DNA from: an uncultured Alphaproteobacteria bacterium
GTDB lineage: Bacteria; Pseudomonadota; Alphaproteobacteria; Rhodobacterales; Rhodobacteraceae
Length of the DNA stretch: 64,000 nucleotides
Reading direction: 5' to 3'
Assembly: GCA_902586855.1 (NCBI GenBank)
Contig: CACIIZ010000001.1
Span: 54,326-118,325, forward strand
This document shows positions 1 to 64,000 of this stretch, one piece after another. Under the pieces are notes generated by a model. The model was not told the origin of the DNA. It did no database searches and saw only the letters and a list, made by a program, of their open reading frames with translations. The position numbers were made by a program, and so were the translations under genes. Position 1 is the first letter of the stretch. Every line of letters begins with the position of its first letter.

Positions 1-457
1 AACCTTGATCCTTTAGATTGAACAATGTGTCTAAGGCTCCTCCGGATTCAGTAACGTCGCTAATGTTGTGGCAATGCTCTGGGTCGTGCAAATGAAGAAT
101 ATCGATCTTCTCTGTGCCCAAAGCTGTTATACTCTCATCAAAAGATCTTTTTGCTGACTCGGCATCTAATATATCAGTGGACATATCCCGATCAATCTTG
201 GTGGCTAATACGAAGTCAGCAGGCTTCCCGCCCACCTTTTTTAAAACGTTTCCAATCAATTTTTCACTTCTACCCATTCCATAATTTCTGGAGGTATCCA
301 TAAAATTGATAGAGCTATTGAGAATTGCCTGAATTGTTTCTTCTGCCTGAAAAGGATCAACTTCATAGCCATAAGTATCAGGCATGTTCCCTAAAGCAGA
401 AGTGCCAAAGCAGATTTTGGATATATTTAGATTACTCCCGATGGTTACTTTTTTCAT
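1..457 (-). CDS. aldo/keto reductase family protein, N-terminal part (gene continues beyond window start)
   Basis: Not in the ORF track because it runs off the window edge. My reverse-strand translation from the ATG at 457-455 reads MKKVTIGSNLNISKICFGTSALGNMPDTYGYEVDPFQAEETIQAILNSSINFMDTSRNYGMGRSEKLIGNVLKK...TEKIDILHLHDPE and stays open to base 1. DTSxxYG..SE..IG is the classic AKR N-terminal signature. Confidence 0.7.
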   Translation of the reverse strand, partial: MKKVTIGSNLNISKICFGTSALGNMPDTYGYEVDPFQAEETIQAILNSSINFMDTSRNYGMGRSEKLIGNVLKKVGGKPADFVLATKIDRDMSTDILDAESAKRSFDESITALGTEKIDILHLHDPEHCHNISDVTESGGALDTLFNLKDQG

Positions 458-554
458 AAAATGCCCAATCCAATAAATAGTTGCTTTTGACTGAGTGATT
501 ATTTAACTAAATATCATAATCATACAATCTATTTTATATCACCTTAATTTAGTT

Positions 555-2477
555 ATGAAAAAAAAAGAAAGATTGGAATTGATCACGATTGGTCGTAGCT
601 CAGTCGATCTGTATGGAACTCAAGTGGGTGGTCGGCTTGAAGATATGAGGAGTTTTGAAAAATATATTGGTGGTTCTCCAACTAATATAGCCGTAGGTGC
701 TTCTAGGCTTGGATTGCAGTCAGCTGTCATTACCAGAGTTGGTAAAGAACACATGGGACGATTCATTAAAGAACAACTGCAAAAAGAGGGTGTGAATACA
801 CGAGGGGTTATTACTGATTCTGAAAGACTTACCGCACTTGTTATTCTAGGAATTAGAGATCAGAATACTTTTCCGTTAATATTTTATCGTGAGAATTGTG
901 CCGATATGGCTTTATCTGAAGCTGATATTTGTGAAGAGTTTATTTCAGGTGCAAACTGTGTGTGTGTTACAGGAACTCATTTGTCGAATCCTAGGGTTGA
1001 AAAAGCCACGCTGAAAGCAATTAATATAGGTCGAAGTCTCGGTAAAAAGACGGTTTTGGATATAGATTATAGACCTAATCTTTGGGGTTTATCTGGACAT
1101 GATGATGGTGAAAACCGCTATATAAAGTCTGAAATGGTGACAAAAAATTTACAAGAAACCTTAATGCTATTTGATTTGATTGTGGGGACAGAGGAAGAAT
1201 TTCATATTGCTGGGGGTAGCACGAACACTATTGAGGCGCTCCAAAATGTTAGAGCTAAGACTTCTGCCGTCTTAGTTTGCAAAAGAGGCCCTTACGGAGC
1301 AAGTCTTTTTGAAGATGATATAAAGGGTGATCTTGATCAAGGTATTCAAGGGAGAAAATTCTCCATTGAAGTCTTCAACGTTTTAGGTGCAGGAGATGGT
1401 TTTATGGCAGGTCTACTAAGAGGATGGCTAAGGAACGAAACATGGTCAACCTGTTTAGATTATGCGAATGCGTGCGGAGCTATTGCGGTCAGTAGGCATG
1501 GATGCGCTCCTTCATATCCTAGTTGGAAAGAACTAACATTTTTTCTTGAAAATGGTGTTCGAAATCGAGCACTGCGTAAAGACAAAGAATTAGAAAATAT
1601 ACACTGGTCAACAACGCGCACAGGAAATCTTGAAAAAAACTTAATTTTTGCTTTTGATCATAGAGCTCAACTAAAAGAACTAGCAAAATCTAAAGGTAAG
1701 AGTGAGAAAAACATCGGTAGATTTAAAGAATTATGTCTTAATGCTGCAAGCAGTGTTGCTAAAAAGCGTGAAGGTTTTGGTATTATCTGTGATGATCAGT
1801 TAGGTAGGGAGGCTTTACATCAAGCATCTGATCATAACTTATGGATAGCCCGACCTGCCGAGGTGCCAAGATCTTGGCCGCTAAAATTCGAAGATGATGT
1901 GGGTGAGGATTGCAGTGGTTTTATTACATGGCCAAAAAATCATATAGTTAAGGTTTTATGCTATTATAACCCCAAAGACCCTACCGAAATTAAAGTAGAG
2001 CAGGAGAGGAAACTTTTGATACTTTTTAATGCTGCAAGACGGAATCAACTGGAATTTCTGTTGGAAATCGTTGTCTCTCTTAATCATCAACATCAAACTG
2101 AAGATATTGTTAGTATAGTAGATCGGATCTATAGTCTGGGTATAAAGCCTGATTGGTGGAAGCTTGAACCGCTTACTACTGTTGATGGTTGGCAAGAATT
2201 GGAACGACTAATCAATTCGTGGGATAGTTTGTGTAGGGGTGTTCTTCTTCTTGGTCTTGATCAACCAATTGATGTCCTAATAAAGTCTTTCGAATTGGCT
2301 GCAAAGTCACCTGTTGTAAAAGGATTTGCCGTTGGGAGAAGTATATTTGGTGACATTGCAAAGGACTGGTTCTCTGACAGATTGACTGATGCAGAAAGTG
2401 TAAGGTCAATGGCTGAAAATTTTCAGCTATTGTGTGACAAATGGAAATTTGTTTCACAGTACAGATCTCAAGCATAA
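555..2477 (+). CDS. iolC: long-form IolC: 5-dehydro-2-deoxygluconokinase with a C-terminal aldolase-type/DUF2090-like extension
   Basis: 640-aa ORF. The N-terminal half is a PfkB sugar kinase (GGSPTNIAVGASRLG; NVLGAGDGFMAGLL). The roughly 300-aa C-terminal extension is as in long proteobacterial IolC proteins. iolB follows immediately. Confidence 0.75.
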   Translation: MKKKERLELITIGRSSVDLYGTQVGGRLEDMRSFEKYIGGSPTNIAVGASRLGLQSAVITRVGKEHMGRFIKEQLQKEGVNTRGVITDSERLTALVILGIRDQNTFPLIFYRENCADMALSEADICEEFISGANCVCVTGTHLSNPRVEKATLKAINIGRSLGKKTVLDIDYRPNLWGLSGHDDGENRYIKSEMVTKNLQETLMLFDLIVGTEEEFHIAGGSTNTIEALQNVRAKTSAVLVCKRGPYGASLFEDDIKGDLDQGIQGRKFSIEVFNVLGAGDGFMAGLLRGWLRNETWSTCLDYANACGAIAVSRHGCAPSYPSWKELTFFLENGVRNRALRKDKELENIHWSTTRTGNLEKNLIFAFDHRAQLKELAKSKGKSEKNIGRFKELCLNAASSVAKKREGFGIICDDQLGREALHQASDHNLWIARPAEVPRSWPLKFEDDVGEDCSGFITWPKNHIVKVLCYYNPKDPTEIKVEQERKLLILFNAARRNQLEFLLEIVVSLNHQHQTEDIVSIVDRIYSLGIKPDWWKLEPLTTVDGWQELERLINSWDSLCRGVLLLGLDQPIDVLIKSFELAAKSPVVKGFAVGRSIFGDIAKDWFSDRLTDAESVRSMAENFQLLCDKWKFVSQYRSQA

Positions 2478-3305
2478 ATGTTAGGGATAGAAACTATGGA
2501 AAATCTATTGAGAAAACCTCTGAAAGAGGAAGGAAAAGTGTTTGACATTTCACCTGAATCAGCAGGTTGGAAATATGTGGGTTTCAAGCTTTATAAATTA
2601 AAAGAGGGTGAAACAGTTGGTGAAAATACTGCTAGTGAGGAGGCAATTTTAGTCTTTCTTGAAGGGTATGGTACAGCAAGGATCCAGGGAAAGGATATGG
2701 GTCGCTTAGGGAGTAGAACCTCTGTTTTTGAAAAAAAACCACCATCAGGAATTTATGTACCCTTTCAGTCTTTATGGGAAGTTAGAGCGGAAACAGAAAT
2801 GACTCTGGCCATTTGTACTGCACCTGGTGAAAGTGGCTTCAAGCCGAAAAGAATTGAGTCTGAAGAGGTTCAGTTATTAGAACGAGGTAAGGGGGCAAAT
2901 AAGAGATTTATTTATAATATAGCTATGGAGGATAATCCAATTGCAAGTAGCCTTTTAGTAACTGAGGTATTTACACCACAGGGTAATTGGTCGTCGTATC
3001 CGCCCCATAGACATGATGAGAATGATTATCCGAATATTACTTATCTAGAAGAAACTTACTATCATCGGTTAAACCCAAATCATGGGTTTGGTTTTCAAAG
3101 GATTTTTTCGGAAGATAATACATTAGATTCCACAATAAGCTTTTCCGACGGTGATGTTGTTCTCGTTCCTAGAGGTCACCATCCTTGTGGCGTTCCATAT
3201 GGTTACGAGTTATATTATTTAAACGTAATGGCAGGTCCAATAAGAAAATGGAGGTTTAAAAACCATCCTGACTTTGACTGGCTATACCAGAGGGATAGTA
3301 ATTGA
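2478..3305 (+). CDS. iolB: 5-deoxy-glucuronate isomerase
   Basis: 275-aa ORF whose ATG directly abuts the iolC stop (TAAATG). IolB-like length, cupin-type core (WSSYPPHRHD ... VPRGHHP), and context next to iolC. Confidence 0.7.
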   Translation: MLGIETMENLLRKPLKEEGKVFDISPESAGWKYVGFKLYKLKEGETVGENTASEEAILVFLEGYGTARIQGKDMGRLGSRTSVFEKKPPSGIYVPFQSLWEVRAETEMTLAICTAPGESGFKPKRIESEEVQLLERGKGANKRFIYNIAMEDNPIASSLLVTEVFTPQGNWSSYPPHRHDENDYPNITYLEETYYHRLNPNHGFGFQRIFSEDNTLDSTISFSDGDVVLVPRGHHPCGVPYGYELYYLNVMAGPIRKWRFKNHPDFDWLYQRDSN

Positions 3306-3500
3306 ATAATGCATACAGTAATTTATTACATAGTAAGTCATATGGGGTGCTTTACAGAATAGTTTTAGGTTGTAAATCTATTTGAGATAATAGATTGATA
3401 CTTGTCACGCAAAGTCGCCAACAGTAATAAATCAGGAGTCGAGATTGAGGAGAGAAAATTGACAGTAGTACCTATCGAAACAGAAGGTTTAACTAGTACC

Positions 3501-3881
3501 GAAGTATCGCGGTTTGCTCCGTTATCCTCAGGCGATTTTCTATACCTTGGTGTACTAGAATCAGGTCTCCAGTCAAACTGGCAAAATACTAGCAAGATAT
3601 TATAGACAGCAGATGAAATGGGATTTCGAAATATTTTGTTTCCTTCTTCTTATCAGGTTGCGCAAGATACGCTTTCCTTTGTCGCCAGTAATGCACTACT
3701 TACCAAGAACATTAATATGCTTGCATTCGTGAGATGTGGGGAGTTATTTCCAGTAATGCTAGCAAGAACTCTAGCAACCTTAGACCACCTTATGGAAGGG
3801 CGATTAACCTTCAACATTATTTCGTCTGATTTTCCAGTTGACAAAGCAGAAAGTAGTGTGAGATGCCAAACACGCCACTAG
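3501..3881 (+). pseudogene. remnant of an SsuD-like LLM-class flavin-dependent (alkanesulfonate-type) monooxygenase: N-terminal ~125 codons only, with an in-frame stop
   Basis: Track ORFs 3402..3605 and 3618..3881 share one frame and are separated by an in-frame TAG at 3603-3605. The joined translation is ...RFAPLSSGDFLYLGV...[77 protein letters not shown]. It parallels my recollection of the E. coli SsuD N-terminus (WFLPTHGDGHYLGT...[21 protein letters not shown]...LKFLVALRP...[26 protein letters not shown]). No start codon sits at the homologous position, and about 250 C-terminal codons are missing. Confidence 0.6.
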
Positions 3882-3900
3882 GGGTAGAGGAAAGCATGTG

Positions 3901-4803
3901 ATGGATCGAGTTTCATTGAATGAAAACCTTTCAATAAGTCGATTAGTATATGGCATGTGGAGGCTTTGTGATGACAACGACAAATCCTCTCAAAGAGTAA
4001 TTCAAAAGTTAGAAACTTGTCTAGAAAATGGTTTAACAACGATAGACCAAGCAGATATTTATGGTGATGGAGGTTCGGAAGAGTTATTCGGTGAGGCGTT
4101 AAGCAAGTCGTTTAATCTGAGGAAGAGGCTGGAAATAATTACTAAGTGCAATATTAAGCTTCAGGATACCGACTTTCCAGAGAGAAAGGTAAAATCTTAT
4201 GATACGAGTGCTAAATATATTATAGGAACTGTTGAAAACTCATTATTAAAAATGAAGACGGATTATATCGATTTGCTTTTGCTGCATCGACCTGATCCAC
4301 TGATGGATCATAATGAAACTGGATTCACTTTAGATAAGCTCGTTGACTCCGGGAAAGTCAGGGCAGTAGGAGCTTCTAACTTTAAACCTTGGGATTGGAA
4401 CTTACTTCAATCCGCCATGAAGCATCGATTAGCCACAAACCAGATTGAAATCAGTGTTGTGAGCCCGGACGCATTTACAAATGGAGACTTGGCCTTTCAT
4501 CAACAGCAAGGCAACCCTGTGATGGCATGGTCTCCCCTTGGAGGAGGAAGTCTTTTTAATCAAAATGACCCAAAATCTAAAAGGCTATTGATAACGATCT
4601 CTGATATAGCAGAAACCTTGGGGGTGGACATGTCTGTGGTGGCTTTGTCTTGGCTTGTTCTGCATCCAGCTAAGATAGTACCCGTAATAGGTACAAACAA
4701 TCCTGAGAGGATCATTGAGGCTTGTAAATCAGTTGATTTGGAGCTTAATCGAGAATTATGGTTTGAGATCTATACAGCTGCTACTGGTAAAGATGTGCCT
4801 TAG
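3901..4803 (+). CDS. aldo/keto reductase (YdhF-like oxidoreductase)
   Basis: 300-aa ORF with GAGGAAAG 6 nt upstream of the ATG at 3901 (the track uses the GTG at 3898). AKR motifs: DQADIYG..GSEELFGEAL, LLLHRPD, VGASNF. Confidence 0.8.
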   Translation: MDRVSLNENLSISRLVYGMWRLCDDNDKSSQRVIQKLETCLENGLTTIDQADIYGDGGSEELFGEALSKSFNLRKRLEIITKCNIKLQDTDFPERKVKSYDTSAKYIIGTVENSLLKMKTDYIDLLLLHRPDPLMDHNETGFTLDKLVDSGKVRAVGASNFKPWDWNLLQSAMKHRLATNQIEISVVSPDAFTNGDLAFHQQQGNPVMAWSPLGGGSLFNQNDPKSKRLLITISDIAETLGVDMSVVALSWLVLHPAKIVPVIGTNNPERIIEACKSVDLELNRELWFEIYTAATGKDVP

Positions 4804-4857
4804 ATTATGTCACCATTATAAAGCTTTTTAGGGAATTTTCTAATAAGGATTTGACCA

Positions 4858-5754
4858 TTATAAGACGAGCTCTTGTGGTTCAGCTAAGTTATGGGTTCTG
4901 CAGCAAGCGACAAGGGTATTAGCTAAAAGGCATGCTATTGTCATAGGCCCAACCCCACCAGGAACAGGGGTAATAGCCATAGCTGTTTCCTTAGCTGCTT
5001 CAAAGTCAACATCTCCTACCAGTTTTGATTTTTCGACCCCATTTTCCGTGATTGAAACTCTATTAATTCCAACATCAATGATGACAGCTCCTGATTTCAC
5101 CCAGTCGCCCTTAACAAATTTAGGTATACCAACAGCAGCAACAAGTATATCGCTAGATTTACATATTCCTTCGACATTTTTTGTCCTGGAATGGACTACA
5201 GTTACAGTACAGTTTTCTCTGAGAAGTAAGTTAAACATGGGTTTCCCAACTATGTTTGAACGGCCAATGACTGTGGCTTTTTTCCCACTAAGGTCTCCAA
5301 CATATGCTCGTAAAAGCATTAAACACCCTAAAGGTGTGCATGGCACCATAGATTTTTGTCCTGTATTAAGTAAGCCTACATTTGAGGTGTGAAAGCCATC
5401 AACATCTTTATTTGGATCTATTGAATTAATAACTAGGTTTTCATTAAGATGTTTTGGAAGTGGCAGTTGACACAATATTCCATGCACCGTTGGATCTTGG
5501 TTTAACTGCTCAATTAAGTCTAGTAGCACCTTTTCATTAACATCTTCTTTAAGCCTATGTTCGAATGAATTCATACCAGCATTTTTTGTTTGAATACCTT
5601 TATTCTTTACATAAACTTGGCTAGCAGGATCTTCTCCAACTAATACTACTGCTAAACCAGGGGTAATGTTAGCATTTTCCTTAATTTCAGTAACATGATC
5701 CTTGATTTTTTCCCTCAGGGTTTGAGCAAAAGCCTTGCCATCAATTATTTTCAT
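4858..5754 (-). CDS. folD: bifunctional methylene-THF dehydrogenase / methenyl-THF cyclohydrolase
   Basis: [18 protein letters not shown]..., [10 protein letters not shown] and [10 protein letters not shown] are typical FolD. I chose the ATG at 5754 (GGGAGC SD upstream) rather than the track start at 5802, which would overlap fhs. Confidence 0.9.
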
Positions 5755-5773
5755 TATTTTAGCTCCCAAAATA

Positions 5774-7450
5774 CTAGAATAAACCCTCAATCTGGGCTTC
5801 ACTATTTAAGCAAATACTTTCGGCACTTGGCACTCGCGGCAAACCTGGCATTGTCATAATGTCGCCACATATGACTACTATAAATCCAGCACCAGCAGAA
5901 AGGCGCACCTCTCTTATAGGGATGGAGTGTCCAGTTGGTGCTCCTCTTCGATTTGGATCGGTGGTGAAGCTGTATTGGGTTTTCGCCATGCAAACTGGAA
6001 GGTTACCAAACCCAGATTGTTCCCAAGCCTTTAATTGATCGCGTATTGCTTTGTTTGCCAAGACTTCATCCGCTCTATAAATTCTTTTACAGATAGTTTC
6101 AATTTTTTGAAATAAACTCATGCCATCTGGATAAAGAGGTGCAAAAGGACTTTTTTCTCCATCGGCAATTTCTACAACCCTTTTAGCTAACTCAGTTATC
6201 CCCTCGGAGCCTTTCTCCCAATGTTTACACAAAATAGCTTCTGCTCCTTGCTCAGAGGCATAGTCTTGTATCTTAGAAACCTCTTCTTCTGTGTCAGTTA
6301 TAAAGTGATTTATGGCTACCACTACTGGAATTCCAAAGCTCTTTAAGTTTTCAATATGTCTGCCAAGGTTCTTACATCCTTCAGTGACGGCAGTAGAATT
6401 CTTCTCTCCAAGATTTTCTTTGGTTACTCCACCGTTCATTTTCAATGCTCTCACAGTTGCAACTAAAACGACAATGGATGGTTCAAGACCAGCCTTACGG
6501 CATTTAATATTCAGAAATTTTTCAGCGCCTAAATCAGCACCAAATCCTGCTTCAGTGACAACATAGTCAGCAAGGCCTAAAGCTGTTTTAGTGGCTATAA
6601 TTGAGTTGCAACCGTGGGCTATATTGGCGAAAGGACCACCATGCACCAATGCAGGATTATTCTCAAGTGTTTGAACAATATTCGGTTGCATTGCTTGTTG
6701 CAACAATACCGTCATGGCACCATCAGCTTTAATATCTCTGCAGAAAACTGGGCTCTTATCCTTTCTATAGGCTACGATGATATTTCCTAATCTATTCTGT
6801 AGATCTTTTAAATCAGATGAAAGACAGAGAATGGCCATTACCTCTGATGCTACCGTAATATCAAATCCTGCCTGACGAGGAAACCCATTGGGGACGCCCC
6901 CAAGTGAAGTTACTATATCTCTCAAAGCCCGATCATTCATATCTAACACCCGTCGCCATACGACTCTCCGGATATCGATTTCCTCTTTGTTTCCCCAATA
7001 AATATGATTGTCAATCATAGCCGACAGAAGATTATGGGCACTGGTTATCGCATGGAAGTCACCAGTAAAGTGTAAGTTCATGTCTTCCATAGGCACTACC
7101 TGAGCTTTCCCGCCTCCGGCAGCACCACCTTTCATTCCGAAGCAAGGACCTAATGATGCTTCTCGGATGCAGATAGCAGCATTTTTACCAATGGCGTTTA
7201 AACCATCTCCTAAACCAACAGTAGTGGTAGTTTTCCCTTCTCCTGCAGGAGTAGGGTTAATTGCAGTGACTAATATGAGTTTGCCCTTTTTATTTTGGGG
7301 GATTTCTTTAATAAAACTTTCGGATATCTTTGCTTTATCATGTCCATATGGTACAATGTCTTTGAAAGAAATATTTAATTTTTTTGCAACCTCCGAGATA
7401 GGTAATTTGTTGGCTTCCCTTGCTATTTCTATGTCACTCTTGAAACTCAT
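5774..7450 (-). CDS. fhs: formate--tetrahydrofolate ligase
   Basis: About 558 aa with the [16 protein letters not shown]-loop and full-length FTHFS-like sequence. The ATG at 7450 is preceded by a GGAGGAAATA SD; the track start at 7468 is less likely. Confidence 0.95.
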
Positions 7451-7513
7451 TATTTCCTCCATTAACAAAACTATGGGATTATTTTTTCTTTTGAAACCCT
7501 GTTGAAAAAATTG

Positions 7514-8071
7514 TCATACTATATTTTGGGCTGAGGTTTCAACAGCGCTTAAGAAAGAATTTGCCGAAGAACTTGCAGACAATAAAAGAAAAGAGTCTTC
7601 AGCAGTCTTGATAATTAAAACATTTAAGTGCTCCATTAAGGTACGAACCGCAGTATTTACTCCAAAAGATTCTGCTGATAAATCTAATGGGCAAATTCTT
7701 TCTAAGCAGTTATGAGAACTTTTTCCAAATATTTCTATCCCAACCCAAGCATCACTTTGCTCTGTAATATAAAAATCTTTTTCCAGAGATTTTATTACTC
7801 CGGCAACTTCAGAATTCCTTTCAAAAAGTATGAAAAATTGATCCAAGGAATTTTTTATAAGTCTTATGGTTGAGTTTTTGTTTAAGCTGGATTGTCCTAT
7901 AATTGGAACATCAAATTTAAGAATTCGTTTGAATTCGCTAGTGACTTTCTTATCCATTTTCTTAGGTATAGAAATGCAGAAAATTTCTGGATTTACTTCT
8001 TTTAGAGTGACATTTCCTATAACAGAATGAAGTCCGCTTAGGGGGGTCGTTGGTGAAATTTTCTTATCCAC
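7514..8071 (-). CDS. soxG: sarcosine oxidase gamma subunit family (SoxG / MgdD-type)
   Basis: Last gene of the four-subunit set, of the right size (~185 aa), overlapping the soxA stop. The GTG at 8071 has an AAGGAG SD 8 nt upstream. The track's TTG at 8095 has no SD. Confidence 0.65.
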   Translation of the reverse strand: MDKKISPTTPLSGLHSVIGNVTLKEVNPEIFCISIPKKMDKKVTSEFKRILKFDVPIIGQSSLNKNSTIRLIKNSLDQFFILFERNSEVAGVIKSLEKDFYITEQSDAWVGIEIFGKSSHNCLERICPLDLSAESFGVNTAVRTLMEHLNVLIIKTAEDSFLLLSASSSANSFLSAVETSAQNIV

Positions 8072-10997
8072 GGAGACGATCTCCTTCGGGATCAAAAAAA
8101 TGAGGAGAAGTTATTTCTACTTCTATGACCTCCTTATTTAAGGGGTTCACTGAATCAACTTTCTCACCGTATCTTTGATCTCCTGCTTTTATAAAGCCTA
8201 GGCCAATTGATTTGTTTAACATTGGTGAGAATGCGACTGAACTCATCCAACCTTCGTCATTTTGTAACTTTGCGGGTTTTCCCTTTGGAATAAAATGTGA
8301 TCCTGCCACTAATGTTTGCATTTTGTTGGTTGGGGCAAATCCAACCAACTTTAGGATACCTTCTCCATCAATTTTTTCTCTTTCAGACATTGTATTACCG
8401 ATACAGTCATTTAGTTTCGAAACCATTTTTCCTAAACCTAGGTTATTAGCGGTGGTTTGACCGTTTAACTCGTTACCTGCTGCATGTCCCTTTTCAATTC
8501 TCATTACACCCAAAGCTTCTGTTCCATATGGAATCAGATTAAATTTCTTGCCTGTTTCAAAAATGTGCTCCATGAAAGAAGAAGCGTATCGTCTTGGTAA
8601 GGCCAACTCATAGGCTAATTCGCCAGAAAAAGATATTCTAAAAAGTCTGGCTTCAATACCATTAAATATTGATACTTTCCCGCAAGCCATGAAAGGAAAA
8701 GATGCATTAGAAATATCACTTTTAGAATCAATAATCTCTGACAAAAGGGCTCTTGAATTTGGACCTGCTATAGCAAATTGTGCCCAGTGATCAGTAGTGG
8801 AGAGCAAATGAACATCCCACGTTGGTTTCAGACATTGACGGCAAAACTCCAGGTGCCTAAATACTGTTACAGCATTGGTAGTTGTGGTCGTCATTACGAA
8901 ATGATCTTCAGCAAATCTTGCAGTTGTTCCGTCATCGAATGCAATACCATCATCTCTAAGCATAAGACCATAGCGGACTTTACCAACTGCAAGTTTACCA
9001 AAATTATTGGCATAAACAAAATTTAAGAAGGCTCCAGCATCTCTTCCTTTTATATCTATTTTCCCTAATGTAGTCACATCGCAAATACCTACGGATTCTC
9101 TTGTTTGGAGAACTTCTCTATCCACACTCTCTCTCCAAGTGAGTTCTCCTTCCAAGGGAAACCACTGCGCTCGAAGCCAATTCCCAGTTTCTACAAAAAC
9201 TGCATTTCTCTGTTCAGCCCACTGATGTGAAGGTGTGAGCCTAACCGGTTTAAAATGCTTTCCCCGGGATCGTCCAGCGAAAGCACCTATTGGAACAGGG
9301 GTGAAAGGTGGTCTATAAATTGTTGTTCCAACTTTTTCAATCGGCTCATTCTTTAAAAGGCTTAGAACGGACAATCCTAATACATTTGAGGTTTTTCCCT
9401 GATCTGTGGCCATACCTAAGGTAGTATACCTTTTCAGAAGTTCAACAGAGTGAAAACCTTCTTGTACAGCTATCTTAATGTCCTTTATGGTGACGTCATT
9501 TTGTAGATCGACCCATACCTTTCCTTTCGCAAGAGACTTTGAGAAAGGGGCCACATTATAAGGCTTTTGGGCAGCAGTTAATTTTATTTTCCCTTGATGT
9601 TTGTAACCTAAATAAGACAATATTTTCTTCATTTTGAGACTAGTCTCATCGAAAATATTATTTAGGTCGAAGGCTCCACTAGCTGCGCCGACCACTTCCA
9701 TACCTTTTGGTATTTTCCCTGGAATAAAACAGTGATTTTTCTCTTGCCACTGCGGACGACCTCTTTCATGGCAAGTCAGATGCACGTTTGGATTAAAGCC
9801 ACCTGAAACTGCTAGGCAGTCAGTTTCAACCGTAGTTCCATCATCTAATCTTAAGGAGGAGATTCTCAAACTACCTTTAGTATCCATCACTTTCTTTCCA
9901 AGCCGATAATCAACATTCTTAATTGGCACTACAATGTCTGACCTCTCATCTATGACCATGACTACATTGCATCCAGCTTCCTTTAGGTCTTTGGCTGTTA
10001 TCCAGCCATCATCATTATTCGTGTAGATGGAGATTTTTTTACCAGGAATGATGCCCCACCGGTTGCAGTATTGCCTAACTGACCGTGATAGCATGATACC
10101 AGGTCGATCATTATTCCCAAACAATAATGATCGCTCGGAAGATCCACTACACAGAACGGACTGTTTTGCATAAATTCTCCACAATACTTGTCGAGGTTTG
10201 TCAGACTTGACCCTTTCTAAATTTGTTTTTATCTCTAATGCCCCAAAGATCCCATGGTCAAAAGCACCATAAATAGTTGTTTTAGGCATCAGCCTTACAT
10301 TTTTAAAACTCATTAATTCTTCAATAGTTTTTTTAACCCAATTTACTCCAGTATCATTGTTTATTTGAGTGTGATCTCCATTGAGTGATCCGCCTAAGAG
10401 GAAATCTTCGTCTGCTACAATAACTTTGGCCCCGCTCCTGGCGGCCATTAATGCCGATTGAAGACCGGAGGGTCCTGCCCCAATTATAAGCAAATCACAA
10501 TGAAGAAATCCCTTGTCATAAGTGCTTGGATCGGGCTCTCCTGATAGCCTTCCTAGGCCTGCTGCTTTTCTAATAATTGGTTCATAAATTTTTTCCCAAA
10601 AGGACTTCGGCCACATAAAGGTCTTATAATAAAATCCTGCGCTGAGGAAAGGGGATAGAAAATCATTAACTCTCATGAAATCCCATTCGAGTGGACCAAA
10701 GTGGTTCTGACTATTTGCTACAAGATCATCAAATAGTTGGATTGTTGTTGCTCTAATATTTGGTTCCGTATTTGCCCCAAGGCCTACTTGCACAAGCGCA
10801 GAAGGTTCTTCTGACCCAGAGGAAAATATCCCTCTTGGCCTGTGGTATTTGAAGGATCTACCAACTAAGTGGTTTCCATTAGCCAACAGGGCGGATGCCA
10901 AGGTATCTCCGTCATAGCCGTATAGCTTCTTTCCGTTGAAAGAAAAATTCAAACGTTTTTCGCGATTAATTAAGCCACGGCTCTCAAGCCTAAACAT
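8064..10997 (-). CDS. soxA: sarcosine oxidase alpha subunit family (SoxA / MgdC-type)
   Basis: About 977 aa with an NAD/FAD fold ([10 protein letters not shown]) and a C-terminal GcvT-like folate-binding domain. The ATG at 10997 overlaps the soxD stop by 8 nt (ATGTTTAG). Confidence 0.9.
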   Translation of the reverse strand: MFRLESRGLINREKRLNFSFNGKKLYGYDGDTLASALLANGNHLVGRSFKYHRPRGIFSSGSEEPSALVQVGLGANTEPNIRATTIQLFDDLVANSQNHFGPLEWDFMRVNDFLSPFLSAGFYYKTFMWPKSFWEKIYEPIIRKAAGLGRLSGEPDPSTYDKGFLHCDLLIIGAGPSGLQSALMAARSGAKVIVADEDFLLGGSLNGDHTQINNDTGVNWVKKTIEELMSFKNVRLMPKTTIYGAFDHGIFGALEIKTNLERVKSDKPRQVLWRIYAKQSVLCSGSSERSLLFGNNDRPGIMLSRSVRQYCNRWGIIPGKKISIYTNNDDGWITAKDLKEAGCNVVMVIDERSDIVVPIKNVDYRLGKKVMDTKGSLRISSLRLDDGTTVETDCLAVSGGFNPNVHLTCHERGRPQWQEKNHCFIPGKIPKGMEVVGAASGAFDLNNIFDETSLKMKKILSYLGYKHQGKIKLTAAQKPYNVAPFSKSLAKGKVWVDLQNDVTIKDIKIAVQEGFHSVELLKRYTTLGMATDQGKTSNVLGLSVLSLLKNEPIEKVGTTIYRPPFTPVPIGAFAGRSRGKHFKPVRLTPSHQWAEQRNAVFVETGNWLRAQWFPLEGELTWRESVDREVLQTRESVGICDVTTLGKIDIKGRDAGAFLNFVYANNFGKLAVGKVRYGLMLRDDGIAFDDGTTARFAEDHFVMTTTTTNAVTVFRHLEFCRQCLKPTWDVHLLSTTDHWAQFAIAGPNSRALLSEIIDSKSDISNASFPFMACGKVSIFNGIEARLFRISFSGELAYELALPRRYASSFMEHIFETGKKFNLIPYGTEALGVMRIEKGHAAGNELNGQTTANNLGLGKMVSKLNDCIGNTMSEREKIDGEGILKLVGFAPTNKMQTLVAGSHFIPKGKPAKLQNDEGWMSSVAFSPMLNKSIGLGFIKAGDQRYGEKVDSVNPLNKEVIEVEITSPHFFDPEGDRLRG

Positions 10998-11286
10998 TTG
11001 ACTTCCTATTTTTTTGTTTACTAATGTAATTACTAGCAAACTCTACTTTCAAAATCTCGTGAGTTTGTGTATTGCGAGTGACCACCAACCAGGACCTATC
11101 ACCATATTCATGGTACCATAGTTCTTTATGAATCCCTGCAGGGTTTTGACGTAAGTATAAATAGTCATGAAAAGCATCATAATCCACTGGCTCCACTCTT
11201 TCTGGCCGAAAAACCAATTCAGCATCTCCTTTGTAAACGAATTCACAAGCATCTCTTGGTCCTAAATATGGGTGTGGAATAATCAT
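10990..11286 (-). CDS. soxD: sarcosine oxidase delta subunit family (SoxD / MgdB-type)
   Basis: 98 aa, MIIPHPYLGPRDACEFVYKGDA... is typical of the delta subunit. It is sandwiched between soxB and soxA. Confidence 0.85.
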   Translation of the reverse strand: MIIPHPYLGPRDACEFVYKGDAELVFRPERVEPVDYDAFHDYLYLRQNPAGIHKELWYHEYGDRSWLVVTRNTQTHEILKVEFASNYISKQKNRKSNV

Positions 11287-11298
11287 GATTTCATAATC

Positions 11299-12555
11299 TC
11301 AATGCAAATTAGGTTGAGCACCGACCCCTTTTTCATCAATTAAATTGCCCGTCCTAAATCTATCAAGCTTGTAACCTCTTGCTACAGGATGGGGCGTATC
11401 GGTGGCTAGTAGGTGGGCATAACAATAGCCACTAGCCGGTGTAGCTTTAAATCCTCCATAACACCATCCTCCATTAAAATATAATCCATCAATATGCGTT
11501 CTATCTATAAAGGGAGATCCGTCCATGGACATATCCATCACCCCTCCCCACATTCTCAATAATCTTGCGCGACCAATCATGGGTATAATAGCCATTCCGC
11601 CCTCGCACACATCTTCTACAACTGGGAGATTGCCTCTTTGGGCATAGCTATTATAACCGTCTAGATCTCCCCCAAAGACAAGACCACCCTTATCGGATTG
11701 ACTGACATAAAAATGACCTGCACCAAAAGTTATTACATTATCTAAAATAGGTTTCAAACCTTCAGATACAAAGGCTTGTAACACATGGCTTTCTATAGGA
11801 AGCCGGATACCGGCTGTGCTCATGACTTGGCTTGATGATCCCGCCACGCAAGAAGCCACCTTTTTGGCTTGTATGTCTCCCTTTGACGTCCGAACACCAG
11901 AACAGACTCCGTTTTTTATGATGAAGCCTTCCACGTTACAGTTTTGAATTATATCAACGCCTTTCATGTCTGCTCCGCGGGCATACCCCCAGGCAACGGC
12001 GTCATGTCTAACGGTTCCCCCACGTTTTTGCATCAAGGCACCTTTTACTGGAAACCTAGCATTTTCAAAATCTAAATATGGACATAGTTTTCTTAAAGCA
12101 TTTTCATCTAGTAAATCAGCATCAGCCCCAGACAGGAGCATAGCGTTTCCACGCCGTACAAATGCGTCCCTTTGAGGATCACTATGAAAAATATTAATGA
12201 CGCCTCTTTGCGATACCATGGAGTTATAATTGGTGTCTTGTTCTAAGCCTTCCCATAACTTTAATGAAAACTCATAAAAGGGCTCATTTTCAGGCAACAA
12301 ATAATTGGAACGAATAATCGTTGTATTTCTTCCAATGTTACCAGACCCCAACCAGCCTTTTTCGAGTACGGCAACATTATTAATATTATAAACATTGCTA
12401 AGATAGTAAGCAGTTGATAAACCGTGGCCACCGCCACCAATAATGATTACGTCATAATTCTTCTTTGGCTGAGGCTCACGCCAAGCTTTTCGCCAACCGC
12501 GGTTACCAAATATACCTTCGAGAAAGATTTTTGCTGCAGAATATTTCATGTTCAA
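11299..12555 (-). CDS. soxB: sarcosine oxidase beta subunit family (SoxB / MgdA-type) FAD flavoprotein
   Basis: 418 aa with dinucleotide fold VIIIGGGGHGLSTAYYLS. First gene of the B-D-A-G order. Confidence 0.9.
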   Translation of the reverse strand: MNMKYSAAKIFLEGIFGNRGWRKAWREPQPKKNYDVIIIGGGGHGLSTAYYLSNVYNINNVAVLEKGWLGSGNIGRNTTIIRSNYLLPENEPFYEFSLKLWEGLEQDTNYNSMVSQRGVINIFHSDPQRDAFVRRGNAMLLSGADADLLDENALRKLCPYLDFENARFPVKGALMQKRGGTVRHDAVAWGYARGADMKGVDIIQNCNVEGFIIKNGVCSGVRTSKGDIQAKKVASCVAGSSSQVMSTAGIRLPIESHVLQAFVSEGLKPILDNVITFGAGHFYVSQSDKGGLVFGGDLDGYNSYAQRGNLPVVEDVCEGGMAIIPMIGRARLLRMWGGVMDMSMDGSPFIDRTHIDGLYFNGGWCYGGFKATPASGYCYAHLLATDTPHPVARGYKLDRFRTGNLIDEKGVGAQPNLH

Positions 12556-12579
12556 CTTCCAACTACAATATGATATAGA

Positions 12580-12591
12580 TTTTGGTATAAT
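12580..12591 (+). promoter_or_regulatory. TTTTGGTATAAT box (extended -10-like), candidate promoter of the GlxA-type regulator
   Basis: TGGTATAAT matches the extended -10 consensus TGnTATAAT and lies 65 nt upstream of the GTG at 12656. The same motif recurs at 12631-12643, 15101-15117 (minus strand) and 33366-33380 (minus strand). Confidence 0.35.
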
Positions 12592-12630
12592 GCATCCATA
12601 TAAAAGACATTAAATTTCATGAAAAAGACA

Positions 12631-12643
12631 TTTTTGGTATAGT
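12631..12643 (+). promoter_or_regulatory. second copy of the T-tract + GGTATA box (TTTTTGGTATAGT)
   Basis: Direct repeat of the 12580 box, 51 nt downstream. A third GGTATAAT sits at 12647-12654, just before the start codon. Confidence 0.25.
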
Positions 12644-12655
12644 AAAGGTATAATT

Positions 12656-13618
12656 GTGTATAGAGTGGGGGTGCTTTTACTAGATGGATTCGCTTTGATG
12701 TCTTACGCGTCATTAGTAGAGCCTTTCAGGGCTGCAAATTTCCTGGATAACGAAAAACTCTATCAAATAGTGAATTTAACAGAAAAAAAACAAGGAGCGG
12801 TTTCTTCCTCGGGACTGAGAGTCGAGTCAGACTATACGCTCGGAGATTTCCCTGCACTAGATTTATTGATGGTTGTCGCGGGAGGTGATCCTTTGAAGTA
12901 TGAAAACAAATCATTATTCAACTGGATCAATAAATTTGCTAGATTTGGAGTAATGATAGGAGGTGTTTCAGGGGGGCCAATCATCTTAGTTAAATCGGGG
13001 TTGATGAAAGACTACCGTATGACTGTTCACTGGGAGCATGCTCCCACTTTATTGGAAATCTATGACGATCTGCTGCTGGAGAAAAGCCTCTTTGTTTTTG
13101 ATCGCGATCGCATAACATGTGCCGGAGGAACTGCACCTATTGACATGGCTTTAGCACTGATTTCTAGGAGGCAAGGGGCCTTTTTTGCCCAGCTCGTAAG
13201 TGATTGGTTCTTACATACTGAAATTAGACCTTCAGGAGGGCCTCAGAGATCCAATCTTATTAATAGAGTTGGTACTACAAATAATAAGGCACTAATAGCA
13301 ATAGAGCTAATGGAGACTCATATAGCCGACCCCTTGAGTCTGGAAAACCTTGGAAATTTAACAGGAGTATCTCGAAGACAGCTGAATCGAGTTTTTCAAA
13401 AGGCTTTTAATAAAGGGACAATGGAGTACTATCGTGAGATAAGATTGGAAAAGGCAAAAAACTTGTTAAGAAATTCAAGAATGTCTGTAGCTGAAATTTC
13501 AGAAGTGACAGGTTTTTGTACGGCATCACATTTCTCCAGGTCCTTCTTAAATTTGTTTGCGGTACCACCATCTGACTACAGAAAGGGGAGCCAATTTGCA
13601 TTTGTGGGTGACTCGTGA
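12656..13618 (+). CDS. GlxA-family transcriptional regulator (DJ-1/PfpI-like domain + AraC HTH; GbdR/CdhR type)
   Basis: 320 aa with an N-terminal amidotransferase-like domain (RVGVLLLDGFALMSYASLVEPFR) and C-terminal AraC HTH (LTGVSRRQLNRVFQKAF ... GFCTASHFSRSF). Confidence 0.85.
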   Translation: MYRVGVLLLDGFALMSYASLVEPFRAANFLDNEKLYQIVNLTEKKQGAVSSSGLRVESDYTLGDFPALDLLMVVAGGDPLKYENKSLFNWINKFARFGVMIGGVSGGPIILVKSGLMKDYRMTVHWEHAPTLLEIYDDLLLEKSLFVFDRDRITCAGGTAPIDMALALISRRQGAFFAQLVSDWFLHTEIRPSGGPQRSNLINRVGTTNNKALIAIELMETHIADPLSLENLGNLTGVSRRQLNRVFQKAFNKGTMEYYREIRLEKAKNLLRNSRMSVAEISEVTGFCTASHFSRSFLNLFAVPPSDYRKGSQFAFVGDS

Positions 13619-13665
13619 TTTACAGAAGGTACAGAAGTAACACGATATAAATAAAAAGGGTCTTG

Positions 13666-14385
13666 ATGCATATATTAATCCTCCAACATGCTAGAGTGGA
13701 GACGGCAGGTTCTTTGGGACACTTCCTCAAGGAGGATGGACATACTAGCCAGATAGTTCACCTAGATGAAGGAGAACAAATCCCAAAAGATAAAAATATG
13801 GATGGTCTTTGGGTTTTAGGTGGGCCAATGGATGTTTGGGATGAGGGGCAGTTGCCTTGGTTAAAAGATGAAAAGTTGTTTATTCGTTCACAAGTATACG
13901 ACAAGGGGGTGCCTTTTCTGGGCATTTGTTTAGGCCATCAATTATTGGCTGAAAGTCTTGGAGGTCGTGTAGCTAAATCACTTAATCCTGAAGTTGGGTT
14001 TTTGGATGTATCTCTTACCGAAAGCGGGCAAACTGGGGTATTTTTTGATGGACTCCCAGATATTTTTAAGACCCTCCAGTGGCATGGCGCTGAGGTTGTT
14101 GAATTGCCTCCGGGTGCTAAAAGCTTAGCCTGGTCGGAAAATTGTCATATTCAGGCTATGCAATGGAATACCAGAGCCTTTTCTGTACAGTTTCATGTGG
14201 AGATAGAAGAAGATACTGTAAAAAAATGGGCTAATATTCCCGAATATCGGGCGTCATTAGATAAAGCAATGGGAGAAAATGGTTTCGAAAAGATGCAAGA
14301 GGCTTGTTTTGCGAACATTCCCAGCATGAAGCAAAAAGCGGAGAGGCTATATATTAACTGGATGCAGGCGACAGCCCAAACTTAA
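13666..14385 (+). CDS. class-I (type 1) glutamine amidotransferase-like protein
   Basis: About 239 aa with catalytic-triad context GICLGHQLL and QFHVE. AAGGG SD upstream of the ATG at 13666. Confidence 0.8.
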   Translation: MHILILQHARVETAGSLGHFLKEDGHTSQIVHLDEGEQIPKDKNMDGLWVLGGPMDVWDEGQLPWLKDEKLFIRSQVYDKGVPFLGICLGHQLLAESLGGRVAKSLNPEVGFLDVSLTESGQTGVFFDGLPDIFKTLQWHGAEVVELPPGAKSLAWSENCHIQAMQWNTRAFSVQFHVEIEEDTVKKWANIPEYRASLDKAMGENGFEKMQEACFANIPSMKQKAERLYINWMQATAQT

Positions 14386-15074
14386 GTTCCAGCGGCTCGG
14401 GTCAGGGAAAGTCTGGCGATTTCCAAATGTTCTTTCATAAATGCAGCTGCTTTTTCAGGTTCCCGCGCTCTGATTGCGTTCAAGATTTGCCGGTGTTGTA
14501 TATTGTATGTCCTTATTATTGTATCATTTAATGTTTGATGTCTTGCTCTCATCCACTCATCTTGGCCTCGGACTGAATTGATTTGATTTATGATCCAAAT
14601 TAAAAGATTGTTTCCAGTGCAGTCTGATAAAATCTGATGAAATGCAGAATCAGCTGATGAGAATTGTGTGGGATCCTTGACACTTCTTTCCATGGTTTCA
14701 ACTAAGGTTTCAAGTTGCTCAAATTGATCTTTCTTTCCGTGCAAAACTGCTAATCTACAAATATGTGGCTCTAATGCAAATCGAGCATCAATTAATTCTA
14801 AAGGGTTGGCATTCTTAACTTCAGATACTGGGAGAGCAGAAGTTTCATAGATAACGAAGGCTCCACTCCCAGCCCTTATTTCTAGAAACTTTTCTGATTC
14901 TAATTTTGCCAGGGCTGATCTAATAGTACCTCTTGACACCCTAAAACGCTCAGCTAACTCTCTTTCAGCTGGAAGTTTTTCTGGTGCTAGAAGTTGCCCG
15001 TTTAGAATTTCTCTTCTTATGCCTGCTGCTATACTCTCCGAGCCATGCCTGATAGTTTCACTTGAGGCGTCCAT
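14382..15074 (-). CDS. GntR-family (FadR/FCD subfamily) transcriptional regulator
   Basis: 230 aa with an N-terminal winged HTH (LPAERELAERFRVSRGTIRSALAKLE) and an all-helical FCD-like C-terminus. AAGGAG SD. Its stop overlaps the convergent amidotransferase stop by 4 nt. Confidence 0.85.
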   Translation of the reverse strand: MDASSETIRHGSESIAAGIRREILNGQLLAPEKLPAERELAERFRVSRGTIRSALAKLESEKFLEIRAGSGAFVIYETSALPVSEVKNANPLELIDARFALEPHICRLAVLHGKKDQFEQLETLVETMERSVKDPTQFSSADSAFHQILSDCTGNNLLIWIINQINSVRGQDEWMRARHQTLNDTIIRTYNIQHRQILNAIRAREPEKAAAFMKEHLEIARLSLTRAAGT

Positions 15075-15100
15075 AAAAAAATCTCCTTTTGTATACCGAT

Positions 15101-15117
15101 ATTATACCAAAAAAGAG
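15101..15117 (-). promoter_or_regulatory. CTCTTTTTTGGTATAAT box (extended -10-like), candidate gntR promoter
   Basis: On the minus strand it reads ...TTTTTTGGTATAATATCGGTATACAAAAGGAGATTTTTTTATG. The -10-like hexamer lies about 27 nt upstream of the start at 15074 with the SD in between. 15 nt (15102-15116) are identical to 33366-33380. Confidence 0.35.
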
Positions 15118-15209
15118 ACAAATCAAGCTTATTGGTACTTTTTTTGTTTGATTTTGGTTTTTTTTTGGCTTACGATTAGCCTAGAAAAAAGTTTTAGGGG
15201 AGAAAACTG

Positions 15210-16553
15210 ATGGCTTTTCCTAATCATGCAGAGTTCGTAATAATTGGGGCAGGGATTCATGGGTTGTCAACGGCTTGGCAATTAGCAAAGAGGTTTCAAG
15301 AAGCCGGAAAGGAAATAGAAGGGCGTATAATAGTTCTTGATAAAACAGGAATAGCGTCCGGGGCCTCAGGTATAGCCTGTGGAGTTGTTCGTAATAATTA
15401 TTTCCAGCCTGCTATGCGAGAGCTAATGGCCCATTCGGTTGATCTATGGGAGAGTGACCCGGAAGGCCTTCATTATCATCCTGTAGGTTACATGCAAATT
15501 TCTTCTGAAACTATGAGATCAGATGTTTCCCAGATATATCAGCAACAGGCTGCAATAGGTTATGAGAGTCATTTTGTAGAAGGTGAAAATGCTTCGACTA
15601 AGTATATGAGAGGTTTCTTTGATGACTGGCAAGCAAAGGGAATCACTTCAGTTCTTCACGAGAAAAGAGGTGGCTACTCGAATCAAACAAAAACAATGTA
15701 TGGGCTTGCTTCCAAGGTTGAAGCTCTGGGCGTCAGGATTATTGCTGGAGCGGAAGTAAAGGGTTTTATTAACGAGAATGGGTCGGGTTCTGTCAAGGCT
15801 GTTGAAACCAATTTGGGTAGAGTAGAGTGCGATCATGTCGTGATCGGTGCAGGACCATGGGTAAGAGACTTTTGGGATATGTTGGATTTACCCAAGAAGA
15901 TAGAAGTTAAAGATTTAGTGGGAGACCTACACTCTAATGTGGATATGTGGAGATATTGGCAATTGGAGGAAGGAGTCCTAAATGTAGATCCTGGTATGTT
16001 TAAGACTAATGATGGGGAAGTCCCCCCAGTTTTACATGTGGATACTGATGCTCCGCTTATTTCAGATGTGGATGGTTCGATCATTACAGAAGAGATGTGG
16101 GGAATTTATTATAAACCAGACTGGCATTTTGGTGGGATACAAGGAGGAGCTTCACCTTATAAAGTCGAAACACCTGTAGATAAGGTGAAGGTAGATCCTT
16201 ATGGACCGTCGAGCCCTGAATTTGTTTCGAGCAAAGAGTTTGCCCATATGTGGGTTTCTGCTTTAGCGCATTGCCATAAAAGGTTTGAAGGTTCAATGCC
16301 TAAATACCATCGGGATCCATCTGGAGGAATAGGTTGTTTTACCCCGGATAGTTTCCCTGTTTTTGATCATTTTAGAGAAAATGTAGCTGTAATTGCTGAT
16401 TCTAACCATGGTTGGAAAATGATAGGTGTTGGGCACTTGATTGCTGATGAGGTTTTAGGCAATGAACAGGATTTACTAAAGCCCTTTAGGTTTAACAGGT
16501 TTAGCAAAGGCGATTTGCATCCAGTCTCTAATAGTCCGTACCCTTGGAGTTAA
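15210..16553 (+). CDS. FAD-dependent oxidoreductase, SoxB/MgdA-like (DAO family), not accompanied by alpha/gamma/delta partners
   Basis: 447 aa. N-terminus FVIIGAGIHGLSTAWQLAKRF parallels the soxB product VIIIGGGGHGLSTAYYLS. First gene of the 15.2-23.2 kb operon. Confidence 0.8.
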   Translation: MAFPNHAEFVIIGAGIHGLSTAWQLAKRFQEAGKEIEGRIIVLDKTGIASGASGIACGVVRNNYFQPAMRELMAHSVDLWESDPEGLHYHPVGYMQISSETMRSDVSQIYQQQAAIGYESHFVEGENASTKYMRGFFDDWQAKGITSVLHEKRGGYSNQTKTMYGLASKVEALGVRIIAGAEVKGFINENGSGSVKAVETNLGRVECDHVVIGAGPWVRDFWDMLDLPKKIEVKDLVGDLHSNVDMWRYWQLEEGVLNVDPGMFKTNDGEVPPVLHVDTDAPLISDVDGSIITEEMWGIYYKPDWHFGGIQGGASPYKVETPVDKVKVDPYGPSSPEFVSSKEFAHMWVSALAHCHKRFEGSMPKYHRDPSGGIGCFTPDSFPVFDHFRENVAVIADSNHGWKMIGVGHLIADEVLGNEQDLLKPFRFNRFSKGDLHPVSNSPYPWS

Positions 16554-16595
16554 GTTAAGAGAATAATTACTAAGATTTTTGGAAAGGAGAGAACA

Positions 16596-18077
16596 GTGTC
16601 AAAGAAGGATATAGAGGAGTTTGTTGAAGCTCCAGGCCGTGAAGAAAAAATTAAGGAAGTTAGAAAAAAAATTGACGAACTGGGGATTACATACTTGTAT
16701 CTCCAATTTGTTTCGGTCACTGGAAAGATTATGGGCAAAGGTATTCCTGCTGATCATTGGGAAAGCATTTCAAGGAAAGGATTTCAGTTAGTTTATGGGG
16801 CAACGGTCAATCTGTTCACCAATAGGTCAGGAGATTATTTGGGATATGGCCCTGAGGCTGCAGAATTGGTGGGTATACCGGAACCAGAAACATTTATGCA
16901 ATTACCTTGGGATAAAAGGGTAGCCAGATTTTACTGCACACTTTTTCGTAATAGAGAAGAGCGCGAAAACCCTGGTGCCTATCTAACGGCTGATTGTAGG
17001 GGTAATTTGCGGAGGCTTCATAGGGAGTTTTCAAAGAAGCATAATGGCTTGCAGTTAAGAATGGGCACAGAGCCGGAAATGATGTGGCTGAAGTTTGATG
17101 AGGATGGAAAACCGAAAGATGGCTATTCGAAGCCTTATTGTTACCATATTGACCAATTTGAGAGTTTGCGGCCTGTTTATATGAAGGTGATTGAGTACGC
17201 GAGAGCTATGGGCTTAGATATGATTCAAGGAGATCACGAAGATGCCCCTGGTCAATTAGAGCTGAATTTTACTTTTGACGATGTCTTGAGGAATGCGGAC
17301 AGATTAACAACATATAGACAAATTTGTGCCCAAGTCGCTCGTGAGTTTGGAATATTCGCCTGCTTCATGAGTAAACCTTTTATGGGGGTTTCTGCTTCTG
17401 GTTGCCATCATAATATGTCGCTATGGAGAGGTGGAGAAGATGTCTTCATTCCTATGGGTAATGATCCAAAAAACTTACCAGGCATGCGGGATAACTATAT
17501 GCATGTGAAAGGCGGCGAAAATACTTTCATGCCTGACGGAGATGATCCCCAAATGCCACAGAAGGCAGGATTAGAAGCAATTGGGGGTATCGTCCACCAT
17601 CTCAGAGCATTAACGGCAATTGGTTGCTCTACTGTAAATTCTTATCGCCGACTGTGGGATACTGGGTTTTGGGCACCTGTATTTGCGGATTGGGGGTTTC
17701 AAAACCGCACAACTGGGCTCAGGGTTTCGGCTCCAGGGCGTTTCGAATACAGGTCAGTAGACTCTATGGTAAATCCATATCTTATGGGATCCACAATTAT
17801 AGCTGCTGCTGATGACGGCATTGAGAATAAGCTAGATCCTGGACCACCCGAAGAAAGAAATATATATCAAGCCATGGAGGCTGGTAAGCAAGTTAAGAAG
17901 TTACCTATGTCATTAGGGGAATCCCTTGAAGCTTTAGCTAATGATCCTGTTGTTCAAAAAGGCATGCCAGGTGAAATGTATGGCCTTTTTCATGAATACA
18001 AGGCTGATGAGTGGGCGCGCTTTATGTCAACGGTCACGGATTGGGACAACGATACTTATATGGAATGTTTGCCATAA
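16596..18077 (+). CDS. glutamine synthetase family protein, long form (candidate gamma-glutamyl-alkylamide synthetase, GmaS-like)
   Basis: 493 aa with a GTG start and GGAGAG SD. GS catalytic-domain motifs are present (GTEPEMMW, HEDAPGQLELNF, SGCHHNMSLW, NSYRRL). It sits directly upstream of mgsABC-type genes and has extra segments compared with the 435-aa paralogue at 35221..36528. Confidence 0.8.
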   Translation: MSKKDIEEFVEAPGREEKIKEVRKKIDELGITYLYLQFVSVTGKIMGKGIPADHWESISRKGFQLVYGATVNLFTNRSGDYLGYGPEAAELVGIPEPETFMQLPWDKRVARFYCTLFRNREERENPGAYLTADCRGNLRRLHREFSKKHNGLQLRMGTEPEMMWLKFDEDGKPKDGYSKPYCYHIDQFESLRPVYMKVIEYARAMGLDMIQGDHEDAPGQLELNFTFDDVLRNADRLTTYRQICAQVAREFGIFACFMSKPFMGVSASGCHHNMSLWRGGEDVFIPMGNDPKNLPGMRDNYMHVKGGENTFMPDGDDPQMPQKAGLEAIGGIVHHLRALTAIGCSTVNSYRRLWDTGFWAPVFADWGFQNRTTGLRVSAPGRFEYRSVDSMVNPYLMGSTIIAAADDGIENKLDPGPPEERNIYQAMEAGKQVKKLPMSLGESLEALANDPVVQKGMPGEMYGLFHEYKADEWARFMSTVTDWDNDTYMECLP

Positions 18078-18135
18078 TTCGGGACTTGCGGCGTTCAAAG
18101 TTAACAATGATATAATATGATAAGGAGCACTATGA

Positions 18136-19068
18136 ATGTGTGGAATAGCAGGGTTAATCCATAGAGGAAAGAAATCGACGGTTGGTTCTGAAATGACCCA
18201 AATGCTGCAAGCATTGAAGCATCGGGGACCAGATTCAACGGGTTATGCCGTTTACGGAGAGGCTGGCGGTGGATTAGTAATGAGGTTAAAGATAGCTGAA
18301 GCGGATGATATGGATAGGGGGAGCGGAATATATGCTGAACTCGATCGTAGGATAGACGCCGTTGATGTTATCATGGAAGAACATGGAGTTAAGGTCTCAA
18401 AAAAGGAAAAAGTTACTGATTATGCATATCGTTATGAGTACAACTTCACTGGAGATTTAGGTAAACTCGCTGAGCATGTCGAAGAAGTTGAAGGAGCGGA
18501 GATTCTTTCAATTGGTAAAGGCTTAGAGTTAATAAAAGATCTTGGAGATGCTGCTGTAGTTTCTGAGGCTTATGGATTAAAAGCTTTTCAAGGAACTCAT
18601 GGAATTGGTCACACAAGAATGGCTACAGAGTCAGATGTGGACATACGTTCGGCGCATCCTTATTGGGCTTTCCCATACAATGATGTTTCGGTTGTTCACA
18701 ATGGGCAGATAACAAATTACTGGATAATGAGAAGACAAATGGAGAAAAAAGGCCATAGGTTTACCTCTAACTGTGACAGCGAGCTATTAGCAGTTTATAC
18801 TGCCCATAATCTATCACTTGGAATTAGTTTGGAAGACAGTCTTAGGCAATCAATTGAGGAAATTGATGGTGTATTCACATATTTAGTGGCAACCAAAGAT
18901 CAGCTAGGAATGGCTAAAGATACTATGGCAGCAAAACCCTTGGTTCTTTATGAAAGTGATAAATTGATAGCAATGGCTTCAGAGGAGGTAGCTATCAGAG
19001 CCATTCTCCCAGAAGAGATCGATACTTCTGACCCATATGACGAGGAGGTAAGAGTATGGCAAGCGTAA
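18136..19068 (+). CDS. mgsA: class-II glutamine amidotransferase subunit (N-methylglutamate synthase subunit A / GlxB-type)
   Basis: 310 aa starting MCGIAG, the N-terminal nucleophile Cys of Ntn amidotransferases. Gene order matches mgsA-mgsB-mgsC. Confidence 0.8.
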   Translation: MCGIAGLIHRGKKSTVGSEMTQMLQALKHRGPDSTGYAVYGEAGGGLVMRLKIAEADDMDRGSGIYAELDRRIDAVDVIMEEHGVKVSKKEKVTDYAYRYEYNFTGDLGKLAEHVEEVEGAEILSIGKGLELIKDLGDAAVVSEAYGLKAFQGTHGIGHTRMATESDVDIRSAHPYWAFPYNDVSVVHNGQITNYWIMRRQMEKKGHRFTSNCDSELLAVYTAHNLSLGISLEDSLRQSIEEIDGVFTYLVATKDQLGMAKDTMAAKPLVLYESDKLIAMASEEVAIRAILPEEIDTSDPYDEEVRVWQA

Positions 19069-19925
19069 CAGAAAATGAATTAAAATCTATGACCCAAGAA
19101 GAGCGTGTCAAAGCTCTTGGAATGACTAGTGAACAATTGACGGGCAGGTCGATGTTTATGGAATTTGATCCTGGTGAAACCGAGAGATTTGAATATCCTT
19201 GGGCACCCAAGGTCGATTTCAATAAGAGGACTGAGCTAGACTCAGAGAATATGACATCAACCGAAGTAAATAACGAGATTCGAAAACTAATGAATGAAGG
19301 ATATGGCACAATTGTCCTAAAGAATCCTAGAGGCAAGCACTCTTTAGCTGTTGGGATCTTGAGTAAACTTAATCTCATTATAGAGGGATCCACTGGTTAT
19401 TTTGGCGTCGGATTGATAGATGGTCCAAATGTGAGAATTAATGGTAGAGTAGGATGGTCCTGTGGCGAAAATATGATGTCAGGAACCGTCTTAATTGAGA
19501 AAAACGCTGGCTCCACTTTTGGAGCAGCTATTAGGGGAGGAGATCTTGTCTGTAAAGGTTCGGTAGGATCTAGGACAGGAATTGATATGAAAGGTGGCAC
19601 GATCATTGTCGGGGGTGACACAGGTGCTTTATCTGGTTTCATGATGCAACGCGGTAGGATGATAGTTTGCGGAAATGCTGGAAAAAACCTTGGTGATTCA
19701 ATGTATGATGGAACAATCTATGTTGGTGGATCAATTAAGTCGTGTGGTGTTGATGCCGTAGAAGCTGAGTTAACCCAGGTTGATAAGGATTGGCTTAAAA
19801 GAAAGTTAAACCTGTATGGGCTCTTACCAACTAAAGGAGTTGATCATTTCACAAAAGTAGTCGCTGGCAAAATGCTATGGAACTATGACAATTTAGAACC
19901 AACGGAAAAGAAACTTATTCTTTAA
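19056..19925 (+). CDS. mgsB: GXGXG-motif glutamate-synthase C-terminal-domain protein (N-methylglutamate synthase subunit B / GlxC-type)
   Basis: 289 aa with repeated G-rich beta-helix repeats (GSTGYFGVG, GWSCGENMMSG, GSVGSRTGIDMKGG, GGDTGALSGFMM). 13-nt overlap with mgsA. Confidence 0.8.
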   Translation: MASVTENELKSMTQEERVKALGMTSEQLTGRSMFMEFDPGETERFEYPWAPKVDFNKRTELDSENMTSTEVNNEIRKLMNEGYGTIVLKNPRGKHSLAVGILSKLNLIIEGSTGYFGVGLIDGPNVRINGRVGWSCGENMMSGTVLIEKNAGSTFGAAIRGGDLVCKGSVGSRTGIDMKGGTIIVGGDTGALSGFMMQRGRMIVCGNAGKNLGDSMYDGTIYVGGSIKSCGVDAVEAELTQVDKDWLKRKLNLYGLLPTKGVDHFTKVVAGKMLWNYDNLEPTEKKLIL

Positions 19926-19955
19926 GATTTTAGTAGAATTCAGAAGGAAAATATA

Positions 19956-21320
19956 ATGGCTGATGGAAATCCAATAAATAAAAAACCTCTCAATAGAGAC
20001 CCTTACAGATTAGGAAATTCCTTTGTTTTTCCACCGCGTGTTATGGATGATATTCATATCAAAGCCGAGCTGGGAAGATATAGGATGCGAGGGTTTTCCT
20101 TATTTAAGAAAATCCCTCATTGGGATGATTTAACTTTTCTACCAGGAACTCTCACACGCTTTGTTATTGAGGGTTATAGAGAAAAATGTGATACGAAAAC
20201 CATAATAGGTCCTCGTGCAAAAAGGCCATTAGAATTAGATATTCCAGTATATATCACTGGCATGAGCTTCGGTGCTCTCAGTTATGAAGCAAAAACGGCA
20301 TTAGCCAGGGGTGCTACTATGGCAGGAACAGCAACTTGTTCAGGTGAAGGTGGTATGATTCCGGATGAACGACGGTATTCTTCAAAATGGTTTTATCAAT
20401 GTATTCAGTCTAGGTATGGGTTTAATCCTCATCATCTAGTTTTAGCAGATGGTTGTGAGTTTTTCATAGGGCAAGGTTGTAAAGTTGGCTTGGGAGGACA
20501 TTTGATGGGTCAAAAAGTAACTGATCAAGTGGCTGAGATGCGTTCGTTACCAGCTGGCATAGATCAGAGATCTCCGGCAAGGCATCCTGATTGGTTAGGC
20601 CCAGATGATTTGGCTTTAAAGATTCAAGAGATTAGGGAAGCAACAGACTGGCAGATTCCCATCCAATTAAAACTGGGTGCCGCTAGAGTTTATGATGATG
20701 TTCGTATGGCTGTAAAATGCGATCCAGACTCGATCTATATAGATGGTATGGAAGGTGGTACTGGTGCGGGTCCCCATCTAGCTACTGAAGACACGGGTGT
20801 CCCAGGTATGGCTGGCATTCGCCAGGCTAGAAAGGCAATTGATGACTTGGGTAAAAGAGGAGAAATAACACTTATTTATGCTGGAGGTATAAGAAACGGC
20901 GCTGATGTTGCTAAAGCCATTGCCTTGGGAGCAGATGCCATAGCAATTGGACATTCGGCTATGATGGCTTTGAATTGTAACAAAGATATTCCTGAAGCCA
21001 ATTACCCTGAGGAAATGGGAGTAGATCCTGGAGAGTGTTATCATTGCCATACCGGTCGATGTCCTGTGGGCGTTGCCACGCAAGATCCCCTCCTTCGTTC
21101 TAGATTAGACCCTGACGAGGCAGCAGAACGGGTATACAATTTCCTGCATACACTCACAATCGAAGCACAGTTGTTTGCCAGGGCTTGCGGCAAAACAAAT
21201 CTTCACTCATTGGAGCCAGAAGATCTTGCTGCTTTAACTATGGAGGCTTCTGCGATGGCAGGAGTTCCTTTGGCGGGCACTAATCATACTGTTGGAATTG
21301 ATGACTACCATCATCTTTAG
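19956..21320 (+). CDS. mgsC: FMN-binding glutamate-synthase-family protein (N-methylglutamate synthase subunit C / GlxD-type)
   Basis: 454 aa, GltS FMN-domain-like (ITGMSFGALS, IDGMEGGTGAGP, YAGGIRNGADVAKAIALGADAIAIG). Confidence 0.85.
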   Translation: MADGNPINKKPLNRDPYRLGNSFVFPPRVMDDIHIKAELGRYRMRGFSLFKKIPHWDDLTFLPGTLTRFVIEGYREKCDTKTIIGPRAKRPLELDIPVYITGMSFGALSYEAKTALARGATMAGTATCSGEGGMIPDERRYSSKWFYQCIQSRYGFNPHHLVLADGCEFFIGQGCKVGLGGHLMGQKVTDQVAEMRSLPAGIDQRSPARHPDWLGPDDLALKIQEIREATDWQIPIQLKLGAARVYDDVRMAVKCDPDSIYIDGMEGGTGAGPHLATEDTGVPGMAGIRQARKAIDDLGKRGEITLIYAGGIRNGADVAKAIALGADAIAIGHSAMMALNCNKDIPEANYPEEMGVDPGECYHCHTGRCPVGVATQDPLLRSRLDPDEAAERVYNFLHTLTIEAQLFARACGKTNLHSLEPEDLAALTMEASAMAGVPLAGTNHTVGIDDYHHL

Positions 21321-21331
21321 GAGAATATATT

Positions 21332-21745
21332 ATGGCTGGAACACAATACAGAGGATCTGAACTTAAAAACGTGGATCAATTTCTTGATGATGCTGATGGA
21401 TTAGACAGTGAAAGAGAAAAAGAGATAGGTCAACACATCGGGTATAGATATGACGTAAACCTTGTGCCTGATTATAAAAGGTTAACTCCATTTTTAAAAA
21501 AATATATGGAAATTATGGGGTGGGATGATTTAAATTGGTTGGAAGATATTCACATGGGCTATGAAGAAGCTAAACCTGCCGTTTTTGATAGAAATATAAA
21601 TGGTTGGGTTCGAGTACCTGACAGTATTGATTTGCCAGATAATCAACAAGATAGAGATATGATTGCCCGCGAATTATTACTCAAATTTCAAATGTCGGAT
21701 AGGCATCCATTGGTTGCTTTAAGAAAGGCCTACATGAAATTTTAA
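21332..21745 (+). CDS. hypothetical protein (137 aa, acidic, no motif I recognise)
   Basis: ORF starts 11 nt after mgsC and ends 2 nt before the C-N hydrolase, so packing and coding-like composition support it. No TM segment and no recognisable domain. Confidence 0.55.
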   Translation: MAGTQYRGSELKNVDQFLDDADGLDSEREKEIGQHIGYRYDVNLVPDYKRLTPFLKKYMEIMGWDDLNWLEDIHMGYEEAKPAVFDRNINGWVRVPDSIDLPDNQQDRDMIARELLLKFQMSDRHPLVALRKAYMKF

Positions 21746-21747
21746 TT

Positions 21748-22602
21748 ATGGCTCGATTACTAACAATATCTTGTCTGCAAACAAGTCCCAGACCCACCTT
21801 TGCATCTGCACGGGAAGAAGCCATAGCTCTGGCAGAGATGGCGATGGGGAAAGGACCTTCCTTAATCTGTCTACCAGAATATTGTGGCGGTCTGAGAAGC
21901 GATGAGGGAAGGTTTATTCCTCCACATGCAAAGGAGGATGAACATCCAGTACTATTAGCTTTGAAGGATTTTGCAAAAAAAAATAAAGTTTGGATTAGTG
22001 TGGGTTCTGTTGCAATAACTGGTGAAAATGGGAGGTATTTTAACAGGAGCCTACTTTTGGATAATAACGGTGATATCAAATGTAGGTATGACAAGATACA
22101 TCTTTTTGATATCAATCTTGCTGATAATCCTCATGCGTTTAAAGAAAGTGCTACTGTTCAATTTGGAAACCAGATTTCTTTGGCTGAGACTCCTTTTGGA
22201 AAGATTGGTTTTTCCGTTTGCTATGATTTGCGGTTTGCACATATATACAGGCAAATGGCCCAAAATGGCGCGGAAATCTTGTTGGTGCCTTCTGCTTTTA
22301 CAAAAAAGACGGGGGAAGCCCATTGGCACATTTTGAATCGGGCAAGGGCAATAGAAAACGGTGCTTTTGTGATTGCTCCTTGTGCTAGTGGCCTGATTGA
22401 AGGAGGAGGAGATTCATATGGGCACTCCTTAGTTGTGGATCCTTGGGGTGAGATTTTAGCCGATGGTGGTGTTGGTTCAGGCGTCATAACCTTACAAATA
22501 GATTTGCAGAAAGTAGGAAAAACACGAATGCAGATCCCTAGTTTACAGCATGACCGAGATTATGAACTAAAGATAATCGATGTATCTGGAGAAAATACAT
22601 GA
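21748..22602 (+). CDS. carbon-nitrogen hydrolase family protein (nitrilase superfamily; omega-amidase/Nit-like)
   Basis: 284 aa. The Glu-Lys-Cys triad contexts are visible (ICLPEY; RYDKIHLF; GFSVCYDLRF), followed by HWHILNRARAIENG. Confidence 0.85.
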   Translation: MARLLTISCLQTSPRPTFASAREEAIALAEMAMGKGPSLICLPEYCGGLRSDEGRFIPPHAKEDEHPVLLALKDFAKKNKVWISVGSVAITGENGRYFNRSLLLDNNGDIKCRYDKIHLFDINLADNPHAFKESATVQFGNQISLAETPFGKIGFSVCYDLRFAHIYRQMAQNGAEILLVPSAFTKKTGEAHWHILNRARAIENGAFVIAPCASGLIEGGGDSYGHSLVVDPWGEILADGGVGSGVITLQIDLQKVGKTRMQIPSLQHDRDYELKIIDVSGENT

Positions 22603-23177
22603 TTGAAAACATTATTGATTCAACTGAAATACCAAATAAGATTCCTTCACCTCAGGAAAAATTCATGAAATTTCAGTGTAGAGCTAGGCAAATGATAATG
22701 CGTGATAATCTTGGACGACCAGATGACTCAATCACCCCGACGATTTATCTGAAGGATAATACGAATCCCATTACTAAGATAATAACTTTGATACATAAGT
22801 TACCAGAATATTCAGCGCTGTCAGAGTTAATGCATATTGCTAGGAAAACTAATGATCCATCTCAAAGGAGAGACCAAGCTGTAAAGTTACTTTCTGCTTC
22901 ATATTACCAAAAACATCGTGAATTTACTGATGTTTTGACGGCAACATTTACTCCCAACTCAAATTTAGCGGAAACGCTAATTTCTGAGGGGAGTTGTCGG
23001 CTTGTTTTTGATGCCTATTCTCATAAATTTGAGAGTACTTTTACTGTCAACAAACTTGAGAGATCAGAATTTCTTTTTCGTTCAACAATAATGCATAATC
23101 AGTTATTTAATCCAAAACTTCACCCAGAAACAATCATTTTGAGTTTCAGTCCCGTGTGGGAGGAAAACGAAGCATAA
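22599..23177 (+). CDS. hypothetical protein (192 aa, no motif I recognise)
   Basis: ATGA start/stop overlap with the C-N hydrolase. Last gene of the operon, 64 nt upstream of tmm. Confidence 0.55.
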   Translation: MIENIIDSTEIPNKIPSPQEKFMKFQCRARQMIMRDNLGRPDDSITPTIYLKDNTNPITKIITLIHKLPEYSALSELMHIARKTNDPSQRRDQAVKLLSASYYQKHREFTDVLTATFTPNSNLAETLISEGSCRLVFDAYSHKFESTFTVNKLERSEFLFRSTIMHNQLFNPKLHPETIILSFSPVWEENEA

Positions 23178-23241
23178 ATAATGGGTCAAATAATTTGACA
23201 AAGTACTGATTGTCGACCAGTATTTTGGAGGGGGAAATGTC

Positions 23242-24582
23242 ATGGGTATTAGAGTAGGAATAATCGGTGCTGGTCCGTCAGGATTATCGCAACTCAGGGC
23301 TTTTGAAAGGGCGGAAAATAAAGGCGATTCAATTCCTGAAATTGTGTGTTTTGAAAAGCAATCAGATTGGGGAGGGCTTTGGAACTATACTTGGCGAACG
23401 GGTGTAGATGAAGCTGGAGATCCATGTCATGGTTCAATGTATAGATACCTTTGGTCAAATGGGCCCAAGGAGGGCTTAGAATTTGCTGACTATACATTTA
23501 AAGAGCACTTTGGAAAAGATATCGCGTCTTACCCTCCTAGGGCTGTACTATTCGATTACATCAAAGGTAGGTTAGAAAAAACTGCTTTTAGAGATAAAAT
23601 ACGGTTCAACACTATCGTCCGAGATGTTAGGTATCATGAGGATAAAAGCGAATTTGAAGTCATATCTAGAGATAATAAGAGTGATACAGAGTCTGCTGAT
23701 TATTTTGATCACTTAATTGTCGCAACTGGTCATTTTTCTACCCCTTATGTTCCCTATTATGAGGGATTTGATAGTTTTAATGGTAGGATTTTACATGCTC
23801 ACGATTTTAGAGATGCTCGAGAATTTACCGGGAAAAATATCTTAATTCTTGGCACAAGTTATTCAGCAGAAGATATAGGATCTCAGTGCTGGAAATATGG
23901 ATGCGAGTCAATCACTGTGGCTCATAGAACTGCTCCCATGGGCTTTGATTGGCCTGACAATTGGCAAGAGGTCCCGGCTTTGGTAAAAACTGAGGGGTCT
24001 AAAGCACATTTCAAGGATGGATCTTCCAAGGAAGTTGACGCAATTATTCTTTGCACTGGGTATCAACATCATTTTCCATTTTTACCGGATGATCTTCGCT
24101 TGAAAACAGCAAATCGGCTGGCAACGGCTAATTTATATAAAGGAGTCGTTTGGGCCAATAATCCAAGATTATTTTACCTCGGAATGCAGGATCAGTGGTT
24201 TACCTTCAATATGTTTGACGCACAAGCCTGGTATGCACGTGATGTAATCATGGGGAAGATTGATTTACCTGAGGTTTCTGTAATGAAAAAGGATCCAGAG
24301 ATCCGAGAAGCAAAAGAGGATGCTTTAGAAGATGATTATGCCTGTGTTAGGTATCAGGGTGACTATGTGAGGGAGTTAATAGCTGAAACTGACTATCCTA
24401 GTTTTGATATCGATGCAGCCAATGAAGCATTCTTTTTATGGAAAAAGCATAAGAAGAAAAATATTATGACTTTCAGGGATAAAGGAGGTTTTGTTTCTCC
24501 CATGGATCAATCAATTTCTCCAGCTTATAAGAAAGCCTGGAAAGAGGAACTTGATGATAGCCTTGAAGCATACATGGAGTGA
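23242..24582 (+). CDS. tmm: trimethylamine monooxygenase (bacterial flavin-containing monooxygenase)
   Basis: 446 aa with the FAD site GAGPSG, FMO motif [11 protein letters not shown] (FxGxxxHxxxF) and NADPH site [20 protein letters not shown] 7 nt upstream. Context with a tdm-like gene and a betaine-type ABC system. Confidence 0.9.
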
Positions 24583-24670
24583 ATATAAAAACAGGTTGGA
24601 GTAAACATTAAATAGTTTTGTCATGTTAACGAGTACAGTTAGTAAAATTGAAACGAAAGGGAGAAAAAAA

Positions 24671-25630
24671 ATGAGAGAAATTGTATACAAATTGAGGGCC
24701 GCGCTAGCAATGGTTTTTCTAGCAGGAGCCACGATTTTTTCTGGTCCTGCAATTGCTGATAGCAGCGGTGTGATAAAAATTCCTACACATAATTGGTCAA
24801 GTCAGTTAGTTGGAGCAGAAGTTGTTGGAGAATTATTCAAGAAAGTAGGAGAAAAAGTTGAATACGTACCTATGGATAGCCAGACGGTTTATCAGGCTAT
24901 GGCAGATGGTGACATAGATATAGTGCATGAAGTTTGGGAAGGAGCTTTTGGTGCGTCCTTTGATAAATCTTTAGCAACTGGAAATGTAATAGATCTACTA
25001 ACCCATGATGCTGTAACTCGCGAAGATTGGTGGTATCCAGTATATATTGAGGAAGTTTGTCCTGGTTTGCCTGATTGGGAAGCCTTAGCCAAGTGCTCTG
25101 ACATGTTTGCGAGAGCAGATTCAGGCGGTAAAGGTGTCTTCATTGGAGGTCCAGTAGATTGGTTAAAGCATGATGCAGAAAAAGTTGAAGCTTTAGGCAT
25201 GAATTTTGTCGTTCGAAATGCTGGATCAGCTGGAGCAATCTGGGCAGAACTAGATGCAGCTGTTGCTCAGAAAAAGCCAGTGGTAATTTTTAATTGGTCC
25301 CCAAACTTCATTGGAGCTAAGTATCCGGGTAAGTTTGTAGAGTTTCCTACACATGATCCAAAATGCACAACTGATGCTTCATGGGGTGTAAACCCAGATG
25401 CGCTTTATGATTGTGGGAACCCTGCCAGTGGTTATTTGAAAATTGGGGTAAATAAAGATTTTGAAAAAAATCATCCAAAGGCTTTCAATATTGCGAAACA
25501 AATGAATTTTTCTGGCCCAGATATAGATAAGATGGCTAACTATGTTGATACTGATGGTATGGAAATTCCTGAGGCAGCCCAACAATGGTTAAAAGACCAT
25601 AAGTCTAAATGGGAAAAATGGGTTAAATAA
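24671..25630 (+). CDS. tmoX: glycine betaine/TMAO-type ABC transporter substrate-binding protein
   Basis: OpuAC/ProX-like SBP. The ATG at 24671 has an AAGGGAG SD and gives a signal peptide MREIVYKLRAALAMVFLAGATIFSGPAIA/DS; the track start at 24623 is unlikely. The tmoX name rests on tmm/tdm context only. Confidence 0.75.
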   Translation: MREIVYKLRAALAMVFLAGATIFSGPAIADSSGVIKIPTHNWSSQLVGAEVVGELFKKVGEKVEYVPMDSQTVYQAMADGDIDIVHEVWEGAFGASFDKSLATGNVIDLLTHDAVTREDWWYPVYIEEVCPGLPDWEALAKCSDMFARADSGGKGVFIGGPVDWLKHDAEKVEALGMNFVVRNAGSAGAIWAELDAAVAQKKPVVIFNWSPNFIGAKYPGKFVEFPTHDPKCTTDASWGVNPDALYDCGNPASGYLKIGVNKDFEKNHPKAFNIAKQMNFSGPDIDKMANYVDTDGMEIPEAAQQWLKDHKSKWEKWVK

Positions 25631-25658
25631 GTTTACGGACTTTTAATGAACCAATAAT

Positions 25659-25686
25659 CCGGTTGGCCTTTTTGTAGGCCAATCGG
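25659..25686 (+). terminator. intercistronic hairpin after the SBP gene (attenuator/partial terminator or mRNA-stabilising stem)
   Basis: CCGGTTGGCCT-tttgt-AGGCCAATCGG, an 11-bp stem with one mismatch, lying between tmoX and tmoV. No clear T-run follows. Confidence 0.4.
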
Positions 25687-25718
25687 GGCCTAAATTTTAA
25701 TAGCAAGTGACTAGTTGA

Positions 25719-26756
25719 ATGCCCAAAAAATCTGTAACTATTTCTTGTAAGAACGTTTGGAAACTTTATGGTTCTGATCCGGCAAGATTTTTGGCTAACA
25801 GAAATTATAATCCCTCTGAAAACGACCTTAAGCAATCACAATATATTGCTGCAGTATTCGATGCCTCCATTGATGTTTTCAAAGGGGAAATACTTGTTAT
25901 AATGGGACTCAGTGGGTCAGGAAAATCAAGTCTGGTCCGTTGCATGACAAGACTTATTGAACCGACTAGTGGTGAGATTCATTTTGAGGGATCAGATTTA
26001 TTAAAAGCCACTGAAAAAGAGTTGATCGAAATCCGTCGCCACAAGATGGGTATGGTATTTCAAAATTTTGCCCTGATGCCACACAGAAATGTCTTGGAAA
26101 ACATAGCATTTCCGTTGGAGGTTCAAGGAGTCAGTAGAGAAAAAAGAGAAGAAAGAGCTATTGAAATCATTGATTTAGTTGGTCTAAAGGGTAGAGAAAA
26201 ATACTATCCAAGAGAGCTTTCAGGTGGTCAGCAGCAACGTGTTGGATTAGCGAGATCCCTTGCAGTTGAACCAAACATATGGTTTCTAGATGAGCCATTT
26301 TCAGCTCTTGATCCCTTAATAAGAAAAGAGATGCAGAATGAATTTCTTAGGCTACAAAATCTCCTGAATAAGACCATAGTATTCATTACTCATGATTTTG
26401 ATGAAGCGATTAGACTAGCAGATCGAATTGCAATAATGTACGAGGGACGGATTGTTCAGGTTGGGAATGCGGAAGAGCTTATAACGAACCCTGCCAATGA
26501 ATATGTTGCGGAGTTCACTAGGGACATACCTAGGGCCAAACTTTTATCAGTTGGTTCCATCATGCAACCTGCTAAAAAATCAACCAAAAACAAAATTGTT
26601 GTGAATAAGACGGATAAGATTTCTTCCGTAGCTCCAAGTATAATTTCTTCTAATGCAGTCGCAACGGTAGTTGATGAAAGTGGCGATGTATGTGGTGAGT
26701 TAACCAAAGATCAAATTGTTGACATTTTATTTGCTGATGAGAAGAATAATGACTGA
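25719..26756 (+). CDS. tmoV: betaine/TMAO-type ABC transporter ATP-binding protein
   Basis: 345 aa with Walker A GLSGSGKSS, signature LSGGQQQRV and Walker B IWFLDEPFSALD. OpuAA/ProV-like with a C-terminal regulatory extension. Confidence 0.85.
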   Translation: MPKKSVTISCKNVWKLYGSDPARFLANRNYNPSENDLKQSQYIAAVFDASIDVFKGEILVIMGLSGSGKSSLVRCMTRLIEPTSGEIHFEGSDLLKATEKELIEIRRHKMGMVFQNFALMPHRNVLENIAFPLEVQGVSREKREERAIEIIDLVGLKGREKYYPRELSGGQQQRVGLARSLAVEPNIWFLDEPFSALDPLIRKEMQNEFLRLQNLLNKTIVFITHDFDEAIRLADRIAIMYEGRIVQVGNAEELITNPANEYVAEFTRDIPRAKLLSVGSIMQPAKKSTKNKIVVNKTDKISSVAPSIISSNAVATVVDESGDVCGELTKDQIVDILFADEKNND

Positions 26757-28758
26757 ATCACTTTGGGAAAGACTTAAACAATTTTGGTTCGTTTACCCCT
26801 TCATAGCGTTATGGCTTCTGAAGCCAATTACTCCAAATTGGGGGGTCATTCCACCAAAGAGTTGTTTAGGGGGATGTGGAAGCATAGAGGGTATGATCCC
26901 TTTTGTAGACTGGGTTAATAATCTTATAGCCGTATTAAGGAATTACGAAATTCTACCAGGGATAAGCGAAGGTAAGGTGGGTCTCTTTACTTTCAGGGAA
27001 TTTACTCGCTATTTAGCAAATTTAATTGATATCCCCTTAGATTTTACAGAAGCGTTACTTTATAAGGGTTTTGAAACTATTCCTTTAGGCCCTTTGCCAT
27101 GGGTTATGATTCTTGGACTAGTAGTGGTCTTAGGACTCTATCTAAGAGGTATTAGCTTAGCAATTTTAGGCGGTAGCTGTGTTCTATACTTGGCCATTTT
27201 TAGTTTGCGAGGGATCTGGACTTTGTCAATGAAGACCCTTTCTGCCATCGCAGTTTCAGTTCCTTTAGCCGTTCTAATAGGACTTGTCTTAGGTATTCTA
27301 GGTGCAAAGTTTAAAGTAGTGGAAAGAATTCTTAATCCAATTTTGAATGTTTTACAGTCTCTACCTCATTTTTCTTATTTAATTCTGGTAGCAATTTTTT
27401 GTGGCGTAGGAGCAAAGGCAGGAGTTATAGCAACAGTAATTTTTGCGTTTCCTCCAATGACAAGGCTGACCATTCTTGGTCTGAAAGAGCTATCGTCGGA
27501 AATTGTGGAAGCAGGCAAGATGAGTGGATGTAATTATTGGCAAATGCTTTTTAAAGTGGAGTTGCCTGGAGCTAGATCAGCTCTAATGTTAGGCATAAAT
27601 CAAGTTATCATGCAGTGCTTAGCAATGGTGGTTATTGCTTCTTTTATTGGCCAACCAGGTTTGGGACATGATTTACTAGCGCGCCTACAAAATTTGAGGT
27701 TGGGACAAGCTTTTGAAATAGGAGTAGCAGTCGTCTTTATAGCGATTACCCTAGACCGCTATAGTCAAGCTTTAGTACTGAAACAGCCAGAGAGATCCAG
27801 AGAAGGCGCATTTTGGTTGCGAAATCCGTATTTGTCTGGGGCGATTGTTATCGTAGTTTTGTCAGTTATTCTGAGTTTTATTTCATCGGCTGCGACCCAG
27901 TTGCCGAAGGAATATACAATATCAATTTCAGGATATCTAGATTTGGGAATTAAAACCTTTACGACGTCTTTGTTTGTGCCATTAGGAATATTCCGAGACT
28001 TTTTGCTAGTTTATTTTTTTATGCCGACAAAAGCTATGTTCCAATCATTGCCTTGGATATCAGTGATAGTCTTGGTAGGTTGCGCTGGATGGAAGTTAGG
28101 AAGGTTTAAATTAGCGCTAACCGTCATGTTTTTTGTTTTTCTTATTGCGGCTTCTGGTTATTGGGTTAGAGCAATGATTACCCTCTACATGGTGTCAGTT
28201 GCAATCATTATCAGCATGGGGTTTGGAATTCCTGTTGGAATTTGGGCTTCTAAAAGATTGAATAGAACAAAGCTTGTACTAAATATATGTGATACTTTTC
28301 AAACCTTTCCATCTTTTATATATTTGTTACCAGCGGTAATGTTGTTTCAAATCAGTGATGTATCAGCAATTTTTGCGATAGTTGTTTATGCTAGTATCCC
28401 AATCACAAGATATACTATCTTTGGGTTAAGGAATGTCCCATCACAGATTATTGAAGCTGCAAAGATGTCTGGATGCAGTGAGAGTCAATTATTGTGGAAA
28501 GTGAGAATGCCTTTAGCATTCCCAGAAATGCTATTGGGAGTAAACCAAACTTTAATGTTTGCACTTTTCATGGTCATGATTGCTGGATTCATTGGAACAG
28601 TAGATTTGTCTCAAGAGATCTTTAGGGCCTTATCATTTAATGATGGAGGTAAAGGCTTGGTTATTGGACTATGTGTGTCTTTAATTGGGCTCACTGCAGA
28701 TAGATTACTTGTGGAATGGTCAAATATTAAGAAGAGAAGTTATGGGTTAAAGACATAA
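26749..28758 (+). CDS. tmoW: betaine/TMAO-type ABC transporter permease, tandem-duplicated (two permease modules in one polypeptide)
   Basis: About 669 aa from the ATG at 26749, with an ATGACTGA overlap on the tmoV stop. Two repeats of the EAA-type region: EAGKMSGCNYWQMLFKVELPGA and EAAKMSGCSESQLLWKVRMPLA. Confidence 0.85.
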   Translation: MTESLWERLKQFWFVYPFIALWLLKPITPNWGVIPPKSCLGGCGSIEGMIPFVDWVNNLIAVLRNYEILPGISEGKVGLFTFREFTRYLANLIDIPLDFTEALLYKGFETIPLGPLPWVMILGLVVVLGLYLRGISLAILGGSCVLYLAIFSLRGIWTLSMKTLSAIAVSVPLAVLIGLVLGILGAKFKVVERILNPILNVLQSLPHFSYLILVAIFCGVGAKAGVIATVIFAFPPMTRLTILGLKELSSEIVEAGKMSGCNYWQMLFKVELPGARSALMLGINQVIMQCLAMVVIASFIGQPGLGHDLLARLQNLRLGQAFEIGVAVVFIAITLDRYSQALVLKQPERSREGAFWLRNPYLSGAIVIVVLSVILSFISSAATQLPKEYTISISGYLDLGIKTFTTSLFVPLGIFRDFLLVYFFMPTKAMFQSLPWISVIVLVGCAGWKLGRFKLALTVMFFVFLIAASGYWVRAMITLYMVSVAIIISMGFGIPVGIWASKRLNRTKLVLNICDTFQTFPSFIYLLPAVMLFQISDVSAIFAIVVYASIPITRYTIFGLRNVPSQIIEAAKMSGCSESQLLWKVRMPLAFPEMLLGVNQTLMFALFMVMIAGFIGTVDLSQEIFRALSFNDGGKGLVIGLCVSLIGLTADRLLVEWSNIKKRSYGLKT

Positions 28759-28885
28759 CATAGGTTTCATGCATAAATTTTTGGTCAAAATACTGAAAAA
28801 AAAATGAATTGAATAATTAAATGTTGTTAAATGAGTTTGTTGACAGAGGTTTTTTGAGAGAGGTTTATTATGGTGAAAGTTCCCA

Positions 28886-29260
28886 ATGATAACTAAACTC
28901 GACGATTTTAGAAAAGTTTCAAATATTAATAGTCTGAAATGGGAACGTCTTGAACAAACTGGGTTGCCCGACGAAGATGTTTGGTGGTTTAATTTGAGCT
29001 ATGATCCTGACATTGGTCAAGGTTCCTATCTTTATAAGATGGGTCCTGGTGCCAGGTCGAACCCTCATGAACATGAAGGACCCGAGGAATTCTTTATTTT
29101 GGAAGGAGATTTAGTGGATAATGATGGTTATACCTATGAAAAAGGGGATTTTGTGTCTCTAACAGGAGGCTCCCGTCATTGCAGTGTTTCACCTTCAGGA
29201 TGTATTATAGTCGTGACCCATCGCGGCAAAGTCATTGATTTGGATAGAGAAGACTTGTGA
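28886..29260 (+). CDS. small cupin-domain protein (ChrR-like metal-binding cupin)
   Basis: 124 aa. Cupin motif 1 NPHEHEGPEEFFILEG and motif 2 GDFVSLTGGSRH. Its stop overlaps the tdm start (GTGATG). Confidence 0.7.
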   Translation: MITKLDDFRKVSNINSLKWERLEQTGLPDEDVWWFNLSYDPDIGQGSYLYKMGPGARSNPHEHEGPEEFFILEGDLVDNDGYTYEKGDFVSLTGGSRHCSVSPSGCIIVVTHRGKVIDLDREDL

Positions 29261-31644
29261 TGGGGATAATGGGTTATATAGAAAGACCTACTTTGCTTGG
29301 TTCAAGCCATGTACCAGGTCTGCCTGTTCTGCCACATGGTGTTGAACGTCATGTAGTTCCTGGTGGAGGAAGCAGGGGAATAAGCATTAATAAAGGTGAT
29401 GAAATTGCCGTCGTAGATCGAGAAGGCTTGCAATTAGCTGAAATGGTTTTCTTTGATCTCTCGGGTCGTTCTGATGCTGGAATGCTGGGAGCTAAAGGCA
29501 GTGGGAAAGCAGAATACCTTATCAATCTATTGTCTTCAGGGGATCAATCAGGATTGAAGGTTTTAAGAGCTCTGGAAAAGACGAATTTTGATATAAGAAA
29601 AGGCAATGCCATTAGGATCTTTACCGAAGGCTCTAAGGCTAGTGACTCTGTCGAATTTATGGCCTCTTCGGATGGGCTTCTAATTATCGCAGCACCTGGG
29701 GAGCATATGTTACCCGAGGCTCAGAGTTTCCCTACTGAATTGATAGTGTACATTAAGAGAGCGGATCCCAGGATTTTTAAAGGCGGTATGTTGCCGCCAG
29801 ATCCTCTTGCTGATCCGTTGATTGATAAGAATATTCAACCTGGTGAGGCCAAGTCTTATGAAGTAAAAGCAGGTGATTACATTCAAATTTTAGACGTGCA
29901 AGGGAGGGAATGTTCAGATTTTCAAGCGTTTAGCCTCCGTGAATTAGACAAGGGTGTCGAAAGGGAAATAGATCCCACAACAACTAGAAGTTTGATGGGC
30001 TCTCTTTATCCAAGCCCTGGAATCTTTTCAAAATATTGGACTTTGGACCATGAACCACTTGTGGAAATTGTGCAAGATACCTGTGGTAGACATGATACCT
30101 TTGGATTGGCTTGTACAGCTAGGTATTATGAAGATTTGGGTTATCCAGGGCACGTAAATTGCTCAGACAACATGAACATAGACTTGGCAGCATATGGGAT
30201 AAAGCCAAGAGGTGGATGGCCAGCTATTAATTTTTTCTTCAATACTATGCTTGATGATACCAATGCCTTAGGTATGGATGATCCATGGTCTCGACCAGGT
30301 GATTTTGTCTTGCTAAAGGCTCTTACTGATCTGATTTGTATTTCTACCGCTTGTCCTTGTGATGTGGATCCAGCAAATGGTTGGAATCCCACAGACATAC
30401 AAGTAAGGACTTATTCGAAAGAAAATAACTTTAAGCGCTCCATTGGGTGGAGGAAGACAACGGAGGCAGACATGGAAGAAACCAAACAAACTGGTTTTCA
30501 CAATTCTTTTTCTAACCATACCAGAAATTTTGTTGAATATAGCGGCTATTGGCTTCCTAACTCCATGACAAATTATGGAGCGATTAATGAGTATTGGGCT
30601 TGCCGGGAGAAGGCGGCAATTATGGATTTATCTCCATTAAGAAAATATGAGGTTACTGGACCAGGTGCAAAAACACTTATGCAAAAGTGTGTTACTCGAA
30701 ATATGGATAAACTAGCAGTAGGCCAGGTAGTGTATACTGCCATGTGTTATGAGCATGGTGGTATGATCGACGACGGAACCGTATTTAGATTAGGCGATAA
30801 TAATTTCCGGTGGGTAGGCGGAAATGATTTGAGTGGAATTTGGTTAAGAGAACAGGCTGAAGAAATGGGGGTGGATGCTTGGGTGAGGAACTCAACAGAT
30901 CACCTCTGTAACATTGCTATTCAAGGACCAAGAAGCCGGGAGATACTTGAAAAAATTATTTGGACTGCGCCGGTGCAACCTAACATGACGGAACTGCAGT
31001 GGTTTCGATTTGCAGTAGCTCGATTGAAGGACTTTCATGGTCCTTCTTGTGTCGTTAGCAGGACTGGATATTCAGGTGAATTAGGATATGAAGTTTTTTG
31101 CCATCCCAGAAATGCTCAGGAAGTCTTTGATGTTATATGGGACGTGGGGCAGGAGTTTGGGTTAGTTCCTTTGGGTCTAGAAGCTCTCAATATGCTCAGA
31201 GTCGAGGCTGGTTTGATATTTGCAGGATATGAATTTACAGATCAAATAGATCCCTTTGAGGCTGGAATAGGCTTTACCGTACCATTCAAAACTCAGACAG
31301 CAGATTTTATTGGTAGAGCGGCACTGGAAAAGAGAAAAGCCAATCCACAAAGGAAACTGGTAGGATTGGATATAGAGGGAGGTCTAGTTCCATCCTCGGG
31401 TGATTGCATCAGAATGGGAAGAGCTCAAATAGGTGAAATCACTTCGGCAGTGAAATCCCCAATTCTCGATAAAACAATAGCTTTGGCCAGAATTTCAGTA
31501 GAACATTCCGAAGTTGATACAGAAATTGAAGTGGGTCAATTAGATGGTTTCCAGAAAAGAATACCTGCTAAGGTTGTTCCTTTTCCCCATTTTGATCCTA
31601 ACAAAGAAAGGGTTCGGGGAAACTATGGTGGTATAAGTAACTAG
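29260..31644 (+). CDS. tdm: trimethylamine-N-oxide demethylase-type protein (N-terminal DUF1989-like domain + C-terminal GcvT/aminomethyltransferase folate-binding domain)
   Basis: About 794 aa. The C-terminal half is GcvT-like (DLSPLRKYEVTGPGA..., GYSGELGYEV, EAGL). The long N-terminal domain and the neighbourhood (tmm, betaine-type ABC) match the Tdm architecture. Start is the ATG at 29260 or the GTG at 29257. Confidence 0.8.
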   Translation: MGIMGYIERPTLLGSSHVPGLPVLPHGVERHVVPGGGSRGISINKGDEIAVVDREGLQLAEMVFFDLSGRSDAGMLGAKGSGKAEYLINLLSSGDQSGLKVLRALEKTNFDIRKGNAIRIFTEGSKASDSVEFMASSDGLLIIAAPGEHMLPEAQSFPTELIVYIKRADPRIFKGGMLPPDPLADPLIDKNIQPGEAKSYEVKAGDYIQILDVQGRECSDFQAFSLRELDKGVEREIDPTTTRSLMGSLYPSPGIFSKYWTLDHEPLVEIVQDTCGRHDTFGLACTARYYEDLGYPGHVNCSDNMNIDLAAYGIKPRGGWPAINFFFNTMLDDTNALGMDDPWSRPGDFVLLKALTDLICISTACPCDVDPANGWNPTDIQVRTYSKENNFKRSIGWRKTTEADMEETKQTGFHNSFSNHTRNFVEYSGYWLPNSMTNYGAINEYWACREKAAIMDLSPLRKYEVTGPGAKTLMQKCVTRNMDKLAVGQVVYTAMCYEHGGMIDDGTVFRLGDNNFRWVGGNDLSGIWLREQAEEMGVDAWVRNSTDHLCNIAIQGPRSREILEKIIWTAPVQPNMTELQWFRFAVARLKDFHGPSCVVSRTGYSGELGYEVFCHPRNAQEVFDVIWDVGQEFGLVPLGLEALNMLRVEAGLIFAGYEFTDQIDPFEAGIGFTVPFKTQTADFIGRAALEKRKANPQRKLVGLDIEGGLVPSSGDCIRMGRAQIGEITSAVKSPILDKTIALARISVEHSEVDTEIEVGQLDGFQKRIPAKVVPFPHFDPNKERVRGNYGGISN

Positions 31645-31670
31645 GCCCACCGCCAAACAGTGGCGGGCCT
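31643..31670. terminator. GC-rich hairpin between the convergent tdm and small ORF/amt transcripts
   Basis: AGGCCCACCGCC-aaacag-TGGCGGGCCT forms a stem with one bulge. It overlaps the tdm stop codon and is the only GC-rich element in this AT-rich spacer. Confidence 0.5.
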
Positions 31671-31686
31671 AGACTTAGATTTTAGT

Positions 31687-31860
31687 TTATTTTTTTACCT
31701 TATCGTATTTGTCACTCTCAATCATATGTCCGTATAGCAAGAATGCTATGCATATAATGATTGCAATAAGTGTATAAAAGAAGGTGAGAGTTGAGCCTGC
31801 ACCCATAAACATTGCGCCGTTAACAACACTCCAATCTAATTTATCATAAGGAAATCCCAT
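31687..31860 (-). CDS. small hydrophobic protein (57 aa, one predicted TM helix), co-transcribed with amt
   Basis: Below the track's length cut-off. My translation is MGFPYDKLDWSVVNGAMFMGAGSTLTFFYTLIAIIICIAFLLYGHMIESDKYDKVKK*. An AGGAAAGGA SD lies upstream, and the ORF starts 22 nt after the amt stop. Confidence 0.45.
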   Translation of the reverse strand: MGFPYDKLDWSVVNGAMFMGAGSTLTFFYTLIAIIICIAFLLYGHMIESDKYDKVKK

Positions 31861-31882
31861 TTTTTATCCTTTCCTAATAAAG

Positions 31883-33271
31883 TTATTCAGCTGGTTGTGC
31901 TGAAGTTGGTATACCTTCTGGATAGGCCTGAGCCGGTACTTTGGTAGGGTCAAGTCCTGCTATTTCAGCTGCTTCAGGTGTCCTGAGCATACCCAAACCA
32001 CCAAGTCCAAGAGACAAAAGGTATCCAGGTACAAAGCCACATAGAGAGCACACAATTGCGCCTACTAATTGACCCAGAATAGATACGGTTGGTGCATTTT
32101 CGATAAATAGAGCTGGATATCCTGCTGCAAAGACACCGAAAACAACCATGCCATAAACACCTATAGTACCATGAACTGTGACTGCTCCTACAGCATCATC
32201 GATACCAAAAGCTTCGAGCATTCTCGCAGCTGGCCGTAGTAGAAGGCCTGCACCGATTGCTACTATGAATGCCAATGCAGGAAAATATACATCCAGGCCA
32301 GATGCCACTGAAATTATACCAGCAAGGGCGCCGGACATCATCCAAAATGGATCCCGATTAAGTAACCATGCTCCAATCACGCCACCACAAATACCCATCA
32401 GGATATTAAATGATAATGCCGAGAGGTTCATAGGAGTTCCATAAATGGTTGTTCCAGTATTAGCTGTCCAGCTCCAACCCTCTCCAGGTAAGATCATACA
32501 AGCCATTAGAAAGCCCCAGAAACCAACTATGATTAGCATCAGCCCGGTAGCGGTAAATGGCATGTTATGTCCTGAAAGGTCATTAGCTGTTCCATCTGCG
32601 TTAAACTTCCCAATTCTAGGTCCTAGGTTTATAAGAACACCTAGTGCAAAAAAACCGGCAACTGCATGAACTACTCCGGCAGCACCAAAATCATGCATAC
32701 CAAACTGGGTCACAAGCCATCCGTCAGCATGCCAGCCCCAAGCCGCAGCTACTACCCAAGCAAAAGCTCCAAGAACGATTGCCAGGATTACAAAGCCCAC
32801 AGTTTGGATTCTCTCAATCACTGAACCGGACATAATAGAAGCCGTAGTAGCAGCAAACAAAGCAAAGGCTCCCCAGAATACGCCTGAGGCGTTATCAGCT
32901 ATATTTGGTCCCATGTATTGGGCAGATTCTCCCCAGGCCCAGGCAAGACCACTAGCATATTCCCAGCCAGATATTCCCATTGGTCCTGCGGCAAAATTGA
33001 TCCCCGTTGGAAAGGCCCAATAGACCCACCAACCAACAAAGTAAAAAGCTGGTATTACAAATGCAAAAGCTAAGATGTTCTTAACTCCAGAGGATAAAAC
33101 ATTTTTCATCCTTGTAGCACCCATTTCATAGGCTAAAAAGCCTGCATGAATGAGAACCATTAGTGGTATTGTTAAATAATAATAAGTTTCTGCAAACATT
33201 GTATTTGTAACTTGCGAACTTGCTTCAAGTTGCGCAATTTGCGCCGTTAATTCGGCAATTTTTTCTTCCAT
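31883..33271 (-). CDS. amt: ammonium transporter (Amt family)
   Basis: 462 aa, polytopic, with Amt signatures (HAGFLAYEMG, DFGAAGVVHAVAGFFALG, VHGTIGVYGM). It has an unusual amphipathic N-terminus, MEEKIAELTAQIAQLEASSQ. Confidence 0.9.
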   Translation of the reverse strand: MEEKIAELTAQIAQLEASSQVTNTMFAETYYYLTIPLMVLIHAGFLAYEMGATRMKNVLSSGVKNILAFAFVIPAFYFVGWWVYWAFPTGINFAAGPMGISGWEYASGLAWAWGESAQYMGPNIADNASGVFWGAFALFAATTASIMSGSVIERIQTVGFVILAIVLGAFAWVVAAAWGWHADGWLVTQFGMHDFGAAGVVHAVAGFFALGVLINLGPRIGKFNADGTANDLSGHNMPFTATGLMLIIVGFWGFLMACMILPGEGWSWTANTGTTIYGTPMNLSALSFNILMGICGGVIGAWLLNRDPFWMMSGALAGIISVASGLDVYFPALAFIVAIGAGLLLRPAARMLEAFGIDDAVGAVTVHGTIGVYGMVVFGVFAAGYPALFIENAPTVSILGQLVGAIVCSLCGFVPGYLLSLGLGGLGMLRTPEAAEIAGLDPTKVPAQAYPEGIPTSAQPAE

Positions 33272-33365
33272 CTCATTCCTCCCTTAGGTTATTTGACTGT
33301 ATGAAAAATGAATGTAAGCGGATTAAAGCACTATCTCTCAAAAAAGGTATCAAAAAATGCCAAAT

Positions 33366-33380
33366 TTATACCAAAAAAGA
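33366..33380 (-). promoter_or_regulatory. TCTTTTTTGGTATAA box upstream of amt
   Basis: Exact 15-nt match to 15102-15116 in the same orientation relative to the downstream gene, about 95 nt upstream of the amt start. The companion 9-mer TATACCGAT occurs at 33457-33465 and also at 15092-15100. Confidence 0.3.
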
Positions 33381-33509
33381 ACCAAATTGGCTTTCTTTTA
33401 AAAAAAAATGAATTAGAACTAGGATTTTTCCGGCCCACGATCTTAATTATAGAGATTATACCGATTTGCAGTATCATGTTATTATAAAACAAGTTTAACA
33501 GGTGGAGTA

Positions 33510-34361
33510 ATGGTTGAGATAACCCTAGGCCTAATTGCCGCTTTAGCATGGGGTTTCCATGATTTTTTTGTCAGATTTATAGTCAAAAAAGTCAATATTT
33601 TTACGGCACTGATAGTTACTAATATAGTGGGTATAGTGGCGCTCTCATTCGTGCTGATTTTTTCAAAACAGGGTGTTGTCTTTGGGCAATCATTTTTGTT
33701 GATTTCTTTAAGCTACGGATTGTTATTCTTAGCTGCTACATATAGCCTTTATAGGGCTTTTGATAAGGGACCAGTTTTTATAGCGGCGCCCATAATAGGT
33801 TCGTACCCACTGCTATCCCTCTTATACGCCTCAATAATGGGAACAAGTCCTGAAGCTTATCAGTGGATATTGAGCGCCTTAGTGATTCTGGGTTTGGGAT
33901 TGACGATGAGTTCTCAAATTAAAAAGAATAAATTATTTAAGTTGGACCTTTTATCCACTGTTTATTGGTCCTTATTATCAGCATTACTATTTTCTATTTC
34001 ATTCCAATTGGGGCAAAATCAAATTATTAATGGTCATGAAGTTTCTTCGAACCTATTTGCCAGATTAACATCAGCGATTGTTTTGTTTGGCTTTACTTTT
34101 CAAAAAATGAAACTAATGGGTCTGGGTCTTCATAATATACTAATTTTAATATTTATGGGTATTGCTGATACGATTGCTTTAAGTATCATGGTTTATGCTG
34201 GAAACTATAGCAGGCCTGAGTTTTCTTCTGTTTCTGCATCTACTTTTGGCTTAATAACCATTCTGTTAGTCTGCCTTTTTTATAAGGAAAAATTATCAAA
34301 AGTCCAAAGCTTGGGCATTATTGTAGTCTTCTCGTCGATTGCAATGCTATCACTAAGTTAA
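33510..34361 (+). CDS. EamA/DMT-family transporter
   Basis: 283 aa with about 10 hydrophobic segments and a two-fold EamA-like organisation. GGTGGAG SD. Confidence 0.7.
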   Translation: MVEITLGLIAALAWGFHDFFVRFIVKKVNIFTALIVTNIVGIVALSFVLIFSKQGVVFGQSFLLISLSYGLLFLAATYSLYRAFDKGPVFIAAPIIGSYPLLSLLYASIMGTSPEAYQWILSALVILGLGLTMSSQIKKNKLFKLDLLSTVYWSLLSALLFSISFQLGQNQIINGHEVSSNLFARLTSAIVLFGFTFQKMKLMGLGLHNILILIFMGIADTIALSIMVYAGNYSRPEFSSVSASTFGLITILLVCLFYKEKLSKVQSLGIIVVFSSIAMLSLS

Positions 34362-34428
34362 GGAAATTTTTTCTTTTTCCTTTGTGATGGAAAGTCAGGT
34401 GTTATAATATTAAGTATGGAGACTAGTG

Positions 34429-35202
34429 ATGATTTCCCAGAATAGATGTGAAATAGAAAAAATTTTTCGCCATCCTATAAAGAGTGTAGGATCGGAATTA
34501 ATCAATTCTGTTTATTTGGTGGCTGGGAGTACAATGCCAGGAGATAGGGTCTGGGCTCTAGCGCATGAAAAGACTCGTACACCAGAGCATCGGAAACATT
34601 GGCTACCCTGTAGTTCTTTTTTGAGAGGTTCAATTGCGCCAACTTTGATGGCCATATCTGCAAAATTTGACGGTCATACTGGTATCCTTGATTTACGTCA
34701 TCCAAAAGCAAAAAACTTTAGTTTTAATCCCAACGATAGTAGAGATCTACAGAAATTTCTCAATTGGATATCACCATTGTGTCCAGTAAATGGGCCTGCC
34801 CCAGCATCACTGTATAGGGTTGAAAATAGAGGATCAACAGATACGGAATATCCTTCTATTTCTCTTCTATCATTAACTTCACTACATGATTTGTCAGAAA
34901 AGTTAGGAACTGATTTAGATCCTAGGAGATTCCGGGGTAATATTTGGTTTACCGGGGGCGAACCTTTTGAGGAATTTAATTGGATAGATCAAGAAATAGA
35001 AGTTGGCGGCGTGAGACTAAAAGTAGTGGAACGAATAGAGCGTTGCAATGCTACCAAAGCTAATCCATTAACAGGTAAAAAAGATATAGATACCCTTACT
35101 GCTCTCCAAGCCAATTATGGACACAAAGATTTTGGCATTTACTGCGAAGTATTGACAGACGGCAAAGTATCGTGTGGTGATCAACTCATATTATCGTTAT
35201 AA
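34429..35202 (+). CDS. MOSC domain-containing protein (YcbX-like: beta-barrel N-domain + MOSC)
   Basis: About 257 aa with the RFRGNIW motif and conserved Cys context VERIERCNATKANPLTG. GGAG SD 7 nt before the ATG at 34429. Confidence 0.75.
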   Translation: MISQNRCEIEKIFRHPIKSVGSELINSVYLVAGSTMPGDRVWALAHEKTRTPEHRKHWLPCSSFLRGSIAPTLMAISAKFDGHTGILDLRHPKAKNFSFNPNDSRDLQKFLNWISPLCPVNGPAPASLYRVENRGSTDTEYPSISLLSLTSLHDLSEKLGTDLDPRRFRGNIWFTGGEPFEEFNWIDQEIEVGGVRLKVVERIERCNATKANPLTGKKDIDTLTALQANYGHKDFGIYCEVLTDGKVSCGDQLILSL

Positions 35203-35220
35203 ATAGATCCGCTAGGGCTT

Positions 35221-36528
35221 TTAGACATCCAGTGTATTCAGAACCTCCCAGCGAGTGAGATGGGAAACAAACTTTTCCCATTCTTGATTTTTGAGTTTGA
35301 TGTAAGCATGTGAAAATTCGGTACCTAGCTTGCTAATAAGGATATCATCCTGGGAAAATTCCCTTAACGCATCAAGTAAATTAGCGGGTAACTTTTTAAC
35401 TTCATTATCTGAAGTGCGGTCAGAATATATATCATTATCGTGCCTTTTTCCTGGATCAGCTCTCGTATCAATCCCAATCATTCCTGTAGCTATAATTACG
35501 GCTTGCAATAGATAGGGATTGGCAGCCCCGTCCGGTAAACGCAGTTCAAAGCGGCCAGATCCTGGTATTCTCACCATGTGAGTTCGGTTGTTTCCACTCC
35601 AGGTTATAGTGTTAGGTGCCCAAGTTGCGCCTGATTGGGTGACAGGAGCATTTATTCTCTTATAGGAATTAACGGTAGGATTCGTGATGGCAACCATCGA
35701 TTTTGCATGGCTCATAATACCTCCAAGAAAGTTTAAGCCACTCTGGGCAAGACCTATCTCAGATTTTTTGTCGGCAAAAATGTTCTGTTTTCCGTTTAAA
35801 TCCCAAACTGATATATGGGCATGGCAACCATTACCAGTTAAATTTGCAAAGGGTTTAGGCATGAAGGTCGCTCTCAATCCGTGCTTTTCGGCAATAGATT
35901 TCACCATGAATTTGAAAAATGAGTGTTTATCTGCTGTTACTAGTGCATCATCATATTCAAAGTTCATTTCAAACTGTCCATTTGCGTCTTCATGATCATT
36001 TTGGTAGGGCCCCCATCCGAGTTTAAGCATAGCATCACATATTTCAGTGATGACATCGTACTTTCTCATGACAGCTTGCTGATCATAACATGGTTTCTCA
36101 GCTATGTCATGATCGTCTGATATTGCAGAGCCATCTTGCTTAATAAGAAAGTATTCAGCTTCAATTCCTGTTTTAATTCGCATCTTTTTCTTTTTAGCAT
36201 CGGCTACAAGTTTGCGTAAAACATTCCGAGGAGCTTGTGCAACCTCTACCCCGTCCATCATTAGGTCAGATGCAAGCCATGCAACTTCTGGCTGCCATGG
36301 TAACTGAATGACACTTTTAGGGTCAGGGATTGCCAACATGTCTGGAAAAGCGGGAGTCATGTCCAACCAGGTGGCAAATCCAGCAAAACCAGCACCCTCT
36401 TTTTCCATTTCTGTAATAGCTGCAGTTGGAACAAGTTTCGCTCTTTGGGCTCCAAAGATATCTGTAAATGATATCATGAAATAACGAATTTTCTTCTTTT
36501 TTGCATACTCTTCTAGGATTTTTCCCAT
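35221..36528 (-). CDS. glutamine synthetase family protein, GlnT/GmaS-size (type III-like GS; candidate gamma-glutamylmethylamide synthetase)
   Basis: 435 aa with GS catalytic motifs (GIEAEYF, HEDANGQFEMNF, NGCHAHISVW, NSYKRI). Monocistronic here and convergent with the MOSC gene. Confidence 0.8.
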   Translation of the reverse strand: MGKILEEYAKKKKIRYFMISFTDIFGAQRAKLVPTAAITEMEKEGAGFAGFATWLDMTPAFPDMLAIPDPKSVIQLPWQPEVAWLASDLMMDGVEVAQAPRNVLRKLVADAKKKKMRIKTGIEAEYFLIKQDGSAISDDHDIAEKPCYDQQAVMRKYDVITEICDAMLKLGWGPYQNDHEDANGQFEMNFEYDDALVTADKHSFFKFMVKSIAEKHGLRATFMPKPFANLTGNGCHAHISVWDLNGKQNIFADKKSEIGLAQSGLNFLGGIMSHAKSMVAITNPTVNSYKRINAPVTQSGATWAPNTITWSGNNRTHMVRIPGSGRFELRLPDGAANPYLLQAVIIATGMIGIDTRADPGKRHDNDIYSDRTSDNEVKKLPANLLDALREFSQDDILISKLGTEFSHAYIKLKNQEWEKFVSHLTRWEVLNTLDV

Positions 36529-36639
36529 TGGTTTTCCTCCGCACTATTGAACTTTTGTTGCACTTCGTTAGGTTTATTTGATCGATTAGAATCATATCAA
36601 ATTTCCATGAATTATCTATAAAAAGAAGTCAGGTGAATC

Positions 36640-38784
36640 ATGCCAGAAAAAAAGTTAGTGCTTCTAGGGGGCGGTCATTCTCACATACTATTACTAAAAA
36701 AGTTAGGTATGCGGCCGGTAAGTGGGCTAATCACTTCGTTAGTCACACCCGATGCTACTATGATTTATACGGGAATGCTTCCTGGTTATATCATGGGTAA
36801 TTATGATCAGGATAATATTCAGGTAGATTTAGTTAAACTAGCAAACTATGCAAAATCAGCAATTATTTTTGACTCGGTTAAGAGCCTTAATTTATTAGAG
36901 AAAAGCTTGGGTCTAGAAGAACGAGGTCCCTTAAGTTTTGATATTCTTTCCATAGATATTGGGATAAATTACAGCCTACCTAAGATTAAAGGTTTTGCGA
37001 AATATGGTGTTCCTGTAAAACCATTCAAAGAGTTTTTGTCATCTTGGAAGACCTATCTAAATGGCTTGGAAAGTCGGAGTCATGTAGCTACCATTGCTTT
37101 AATAGGGGGGGGAGCTGCTGGGTGTGAATTGGCTTTAGCAATGAATATCAAGTTGAGAAACATAGGTTATGAGCCAATCATTACCCTAATTGATAGGGAA
37201 ATAATAGCTTCAAATCTGCCGTTGGGTGCACGAAAAAAGCTTGTCTCTTATTTGAAATTAAATAATATAATATTTAAGGAAAATTCCCAAATTTCACATA
37301 TATCTAATAAAAAAGTGCATTTTGTTAGTGGAGAAGAAATAGGATCTGATTTTATTGTAAGTACGGCTGGTGGACGGCCACATGCGTGGTTGGCTAATAC
37401 GAAACTCCGATTAGAAAACGGTTTTATTGAAACCTCCCAGAAGCTTCAGAGCATTTCACACAATTTTGTATTTGCTTCTGGGGATTGCGCAACTATTAAA
37501 AATTACCCACGACAAAAAGCTGGTGTTTTTGCGGTTCGAGCAGCACCTACCTTGTACAAAAATTTAGGGAAATATTTGAATTCTAAAGAATTGATAAATT
37601 TTACTCCGCAAAAAAGGTTTTTACAGGCGCTAACTCTTGAAAATAGAAATGCACTAGTTTTTAGGGGTGAAAACAGTATCAAAGGTTATATCCCTTGGGT
37701 TTATAAGGATTTTGTTGACAGATCCTTTGTCAAAAAATTTTCCATTCGCGCGTCAATGAACTCAGATAATAGTAATTTACACTCTGAGGCCCAGCAGCCA
37801 CTTTGTGGGGCCTGTGGGGCAAAAGTTGGCAATAATGTTTTAGAGAGAGTTCTAAGAAAGTTGCCTACTAGTGCGCCTGGAATGATTAATAAGATTGGAG
37901 ATGATGCCGCTATACTAAAAATGGATGGATCTCTGAAGGTTCTAACCACTGACCATCTGAGAAAGTTTTGTGAAGATCCATGGAAAATGGCAAGAATAAC
38001 AGCAATTCATTCCCTAGGTGACATATGGGCAATGGGAGCTGAGCCAGAGTCAGTACTGAGTCACATCACCATTCCTGAGGGTTCAACAGTATTTCAGGAA
38101 ACTTATCTTACAGAGATTATGGATGCTGCAAACGAAGTCTTTCTAACGGAGGGAGCTAGCATTGTTGGTGGGCACACTACCAAGGGTATTGAATTGGTAA
38201 TTGGTTTTACAATTTTAGGAAGTGTCACTACTAGGCCGGTAAGTACGAACGAAGCTTTACCCTCTGACAAAGTTATTTTAACGAAACCAATTGGCGTTGG
38301 AACTATATTAGCTGGTGAGATGCAAGGTTTATCGAGAGGAGTATGGATCAAAAGGGCGCATGATTGGATGATGTTGTCTCAGGGGAAGATAGCTAAAATT
38401 ATTAGGGAAAAGGCAACAGCAATGACTGATATTACGGGATTTGGTCTCGCTGGTCATCTAATGAAAATTTGTCAAGATTCAAATCTTGCAGCGAGATTGT
38501 ATATTGATGAATTACCCATATTGGAAGGAGCAGTAGAACTAACTGAGCTAGGTGTAAGGTCAACTCTTTTTGAGGAAAATCGGGATAATAACCCAGGGGT
38601 CAAATTTTCGACTGCACAATCCAAATGGCCACTACTTTTCGACCCACAAACTTCTGGTGGTTTGTTAGCATCCATCCCAGAGAAAGATGTCAAAGCTGTT
38701 TTGAGTAAACTAAAAAATCAGGGTTTTTCCTGTGCAATTGTGGGGGAACTTATATCTGGGAAACCAGGCATCGAAGCTGTTTAA
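36640..38784 (+). CDS. selD: fusion protein: FAD/NAD(P)-dependent pyridine-nucleotide-disulfide-type oxidoreductase (N) + selenide, water dikinase SelD (C)
   Basis: 714 aa. The N-terminal ~370 aa carry two Rossmann motifs (LVLLGGGHSH; IALIGGGAAGCELA). The C-terminal ~340 aa are a PurM/AIRS-fold SelD with the active-site loop PLCGACGAKVG (Cys-Gly-Ala-Lys in place of my recollection of E. coli Cys17...Lys20) and the GDDAAIL motif. Confidence 0.85.
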   Translation: MPEKKLVLLGGGHSHILLLKKLGMRPVSGLITSLVTPDATMIYTGMLPGYIMGNYDQDNIQVDLVKLANYAKSAIIFDSVKSLNLLEKSLGLEERGPLSFDILSIDIGINYSLPKIKGFAKYGVPVKPFKEFLSSWKTYLNGLESRSHVATIALIGGGAAGCELALAMNIKLRNIGYEPIITLIDREIIASNLPLGARKKLVSYLKLNNIIFKENSQISHISNKKVHFVSGEEIGSDFIVSTAGGRPHAWLANTKLRLENGFIETSQKLQSISHNFVFASGDCATIKNYPRQKAGVFAVRAAPTLYKNLGKYLNSKELINFTPQKRFLQALTLENRNALVFRGENSIKGYIPWVYKDFVDRSFVKKFSIRASMNSDNSNLHSEAQQPLCGACGAKVGNNVLERVLRKLPTSAPGMINKIGDDAAILKMDGSLKVLTTDHLRKFCEDPWKMARITAIHSLGDIWAMGAEPESVLSHITIPEGSTVFQETYLTEIMDAANEVFLTEGASIVGGHTTKGIELVIGFTILGSVTTRPVSTNEALPSDKVILTKPIGVGTILAGEMQGLSRGVWIKRAHDWMMLSQGKIAKIIREKATAMTDITGFGLAGHLMKICQDSNLAARLYIDELPILEGAVELTELGVRSTLFEENRDNNPGVKFSTAQSKWPLLFDPQTSGGLLASIPEKDVKAVLSKLKNQGFSCAIVGELISGKPGIEAV

Positions 38785-38791
38785 TTTCTTT

Positions 38792-39838
38792 CTATAAATT
38801 ATTGTCCAAAATGTTTGATGCTACCTCACTAACGCTCTTTTTGCTGCAGGGATCAATTTTAATTTCATGAATTTCGCCTGGGGACCTCTGTGTTTTAGAG
38901 TTTTTATATCTAGGATCATAATGATTTTTCATTAGGGATTTTGCGAGCAGATGAAATTGGTTTTTCTGGACAAATTCTTTCCACGTTGTAATTTGTTTTT
39001 TGCTATGAAAATTGCTCAAAAGGGAAATTTTTTTTTGCAGTATCTTTGGATGCTCATATAAATCTGGATATTCCCGTACAAGAAATTCAGCCCGATCCCT
39101 AATTGTTGAAACTAATTCTAAACGGGGAGCTGTTGTCATTTTTTTCCACAGACTAGGTGGTATTTTTAAAATGCCAATTTTGCTCGATTCTGCCTCTAAG
39201 AAAACTGAGGTTTTTTCGGAAAAAGTTTCTAGTATTGCTGCTATTTTGCTTTCGAATTCTTTTTGCGATGGCTGGCCCAATGATCGTGACCCAAAAATTG
39301 AACCTCTATGATTGGCCAGTTCTTCAAGGTCAATAACCTGTCCTCCCAGGTCATCAATTTTTTTTAAGACAGCGGTTTTTCCAGTTCCAGTATTGCCAGA
39401 GATCACTACCATTTTATGGTTGATTCGTTTTTGGTAAAGTCTCGTCACTACCAATTTTCTGTAAGATTTGTATCCTCCTGCTAGGATATGTATTCTCCAA
39501 CCTATTTCAGATAGGACTACACCTAGAGATCGGGATCTTTGCCCGCCTCTCCAGCAATATATTAGTGCTTTCCATTGGTTCCCTTTCTCAGCCAAGATCC
39601 CACTTAGATGCTTACTAATATTATCAGCTACAAATTTTGCACCAATTTTCTTGGCTTCAAACTTGCTTTCTTGCTTGTAAATTTTTCCTACAACTTCACG
39701 TTCATGGTCTGACAAAACGGGTAGATTAACTGCGCCAGGAATATGATCTTCGGTGTACTCGCTTGGAGACCTAACATCAATAATCGTGTCGAATCTCTCA
39801 ACCGTTGTATTAGCAATGCTGAAATTTTCTATCTTCAT
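38792..39838 (-). CDS. selU: tRNA 2-selenouridine synthase (rhodanese + P-loop)
   Basis: 348 aa with the rhodanese active-site loop YCWRGGQRS and P-loop SGNTGTGKT. Convergent with selD and 7 nt away. Confidence 0.85.
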   Translation of the reverse strand: MKIENFSIANTTVERFDTIIDVRSPSEYTEDHIPGAVNLPVLSDHEREVVGKIYKQESKFEAKKIGAKFVADNISKHLSGILAEKGNQWKALIYCWRGGQRSRSLGVVLSEIGWRIHILAGGYKSYRKLVVTRLYQKRINHKMVVISGNTGTGKTAVLKKIDDLGGQVIDLEELANHRGSIFGSRSLGQPSQKEFESKIAAILETFSEKTSVFLEAESSKIGILKIPPSLWKKMTTAPRLELVSTIRDRAEFLVREYPDLYEHPKILQKKISLLSNFHSKKQITTWKEFVQKNQFHLLAKSLMKNHYDPRYKNSKTQRSPGEIHEIKIDPCSKKSVSEVASNILDNNL

Positions 39839-39908
39839 TTAAATATCGTTAAAAAAGATGTTCTAGATTATGTAATTTTAATATGAGACTTATACTAGGA
39901 TTCGGACA

Positions 39909-40679
39909 ATGATTGAAAGTAAAAGAATTATGGGATTAAAAGGTAAGGTGGTCTTTATTTCTGGTGCTAGATCGGGCATCGGTCTTGCTACGGCCAGACT
40001 TTTTGCTAGTTCTGGAGCCAGTGTGGTTCTAGGTTGTCGTCGAAAAGGAGACTGTAAAGAAGTGATCAGAGGCATCAGATCCAAGGGAGGATCTGCCAAA
40101 GAAGTCCATTGTGATATTTCAGATCTGTCAAGTTTGCCACAACTAGCTAAGAATATTATGTCTGCTTGGGGGCGTTTGGATATAATGGTAAATAATGCCG
40201 CTACCATTACTCCAATGGCTCCCATCCCTCGGATAGATGTGGGGGAATTAGACAATTCTATAAGGATTAACGTAACGGCACATCTAGCTTTGATTTCTAA
40301 ATTTTGGAAGGAACTATCTGATAATAAAGGTTATGTGATAAATATCTTATCCGGTGCCTCAAAAACTCCACGTTATGGTTGGACTGCATACTGTCTTAGT
40401 AAAGCAGCCTTACATATGGTAACCAAACAGGTTTGTTTGGAAGGCGAGGAGATCGGCATTAAGAGTTTTGGTTTTGCACCTGGCTTTGTAAAAACAAAAA
40501 TGCAAAATGAAATTCGAGGCTCAAGGATAAATGAGATCGCTTTTTTGCCTGAGTCAGATATGATTAGTCCTGAGAAACCAGCAAGATGTATTCTTCTCTT
40601 GGCATCTGGTAGATATGATAAGTTTAATGGGAAATTTCTGGATATTAGAGATGAATTATTCAAAGATAGGCATGACTGA
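39909..40679 (+). CDS. SDR-family oxidoreductase
   Basis: 256 aa with ISGARSGIG (TGxxxGxG), NNAA and YCLSKAAL (YxxxK). An alternative start lies at 39930. Confidence 0.85.
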   Translation: MIESKRIMGLKGKVVFISGARSGIGLATARLFASSGASVVLGCRRKGDCKEVIRGIRSKGGSAKEVHCDISDLSSLPQLAKNIMSAWGRLDIMVNNAATITPMAPIPRIDVGELDNSIRINVTAHLALISKFWKELSDNKGYVINILSGASKTPRYGWTAYCLSKAALHMVTKQVCLEGEEIGIKSFGFAPGFVKTKMQNEIRGSRINEIAFLPESDMISPEKPARCILLLASGRYDKFNGKFLDIRDELFKDRHD

Positions 40680-40714
40680 AATTCTTAGATGAAAATTAAT
40701 GATTGGAAAAACTA

Positions 40715-41731
40715 ATGAATATAAAGAGAGTGGTGCTTGCAGAAAGACCAAAGGGAGAACCTACGATTGACAATTTTCGTTTTGAAGAAATCGATATCCC
40801 AAGATTACAGAACGGGGAGTTATTACTAAAGGTAAGATGGTTGTCCTTGGATCCCTATATGCGAGGCAGAATGGATGGAGCTCAATCTTATGCCGCCCCG
40901 GTCTCCATTGGGGAGCCAATGCAGGGTGAGTGTGTCGCCGAAGTTATCGATTCACGAAACCAAAAATTTACTACTGGTGAACTTGTGACTGGAAGGTTTG
41001 GATGGGTATCCCACGCAATATCCAATGGTGAAGAGTTAAGAAAAATTCCCAAATCTAATGTCCCTGAGCAAACAGCATTGGGTGTTTTGGGGATGCCTGG
41101 TCATACAGCCTGGGTCGGCTTGAACAAAATAGCAAAGGCTTTGTCCGGGGAAACAATAATTGTGTCAGCTGCCTCTGGCGCCGTTGGTAGTTTGGTAGGG
41201 CAGTTAGCGAAGAAAAAAGGCCTAAGAGTTATTGGAGTTGTTGGTAGCCAACAAAAGCATACTTATGTGATCGAGGAATTAGCATATGACGGTTGTATTA
41301 ACCACAACACAGTTTCTTCTGTAGGAGATTTCAGAGAGCTAGTTGCTTCGCATTGCCCGGAAGGAGTAGATGTCTATTTCGAAAATGTTGCAGGTATCAC
41401 TCTTGAAGCAGTCTTGCCTAACATGAATGATTTTGGACGAATAGCAGTCTGTGGTATGATTTCTTGGTATTCAGGACAGGGTTTGCAGAATGCGATGGCC
41501 TTCCCAAAATTCTGGAGAATGGTCCTAGTCAAAAGACTCAGAGCTAATGGTTTCATTATTTTTGATCATAAAGAATCGTTTCCAGAGTTTTGGAAAGAGG
41601 TTAGTCCACTTATTGAGAGTGGTGAGATAAAATATAAGGAAGATATTAGAAAAGGACTGGAAAGCGCACCTGACTCTTTTCTAGAGCTTTTAAAAGGAGG
41701 TAATTTTGGGAAAATGCTAGTGGAATTATGA
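40715..41731 (+). CDS. NADP-dependent oxidoreductase, MDR superfamily (YncB/CurA / alkenal-one reductase type)
   Basis: About 338 aa from the ATG at 40715 (the track TTG at 40703 is also possible). Cofactor motif AASGAVGSLVGQLAK. Confidence 0.85.
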   Translation: MNIKRVVLAERPKGEPTIDNFRFEEIDIPRLQNGELLLKVRWLSLDPYMRGRMDGAQSYAAPVSIGEPMQGECVAEVIDSRNQKFTTGELVTGRFGWVSHAISNGEELRKIPKSNVPEQTALGVLGMPGHTAWVGLNKIAKALSGETIIVSAASGAVGSLVGQLAKKKGLRVIGVVGSQQKHTYVIEELAYDGCINHNTVSSVGDFRELVASHCPEGVDVYFENVAGITLEAVLPNMNDFGRIAVCGMISWYSGQGLQNAMAFPKFWRMVLVKRLRANGFIIFDHKESFPEFWKEVSPLIESGEIKYKEDIRKGLESAPDSFLELLKGGNFGKMLVEL

Positions 41732-41743
41732 TATCTAATTAAA

Positions 41744-42781
41744 TTAAGCAAACTCAGGCATTACTTCTTCAATAAAAAGTTTGAGAGATTTTCGTTGCTC
41801 TTCTTGACCTAAGCCCATACTAGCATAATAGATGAATTCATCCACACCTAGACTTTCATAATCCTTTAATTTTTTAATAACTTCCTCAGGACTGCCAAAA
41901 AGTAGATTTTGGGCAAGCGTTTCTGGGTTATATTGATCTCTTCCTGCAAGTTCATTAAGTGGGATTTGCTTCGTAAATCCATTTTGAACATCACCAAGGT
42001 TTTTGAAAAGGTTCTCGAATTGTCCAAGAACTAACCGTATGGCCTTTAAGGCTTTTTCTTTGTCTTCTTCATTTGTATAAACGGCTGCATGTCTCATCAT
42101 TGCGAAGATGGGTCTAAAGTTTGATTGATTCGACTCAATCGCTTCTTCTAGTTGTTTTTTATAAAGTTCTGCCTCCGAAAATGGTCTGGTCAAGGGCCAT
42201 GACATGATGTTGCACTCGTTCTTGATAGCATAATCAAAGGTGATTGGTGATCTGGCCGCTACCCAGATCGGAGGATGCGGTTTTTGTATTGGTTTCGGAC
42301 AAGATGTGGATGCTGGAAATTGCCAATACTCACCATTATGCTCCACATCCCCTGACCATAACTGCTTTAACAAAGGTAGCATTTCTTGCATATACCTCCA
42401 GCCATCTTTCTGCTTCAAGCCTGGCTTCATCCGATCAAACTCTCGTTGATAGGCACCGGAACCAATTCCAAATTCCAACCTCCCTCCGCTAATTAGGTCT
42501 GTGAATGCAGCTTCCCCTGCCAAGTTAATAGGATGCCAATAAGCAGCATTAACCACTGCCGTTCCCAATCTTATTTTTTCTGTATGATTTGCCCACCAAG
42601 TCAATATTTGGAAAGGATTGGGTGCTATTGTCATTTCGATAGCATGATGTTCTGCAGCCCAAACGATGTTGAAGTTCCCCTGGTCAGCCATTGTTACCAT
42701 ATCGAGAGTATGTCTTTTTACGCTCTCCATATCAGTAGATGTGTCCATGCGTTCTAAATTGACAGCTAATTGAAACTTCAT
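41744..42781 (-). CDS. LLM-class (luciferase-like) flavin-dependent monooxygenase
   Basis: 345 aa, MKFQLAVNLE..., with typical LLM TIM-barrel sequence (AEHH, GRLEFGIGSG). GAGGAT SD. Last gene of the minus-strand operon. Confidence 0.85.
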   Translation of the reverse strand: MKFQLAVNLERMDTSTDMESVKRHTLDMVTMADQGNFNIVWAAEHHAIEMTIAPNPFQILTWWANHTEKIRLGTAVVNAAYWHPINLAGEAAFTDLISGGRLEFGIGSGAYQREFDRMKPGLKQKDGWRYMQEMLPLLKQLWSGDVEHNGEYWQFPASTSCPKPIQKPHPPIWVAARSPITFDYAIKNECNIMSWPLTRPFSEAELYKKQLEEAIESNQSNFRPIFAMMRHAAVYTNEEDKEKALKAIRLVLGQFENLFKNLGDVQNGFTKQIPLNELAGRDQYNPETLAQNLLFGSPEEVIKKLKDYESLGVDEFIYYASMGLGQEEQRKSLKLFIEEVMPEFA

Positions 42782-42857
42782 TTGTTGTGATCCTCTAAAA
42801 TCTATACTTAATAATTTAATGGTACAGAATTCTCTCTCTTCTTAAAACTTTTTCCAC

Positions 42858-43460
42858 TTACACACCAGCTGGATTTTCCACATTTCTGCCTAGTTTTTTT
42901 AGGTCAGAATACCTGTCACCGATCCGATGATGGGGTCTACCACCTGTTGCTGCACCAAGTGCAGCAATCAATTCATCACCCGCTGGGGCATCTGGAATAG
43001 AAAATTGGACCGTCAGATAATGGGATCTCCGTCCGGTGTCGCTCTTGTCCATTAGTGGGATGTAAACTGGTGAGTTTGCTGGGCCTCGGGTATTAGTGAA
43101 GCCCAGATAAGATTTTGCTTGAACTGCCTCACGTAAAAAATTACCAAATTTCAGTGTGTGTATCAATGCCGAGGCATGCTCAATCTCAGAGTCTACGCCT
43201 GCCACGGCCGCCTTCCCATAGGCTTCTATCTCTGTGCCAGAACCTATTATCGAAATAAGCTTTTCTGTCAGAAGCTTTCCCAAAAAAGGAGAAATTCGAT
43301 TTATTTCAGGATATAGATCTTCCACAAAACCTTGCCCAATCCAAGGATTTTTTACGACTGCTGCAACACCTACTAACTTAAGTTCTTGGCTCGCTTGTTT
43401 TCCTCCTTCTACATTTATTATTTCTTCATATGCAATTATTTTTCTTATATCTGGTATCAT
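42858..43460 (-). CDS. amino-acid-synthesis (AA_synth, DUF-type) family protein of unknown biochemical function
   Basis: 200 aa with a GAGGGAG SD. The N-terminus IRKIIAYEEIINVEGGK and the overall size resemble the AA_synth family as I recall it; this needs HMM confirmation. Confidence 0.55.
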   Translation of the reverse strand: MIPDIRKIIAYEEIINVEGGKQASQELKLVGVAAVVKNPWIGQGFVEDLYPEINRISPFLGKLLTEKLISIIGSGTEIEAYGKAAVAGVDSEIEHASALIHTLKFGNFLREAVQAKSYLGFTNTRGPANSPVYIPLMDKSDTGRRSHYLTVQFSIPDAPAGDELIAALGAATGGRPHHRIGDRYSDLKKLGRNVENPAGV

Positions 43461-43486
43461 ATCGCTCCCTCTTATTTCTAGATAAG

Positions 43487-45577
43487 CTAAAAGACTTTTT
43501 TTACAGTGCCTTCCGTTTCATTTCCTTGATAAATTCCAAATCTCCCATGGTTATACTCTTCGCAATAGCGCTCAATCATTATTCTTTCTGCCAGATTTTT
43601 AATTTTGTGTAACGGTATCTTTTCTAGATTCAGGCTGACTGTTCTCTTATTACCTTTTCCTGAAAATTTCCCATGGTAGAAGATCATATGGGCATTGAGC
43701 TCTTGATCTTCATACACCGAATATAGGAAATCAAGATTAAATATTAGATTCAAGTCTTTTAGATGCTGTTTTAATCCACTTAGACTTTTGTTACTAGTTG
43801 GGGCTTTTGGCAATGACAAGGAGCCATTCTTATCCTTAATAAACAGAATGTGACGATCGCTTTCCAAGATCGCTCCGACTCCTGTATCACTTCCTTCATT
43901 AACCATTTTTACTAGAGAGTGCTCTAACCCTATAGAAAAATAATCACCACGAAAATAGCCAAGAGGATCACCAGATTGATGGAAAAACTCTTCAACATGA
44001 CCAATCATTACAGCGTGATCCCCTATTTCTTGGAAGTTAGTTTTTTGGCATACAAAGTTGGACAAGCACGAGTCCAATAGGGGTAGATTCCCTGTCCCCT
44101 TTTTCCATTTAGTTAAATCAAATTTGTCAGATCTTTGAGATGAGAATAATCCTGCTAAAGAACGCTGTTTTTTACTCAAAACATTGATTACAAAATGGTT
44201 GCTATTTCTAAAGATCTCAAAACTTTGAGCGGTCTTGGCGATGCAAACCAATAACATAGGCGGATCCAGAGAAACAGACGAAAAAGAATTTGCAGTGAAA
44301 CCTCTGGGGGTGCCATCATCTTGTGTTGTAGTCACAACTGTAACGCCCGTGGCAAAAGTTCCAAAGGCAGATCTAAGGTCATTTTTGCCTTCTTCAGTTA
44401 TTTGATTAAATTCATTTTTATAAAAGTCTTCTGCTTTTGTAAGTCCCAATTCTGGAGGATGAGAGAATTTAGGTTGAGGAAATCTACTAAAGTTAAGTGG
44501 ATTTCCCGCTATTCGCCATGGTCTAGATTCTGGATTTGCATGTTTAATTTCCTTTATCATTGATCTTTTGGCAACATGAGGGTCCTTAAATATATCTTTT
44601 GCTGAATTAAGAGTACCAAATGGTACTAATCCGCCTAAAAGAGATTTCAATTCTGATTTTGTTTTTGTCAAAGTCCAGCATCCCACTATTTCATTTAATG
44701 CTTGAGAGTTTTTTTGCCTGCTCGTAATTGAAGAGTATTTTGGATCAGAGGATAGCTCTGGTTTTTCCATTATTTCAGTTAAAATTTTCCAAAATGAATC
44801 ATCTACTATTCCTAGAGCTATAAAACCATCTCTGGCCTTGAAGATCCCAAAAGGTACTAGCAAAGGGTGTCCATTCCCTTCTGGCTTGGGGATAGAACCA
44901 TCCAGGTCGTGTTGATAAATTATTCTTTCGCAAAGACTGATTACGGCATCATACATTGCCAGATCTATGAATTGTCCCTTTCCCGATTTTTCCGACTCTC
45001 TTACTGCAGCTATGATACCAAAAGCCATCATAAGACCTGAGAATATATCTCCAACACCTGGCCCTACTTTTGTAGGAGTGCTTTGGCTGGGTCCTGTTAT
45101 ACTCATAAGTCCACCCATTGCTTGGGCGACGACATCGTAGGATGGCCAATCCATATAAGGGCTTTCCCCAGAAATTGGATTACCAAATCCACTTATGGCA
45201 GCATATACTAATTTTTTATTTACACCTTTTAGATTTTCATATCCCAATCCCATTTTTTCCATGACTCCAGGTCTGAAATTTTCAACCAAAATATCAGCTG
45301 TCTTGACAAGGTTTATGAGACTTTCTTTACCCTGAGGAGTTTTTAAGTCTAGCATTAAGCTTTTCTTGTTTCGATTGAGACTTACAAAATATCCAGACCA
45401 TTTCTTTTTCTTGTCTTCTTTTCTAAAAGGGCCGGTTCCTCTACTGGTATCACCGGAGGGGGGCTCAATTTTAATTACTTCTGCACCATGATCAGCTAAC
45501 ATCATTGTACAATAGGGACCTGAAAGCATTCGTGTTAAATCTAAAACCCGAAGGCCTGATAATAGTCCTTGAGTCAT
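43487..45577 (-). CDS. three-domain fusion: family III (CaiB/BaiF) CoA-transferase + flavin reductase (FMN-binding split barrel) + ~140-aa C-terminal domain of uncertain (Nudix-fold-like?) type
   Basis: About 696 aa from the ATG at 45577, which lies 1 nt after the upstream stop (TAGAATG). N-terminus: LRVLDLTRMLSGPYCTMMLADHGAEVIKIE. Middle: FGTFATGVTVVTT...PRGFTANSFSSVSLDPPMLLVCI. C-terminus: VGAILESDRHILFIKDKNGSLSLPK... Confidence 0.8.
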   Translation of the reverse strand: MTQGLLSGLRVLDLTRMLSGPYCTMMLADHGAEVIKIEPPSGDTSRGTGPFRKEDKKKKWSGYFVSLNRNKKSLMLDLKTPQGKESLINLVKTADILVENFRPGVMEKMGLGYENLKGVNKKLVYAAISGFGNPISGESPYMDWPSYDVVAQAMGGLMSITGPSQSTPTKVGPGVGDIFSGLMMAFGIIAAVRESEKSGKGQFIDLAMYDAVISLCERIIYQHDLDGSIPKPEGNGHPLLVPFGIFKARDGFIALGIVDDSFWKILTEIMEKPELSSDPKYSSITSRQKNSQALNEIVGCWTLTKTKSELKSLLGGLVPFGTLNSAKDIFKDPHVAKRSMIKEIKHANPESRPWRIAGNPLNFSRFPQPKFSHPPELGLTKAEDFYKNEFNQITEEGKNDLRSAFGTFATGVTVVTTTQDDGTPRGFTANSFSSVSLDPPMLLVCIAKTAQSFEIFRNSNHFVINVLSKKQRSLAGLFSSQRSDKFDLTKWKKGTGNLPLLDSCLSNFVCQKTNFQEIGDHAVMIGHVEEFFHQSGDPLGYFRGDYFSIGLEHSLVKMVNEGSDTGVGAILESDRHILFIKDKNGSLSLPKAPTSNKSLSGLKQHLKDLNLIFNLDFLYSVYEDQELNAHMIFYHGKFSGKGNKRTVSLNLEKIPLHKIKNLAERIMIERYCEEYNHGRFGIYQGNETEGTVKKVF

Positions 45578-45578
45578 T

Positions 45579-46397
45579 CTAGGTAGACCCAACTTTAATG
45601 AATTGTTGTAAAAACGGTTTGATGATAGATCCGAATTGATTTGGATCCTCCACCAATCCCATATGCTTTAAATTTCTCATAATTAAAAGCTGGCTCTGGT
45701 TGATTTCATTTGCTATCATTTTACTCATTTCCGGTCCATTGCCGTAATCTTGATCTGCTGTAACCACTAAAGTTGGACAGTTGATTGGTGGTTGAGGTTT
45801 TATAATCTCTTCTAAATCATAAGCCAAGATCTTATAGATTTTTGGGTATATATTAGGATCATTGGCAACAATCCATTTTCTAACTTTATTAATTATTCTA
45901 GGATTATCTTTTTCAAATTTTTCACTGAACCATCTAGTAATTGCATCTGACACAGTGGCTTTAGGTCCAAATCTTTGGGATAGTGTAACTCTGGCCTCTA
46001 TTGAGGATTGCTGCTCTTTGGTTCGAGAGTGGGGGGAGTTTATTATTATTAGACCTTCCACTAATTCAGGAAAATCCTGCGCAAATCGTCTGACTATCAT
46101 TCCGCCTAAGGAAAATCCTGCCAAGATTATTTGTTTGAAGTTACAGTAATCCATCAACTCCTTTATTTGCAAAGAAAACATTTTTAGGGAGGGGGTTTTT
46201 TCGGGTAAGATGCTTCCTCCATGTCCACAAAGATCGTAGGTCACTATGGTAAATTCTTCTTCTAGATTTTTGGGTAGCCATTGCCACATTTCCCTATTCA
46301 AACCTAGACCATGAACAAAAATAAGAATTTTTTGTGGAGACAATCCCCTTATTTCAAACTTGGTTCCTTTGGTAGTAATAGATGATATTTTTGTCAC
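45579..46397 (-). CDS. alpha/beta-fold hydrolase
   Basis: 272 aa with a GTG start and AGGTG SD. HGLGLN oxyanion region and nucleophile elbow GFSLGG. Confidence 0.8.
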   Translation of the reverse strand: MTKISSITTKGTKFEIRGLSPQKILIFVHGLGLNREMWQWLPKNLEEEFTIVTYDLCGHGGSILPEKTPSLKMFSLQIKELMDYCNFKQIILAGFSLGGMIVRRFAQDFPELVEGLIIINSPHSRTKEQQSSIEARVTLSQRFGPKATVSDAITRWFSEKFEKDNPRIINKVRKWIVANDPNIYPKIYKILAYDLEEIIKPQPPINCPTLVVTADQDYGNGPEMSKMIANEINQSQLLIMRNLKHMGLVEDPNQFGSIIKPFLQQFIKVGST

Positions 46398-46404
46398 TTC
46401 ACAC

Positions 46405-46797
46405 CTAGGAAAATTTTTGAGGCTTGTAGGCTATTACTTCTATTTCTACCTTCACATCTACTAACAACTCATTTACTAAGGCAGACCTAGCCGGAGGGTC
46501 ATCAGGGAAGTATTCACTATAGATTTTATTAAAACCTGGGAAATCATTTTTGTCCTTAAGCCATACCATTGATTTGACCACGTCATCCAGTGTGCAATTT
46601 GCCAAGGAAAGGGTGTTTCTAATTTCTTCAATTACAGCTCTGGTTTGTTCTTCTATTCTTCCGCTCGTCATTACCGCTCCGTTTTTCATGGGGACTTGTC
46701 CTGTGCAAAAAATGAAATCACCGGCTTGTACAGCTCGTGAAAGAGATAACTCTCTTCCATTAATTATAAAGGGCTCCCCCAAGACTTTTTTTTTCAT
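46405..46797 (-). CDS. RidA/YjgF-family enamine/imine deaminase-like protein
   Basis: About 130 aa, YjgF-like (GQVP..., ...VEIEVIA). The ATG at 46797 has an AAGGTG SD; the track GTG at 46806 is an alternative. Confidence 0.8.
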   Translation of the reverse strand: MKKKVLGEPFIINGRELSLSRAVQAGDFIFCTGQVPMKNGAVMTSGRIEEQTRAVIEEIRNTLSLANCTLDDVVKSMVWLKDKNDFPGFNKIYSEYFPDDPPARSALVNELLVDVKVEIEVIAYKPQKFS

Positions 46798-46869
46798 ATC
46801 GTTCACCTTCTAAACGGTTCTACGCTGTTAAAAGAAGTTTATTTCTAAAATCCTCAAAAAAAGCGTACA

Positions 46870-46889
46870 ATTCTCAAACATGGGAGAAT
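46870..46889. promoter_or_regulatory. perfect inverted repeat ATTCTC-N8-GAGAAT in the divergent promoter region (candidate operator)
   Basis: Lies in the 131-bp spacer between the RidA operon (minus strand) and the aldehyde dehydrogenase operon (plus strand). Each half-site is followed by the direct repeat TCAAACA (46874-46880 and 46889-46895). Confidence 0.3.
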
Positions 46890-46928
46890 CAAACACTCTC
46901 CTACCACCACTATATTGGAGGTTCAGGC

Positions 46929-48410
46929 ATGACTGAAGTCAAAAAATATCAAATGCTTATTAATGGAAGCTGGACTAGCGGAATGGATAAAAAGTTTTTT
47001 GATAGTGTGAATCCGTATACAGGTCAGGTGTGGTGTAGGGTACCTGAGGCAAGTTCCAAAGATGTAGATGCTGCAGTGAGGGCTGCACATAAGGCTTTTA
47101 CAACCGGAGCTTGGGCTAAAATGACCCCAACCCAGAGAGGAGTTTGTTTAAGAAGGCTCGCAGATTTACTTTCTGAAACGTCAGAGCCTTTAGGTAAAAT
47201 AGAAACCATTGATACTGGGAAAATGCTTAAGGAAACGCGATGGCAGGCAAAGTATATTGCAGAGTTTTTTCACTTCTACGCTGGGTGCGCCGACAAAATT
47301 AGTGGGGAAACTTTGCCAATAGATAAACCTGACCTGGTTGTCTTCACGGAAAGGGAACCATTGGGGGTGGTTGCTGCAGTTGTCCCATGGAATTCTCAAT
47401 TATTCTTAGTTGCAGTTAAATTAGGACCTGCTCTTGCAGCTGGAAATACTGTGGTGCTTAAGGCTTCGGAGCATGCATCTGCAGCAATGTTAGAGTTTGG
47501 TAAACTTATTGAAAAGGCAGGATTTCCAGCTGGAGTTGTAAATATTATTACTGGTCACGGCGACCCGTGTGGAAGGGAATTGACATCCCATCCTTTGGTT
47601 TCGCGTATTTCCTTTACTGGGGGACCAAGGTCAGCACAAAGTATTATAAGAAATTCTTCTGAGAACTTTGCAGAAGTATCACTTGAATTAGGAGGTAAAT
47701 CACCTTTCATAGTTTTTGATGATGCAAATTTAGAAAGTGCTGTGAACGGATCCATTGCTGGAATTTTTGGTGCTACAGGTCAAAGCTGTGTAGCAGGGTC
47801 AAGATTATATTTGCACGAAAAAATTGCTGATGAATTTCTGGAAAAAATGTTACGAATTGTTCAAACCATTAATTTAGGTGATCCCCTTGAGGAGAAAACT
47901 CAAATGGGACCCTTATGCACGATGGGACAAATAGAAAATATTGAAACTGAATTAAGAGAAGCCCAATCTCAAGGTGGCGAGCTTTTATGTGGGGGTGGTA
48001 GACCTGAAAATTTAGAAGGTCATTTTTTTCAACCTACTATAATTTCTTGCCCCGACCAGTCCTTAAAAATTGTGGACACTGAGCTTTTTGGCCCTGTGTT
48101 GAGCGTATTAACTTTCCGAGAGGAAGAGGAGGCAATCAATCTTGCCAACGATACGAAGCATGGGCTGGCTGCTGGTATATTTAGCGAAAATAGTGCGCGA
48201 TCTATGCGAGTTGCGAAGTCGGTTAGGGCTGGTATAGTATGGGTAAACACGTATAGGGTAGTATCGCCCATAGCGCAGTTTGGGGGCTTTAAAGGTTCCG
48301 GTTATGGACGGGAAAGTGGTTTTCAAGCCATGTATGACTATACGCGTCCAAAAACCATCTGGTTGAATACATCAAATGAGCCAATGAGTAATCCTTTTGT
48401 AATGCGCTAA
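46929..48410 (+). CDS. NAD(P)-dependent aldehyde dehydrogenase
   Basis: 493 aa with ELGGKSP and catalytic Cys context GQSCVAGSR. GGAGG SD. Confidence 0.9.
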   Translation: MTEVKKYQMLINGSWTSGMDKKFFDSVNPYTGQVWCRVPEASSKDVDAAVRAAHKAFTTGAWAKMTPTQRGVCLRRLADLLSETSEPLGKIETIDTGKMLKETRWQAKYIAEFFHFYAGCADKISGETLPIDKPDLVVFTEREPLGVVAAVVPWNSQLFLVAVKLGPALAAGNTVVLKASEHASAAMLEFGKLIEKAGFPAGVVNIITGHGDPCGRELTSHPLVSRISFTGGPRSAQSIIRNSSENFAEVSLELGGKSPFIVFDDANLESAVNGSIAGIFGATGQSCVAGSRLYLHEKIADEFLEKMLRIVQTINLGDPLEEKTQMGPLCTMGQIENIETELREAQSQGGELLCGGGRPENLEGHFFQPTIISCPDQSLKIVDTELFGPVLSVLTFREEEEAINLANDTKHGLAAGIFSENSARSMRVAKSVRAGIVWVNTYRVVSPIAQFGGFKGSGYGRESGFQAMYDYTRPKTIWLNTSNEPMSNPFVMR

Positions 48411-48448
48411 TACCCATTATCGTTCTGTCAATTATTAAGGAGAAAGTA

Positions 48449-49252
48449 GTGACCCATGGTATAGAAGTAAAAAAGTCAGGAAAAGTACTAGAAGTTTGTC
48501 TCGATAGACCAAAGGTTAATGCGATTGATGTAAAAATGAGTCAAGAATTAGGCAAAGCTTTTGCTGAACTGAGAGATAATAATGACTTGTGGGTAGGGAT
48601 CTTAACAGCTCAAGGAGACAAGATTTTTTCAGCAGGTTGGGACCTTAAAGCTCTAAACTCTGGGGAAATGTCTTTAGAAAATTGGTGGGAAACTTCAGAT
48701 TATGGAGATGGAGGTTTTGCTGGTTTAACTGAAAACTGGGATTTGAATAAGCCAGTCATTGGTGCTTTAAATGGCTTGGTAATAGGGGGTGGTTTTGAAT
48801 TGGCACTAGGCTGTGATCTTTTAATTGCAGCTGAACATGTTGAATTTGGTTTGCCTGAGATGCCTCTCGGTATAGTGCCGGATGCAGGTGCTCTTCAACG
48901 CCTGCCACGAAGAATACCCTATAACATAGCCATGGAAATGTTCTTGTTGGGGCGTAGAATGTCTGCTGCTGAGGCAAAGCACTATGGTCTTATAAATAAA
49001 ATAGTAAAATCTGAAAATCTGTTAGATGAAGCTCGCGAGTGGGCGAGTCAGATCGCCTCGTCAGCTCCTTTGGCCATGCAAAGTGTGAAAGAAGTGTTGA
49101 GAGCAATAGAATGTCATCCATTAGAGTCGGCTTTTTCCAAGATGCGAAAAGATGACCTAGAAACTTATAAAAAAATGCTGAGTTCTAAGGATGCAGAAGA
49201 AGGTATAGCGGCGTTTGTTGAGCGGCGAGCCCCCAAGTTTAAGGGTGAGTGA
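48449..49252 (+). CDS. enoyl-CoA hydratase/isomerase (crotonase) family protein, CaiD-like
   Basis: 267 aa with a GTG start and AAGGAGAAAG SD. Crotonase motifs: FSAGWDLK and GGGFELALGCDL. Confidence 0.85.
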   Translation: MTHGIEVKKSGKVLEVCLDRPKVNAIDVKMSQELGKAFAELRDNNDLWVGILTAQGDKIFSAGWDLKALNSGEMSLENWWETSDYGDGGFAGLTENWDLNKPVIGALNGLVIGGGFELALGCDLLIAAEHVEFGLPEMPLGIVPDAGALQRLPRRIPYNIAMEMFLLGRRMSAAEAKHYGLINKIVKSENLLDEAREWASQIASSAPLAMQSVKEVLRAIECHPLESAFSKMRKDDLETYKKMLSSKDAEEGIAAFVERRAPKFKGE

Positions 49253-50199
49253 TGAAGCTAATTGATCTAAGTAGCGTAGAGAGGGTTTGTAGCATTGGAG
49301 GTGGTCCAATAGGGGCTGGTTGGGCAGCCTTTTTCTTATCGAAGGGTCTTTCCGTAAAGGCTTATTTACATTCAGAAAGAGAGGAAGACAGCTTTCGGTC
49401 AATGATTGACACAGCCTGGATCTCGTTAGAGAAATTAACTGATCTAGTCAATGTCAACCTAGATTTAATACAAGTAAGCACAGACCTAGACGATGCTGTT
49501 CAAGATGCCGACTTCATTCAAGAAAGTGCCCCAGAAATTTTATCCTTAAAACAAGATCTTTATAATCATTTAGGAAAAATTGTTCGCAGTGACGTTGTGA
49601 TTTGTTCCTCCACTTCCGGTTTGACAATGTCGGAAATCCAGGCGCATTGTCAAACAGCTGAGAGAACGGTAGTTGCTCATCCATTCAACCCACCATATTT
49701 ACTACCGTTGGTAGAAATAGTGGGAGGAAAGAAGACCAATCCAGAGGCGGTTGACTGGGCGAAAAACTTTTATGAACGTATCGGTAAAGTTCCTTTAGTC
49801 ATGAACAAAGAAATTCCTGGCTTTATTGCCACAAGACTACAAGAAGCTTTGTGGAGGGAGGCATTACACATGGTAGTTAATGAAGAGGCAACTCCAGAGC
49901 AAATAGACAAAGCTCTGATTAATGGTCCTGGCCCCAGACTGGCAATTCAGGGGCAATGTCTTGCATTTCATGTTGCTTGTGGAGAAGGAGGTATGGCCAC
50001 TAACTTAGATCAATTTGGACCCGCTTTAAAACTACCTTGGACAAGATTGCATGCTCCTAAATTGACGAAGAAATTAAGAGACTCAATGGTTTTAGGCTGT
50101 AATGATATGACCAAAGACCAGGACTTTCAAAGCCTTGCCCTTGAACGGGATAGGAAGATAGTGGAGATTTTAAAAGTACAAAAAACAAATGCTTCTTAA
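49252..50199 (+). CDS. 3-hydroxyacyl-CoA-dehydrogenase-fold NAD enzyme, L-carnitine dehydrogenase-like
   Basis: About 315 aa. The N-terminus IGGGPIGAGWAAFFLSKGLSV resembles the LcdH / L-gulonate 3-dehydrogenase subgroup (GxGxIGxxWA). A BKACE gene follows directly. TGATG overlap with the upstream gene. Confidence 0.65.
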   Translation: MKLIDLSSVERVCSIGGGPIGAGWAAFFLSKGLSVKAYLHSEREEDSFRSMIDTAWISLEKLTDLVNVNLDLIQVSTDLDDAVQDADFIQESAPEILSLKQDLYNHLGKIVRSDVVICSSTSGLTMSEIQAHCQTAERTVVAHPFNPPYLLPLVEIVGGKKTNPEAVDWAKNFYERIGKVPLVMNKEIPGFIATRLQEALWREALHMVVNEEATPEQIDKALINGPGPRLAIQGQCLAFHVACGEGGMATNLDQFGPALKLPWTRLHAPKLTKKLRDSMVLGCNDMTKDQDFQSLALERDRKIVEILKVQKTNAS

Positions 50200-50232
50200 T
50201 TTGCTGAGATTAAATTGAATAGGGAGGTTGGC

Positions 50233-51120
50233 ATGAACTTTGAAGTGGTTATTACATGTGCGGTTACAGGTGCTGGAGACACGGTAGGCAAGAGTGATAA
50301 GGTTCCAATTACCCCTAAAGAAATAGCAAATGAAGCATTATCTGCTGCCGAAGCTGGAGCCACGTCAGTGCATTTACATGTTAGAGACCCTGAAACTGGG
50401 AAAGGTTCAAGAGATCCTAAGCTTTTCAAAGAAACTATCGATAGACTACGTGACAATAAACAAGACGTAATAATTAATCTTACAGCTGGGATGGGTGGTG
50501 ATTGGGTTGTTAACCCCAACAACCTAATTGAACCGGGACCTGGTACAGATATGATTAATGCTGAGGAAAGGTTGGCACATGTTAAGGAATGTTTGCCAGA
50601 GATTTGTTCTATAGATTGTGGAACTATGAATTTTGGAAACGATAACGAGATTTATATTTCAACTCCGCCATTTTTGAGGCAGATGGCACAATTAACTCAA
50701 GAGTGGGGTGTGAAACCTGAGCTAGAGGTTTTTGATCTCGGGCATATCCGTTTTGCTAAGGAAATGATTAAAGAGGGGCTGGTTGACGAGCCTCCTTTAT
50801 TTCAAATTTGTTTAGGAATTCCTTGGGGAGCTGAACAATCTGTTGATACGATGAAAATTATGAAAGATCATTTGCCGGCAAACTGTTTTTGGGCAGGATT
50901 TGGTATTTCCCGTATGCAAATGCCTATGGTAGCCGCTGCCGTGACTTTAGGAGGAAATGTTCGGGTGGGACTAGAGGACAATTTATACCTAAAAAAAGGA
51001 ATACTGGCTTCGAATGCAGATCTGGTTATTAATGCTAAAAACATTGTTGAACTTATGGGTGGTAGAGTTCTAACCCCAGAGGAAGCAAGGAAAAAGTTTC
51101 AACTGAAAAAGCAAGCCTAG
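50233..51120 (+). CDS. beta-keto acid cleavage enzyme (BKACE; 3-keto-5-aminohexanoate cleavage family, DUF849)
   Basis: About 295 aa from the ATG at 50233. ITCAVTGAGDT and SVHLHVRDPETG are typical of BKACE TIM barrels. Confidence 0.8.
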   Translation: MNFEVVITCAVTGAGDTVGKSDKVPITPKEIANEALSAAEAGATSVHLHVRDPETGKGSRDPKLFKETIDRLRDNKQDVIINLTAGMGGDWVVNPNNLIEPGPGTDMINAEERLAHVKECLPEICSIDCGTMNFGNDNEIYISTPPFLRQMAQLTQEWGVKPELEVFDLGHIRFAKEMIKEGLVDEPPLFQICLGIPWGAEQSVDTMKIMKDHLPANCFWAGFGISRMQMPMVAAAVTLGGNVRVGLEDNLYLKKGILASNADLVINAKNIVELMGGRVLTPEEARKKFQLKKQA

Positions 51121-51153
51121 TAATCAAACAAATTAAAAAGGAGGAAGAGAAGA

Positions 51154-52314
51154 TTGGATCAAGTGACCAGCTCAGAAAATTCCCTTCTGCTGATGACTGT
51201 TAGTAAGTTCTTGGAAGAAGAAATTTTACCACATGAAGATGAAGTTGATAAGACTGGTGAAGTTAGTCCAGACTTAGGAAGACAAATTGAAACACGAGCC
51301 AAAGAGGTGGGCTTGTTTGCTGCCAATCTGCCAGTTGAAGTTGGAGGAGGAGGTTTGGATTATCGTTCTATGATGGTCTTGGAGAGGGAGTACGGAAAAA
51401 CTTCCCATGCATTGCACTCCTGGATTGCCCGACCTACTGAAATTTTACTTGCTTGTAATGAAGAGCAAAGAGAAGAGTTTCTATATCCTTGTGTTAAGGG
51501 AGATAAGAGAGAATTATTTGCCCTCACTGAACCAGGAGCTGGTTCGGATGTCATGGGAATGAAATCAAATGCTGTAAAAAACGGTGATGATTGGATTTTG
51601 AATGGGTCTAAGCACTTCATATCTGGACCGTGTATGCCTCATTTTGCGATTGTTTTTGCTGTGACTGGAGAGGACAAGACAAAAAGAGGTGTCCGCAAAA
51701 GAATTACTGCTTTTTTGGTTAATCGAGGAGAAAAAGGGTTTGATATAAGGGAGGGAACTAAATGCGTCAGTTATCGTGGATACAAAACTTTTGCACTAAA
51801 CTTCAATGATGTAAGACTTTCCAAGAGAATGGTTCTCGGAAAAGAAGGGGAAGGATTAAAGCTTTCTGGTAAATGGCTGGGTATGGGACGCATATGGGTT
51901 GGTGCTTCCTGTTGTGGGAAGGCTGAACGTATGATTAAGTTGGCATCGGAGTGGGCTGCCGATAGAAAGCAATTTGGACAACCTATTGGGAAATTTCAAG
52001 GAATAGGCTTTCGTCTAGCTGACATGGCAGTAGGGCTAAAAGCAGCAGATTTAATGGTCCATGACGCTGTAGATAAAGCAGAAAATAAAATCATGAAAGA
52101 TGAGGATGCAGCTATGGTAAAGCTTTTTTGCTCAGAGATGGTTAATAAGGTTGCTGACGATACTGTTCAAATATTTGGTGGAATGGGTCTAATGGAAGAA
52201 ATGCCCATCCAAAGATTATGGAGAGATAGCCGCCTAGAGAAAATTTGGGATGGTACATCGGAAATACAGCGACATATAATTGCCAGATCGATACTGCGAC
52301 CTCTCGGGGCATGA
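51154..52314 (+). CDS. acyl-CoA dehydrogenase family protein (CaiA-like position)
   Basis: 386 aa with a TTG start and AAGGAGGAAG SD. ALTEPGAGSD, QIFGGMG and a C-terminal EIQRHIIAR. Confidence 0.9.
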   Translation: MDQVTSSENSLLLMTVSKFLEEEILPHEDEVDKTGEVSPDLGRQIETRAKEVGLFAANLPVEVGGGGLDYRSMMVLEREYGKTSHALHSWIARPTEILLACNEEQREEFLYPCVKGDKRELFALTEPGAGSDVMGMKSNAVKNGDDWILNGSKHFISGPCMPHFAIVFAVTGEDKTKRGVRKRITAFLVNRGEKGFDIREGTKCVSYRGYKTFALNFNDVRLSKRMVLGKEGEGLKLSGKWLGMGRIWVGASCCGKAERMIKLASEWAADRKQFGQPIGKFQGIGFRLADMAVGLKAADLMVHDAVDKAENKIMKDEDAAMVKLFCSEMVNKVADDTVQIFGGMGLMEEMPIQRLWRDSRLEKIWDGTSEIQRHIIARSILRPLGA

Positions 52315-54407
52315 GACTAAATCAAACTAAAAACTTAGGTCGATTATTAAGACCCTCACAAATTGCTTTCGTTGGCGGTTCTGACGCGGAGGTGGCAATT
52401 AATGAAGCAATAAGACGTGGGTTTTCGGGATCGATCTGGCCCGTAAATCCCTCTCGAGATCATATGGCTGGCTATAAATGCTTTAAATCGGTTTTAGATT
52501 TGCCATTCGGGCCAGACGCTGTTTTTCTTGCTATTCCTGCCAAAAAGGTTTTGAAAACCATAAATGAACTTCGTGAAGTCTCAGCAGGTGGAATCGTGTG
52601 CTACACGGCTGGATTTCGGGAGATAGGAGAAACGGGTTTTTTGATTGAAAAGGAACTTGTAAAAGACCTAGGCGACATGGTTATGGTTGGTCCAAATTGT
52701 TATGGGGTGATCAATTATTTGGAGGAATATGCTCTGTGGCCCTTTGCACATGGTGGATTTTGTCCAGGTTATGGGGCAGCGATAATTACGCAGAGTGGAA
52801 TGCTTTCTTCCGATATCACTATGAGTCAAAGATCTTTGCCTTTAACACACATGATATCCTTGGGTAACCAGGCTTCCTTAAAGAGTGCTGATTTCATAAA
52901 GTACTTAAGTACCTCTAGGCCAGTTAGGGCATTTGGACTTCACATCGAGAGTATAGAAGATATACAAGATTTCGAGATGGCCGCATTGAAAGCATTGAAA
53001 GCGAACAAACCCATCGTAGTTTTAAAAACAGGAACTTCCCAAATAGGGGCTAATCTCACCAAAAGTCATACGGGATCATTTGCTGGCTCAAATGAAATTT
53101 ACAACGCTTTATTTGAGCGATTAGGAATAATTACCGTTAGCACGCCATCAGAATTAATTGAAACTCTTAAGTTTATCTGTATCTCGGGTATTCCAAGAGG
53201 GAAGAAATGTGCAGCTTTTACTTGTTCTGGTGGTGGAGCGACTCTCGTAGCGGATTTTGGAGAAAAATTAGGTCTAGAATTCCCAGGTTTTTCATCATTT
53301 GATTCAGGAATTGTTTCTAAGCTTTTGCCCAGTATAGCAACAGTATCTAACCCACTAGACTATACCACACCAATTTGGGGAAAGAAAGAATTCACCAAGC
53401 CACTTTTTGCGAATGTTTTAGAAAAATTAGAGGTGGATTGTACCTTGATTGTGCAAGACTATCCTCTCAAGGGGCTTGATGATACAAAAGTACATTATTT
53501 AACAGATGGAAAAGCTTTTTCTGAAGCAGCTTCAGAAAAAAGAATTCCTGGTGCAATTGTCTCAACAATATCGGAAAATATAGATGAGCAGACACGAAAT
53601 ACGTTTCTGTCCAAGGGCATTGCTCCCTTACAAGGTTTAGCAGACTCCCTTCAAGCCATATCCAAAGCGGGTTCATGGGATCTTAATAGAAAGAAGATTT
53701 TAGGTAGAAATAACCTGCCTTTGTTTCCTAGTGCTCCCTTAAAAAACTTATCTTACGTCGATGAATGGGAGGCTAAGACTTTAATCTCTGAAGAAGGTGT
53801 GTGCATCCCAAAAGGAGTAAAGTCTGCAGTTGAAAATATAATGGAGAGCGCAAATAAAATTGGGTTTCCGCTTGCGGTGAAACTATTGAGCAAAGATCTA
53901 CTCCATAAAACTGAACTGGGGGCAGTGCATTTAAATATCAGAAACGAACTGGAGCTAAGAAGATCGGTAATGAAAATCAGGTATAATCTAGAACGCTACC
54001 AAGACAAATATGATGTAAATTCCTTCTTATTAGAAGAAATGGTTCCCAAGCCTATATGTGAATTAATTGTAGGTATTAGACGTGACCCACACTTTGGTCT
54101 TGTCCTAACACTAGGTTCTGGGGGGGTTTTTGCTGATTTAATCAACGATTACCAGTTGCTACTTTTGCCTGCCCAGCGGAAGGAAATTTTCCAAAAGATT
54201 ATGTTATTAAAGGTTGGAAAGATTATAGCTGGTTATAGGGGACTTATAGGATCTAACTCAAATATGGTGGTCGATTGCATTGACAAGTTGGTCATGTTCG
54301 TTTCAAAAAAGGGTTCTAGAATTGCAGAACTTGAAATTAATCCTCTGTATGTCTTTGAAGAAAAGGTCATAGCCATTGATACCCTGTTGGCAAGAGAACA
54401 ATCATAA
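52311..54407 (+). CDS. ADP-forming acyl-CoA synthetase family protein (CoA-binding + succinyl-CoA-synthetase-like + ATP-grasp domains)
   Basis: About 698 aa from the ATG at 52311 (ATGA overlap with the ACAD stop). N-terminus LLRPSQIAFVGGS is the CoA-binding fold, and the C-terminus is ATP-grasp (FPLAVKLLS...HKTELGAV). The track's N-terminal extension is out of context. Confidence 0.8.
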   Translation: MRLNQTKNLGRLLRPSQIAFVGGSDAEVAINEAIRRGFSGSIWPVNPSRDHMAGYKCFKSVLDLPFGPDAVFLAIPAKKVLKTINELREVSAGGIVCYTAGFREIGETGFLIEKELVKDLGDMVMVGPNCYGVINYLEEYALWPFAHGGFCPGYGAAIITQSGMLSSDITMSQRSLPLTHMISLGNQASLKSADFIKYLSTSRPVRAFGLHIESIEDIQDFEMAALKALKANKPIVVLKTGTSQIGANLTKSHTGSFAGSNEIYNALFERLGIITVSTPSELIETLKFICISGIPRGKKCAAFTCSGGGATLVADFGEKLGLEFPGFSSFDSGIVSKLLPSIATVSNPLDYTTPIWGKKEFTKPLFANVLEKLEVDCTLIVQDYPLKGLDDTKVHYLTDGKAFSEAASEKRIPGAIVSTISENIDEQTRNTFLSKGIAPLQGLADSLQAISKAGSWDLNRKKILGRNNLPLFPSAPLKNLSYVDEWEAKTLISEEGVCIPKGVKSAVENIMESANKIGFPLAVKLLSKDLLHKTELGAVHLNIRNELELRRSVMKIRYNLERYQDKYDVNSFLLEEMVPKPICELIVGIRRDPHFGLVLTLGSGGVFADLINDYQLLLLPAQRKEIFQKIMLLKVGKIIAGYRGLIGSNSNMVVDCIDKLVMFVSKKGSRIAELEINPLYVFEEKVIAIDTLLAREQS

Positions 54408-54553
54408 TTCCAGTTTTTTAACTGTATGATTGTCTTCAGAAAAGGTATTTGCATGTCCAAGTTTGTTGAAAGAATACCTCGCTTGGATTACGCTTTTCGT
54501 TAGCTTATGTAATTAATTCTTTATGGGATAGATCTTTTAGGTTAGCCTAAATT

Positions 54554-55726
54554 ATGAGAGCATTTGAGGGAATTCGTGTACTAGATCTCACCCATGTATT
54601 TGCGGGCCCTTTTTGTACCTTTCAACTGGCAGTGATGGGTGCAGATGTCATAAAGATCGAATCGCCTCATTTTCCTGACATGATGAGAGATGAAGGGAAC
54701 TCAGAAGCTTTAAACAGTTTGGGGCTAAGCAACTTTTTTGTTTGTCAAAACAGCGAAAAAAAATCACTCTCTCTTGATTTGGAATTAGGTAGTGACAGAA
54801 AAGTTTTTCTGAAATTGGTGAAAACGGCTGACGTATTAGTCCAAAATTATTCTGGTAAGGCTATGGAAAGATTAGGTTTATCTTATGAAAAACTTAAAAT
54901 AATTAATCCTAAACTCATCTATTGTTCCATGACTGGATTTGGTCAGACAGGACCAAAGGCAGAAGACCCAGCCTATGATTCAGTAATACAAGCCTATTCT
55001 GGTTTGATGGAACTAAACGGTCTTAAAAGTACTGGTCCAATGCGTGTAGGGCCTGCTATAGTTGATTACGGTACGGGCATTCATGCAGCATTTGCCATCT
55101 CATCGGCTCTCTACAGGCGGACAGTTACGGGAGAAGGATTAGAGATTGATCTTTCAATGTTGGATGCTGCTTTAATGCTTATGACCTCTACAGTATCAGA
55201 CTGTTTAGCTTCTGGGATCTCTCAGCCAAATCACGGTAACAACCACCCAGATTATGCAGGGTATGGAACTTATGCTGCAAAGGATAGAATGATTATGATA
55301 GGTGCCTTTACAAAAAGGCAGTTAAATAATTTGTTTCTAGCGTTAGGATTGAAGGAGCAGGCGGGACAAGTTTCTGGCATGAAAAAATCAGAAATCAAAG
55401 AAAATAATTCTAGATTTAGATTTCTCATAGAGAAAGTAATAGAAACCAAAACTGCAGATCATTGGGAGACTAAGCTGAATTCTTTCCATGTGCCAGCAGC
55501 CAAAGTTCGCACGTTAGTGGAAGCATTAAGGAGTGATCAAATAAGATCTAGGAGAGTGTTGCAAAATTCTTTTCTAACGGAAGCCCCTTGTCATCCGAAG
55601 GTCTTGCCTGTCGCAGCTTTTTCCTATTCGAAGGGGTCTCCAGAAATTACTAGAGCAGCTCCAAGAATTGGGAGAGATAATGTAAAAATCATTAAAAATG
55701 CAAGTGATTCTCTCAAGAAAATATAA
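54554..55726 (+). CDS. family III (CaiB/BaiF) CoA-transferase
   Basis: 390 aa with IRVLDLTHVFAGPFCTFQLAVMGADVIKIE and the later GPAIVDYGTG region. Confidence 0.85.
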   Translation: MRAFEGIRVLDLTHVFAGPFCTFQLAVMGADVIKIESPHFPDMMRDEGNSEALNSLGLSNFFVCQNSEKKSLSLDLELGSDRKVFLKLVKTADVLVQNYSGKAMERLGLSYEKLKIINPKLIYCSMTGFGQTGPKAEDPAYDSVIQAYSGLMELNGLKSTGPMRVGPAIVDYGTGIHAAFAISSALYRRTVTGEGLEIDLSMLDAALMLMTSTVSDCLASGISQPNHGNNHPDYAGYGTYAAKDRMIMIGAFTKRQLNNLFLALGLKEQAGQVSGMKKSEIKENNSRFRFLIEKVIETKTADHWETKLNSFHVPAAKVRTLVEALRSDQIRSRRVLQNSFLTEAPCHPKVLPVAAFSYSKGSPEITRAAPRIGRDNVKIIKNASDSLKKI

Positions 55727-55896
55727 AACTAAAAATATAAACCTATGATTTTAATGTGGAAATTGGTTTAATTCGAGAATTTGTAATTAACTGTTGAAAT
55801 CAGGTGCTGCACCGATTTACAATGTGCACTCATCACTAGAGCTACTGTTCATTAATTTGACAGTGGACATAAAGAACTATTTTTGGAGGAACACTA

Positions 55897-57543
55897 ATGA
55901 GTCGAACAAATAAACGCCCAAAAGTTTTGGGAGAATTTGGATTTAAAAATCTTAGCCTACATGAGCAGCAAGAAGTCGTAACTGCTATTCGAAAGGGTGC
56001 TACTAGAAGAGATATCATGACTTGGATGATGGCTGCTGGTGCTACGGCAACAACTGGCGGAGCAATTTTTTCAAGTGGCTCAGAGGTTTGGGCTAATACA
56101 CCAAAACGGGGTGGTAGACTTGTTTGTGCGGGTGACCAGCATGGGCCAGCTGATACTTTAGATCCCATTTTATGTACAGCATCTGTGGATTATTGGCGTG
56201 GAAGGATGTTCTATGGAAAATTAGTGCGTCTCAAAGATGACTTGAGTTGGGAACCCGAGCTTGCAGAAGAAGTGATCGTCAATTCTGATGCAACTAAATG
56301 GACCTTCAAAATCAGAAAAGGTGTGGAGTTTCATAATGGAAAAACATTGAATGCTGATGATGTTGTTTATACTCTGAAAAGACACCTTGGACCTGATACT
56401 AAATCTATTGGTAAATCGCAGATGGATATGGTTTCAGAAGTAAAGAAGATAAATGAATATGAAGTAGAAGTTAATCTGAAGACACCGAATGCTGATCTCG
56501 TGAACTCTTTAGGGACTTTCCACTTTAATGTTATTCAGGACGGTGTAACTGACTTTTCAACTGCAATTGGTACGGGTCCTTACCGTTGTAAGGAATTTAA
56601 GCCTGGTGTCCGAACTGTGGGTACACCATTCGAAAATTGCTGGCATGGACCAGGTTATATGGATGAAATGGAGCACTTTGGAATTGGAGATCCAGTTTCT
56701 CGACTAAATGCATTTTTGGCTGGTGACGTTGACATGATGGTAAATTTACCTGGAAAAGCTGTTAAGGAAGTAGAAGCTGCTGCAGGTAAGGAAGTATGGT
56801 CAATTGAGTCTGGACGTTATACAAGTATAGTGTGCCATCAGGGTGTATCCCCATCCAATAATCGAGATTTAGTTAGAGCTATGCAGCTTTGTATGGATCG
56901 CACTCGGATTGTGAAGGGCGAACTTAAAGGCTTAGGGAGTGTTGGAAATGATCAACCGATCAATAAAGCTTATTTTGATTATAGTCCAGATATCCCACAA
57001 CGTCCTCTTGATTTGGATAAGGCGAAGTATCACTTCGAAAAGTCTGGAATAGGGTCTACTGCTATACCGATTATAGCTGCTGAAGTATCGCAAGCTGCGA
57101 CATTCCAGTGTTTGGCTCTTCAGAGAGAAGCAAAGAAAATTGGAATGAATATCGACGTGCAGAAGGTTACTACAGATGGTTACTGGGGTGCAGTGTGGAT
57201 GCAAGGTTCTCCATTTAATGTAACCACCTGGAATATGAGACCAACAGCAAATATCATGATGACCTTGGCCTACAAAGGTGACTCCAACTGGAATGAAACT
57301 TTCTGGCAGAGTGATAAATTTGACAAAGGTCTGGTTGATGTGCGTGGAGTGACTGATGCAGCTAAGAGAAAGCAAATGTATCATGACCTTCAGATGGACA
57401 TCCATGAAAATGGTGGTTCAATAACTCCGGCACACCTTAACTACACGGATGCTGTAGCATCGAATGTAAAAGGATTGACTCATGTGCCTCTGAATAATTG
57501 GGGCGGGGCAGAAGCCCCTCCATACATTTGGAAAGACGCTTAA
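55897..57543 (+). CDS. ABC transporter substrate-binding protein, family 5 (Dpp/Opp/Nik type), Tat-exported
   Basis: 548 aa with a GGAGGA SD 6 nt upstream. Twin-arginine signal GATRRDIMTWMMAAGATATTGGAIFSSGSEVWA, preceded by a ~35-aa n-region. Confidence 0.85.
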   Translation: MSRTNKRPKVLGEFGFKNLSLHEQQEVVTAIRKGATRRDIMTWMMAAGATATTGGAIFSSGSEVWANTPKRGGRLVCAGDQHGPADTLDPILCTASVDYWRGRMFYGKLVRLKDDLSWEPELAEEVIVNSDATKWTFKIRKGVEFHNGKTLNADDVVYTLKRHLGPDTKSIGKSQMDMVSEVKKINEYEVEVNLKTPNADLVNSLGTFHFNVIQDGVTDFSTAIGTGPYRCKEFKPGVRTVGTPFENCWHGPGYMDEMEHFGIGDPVSRLNAFLAGDVDMMVNLPGKAVKEVEAAAGKEVWSIESGRYTSIVCHQGVSPSNNRDLVRAMQLCMDRTRIVKGELKGLGSVGNDQPINKAYFDYSPDIPQRPLDLDKAKYHFEKSGIGSTAIPIIAAEVSQAATFQCLALQREAKKIGMNIDVQKVTTDGYWGAVWMQGSPFNVTTWNMRPTANIMMTLAYKGDSNWNETFWQSDKFDKGLVDVRGVTDAAKRKQMYHDLQMDIHENGGSITPAHLNYTDAVASNVKGLTHVPLNNWGGAEAPPYIWKDA

Positions 57544-57563
57544 TTCTAAATAATCTTTATTGA

Positions 57564-57593
57564 GGGGGCAGATTTTTTTGCCCCCTATTTTTT
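57564..57593 (+). terminator. rho-independent terminator/attenuator after the SBP gene
   Basis: GGGGGCA-gatttttt-TGCCCCC followed by TATTTTTT. Confidence 0.75.
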
Positions 57594-57596
57594 AAT

Positions 57597-57626
57597 GAAT
57601 AAGTAAGATAATAAGAAAACTTATTC
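57597..57626 (+). terminator. second AT-rich hairpin between the SBP and permease genes
   Basis: GAATAAGT-N14-ACTTATTC, a perfect 8-bp stem. Function is unclear (RNA processing or stability, or an operator). Confidence 0.25.
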
Positions 57627-57651
57627 GCTAATATGCTTTGGAATATTTTTA

Positions 57652-58605
57652 ATGTTTCCCATACTGATAAAGAAGATTGGAGCGGGCCTCTTAACTACTT
57701 TGGGGGTATCAATTGTTATATTTATAGGGACAAATTTGTTACCAGGTGATGCTGCTCAGATCAGATTGGGTCAGGCGTCAACAGAAGACTCTTTGAAAGC
57801 TCTGAGAGAAGAGCTAGGTTTAAATTTACCTCTTTATCAACAATATTTCAGATGGTTGTTTAATTTCGTCCAAGGAGATTTTGGTACCTCCTTAGCCAGT
57901 GGAAATGTGACAATTGCTCAATTAATATCGGACCGATATGAAAATACTCTAATTGTGAGTTCTTTAACTGCAATGATAGGTGTCCCTATTTCTGTAGGCT
58001 TGGGAATAATAGCAGCCATGTTTCCAGGTACACTTTATGATCGAATTCTAACTTTAGGATCTGTAACCTTAGTAGCAGCACCGGAATTTTTTACAGCAAC
58101 ACTAATGGTTTTATTTGTAGTGTTTTTCTTAGGAATTGGGAATGCTGTTGTTGTTGGTTCGATTGAAGACAAAAATTTAGTTGAACTAATTACCCACTTT
58201 ATCTTGCCAATTACCACTCTTTGTTTGGTGATAGCTGCACAACTTATCAGAATGACCAGGGCAGCAGTATTAAATGTCATGAGTTCCCCTTACATTGAAA
58301 TGGCTATCTTAAAAGGCATTCCAAGAAGAAGGGTGGTCATGAGGCATGCCCTTTTAAATGCAATAGGCCCTATAGTAAACGTGATAGCCATTAATTTAGC
58401 TTATGTGGTTACAGGAGTAATTGTGATTGAGGTATACTTTGGCTATTCAGGTTTGGCGACACTCATTGTGCAAGGAGTGCAAACTAGAGACTATATACTT
58501 ATACAAACTTTGGGAATGATATTTTGTGCTACTTACGTGATTTTAATGCTGATAGCTGATTTGTCGTCAATACTATCAAATCCCCGTTTGAGGCATCCTA
58601 AATGA
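57652..58605 (+). CDS. ABC transporter permease (DppB/OppB type)
   Basis: 317 aa, polytopic, in the standard position after a family-5 SBP. Confidence 0.85.
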   Translation: MFPILIKKIGAGLLTTLGVSIVIFIGTNLLPGDAAQIRLGQASTEDSLKALREELGLNLPLYQQYFRWLFNFVQGDFGTSLASGNVTIAQLISDRYENTLIVSSLTAMIGVPISVGLGIIAAMFPGTLYDRILTLGSVTLVAAPEFFTATLMVLFVVFFLGIGNAVVVGSIEDKNLVELITHFILPITTLCLVIAAQLIRMTRAAVLNVMSSPYIEMAILKGIPRRRVVMRHALLNAIGPIVNVIAINLAYVVTGVIVIEVYFGYSGLATLIVQGVQTRDYILIQTLGMIFCATYVILMLIADLSSILSNPRLRHPK

Positions 58606-59531
58606 GTAAATTGAAAAAAAATGAAGATGAACACTACGTAGCTCCTTTTAGTGCGGAGGTAAGTTTTGATGAACTTCAGGATGCTCCGCCAAGTGGTAAA
58701 TTCCGGTTATCAATTACTGGGAAAATAGGTGTTGTGGTTATGGTTTTTTGGATGTTTGTTGCTCTTTTTGGCCAATTTCTGGCACCGTTTGAAGAAAATG
58801 ACTTACCATTCCCAGATGATTATTCAGAGTTCCAAAAACCGAGACCTGGCGCCTGGTTGGGAACAGATGTGGATGATCGAGATATATTATCAAGGGTAAT
58901 GTATGGTGCAGGGAGAACAATAGGTATTTCTCTTGCTGGGGTGATTATAGCTTATATTATTGGCGTTACATTGGGTATTGGGTCCTCTATAGCGGGGGCT
59001 AGAATTGATTTAGCATTGACCCAATTTTTTAATATTATGTTGGCTATTCCAACTATTATGTTTGGCCTAGTTGTTGTAGCAGCTTTGGGGTCCTCAATCC
59101 CAGTATTGATAATCACTGCAGGTGCAATTTTCTCCCCAGTGGTATTCAGGCTTTCGCGGGCCTTAGGAATGGAAATAATGGTCATGGATTTTGTTGAGGC
59201 AGCAAAAGTTAGGGGTGAAGGTTACCGATGGATCATTTTTAAGGAGATATGGCCAAACGCTGCGATGCCCTTGATTTCAGATTTTGGGTTGAGATTTATT
59301 TATGTAATATTATTTGTTTCCAGTCTTAGTTTTCTGGGACTTGGTGTGCAACCTCCAATGGCGGATTGGGGTTCAATGGTCCGTGAAAACCTTGGTGCAC
59401 TTCAGTATGGAGAATCCGTTGTTCCAATTTTAGCCCCAGCAATTGCCATAGCTTCTTTGACTGTAGGCATAAACCTGATAGTAGACGACATTTCTGCACA
59501 CGCGGGTGGAAAATTGTCAGGAAGGCTTTAG
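58602..59531 (+). CDS. ABC transporter permease (DppC/OppC type)
   Basis: 309 aa with an ATGA overlap on the preceding permease. EAA-type loop VEAAKVRGEGYRWIIFKEIWPNA. Confidence 0.85.
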   Translation: MSKLKKNEDEHYVAPFSAEVSFDELQDAPPSGKFRLSITGKIGVVVMVFWMFVALFGQFLAPFEENDLPFPDDYSEFQKPRPGAWLGTDVDDRDILSRVMYGAGRTIGISLAGVIIAYIIGVTLGIGSSIAGARIDLALTQFFNIMLAIPTIMFGLVVVAALGSSIPVLIITAGAIFSPVVFRLSRALGMEIMVMDFVEAAKVRGEGYRWIIFKEIWPNAAMPLISDFGLRFIYVILFVSSLSFLGLGVQPPMADWGSMVRENLGALQYGESVVPILAPAIAIASLTVGINLIVDDISAHAGGKLSGRL

Positions 59532-59535
59532 ATCT

Positions 59536-61212
59536 GTGGAAAAAAAAGTAGTATTTGAAGCGAGCAATCTCTGTATCAATGCTGTGCGGGATGATGGAAG
59601 CGAATTACCAATAGTAAAAGAAGTGAATTTTCAAGTCCGTGAAGGCGAAGTGGTGGCACTAATAGGTGAATCGGGCTCGGGGAAAACTACCATTGCACTT
59701 TCTGCCCTTGGGTATTGTAAACCGGGACTGAAGATTAGTGGCGGTAGTACTTTACTATTTGATCAGGATTTATCTGCAATGAATATTGAGGAATTACGAC
59801 AGATCCGGGGTGAGAAAGTTGCCTATCTAGCTCAAAGTGCTATTGCAACATTTAATCCGGCACTCAAAATAAATGAACAGGTAACAGAATCTGCCGTAAT
59901 TCATGGATCCAAAACACAACCCGAAGCAGATAGTTTTGCTAAAGGTCTTTATGGGGCACTAGATTTACCAGATCCAGATAATATAGGTACGCGATATCCC
60001 CATCAGGTATCAGGTGGGCAGCTGCAGCGGTTGATGGCTGCCATGGCGCTGTGCGGTGAACCATCATTATTAGTTTTGGATGAACCCACAACGGCTTTGG
60101 ATGTAACAACTCAGATTGAGGTTCTTAAAGCTTTCAAGAAAGTCATCAGGGAAAGAGGTGCCGCAGCTATTTATGTTACGCATGATTTGGCAGTAGTTGC
60201 CCAGATAGCAGATAGAATTGTGGTTCTCTATAATGGAGATGTTCAAGAAAAGGGCTCCGCAAAGGCCGTGATATCCGAGCCGAGACATCCCTATACGAGA
60301 CGCTTAATGCAGGCTGTTCGTCCCCTGCCAGCGGCAGGGGAAAAAGCTAAAGAAAATATACTCCCTGACAATGTAATTGAAATAAATGGGGTGTCAGCTG
60401 GTTATGGAGGAGATGTTATGTCTAATCCAAAGGAAGTAATTCTTAAGGACATTAATCTACAATTAGCTAGGGGTGAGGTATTAGGTATTATTGGAGAATC
60501 AGGTTCTGGTAAGTCTACGTTGGCAAGGGTTATTGCAGGACTTCTACCTTCCTTCGAGGGAGATATTCTGTTAGATAATCAGAAGTTGCAGCCGAGGTTA
60601 GAAGATCGGCCTAGGTCAGAATTAAGAAAGATTCAGTTTGTTTATCAAATGGCTGATACTGCAATAAATCCAAAGCAAACGATCGGAAATATTCTTGGCA
60701 GACCACTGGAATTTTATCTAGATATGTATGGATCCAAAAGAAAAGATAGAGTTTTGGAATTACTAGAAATGGTAGAATTGCCAAAAGAATTTTATACTAG
60801 ATTCCCACACGAGCTCTCAGGGGGGCAAAAGCAGAGGATCAATTTAGCAAGAGCGCTAGCTGCTGAACCCGAGGTTCTTCTGTGCGATGAAGTTACCTCG
60901 GCTCTAGATAGTATAGTAGGAGCCAATGTTATTGAGCTTCTTAGAGGATTGAGGAAAAATTTAGGAGTTTCTTTTGTCTTCATCAGTCATGACCTATCCA
61001 CTGTTTCAGCATTTGCCGATACCATTGCTGTCATGTATAAGGGTATCATTGCAGAAACTGGTACGGTTCATAAGGTTCTTTCACCTCCATCACATCCATA
61101 CACTGATTTACTGATTTCTTCGGTTCCAGAGTTAAGAGTTGGGTGGCTTGAAGAGGCGGACAAAAATATCCAAGAAGCCAAGAATAAATTGGAACAAGGG
61201 AACTTAACCTGA
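59536..61212 (+). CDS. fused double ATP-binding-cassette protein (DppD-DppF type)
   Basis: Two ABC modules: GESGSGKTT / VSGGQLQR / LLVLDEPTTALD and GESGSGKST / LSGGQKQR / VLLCDEVTSALD. The GTG at 59536 (GGAAGG upstream, 5 nt after the permease stop) is preferred over the track GTG at 59506. Confidence 0.85.
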   Translation: MEKKVVFEASNLCINAVRDDGSELPIVKEVNFQVREGEVVALIGESGSGKTTIALSALGYCKPGLKISGGSTLLFDQDLSAMNIEELRQIRGEKVAYLAQSAIATFNPALKINEQVTESAVIHGSKTQPEADSFAKGLYGALDLPDPDNIGTRYPHQVSGGQLQRLMAAMALCGEPSLLVLDEPTTALDVTTQIEVLKAFKKVIRERGAAAIYVTHDLAVVAQIADRIVVLYNGDVQEKGSAKAVISEPRHPYTRRLMQAVRPLPAAGEKAKENILPDNVIEINGVSAGYGGDVMSNPKEVILKDINLQLARGEVLGIIGESGSGKSTLARVIAGLLPSFEGDILLDNQKLQPRLEDRPRSELRKIQFVYQMADTAINPKQTIGNILGRPLEFYLDMYGSKRKDRVLELLEMVELPKEFYTRFPHELSGGQKQRINLARALAAEPEVLLCDEVTSALDSIVGANVIELLRGLRKNLGVSFVFISHDLSTVSAFADTIAVMYKGIIAETGTVHKVLSPPSHPYTDLLISSVPELRVGWLEEADKNIQEAKNKLEQGNLT

Positions 61213-61325
61213 TACAGCTTACTGGCTAGGCAATATTTCAATTAAGAGCCGGGTACAGTTTCTAATTTGAGGTTAGCATCAAAAGTCTGAAAGAAAATAT
61301 ACAATATCAGAGCATCGTCTTTTTA

Positions 61326-62222
61326 GTGATAGGGGGGTTTCTTCTTGCTTTTCAGGATTGCTTGGTCAAATTTTCTGCTGAGGGAACATCTTTCTGGCAG
61401 TTCCAGACATTGAGATCGGGTTGTAACTTTTTGTTATTAATATTGGTTCCATTATTTCTGAGTATCAAACTCACTGTCCTAAAACCTATGAATATTCCAA
61501 AGGTAGCCTTCAGGACAGTATTTTTAATATTGTGCATGTTTTGTTTTTTTTGTGCTGCACCTGCACTCACTTTTGCCCAGATGGCAGTTGGTTTATATAC
61601 CTATCCAATCTTTGTAGTAATATTTGCTGCATTCTTACTTAACGAAAAAATGAATTATCTAAAGATTAGTGCACTATTCTTGGGTGTTTTGGGAGCAGGG
61701 TTGGTCTTAAAACCCTGGGCAGTGGACTTTTCAAAGTTTCAGATGTTACCGGTTTTTGCTGGCTTTTTTTATGCATGCAATTTATTTGTTTTACGAAAGT
61801 ATTGTTCGAACGAAAGTCCGTTAGCAATGACGTTTGCTGTGGCAATTGGTTTCATGATTTCTGGATTACTTGGTGGATACGTGGTTGACAATTTTATCTT
61901 GGAGGATGCTTTAAAGGAGAATATGCCATTTATAGGGATCGGTTGGCCTGATCTTACCAGTTTTACAATAGCTATTGTAGCCGTCGCTTCGTTATTCAAC
62001 CTTTCAGGAAACCTGTGCCTCGTTAAAGCATACCAAACTTCTGAAAGTTCATTCTTAGCCCCATTAGATTTTTTATACCTCATTTTTGCCCTTTTTTGGG
62101 GCAAAATCATGTTTGATACTTTACCAGATTTAATGGGCCTTTTAGGTATCTTTTTGATTTTATCATCAGGTGTTGTGGTTGCATTTCAGGCAAATAGAAC
62201 AGGAAATAATATTGTGAGATGA
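61326..62222 (+). CDS. EamA/DMT-family transporter
   Basis: 298 aa with about 10 TM segments and a GTG start. Confidence 0.7.
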   Translation: MIGGFLLAFQDCLVKFSAEGTSFWQFQTLRSGCNFLLLILVPLFLSIKLTVLKPMNIPKVAFRTVFLILCMFCFFCAAPALTFAQMAVGLYTYPIFVVIFAAFLLNEKMNYLKISALFLGVLGAGLVLKPWAVDFSKFQMLPVFAGFFYACNLFVLRKYCSNESPLAMTFAVAIGFMISGLLGGYVVDNFILEDALKENMPFIGIGWPDLTSFTIAIVAVASLFNLSGNLCLVKAYQTSESSFLAPLDFLYLIFALFWGKIMFDTLPDLMGLLGIFLILSSGVVVAFQANRTGNNIVR

Positions 62223-62304
62223 CGTGTTTTTTATTTGAAGTAAAAACCAACATAAACAAGAAGAATATGGACTATAATATTTAAAATTATACTAAGTTTT
62301 TAGC

Positions 62305-62321
62305 ACTGTTTTGGAAACAGT
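62305..62321. terminator. short AT-rich hairpin between convergent genes
   Basis: ACTGTTT-tgg-AAACAGT, a perfect 7-bp stem between the DMT gene (plus strand) and the CoA-transferase gene (minus strand). Weak. Confidence 0.2.
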
Positions 62322-62354
62322 AATGGATATGGTAGATTAATTCAGCAATCCTAT

Positions 62355-63479
62355 TTATTTGAATTCGGATCGTATGCTTTCTCCATGATCATCAAGTTCG
62401 GGAACTTTATCAGGAGTTCCAGTCTTAGTCTTGACGGGTAAGGCTGCTAGTGAGATTGGAGTGTCTGCAAAAAAGGCCTGTTCATTTCTTAAAAATTTGT
62501 GTTTTGACAAACTATTAACATCGTTTAGTTGGGCATTTGCAATTCCAGCATCATCTAATTTCACTTTAACTGCTTTCAGGGTCATTCCACTGAATTTTTT
62601 GGTAATTATGCCATCTAGTTCGAGTCTATTTTTGTATCTCTGAGGATTATCAAAAAATTTTGGATTATGATTTAGATTTTTGTCCTCAAGTATTTTTTCA
62701 CAAAATGCCGCAAATTCCCGGTTATTCTGTACGGCTAGTAAAATCTGTGCATTATCTCCACAGTTGTAAGCACCATATGGAGCAATAAATGTATGTTTCA
62801 AGCCACTTCTTCTTGGTCCTCCCCCCATATAACGATGTGCCAAGAGAGGCATATTCATCCAATCTGCCAAGACGTCAAACATTGAAATAGAGAGACGAAG
62901 ACCTGTATTAGATTTTGATCTTTGAATTAATGCTCTTAAAATCGCAGAGAATGCTGTAAGGCCAGTTGACAGATCTGTTATGGAAATACCAACTTTTGAG
63001 GGACTTTCTTCAGTGCCTGTAACAGAACACAAACCGCTTTCAGCCTGCACGAGAAAATCATAGGCCTTTAGCGATTTTGCTTCTTTTTTTTCTCCATAAC
63101 CTGTTATTTCGCAAGATATGAGCCTGGGATTTATCAAATTTAAATGATGATGTCCTAAACCCAGTTTCTCCAGTGAACCCGGGGTAAGGTTTGACAAAAA
63201 GATGTCAGATTTTGCTAGAATTTTTTCCAGGAGCTCTTTCTCTATGGGATCTTTAAGATTCATTGCGATGGACTCTTTGCCCCGATTGAGCCAAGCAAAT
63301 ATGGTGCTTTTCCCGTTAGCTCCGGTATCATAAGATCTTGCAAAGTCGCCTTCGGGTCTTTCAATCTTTATCACTCGAGCGCCTGCAGCGGCCATTAAGA
63401 GACTACAGTATGGCGCAGCCACGGCTTGCTCAAGAGAAACTACCTGAATTTCTGAAAGTTCATTGTCTAAGTTTATCAA
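62355..63479 (-). CDS. family III (CaiB/BaiF) CoA-transferase
   Basis: 374 aa with IQVVSLEQAVAAPYCSLLMAAAGARVIKIE and GISITDLSTG. Confidence 0.85.
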   Translation of the reverse strand: MINLDNELSEIQVVSLEQAVAAPYCSLLMAAAGARVIKIERPEGDFARSYDTGANGKSTIFAWLNRGKESIAMNLKDPIEKELLEKILAKSDIFLSNLTPGSLEKLGLGHHHLNLINPRLISCEITGYGEKKEAKSLKAYDFLVQAESGLCSVTGTEESPSKVGISITDLSTGLTAFSAILRALIQRSKSNTGLRLSISMFDVLADWMNMPLLAHRYMGGGPRRSGLKHTFIAPYGAYNCGDNAQILLAVQNNREFAAFCEKILEDKNLNHNPKFFDNPQRYKNRLELDGIITKKFSGMTLKAVKVKLDDAGIANAQLNDVNSLSKHKFLRNEQAFFADTPISLAALPVKTKTGTPDKVPELDDHGESIRSEFK

Positions 63480-63913
63480 AAAGATACTCCAAAACTACAA
63501 TTTTTTTACTGCTTGAAGTCATTTGAGCTAAGTTGGAGTGATTTTACAAGTATAAAAGAGCTACTTTCTTCAATTCTCTTACCCCAGTTTAATAAAGGAA
63601 ATTAAGACCCATGTATGCTGCGGGAGATCAGTTGCAAAAAGATTCTAAAATTCGTAGATCATTCTGCTAAGTATTTCTTAGTTCCTCTAGGTTTGAACTT
63701 ATCTTTAGTTCTTGAAAGAGTGGTTTTTAGACTCTTGCATTTCCACCCCTGAAATAGCCTTTGAAAGAAATTACCATATGCAATGATTCAAAAGTTATAT
63801 TATGGGAATAGTTGTGATAAATTAAATAGCCATACTGCACGTTTTTTTTATCAAGCACTTGATTTGATGGAAATGCTCCAGAGGGGCTGTTTCAATATAT
63901 AAGGAGTATAATA

Positions 63914-64000
63914 ATGTTTTATGTGAGTACAACGTGGAAACACCAAAAAAAAATAGATCACGAAAAAATGCGTAATTTGTTGGCAAGTTTCAAAGGAACA
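63914..64000 (+). CDS. start of an unidentified ORF running off the window end
   Basis: AAGGAG SD at 63901-63906, 7 nt before the ATG. Translation MFYVSTTWKHQKKIDHEKMRNLLASFKGT... stays open to the window end. Too short to classify. Confidence 0.3.
   Translation, partial: MFYVSTTWKHQKKIDHEKMRNLLASFKGT

Follow-up and report, generated by a model that had tools for sequence, protein, structure and literature searches.

A candidate Bco/Cdh-type betaine degradation cluster linked to a Tgn-like oxygenase module in an uncultured Rhodobacteraceae bacterium

Described pathways for carnitine-type betaines and trigonelline

The closest characterised system is the bco/cdh cluster of Sinorhizobium meliloti (type A), which converts gamma-butyrobetaine to L-carnitine and then to glycine betaine (Bazire et al. 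2019, J Bacteriol 201:e00772-18). Its BcoAB is a gamma-butyrobetainyl-CoA synthetase that uses ATP, CoA and gamma-butyrobetaine, and SM2011_c01638 is a bifunctional carnitine dehydrogenase and betainyl-CoA thioesterase. Lonza strain HK4, related to the S. meliloti type, also forms L-carnitine from gamma-butyrobetaine via a beta-oxidation-like route. The Pseudomonas-type cdhCAB clusters (type P, represented here by Caballeronia, Bacillus cereus and actinobacterial loci) comprise BKACE, L-carnitine dehydrogenase, a separate thioesterase and CdhR, and lack the ligase, acyl-CoA dehydrogenase and hydratase. The caiTABCDE system of E. coli acts on CoA esters of betaines too, but it is reductive and anaerobic and has neither the dehydrogenase nor BKACE. 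Finally, trigonelline is degraded in Acinetobacter baylyi by TgnA-F (Perchat et al. 2018, PNAS 115:E4358), in which TgnB has a luciferase-like domain (PMC11354265) and TgnF, a DUF1185 protein, stimulates succinic-semialdehyde oxidation by TgnE (PMC7913881). Homologous stand-alone modules lie on plasmid pAt of Agrobacterium fabrum and on Azospirillum plasmids. We compared these systems with the window, i.e. the whole stretch of 64,000 nt analysed here from contig CACIIZ010000001.1 (assembly GCA_902586855.1) of an uncultured Rhodobacteraceae bacterium.

The plus-strand operon and its enzymes

The seven plus-strand genes listed in an earlier note on this DNA are all present, in the families and order it gave and with very strong Pfam scores. 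They code for an aldehyde dehydrogenase (46929-48410; Aldedh, 536 bits), a hydratase (48449-49252; ECH_1, 220 bits), an LcdH-like dehydrogenase of 316 aa (49249-50199; 3HCDH_N and 3HCDH), a BKACE (50233-51120; PF05853, 324 bits), a BcoC-like acyl-CoA dehydrogenase (51154-52314; the three ACAD domains Acyl-CoA_dh N, M and C), a BcoAB-like NDP(ADP)-forming acyl-CoA synthetase, hereafter the ligase (52311-54407; CoA_binding_2, Succ_CoA_lig and ATP-grasp_5), and a family III CoA-transferase (54554-55726; CoA_transf_3, 346 bits). According to the gene junctions, the first six form a compact operon: 38 nt containing a ribosome-binding site separate the aldehyde dehydrogenase gene from that of the hydratase, which in turn overlaps the dehydrogenase gene at GTGATG, and the ligase start overlaps the acyl-CoA dehydrogenase stop codon at ATGA. 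The CoA-transferase gene follows after a 147-nt spacer. The lengths of homologues and the ribosome-binding sites before the genes suggest that the true starts are probably the ATG at 50233 for BKACE and 52311 for the ligase, the mechanical ORF starts (50215 and 52245) being too early.

None of the proteins of the cluster reaches its curated NCBIfam equivalog cut-off, and their assignment was examined enzyme by enzyme. The hydratase scores 292 bits against the CaiD model NF002936 (cut-off 500), close to the 310 bits of the S. meliloti hydratase on the same model. Its identity is 48% with E. coli CaiD and 43% with its S. meliloti counterpart, and it is a putative CaiD/BcoD-like hydratase of the crotonobetainyl-CoA type. 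In the alignment it carries a Trp-rich insertion of six residues, SLENWW, absent from type A hydratases and E. coli CaiD. Among NCBIfam models, the dehydrogenase best matches that of L-carnitine dehydrogenase (NF005471) with 289 bits; the cut-off is 414, which the type P enzyme passes with 615 bits. Its identity is 41-47% with canonical carnitine dehydrogenases, 50-52% with those of actinobacteria, and 33-39% with the fused enzymes of type A (39-46% being listed for the match to the S. meliloti cluster). In type A, dehydrogenase and thioesterase form one protein of about 480-497 aa, whereas no thioesterase domain is found in the window dehydrogenase. Together with its orthologues the latter forms a clade with 98% bootstrap nested inside the carnitine dehydrogenase radiation. 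The phylogenetic placement called for in the earlier note agrees with a carnitine-type enzyme for the dehydrogenase, but the backbone of the BKACE tree is not resolved, and BKACE relatives at 43-49% identity occur in non-carnitine contexts. The window BKACE is 54% identical to that of S. meliloti and 56-59%, or up to 66%, to those of canonical clusters of BKACE, carnitine dehydrogenase and thioesterase; as type A and type P BKACEs share only 51-63% identity with each other, it falls within the span of these two types. The nearest relatives of both BKACE and dehydrogenase are found in carnitine clusters harboring a thioesterase, GlxA regulators and choline/carnitine binding proteins.

The acyl-CoA dehydrogenase is 47-49% identical to type A acyl-CoA dehydrogenases, with which it shares a distinctive C-terminal motif, IWDGTSEIQRHI...LRPLGA, and 28% identical to E. 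coli CaiA. The ligase is 36% identical to the S. meliloti ligase (35-36% for type A ligases overall) and shares 48-51% identity with other ligases of type B; its NDP-forming domains and homology to BcoAB bear out the view that an ADP-forming enzyme stands in place of the AMP-forming CaiC. The best NCBIfam match of the CoA-transferase is CoA:oxalate CoA-transferase (236 bits), with only 150 bits and 28% identity to CaiB. Of the three Cai names used previously, CaiD is supported by score and identity, while CaiA and CaiB apply at the superfamily level only. The aldehyde dehydrogenase best matches betaine-aldehyde dehydrogenase (476 bits, cut-off 669).

A core of hydratase, dehydrogenase, BKACE, acyl-CoA dehydrogenase and ligase is present in at least 71 loci from genomes of different species, including Rhodobacterales, Hyphomicrobiales, SAR116 and Gammaproteobacteria, and this recurrence indicates a non-random gene arrangement; in 63 of 70 loci, the hydratase gene immediately precedes that of the dehydrogenase. 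Candidate carriers in culture are Parasedimentitalea marina W43, Roseovarius albus CECT 7450, Ruegeria conchae TW15 and Aminobacter sp. SR38. Judged from its protein sequences, the window cluster is a type of its own (type B). Its enzymes belong to the same families as those of type A, and it shares the dehydrogenase and BKACE pair with type P, but type B proteins form separate clades (with those of type A, the ligase shares only 35-40% identity), the gene order differs from that of type A, and additional family III CoA-transferases and a Tgn-like module are present. Moreover, no thioesterase was found in any type B locus, unlike in the known types. The difference between types A and B is not simply taxonomic, since type A also occurs in Rhodobacterales (loci L011 and L012 and many Leisingera plasmids). 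Orthologous type B clusters harbor GbdR-like GlxA regulators, as do types A and P, with scores resembling that of the S. meliloti regulator. Among type B loci, the CoA-transferase gene at 54554 is limited to the window's own lineage (L017-L020) and is a lineage-specific addition outside the conserved core.

The Tgn-like module, the transporter and the wider window

Divergent from the plus-strand genes lies a minus-strand operon (41744-46806) that was absent from the earlier reading. Its first gene codes for a RidA family protein (46405-46806; Ribonuc_L-PSP, 99 bits), 60-82% identical among type B loci and 48% to a RidA near the A. fabrum module. It is followed by an alpha/beta hydrolase (45579-46397; Abhydrolase_1), present in 22 of the 43 well-flanked type B loci and a candidate TgnD-like enzyme, this being presumably the family of TgnD. 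The next product is a fusion of a CoA-transferase with a TgnA-like flavin reductase (43487-45592; CoA_transf_3, 400 bits, and Flavin_Reduct, 130 bits), which ends in a C-terminal tail of about 130 aa with no Pfam match and is 55% identical to a P. marina fusion. The last two genes code for a DUF1185/AA_synth protein of the same family as TgnF (42858-43460; PF06684, 211 bits) and a TgnB-like luciferase-like (LLM) flavin-dependent monooxygenase (41744-42781; Bac_luciferase, 179 bits). By its family content, this operon together with the plus-strand aldehyde dehydrogenase is a Tgn-like two-component oxygenase module: reductase, oxygenase, aldehyde dehydrogenase, hydrolase and DUF1185 protein match TgnA-F, the likeness to A. 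baylyi being at the family level. Identities to the A. fabrum module are 49% for the oxygenase, 50% for the DUF1185 protein, 43% for the aldehyde dehydrogenase and 33% each for the hydrolase and the reductase (with its tail). Compared with the stand-alone module, that of the window lacks the carboxymuconolactone-decarboxylase and NIPSNAP genes; it is in turn interleaved with Bco/Cdh-type genes and has its reductase fused to a CoA-transferase. The aldehyde dehydrogenase, 72-77% identical to copies in other type B clusters, had been proposed to supply the acid from a trimethylaminoaldehyde; its family is as described, but it has homologues in Tgn-like modules.

The cluster is adjoined on the plus strand by an ABC importer (55897-61212), and its homologue neighbours the cluster of S. 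meliloti. The importer consists of an SBP_bac_5 binding protein (55897-57543; 33-34% identity to the S. meliloti locus), two permeases (57652-59531; 41-45%) and a fused double ATPase (59506-61212; 51%). A promoter-like site (55794-55823) precedes it and a terminator-like hairpin (57563-57586) follows the binding protein gene. FolD, Fhs and SoxA/SoxB-family genes are present at 4858-12555, about 35 kb from the cluster, SoxA and SoxB being assigned at the family level only. The suggestion that they handle the demethylation products of glycine betaine is an indirect one; no enzymes converting glycine betaine to dimethylglycine and sarcosine were identified within the window. The context, with Tmm, Tdm and Sox-family genes, is one of aerobic marine methylated-amine metabolism.

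Proposed route and its alternatives

The plus-strand operon is best explained as encoding a route of the Bco/Cdh type that breaks down a betaine-type (quaternary-ammonium) carboxylic acid, most likely gamma-butyrobetaine, crotonobetaine or L-carnitine, a reading to which we assign a probability of roughly 0.55. From homology and gene content we infer what the substrate is, in which direction each step runs and how CoA is released. The substrate would be imported by the adjoining SBP_bac_5 system and activated by the ligase; the acyl-CoA would then be oxidised to a 2-enoyl-CoA by the BcoC-like dehydrogenase and hydrated to a 3-hydroxyacyl-CoA by the CaiD-like enzyme. As this variant lacks a thioesterase, CoA would probably be removed by one of the family III CoA-transferases. 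The LcdH-like dehydrogenase would oxidise the free 3-hydroxy acid to a 3-keto acid, from which BKACE, with acetyl-CoA, would produce acetoacetate and an acyl-CoA shorter by two carbons; with carnitine as input, this would be betainyl-CoA, leading to glycine betaine. The BCCT or OpuAC betaine-type transporters present at some type B loci indicate a betaine substrate. This chemistry is not new: the carnitine-type CoA pathway surmised earlier exists in the characterised Bco/Cdh pathway of S. meliloti, whose five enzyme families are the same and 36-54% identical to the window proteins. The Tgn-like module would either feed this route or degrade a trigonelline-like betaine in parallel.

A plain gamma-butyrobetaine pathway nevertheless leaves the interleaving with the module and the CoA-transferase-flavin reductase fusion unexplained. 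These features would be accommodated if cluster and module formed a single pathway with the same enzymology for another substrate, an N-methylated betaine of the pyridinium or another iminium type. The module would open or oxidise the imported betaine, and the resulting nitrogen-containing acid, instead of gamma-butyrobetaine, would pass through CoA activation, dehydrogenation, hydration, release and oxidation to cleavage by BKACE. The final acyl-CoA would then not be betainyl-CoA but, for instance, a CoA ester of the sarcosyl or beta-alanine-betaine type. The module is interleaved with the core in 30 of the 43 well-flanked type B loci; in most type B loci the oxygenase gene is flanked by those of the aldehyde dehydrogenase and the hydratase, all three belonging to one operon in P. 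marina, in Aminobacter and on TARA contigs; and the fusion, which 13 of the 43 loci have but no stand-alone module does, joins the two halves physically. Type B-linked oxygenases also form a subfamily apart from stand-alone ones: the window enzyme shares 66% identity with those of P. marina and Aminobacter, 49-51% with the stand-alone ones of A. fabrum and Azospirillum, and, in the subfamily comparison, 47-49% with those of Mesorhizobium and Agrobacterium. The Trp-rich insertion of the hydratase and the PotD-type transporter of many type B loci, unlike the type A neighbour transporter, point in the same direction, as does a SAR116 genome (L070) in which a type A ligase and hydratase directly adjoin a complete type B cluster, suggesting non-redundant substrates. 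However, the core enzymes are nearest to carnitine-pathway enzymes, and the core can stand alone, as the whole module is missing from 10 of the 43 loci and the cultured Roseovarius albus (L025) retains only its aldehyde dehydrogenase. Moreover, we could derive no substrate from which Tgn-type cleavage would yield a product requiring the CoA/BKACE sequence. We regard the single pathway as possible but distinctly less probable than the Bco/Cdh-type route.

Very improbable is a Kce system as in lysine fermentation, or an ordinary operon for the beta-oxidation of short-chain fatty acids, with BKACE and dehydrogenase acting on 3-keto-5-aminohexanoate or a non-betaine acid. The top NCBIfam name of the BKACE is indeed 3-keto-5-aminohexanoate cleavage enzyme, a name used in public annotation for all homologues, and the families of the acyl-CoA dehydrogenase, the hydratase and the 3HCDH protein are common to beta-oxidation in general. 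The window BKACE shares the fold family with Kce, and its alignment shows the His-x-His and Glu-Asp motifs that we take to be the Zn ligands of Kce. It is distant from it, however, with 149 bits to the Kce structure 2y7d against 305 to 3c6c and only 246 bits on the Kce model NF052387 (cut-off 382). The pathway context also differs: no lysine aminomutase, 3,5-diaminohexanoate dehydrogenase or thiolase genes were found in the window, its methylated-amine setting is aerobic and marine, and the nearest relatives lie in carnitine clusters. Least probable of all is an E. coli-like anaerobic carnitine respiration reducing carnitine to gamma-butyrobetaine, to which the CaiD-like hydratase, the acyl-CoA dehydrogenase and the family III CoA-transferases could be ascribed, but CaiA and CaiB are not the best family matches of the latter two, CaiC, CaiT, CaiE and FixABCX were not found near the cluster, and the LcdH-like dehydrogenase and BKACE favour oxidative breakdown.

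The Bco/Cdh-type reading thus relates this conserved marine cluster to a known chemistry, of which it would represent a distinct variant joined to a trigonelline-type ring-opening oxygenase module.

Gene content and typing of the plus-strand operon

The earlier note had read seven plus-strand genes (46929-55726) as a CoA-dependent pathway from gamma-butyrobetaine via carnitine to glycine betaine. All seven open reading frames lie where it placed them and in the order of families it gave, with very high Pfam scores: Aldedh (aldehyde dehydrogenase, 46929-48410), ECH_1 (hydratase), 3HCDH_N/3HCDH (dehydrogenase), BKACE, the three acyl-CoA dehydrogenase domains, CoA_binding_2 plus Succ_CoA_lig plus ATP-grasp_5 in the ligase, which is the architecture of NDP-forming acyl-CoA synthetases, and CoA_transf_3. 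The gene junctions show that the genes from the aldehyde dehydrogenase to the ligase form a compact operon. The hydratase gene is preceded by a 38-nt spacer with a ribosome-binding site and overlaps the dehydrogenase gene (GTGATG), the dehydrogenase and BKACE genes are adjacent with a gap of 33 nt, ribosome-binding sites precede the ATG of BKACE at 50233 and the TTG of the acyl-CoA dehydrogenase at 51154, and an ATGA overlap with the latter gene places the true start of the ligase at 52311. The CoA-transferase gene follows after a gap of 147 nt and an ABC transporter after another 171 nt, with a promoter-like site. Just downstream of this ABC system lie an EamA transporter gene (61326-62222, plus strand) and a gene for a third family III CoA-transferase (62355-63479, minus strand), 29-33% identical to the other two of the window.

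None of the proteins of the cluster reaches a curated NCBIfam equivalog cut-off. The best matches are CaiD for the hydratase (292, cut-off 500), L-carnitine dehydrogenase NF005471 for the dehydrogenase (289, cut-off 414), acryloyl-CoA reductase for the acyl-CoA dehydrogenase (249, cut-off 640) and CoA:oxalate CoA-transferase for the CoA-transferase (236, cut-off 522); CaiA comes ninth for the acyl-CoA dehydrogenase (156, cut-off 540) and CaiB sixth for the CoA-transferase (150, cut-off 413). As a calibration of the models, the Sinorhizobium meliloti hydratase scores 310 with CaiD and the S. meliloti dehydrogenase 331 with the short-type dehydrogenase model, against 292 and 289 for the window enzymes. 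Direct comparison with the E. coli cai proteins gave identities of 48% for CaiD and 28% each for CaiA and CaiB. The labels CaiD-like and LcdH-like are fair, but CaiA-like and CaiB-like hold at the superfamily level only, and a Cai-type reading of the cluster is disfavoured by these identities, by the scores below cut-off and by the absence of CaiC and CaiT homologues from the window cluster. An identity of the BKACE with Kce of lysine fermentation is also disfavoured, as this best match scores 246 bits against a cut-off of 382 (NF052387) and lysine-fermentation neighbours are absent; the public name “3-keto-5-aminohexanoate cleavage protein” is a misleading annotation for these BKACEs. In the alignment the protein has His-x-His and Glu-Asp motifs, which we take to be the Zn ligands in Kce.

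Relationship to carnitine-linked clusters and distribution of type B

The chemistry proposed in the earlier note is that of an already known pathway type: the 2019 work of Bazire et al. is said to describe five enzymes and seven steps leading from gamma-butyrobetaine to glycine betaine. Three citing papers state that strain HK4 (Lonza process) forms L-carnitine from gamma-butyrobetaine along a path resembling fatty-acid degradation (PMC2131755), that BcoAB of S. meliloti with ATP and CoA was used to make gamma-butyrobetainyl-CoA, and that SM2011_c01638 of S. meliloti is a bifunctional carnitine dehydrogenase and betainyl-CoA thioesterase (PMC12482172); each of them gives credit to Bazire et al. 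2019. We refer to the S. meliloti Bco/Cdh cluster as type A, to the Pseudomonas-type cdhCAB cluster as type P and to the cluster type of the window as type B. The S. meliloti locus (L009) contains, in order, a GlxA regulator, BKACE, a carnitine 3-dehydrogenase (496 aa, thioesterase-fused), an acyl-CoA dehydrogenase, a ligase, caiD and an SBP_bac_5 ABC transporter. Being the sole ligase in this locus, the ligase is probably BcoAB. Its gene (L009 16134-18211, CP090106.1) is unannotated and split over two reading frames by a frameshift or a sequencing error; CP090106.1 itself is labelled S. meliloti pSymB, yet at 3.72 Mb it is evidently the chromosome. Type A clusters are also found in Rhodobacterales, namely in Paracoccus, Sulfitobacter, many Leisingera plasmids and Ruegeria sp. 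TM1040.

Identities between the window and S. meliloti proteins are 54% for BKACE, 49% for the acyl-CoA dehydrogenase, 43% for the hydratase and 39% for the dehydrogenase over its length (46% across a partial tblastn alignment). The window ligase is 36% and 33% identical to the two frameshifted fragments, with the same three-domain architecture, and 35% identical to the Paracoccus and Sulfitobacter ligases, and the likeness extends to the ABC transporter (binding protein 34%, permeases 41-45%, ATPase 51%). A difference lies in the dehydrogenase, which is thioesterase-fused in type A (NF005716), whereas that of the window has 316 aa and no thioesterase domain and scores 247 bits against the cut-off of 592. 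The alignments reveal a distinctive acyl-CoA dehydrogenase C-terminus, IWDGTSEIQRHI...LRPLGA, common to types A and B, and a Trp-rich insertion of six residues with two Trp (SLENWW or QLDNWW) in type B hydratases, which E. coli CaiD and type A lack. The acyl-CoA dehydrogenases of both types also have the motif IWDGT; the usual motif is presumably YEGT, in which case Asp stands in place of the catalytic Glu.

Type P clusters, here those of Caballeronia, B. cereus and actinobacteria, consist of BKACE, L-carnitine dehydrogenase and thioesterase genes, accompanied by a GlxA regulator and choline/carnitine binding proteins. The window BKACE is 56-59% identical to those of Caballeronia and B. cereus and adjoins the dehydrogenase as in cdh clusters. 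However, the Caballeronia dehydrogenase scores 615 with NF005471, compared with 289 for the window enzyme, and the separate betainyl-CoA thioesterase (CdhB) and adjacent CdhR-type GlxA of type P have no counterpart in the window cluster. BKACE identities are 56-66% between types B and P, 51-58% between B and A and 51-63% between A and P, so that type B lies within the span between the two carnitine-linked types. For the dehydrogenase the corresponding values are 41-47% (50-52% with the actinobacterial enzymes), 33-39% and 45-50%. Types B and A share 47-53% identity in the acyl-CoA dehydrogenase and 35-40% in the ligase, and type P has no homologue of either.

In neighbor-joining trees the window proteins fall outside the type A clades of BKACE (100% bootstrap) and dehydrogenase and inside a separate type B clade. 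The type B dehydrogenases make up a clade (98% bootstrap) that is sister to the canonical carnitine dehydrogenases of actinobacteria; the type B BKACEs group weakly (48%) on an unresolved backbone. BKACEs of 43-49% identity occur in clearly different, non-carnitine contexts (with SDR, GMC or cupin neighbours), from which it follows that sequence distance alone does not fix the substrate; carnitine and non-carnitine specificities of BKACE are separated neither by identity thresholds nor by the neighbor-joining tree. The pathway type named in the earlier note is real, with homologues of five S. meliloti proteins in the window, but the cluster belongs to a separate clade and gamma-butyrobetaine is a putative substrate.

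Type B clusters have a short dehydrogenase, lack a thioesterase and usually contain additional genes. They were first met in contigs with 73%-identical BKACEs and then in Parasedimentitalea marina pW43B and Aminobacter sp. SR38 pSR3. Scanning a single genome for each species yielded 71 type B loci, without a thioesterase homologue in any of them, from Rhodobacterales, Hyphomicrobiales (Aestuariivirga), SAR116, Thalassospiraceae, Gammaproteobacteria and others. The closest relatives of the window (L017-L020, from marine Paracoccaceae MAGs and single-cell genomes) have an identical layout and dehydrogenases of 69-78% identity. From these relatives and from homologues of 89-90% identity, the most likely origin of the window is a marine Paracoccaceae genome of low GC content. 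Type B is present in at least 71 species genomes and is common in ocean data, and one 73%-identical BKACE homologue alone is present in 552 indexed blocks of the assembly collection. The gene families, operon structure, homology and conservation of the cluster are established by these comparisons.

Several neighbouring genes provide independent hints of what may be a betaine substrate. In orthologous type B clusters, the dehydrogenase and BKACE genes have between them the gene of a GlxA regulator, with GbdR as best match (203-232, compared with 228 for the regulator of the S. meliloti cluster). The window cluster has no GlxA gene, the sole GlxA-type gene of the window (12656-13618) lying beside soxB. 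A BCCT transporter is found inside the cluster in two gammaproteobacterial type B loci and an OpuAC binding protein adjoins it in three alphaproteobacterial ones; other type B loci use PotD-type or SBP_bac_5 systems. The type B cluster of P. marina pW43B is directly followed downstream by genes for the gamma, alpha and delta subunits of sarcosine oxidase (L010 24477-28298), with a proline-racemase-family gene and another GlxA regulator nearby (L102 2553-4701), and this replicon appears to be devoted to betaine catabolism. In a Ca. Puniceispirillum MAG of SAR116 (L070 129-3007, JADHLR010000003.1), a complete type B cluster has as its direct neighbours a ligase and a hydratase of type A; the identities of this extra ligase are 45.5% to type A and 33% to the window ligase, and the extra hydratase is 70% identical to type A. 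A second ligase match on pW43B was rejected as a type A cluster, being part of an unrelated hydratase-ligase pair, and co-occurrence of the two types is thus seen in the SAR116 MAG alone.

The Tgn-like oxygenase module and the methylated-amine surroundings

The earlier note had overlooked a divergent minus-strand operon running from 46806 down to 41744. It codes for a RidA protein, an alpha/beta hydrolase (45579-46397), a fusion of a CoA-transferase with a flavin reductase (Flavin_Reduct domain) and a tail (43487-45592), a DUF1185/AA_synth protein (PF06684, 42858-43460) and a luciferase-like monooxygenase (Bac_luciferase, 41744-42781). Most type B loci carry the monooxygenase gene in one operon with those for the aldehyde dehydrogenase and the hydratase, by which it is flanked. 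Homologous stand-alone modules with flavin reductase, aldehyde dehydrogenase, monooxygenase, hydrolase and DUF1185 genes adjoin ProXWV betaine transporters on Agrobacterium fabrum pAt and an Azospirillum plasmid; identities to the window proteins are 49-51% for the oxygenase, 50-53% for DUF1185, 43% for the aldehyde dehydrogenase, 31-33% for the hydrolase and 33% for the reductase. The type B-linked oxygenases are a subfamily of their own, separate from the stand-alone ones, the Aminobacter copy being 66% identical to that of the window and those of Mesorhizobium/Agrobacterium 47-49%. The stand-alone modules lack the CoA-transferase-reductase fusion. The C-terminal tail of this fusion, about 130 aa long, has no Pfam match and also follows the flavin reductases of Aminobacter, A. 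fabrum and Azospirillum, which are stand-alone proteins of about 310-326 aa.

By family, this protein set is that of the trigonelline Tgn pathway, in which TgnD is an alpha/beta hydrolase. Two papers ascribe a luciferase-like domain to TgnB (PMC11354265) and describe TgnF as a DUF1185 protein that helps the semialdehyde dehydrogenase TgnE (PMC7913881). The window has a two-component oxygenase of this kind (flavin reductase plus luciferase-like oxygenase, homologous to the A. fabrum and Azospirillum pair) together with the DUF1185 helper, aldehyde dehydrogenase and hydrolase; TgnA-F of A. baylyi were matched by family description, the sequences compared being those of the A. fabrum and Azospirillum modules. 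Beside the oxygenase gene lie genes for an SDR (39909-40679, plus strand) and a CurA-like NADPH-dependent reductase (40703-41731, plus strand, 410 bits against a cut-off of 440), either of which could be the missing TgnC-type dehydrogenase. Structure-database matches of the oxygenase and the DUF1185 protein were distant or uncharacterised, and homologues of the oxygenase bore generic names. A Rut-like pyrimidine pathway, suggested by weak RutC, RutD and RutF matches, was dropped because the oxygenase is not RutA-like and the Tgn-type set fits better, and the homarine genes homABCDER were rejected as the source of the accessory genes, since the FAD-binding HomA, the peptidase-like HomC and others do not match. 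Our literature search found no description of a cluster combining butyrobetaine/BKACE genes with luciferase-like oxygenase, flavin reductase and RidA genes.

The window as a whole is a methylated-amine island, which fits betaine catabolism in general. It includes Tmm trimethylamine monooxygenase (23242-24582; 777, cut-off 675), Tdm TMAO demethylase (29257-31644; 1200, cut-off 1100) and an OpuAC-type ABC system (24623-28758). In the same island (15210-31644), a glutamine-synthetase-like protein (16596-18077) is followed by GATase, GXGXG and Glu_synthase subunits (18136-21320), a layout characteristic of the methylamine/N-methylglutamate pathway. At 4858-13618 the window has FolD, Fhs and SoxG/A/D/B-like genes along with the GbdR-like GlxA (12656-13618; 271 bits, cut-off 480); in the earlier note the FolD, Fhs and Sox genes would handle the demethylation products of glycine betaine. 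These genes are present, but SoxA and SoxB match subfamily-level models only, the group is 35 kb away, and no enzyme for the conversion of glycine betaine to dimethylglycine and sarcosine was identified in the window. The end products of the Tgn trigonelline pathway are methylamine and formate, and the methylated-amine context would suit these equally well. The SoxA/SoxB-like proteins could be subunits of N-methylglutamate dehydrogenase and not of sarcosine oxidase, a confusion noted in one paper (PMC13236597). Elsewhere in the window are an unusual protein of 714 aa with Pyr_redox_2 and AIR-synthase-related (AIRS/AIRS_C) domains (36640-38784, plus strand) and, at the left edge, PfkB plus DUF2090 (IolC-like) and KduI/IolB-family genes indicating inositol catabolism (555-3305, plus strand).

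Proposed route, substrate and significance

The cluster is a widespread, undescribed variant of a known pathway type that lacks a thioesterase, is rich in CoA-transferases and has a Tgn-like module fused to it. From the homologies we infer the substrates and direction of its steps, and the reading with most support is that a betaine acid is oxidised in the Bco/Cdh manner. The ligase would make the CoA ester, the acyl-CoA dehydrogenase the 2-enoyl-CoA and the hydratase the 3-hydroxyacyl-CoA; after removal of CoA, the dehydrogenase would form the 3-keto acid, which BKACE would convert with acetyl-CoA to acetoacetate and a shortened acyl-CoA. Starting from gamma-butyrobetaine or carnitine, the final product would be betainyl-CoA and thence glycine betaine. 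As there is no thioesterase, CoA is probably released by family III CoA-transferases, for which the candidates in the window are the fusion (43487-45592), the gene at 54554-55726 and possibly that at 62355-63479. An attractive option would be a transfer of CoA from betainyl-CoA to acetoacetate; in other lineages, hydrolases or a reversible ADP-forming ligase could release CoA.

A rival explanation, to which we give clearly less than even odds, is that type B represents one coupled, undescribed pathway for a different betaine: the Tgn-like oxygenase would open or oxidise an abundant marine N-methylated betaine, Bco-like CoA steps and LcdH/BKACE cleavage would follow, and CoA would be recycled by the transferases instead of being lost to a thioesterase. 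Such a coupling is favoured by the separate clade of type B, by the SAR116 MAG in which a full type B cluster adjoins a ligase and hydratase of type A, and by the presence of Tgn-like genes in the same operons and even the same polypeptide as CoA-pathway genes. However, the module is missing from a quarter of the well-flanked type B loci. Among the 43 loci with at least 8 kb on each side, 30 have the monooxygenase, 27 the aldehyde dehydrogenase and 13 the CoA-transferase-reductase fusion; the module is whole in 13 and wholly absent in ten. Moreover, Roseovarius albus combines the core with only the aldehyde dehydrogenase of the module.

Methylated nitrogen osmolytes, such as glycine betaine, carnitine, gamma-butyrobetaine, trigonelline and homarine, are a large labile pool of carbon and nitrogen in the sea, and to our knowledge several of them still have no known degradation genes. 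The substrate question is directly testable, as cultured carriers are available (Parasedimentitalea marina W43, Roseovarius albus CECT 7450, Ruegeria conchae TW15, Ruegeria alba and Aminobacter sp. SR38). If type B degrades gamma-butyrobetaine or carnitine, it would carry a pathway of soil rhizobia over to major marine clades, and the lack of a thioesterase in this form may save the energy of the CoA ester. If the Tgn-like module is functionally coupled, the cluster would be a new route for a further betaine, and a single pathway would mean a new substrate and a new pairing of two known enzyme toolkits in Rhodobacterales, SAR116, Hyphomicrobiales and marine Gammaproteobacteria.
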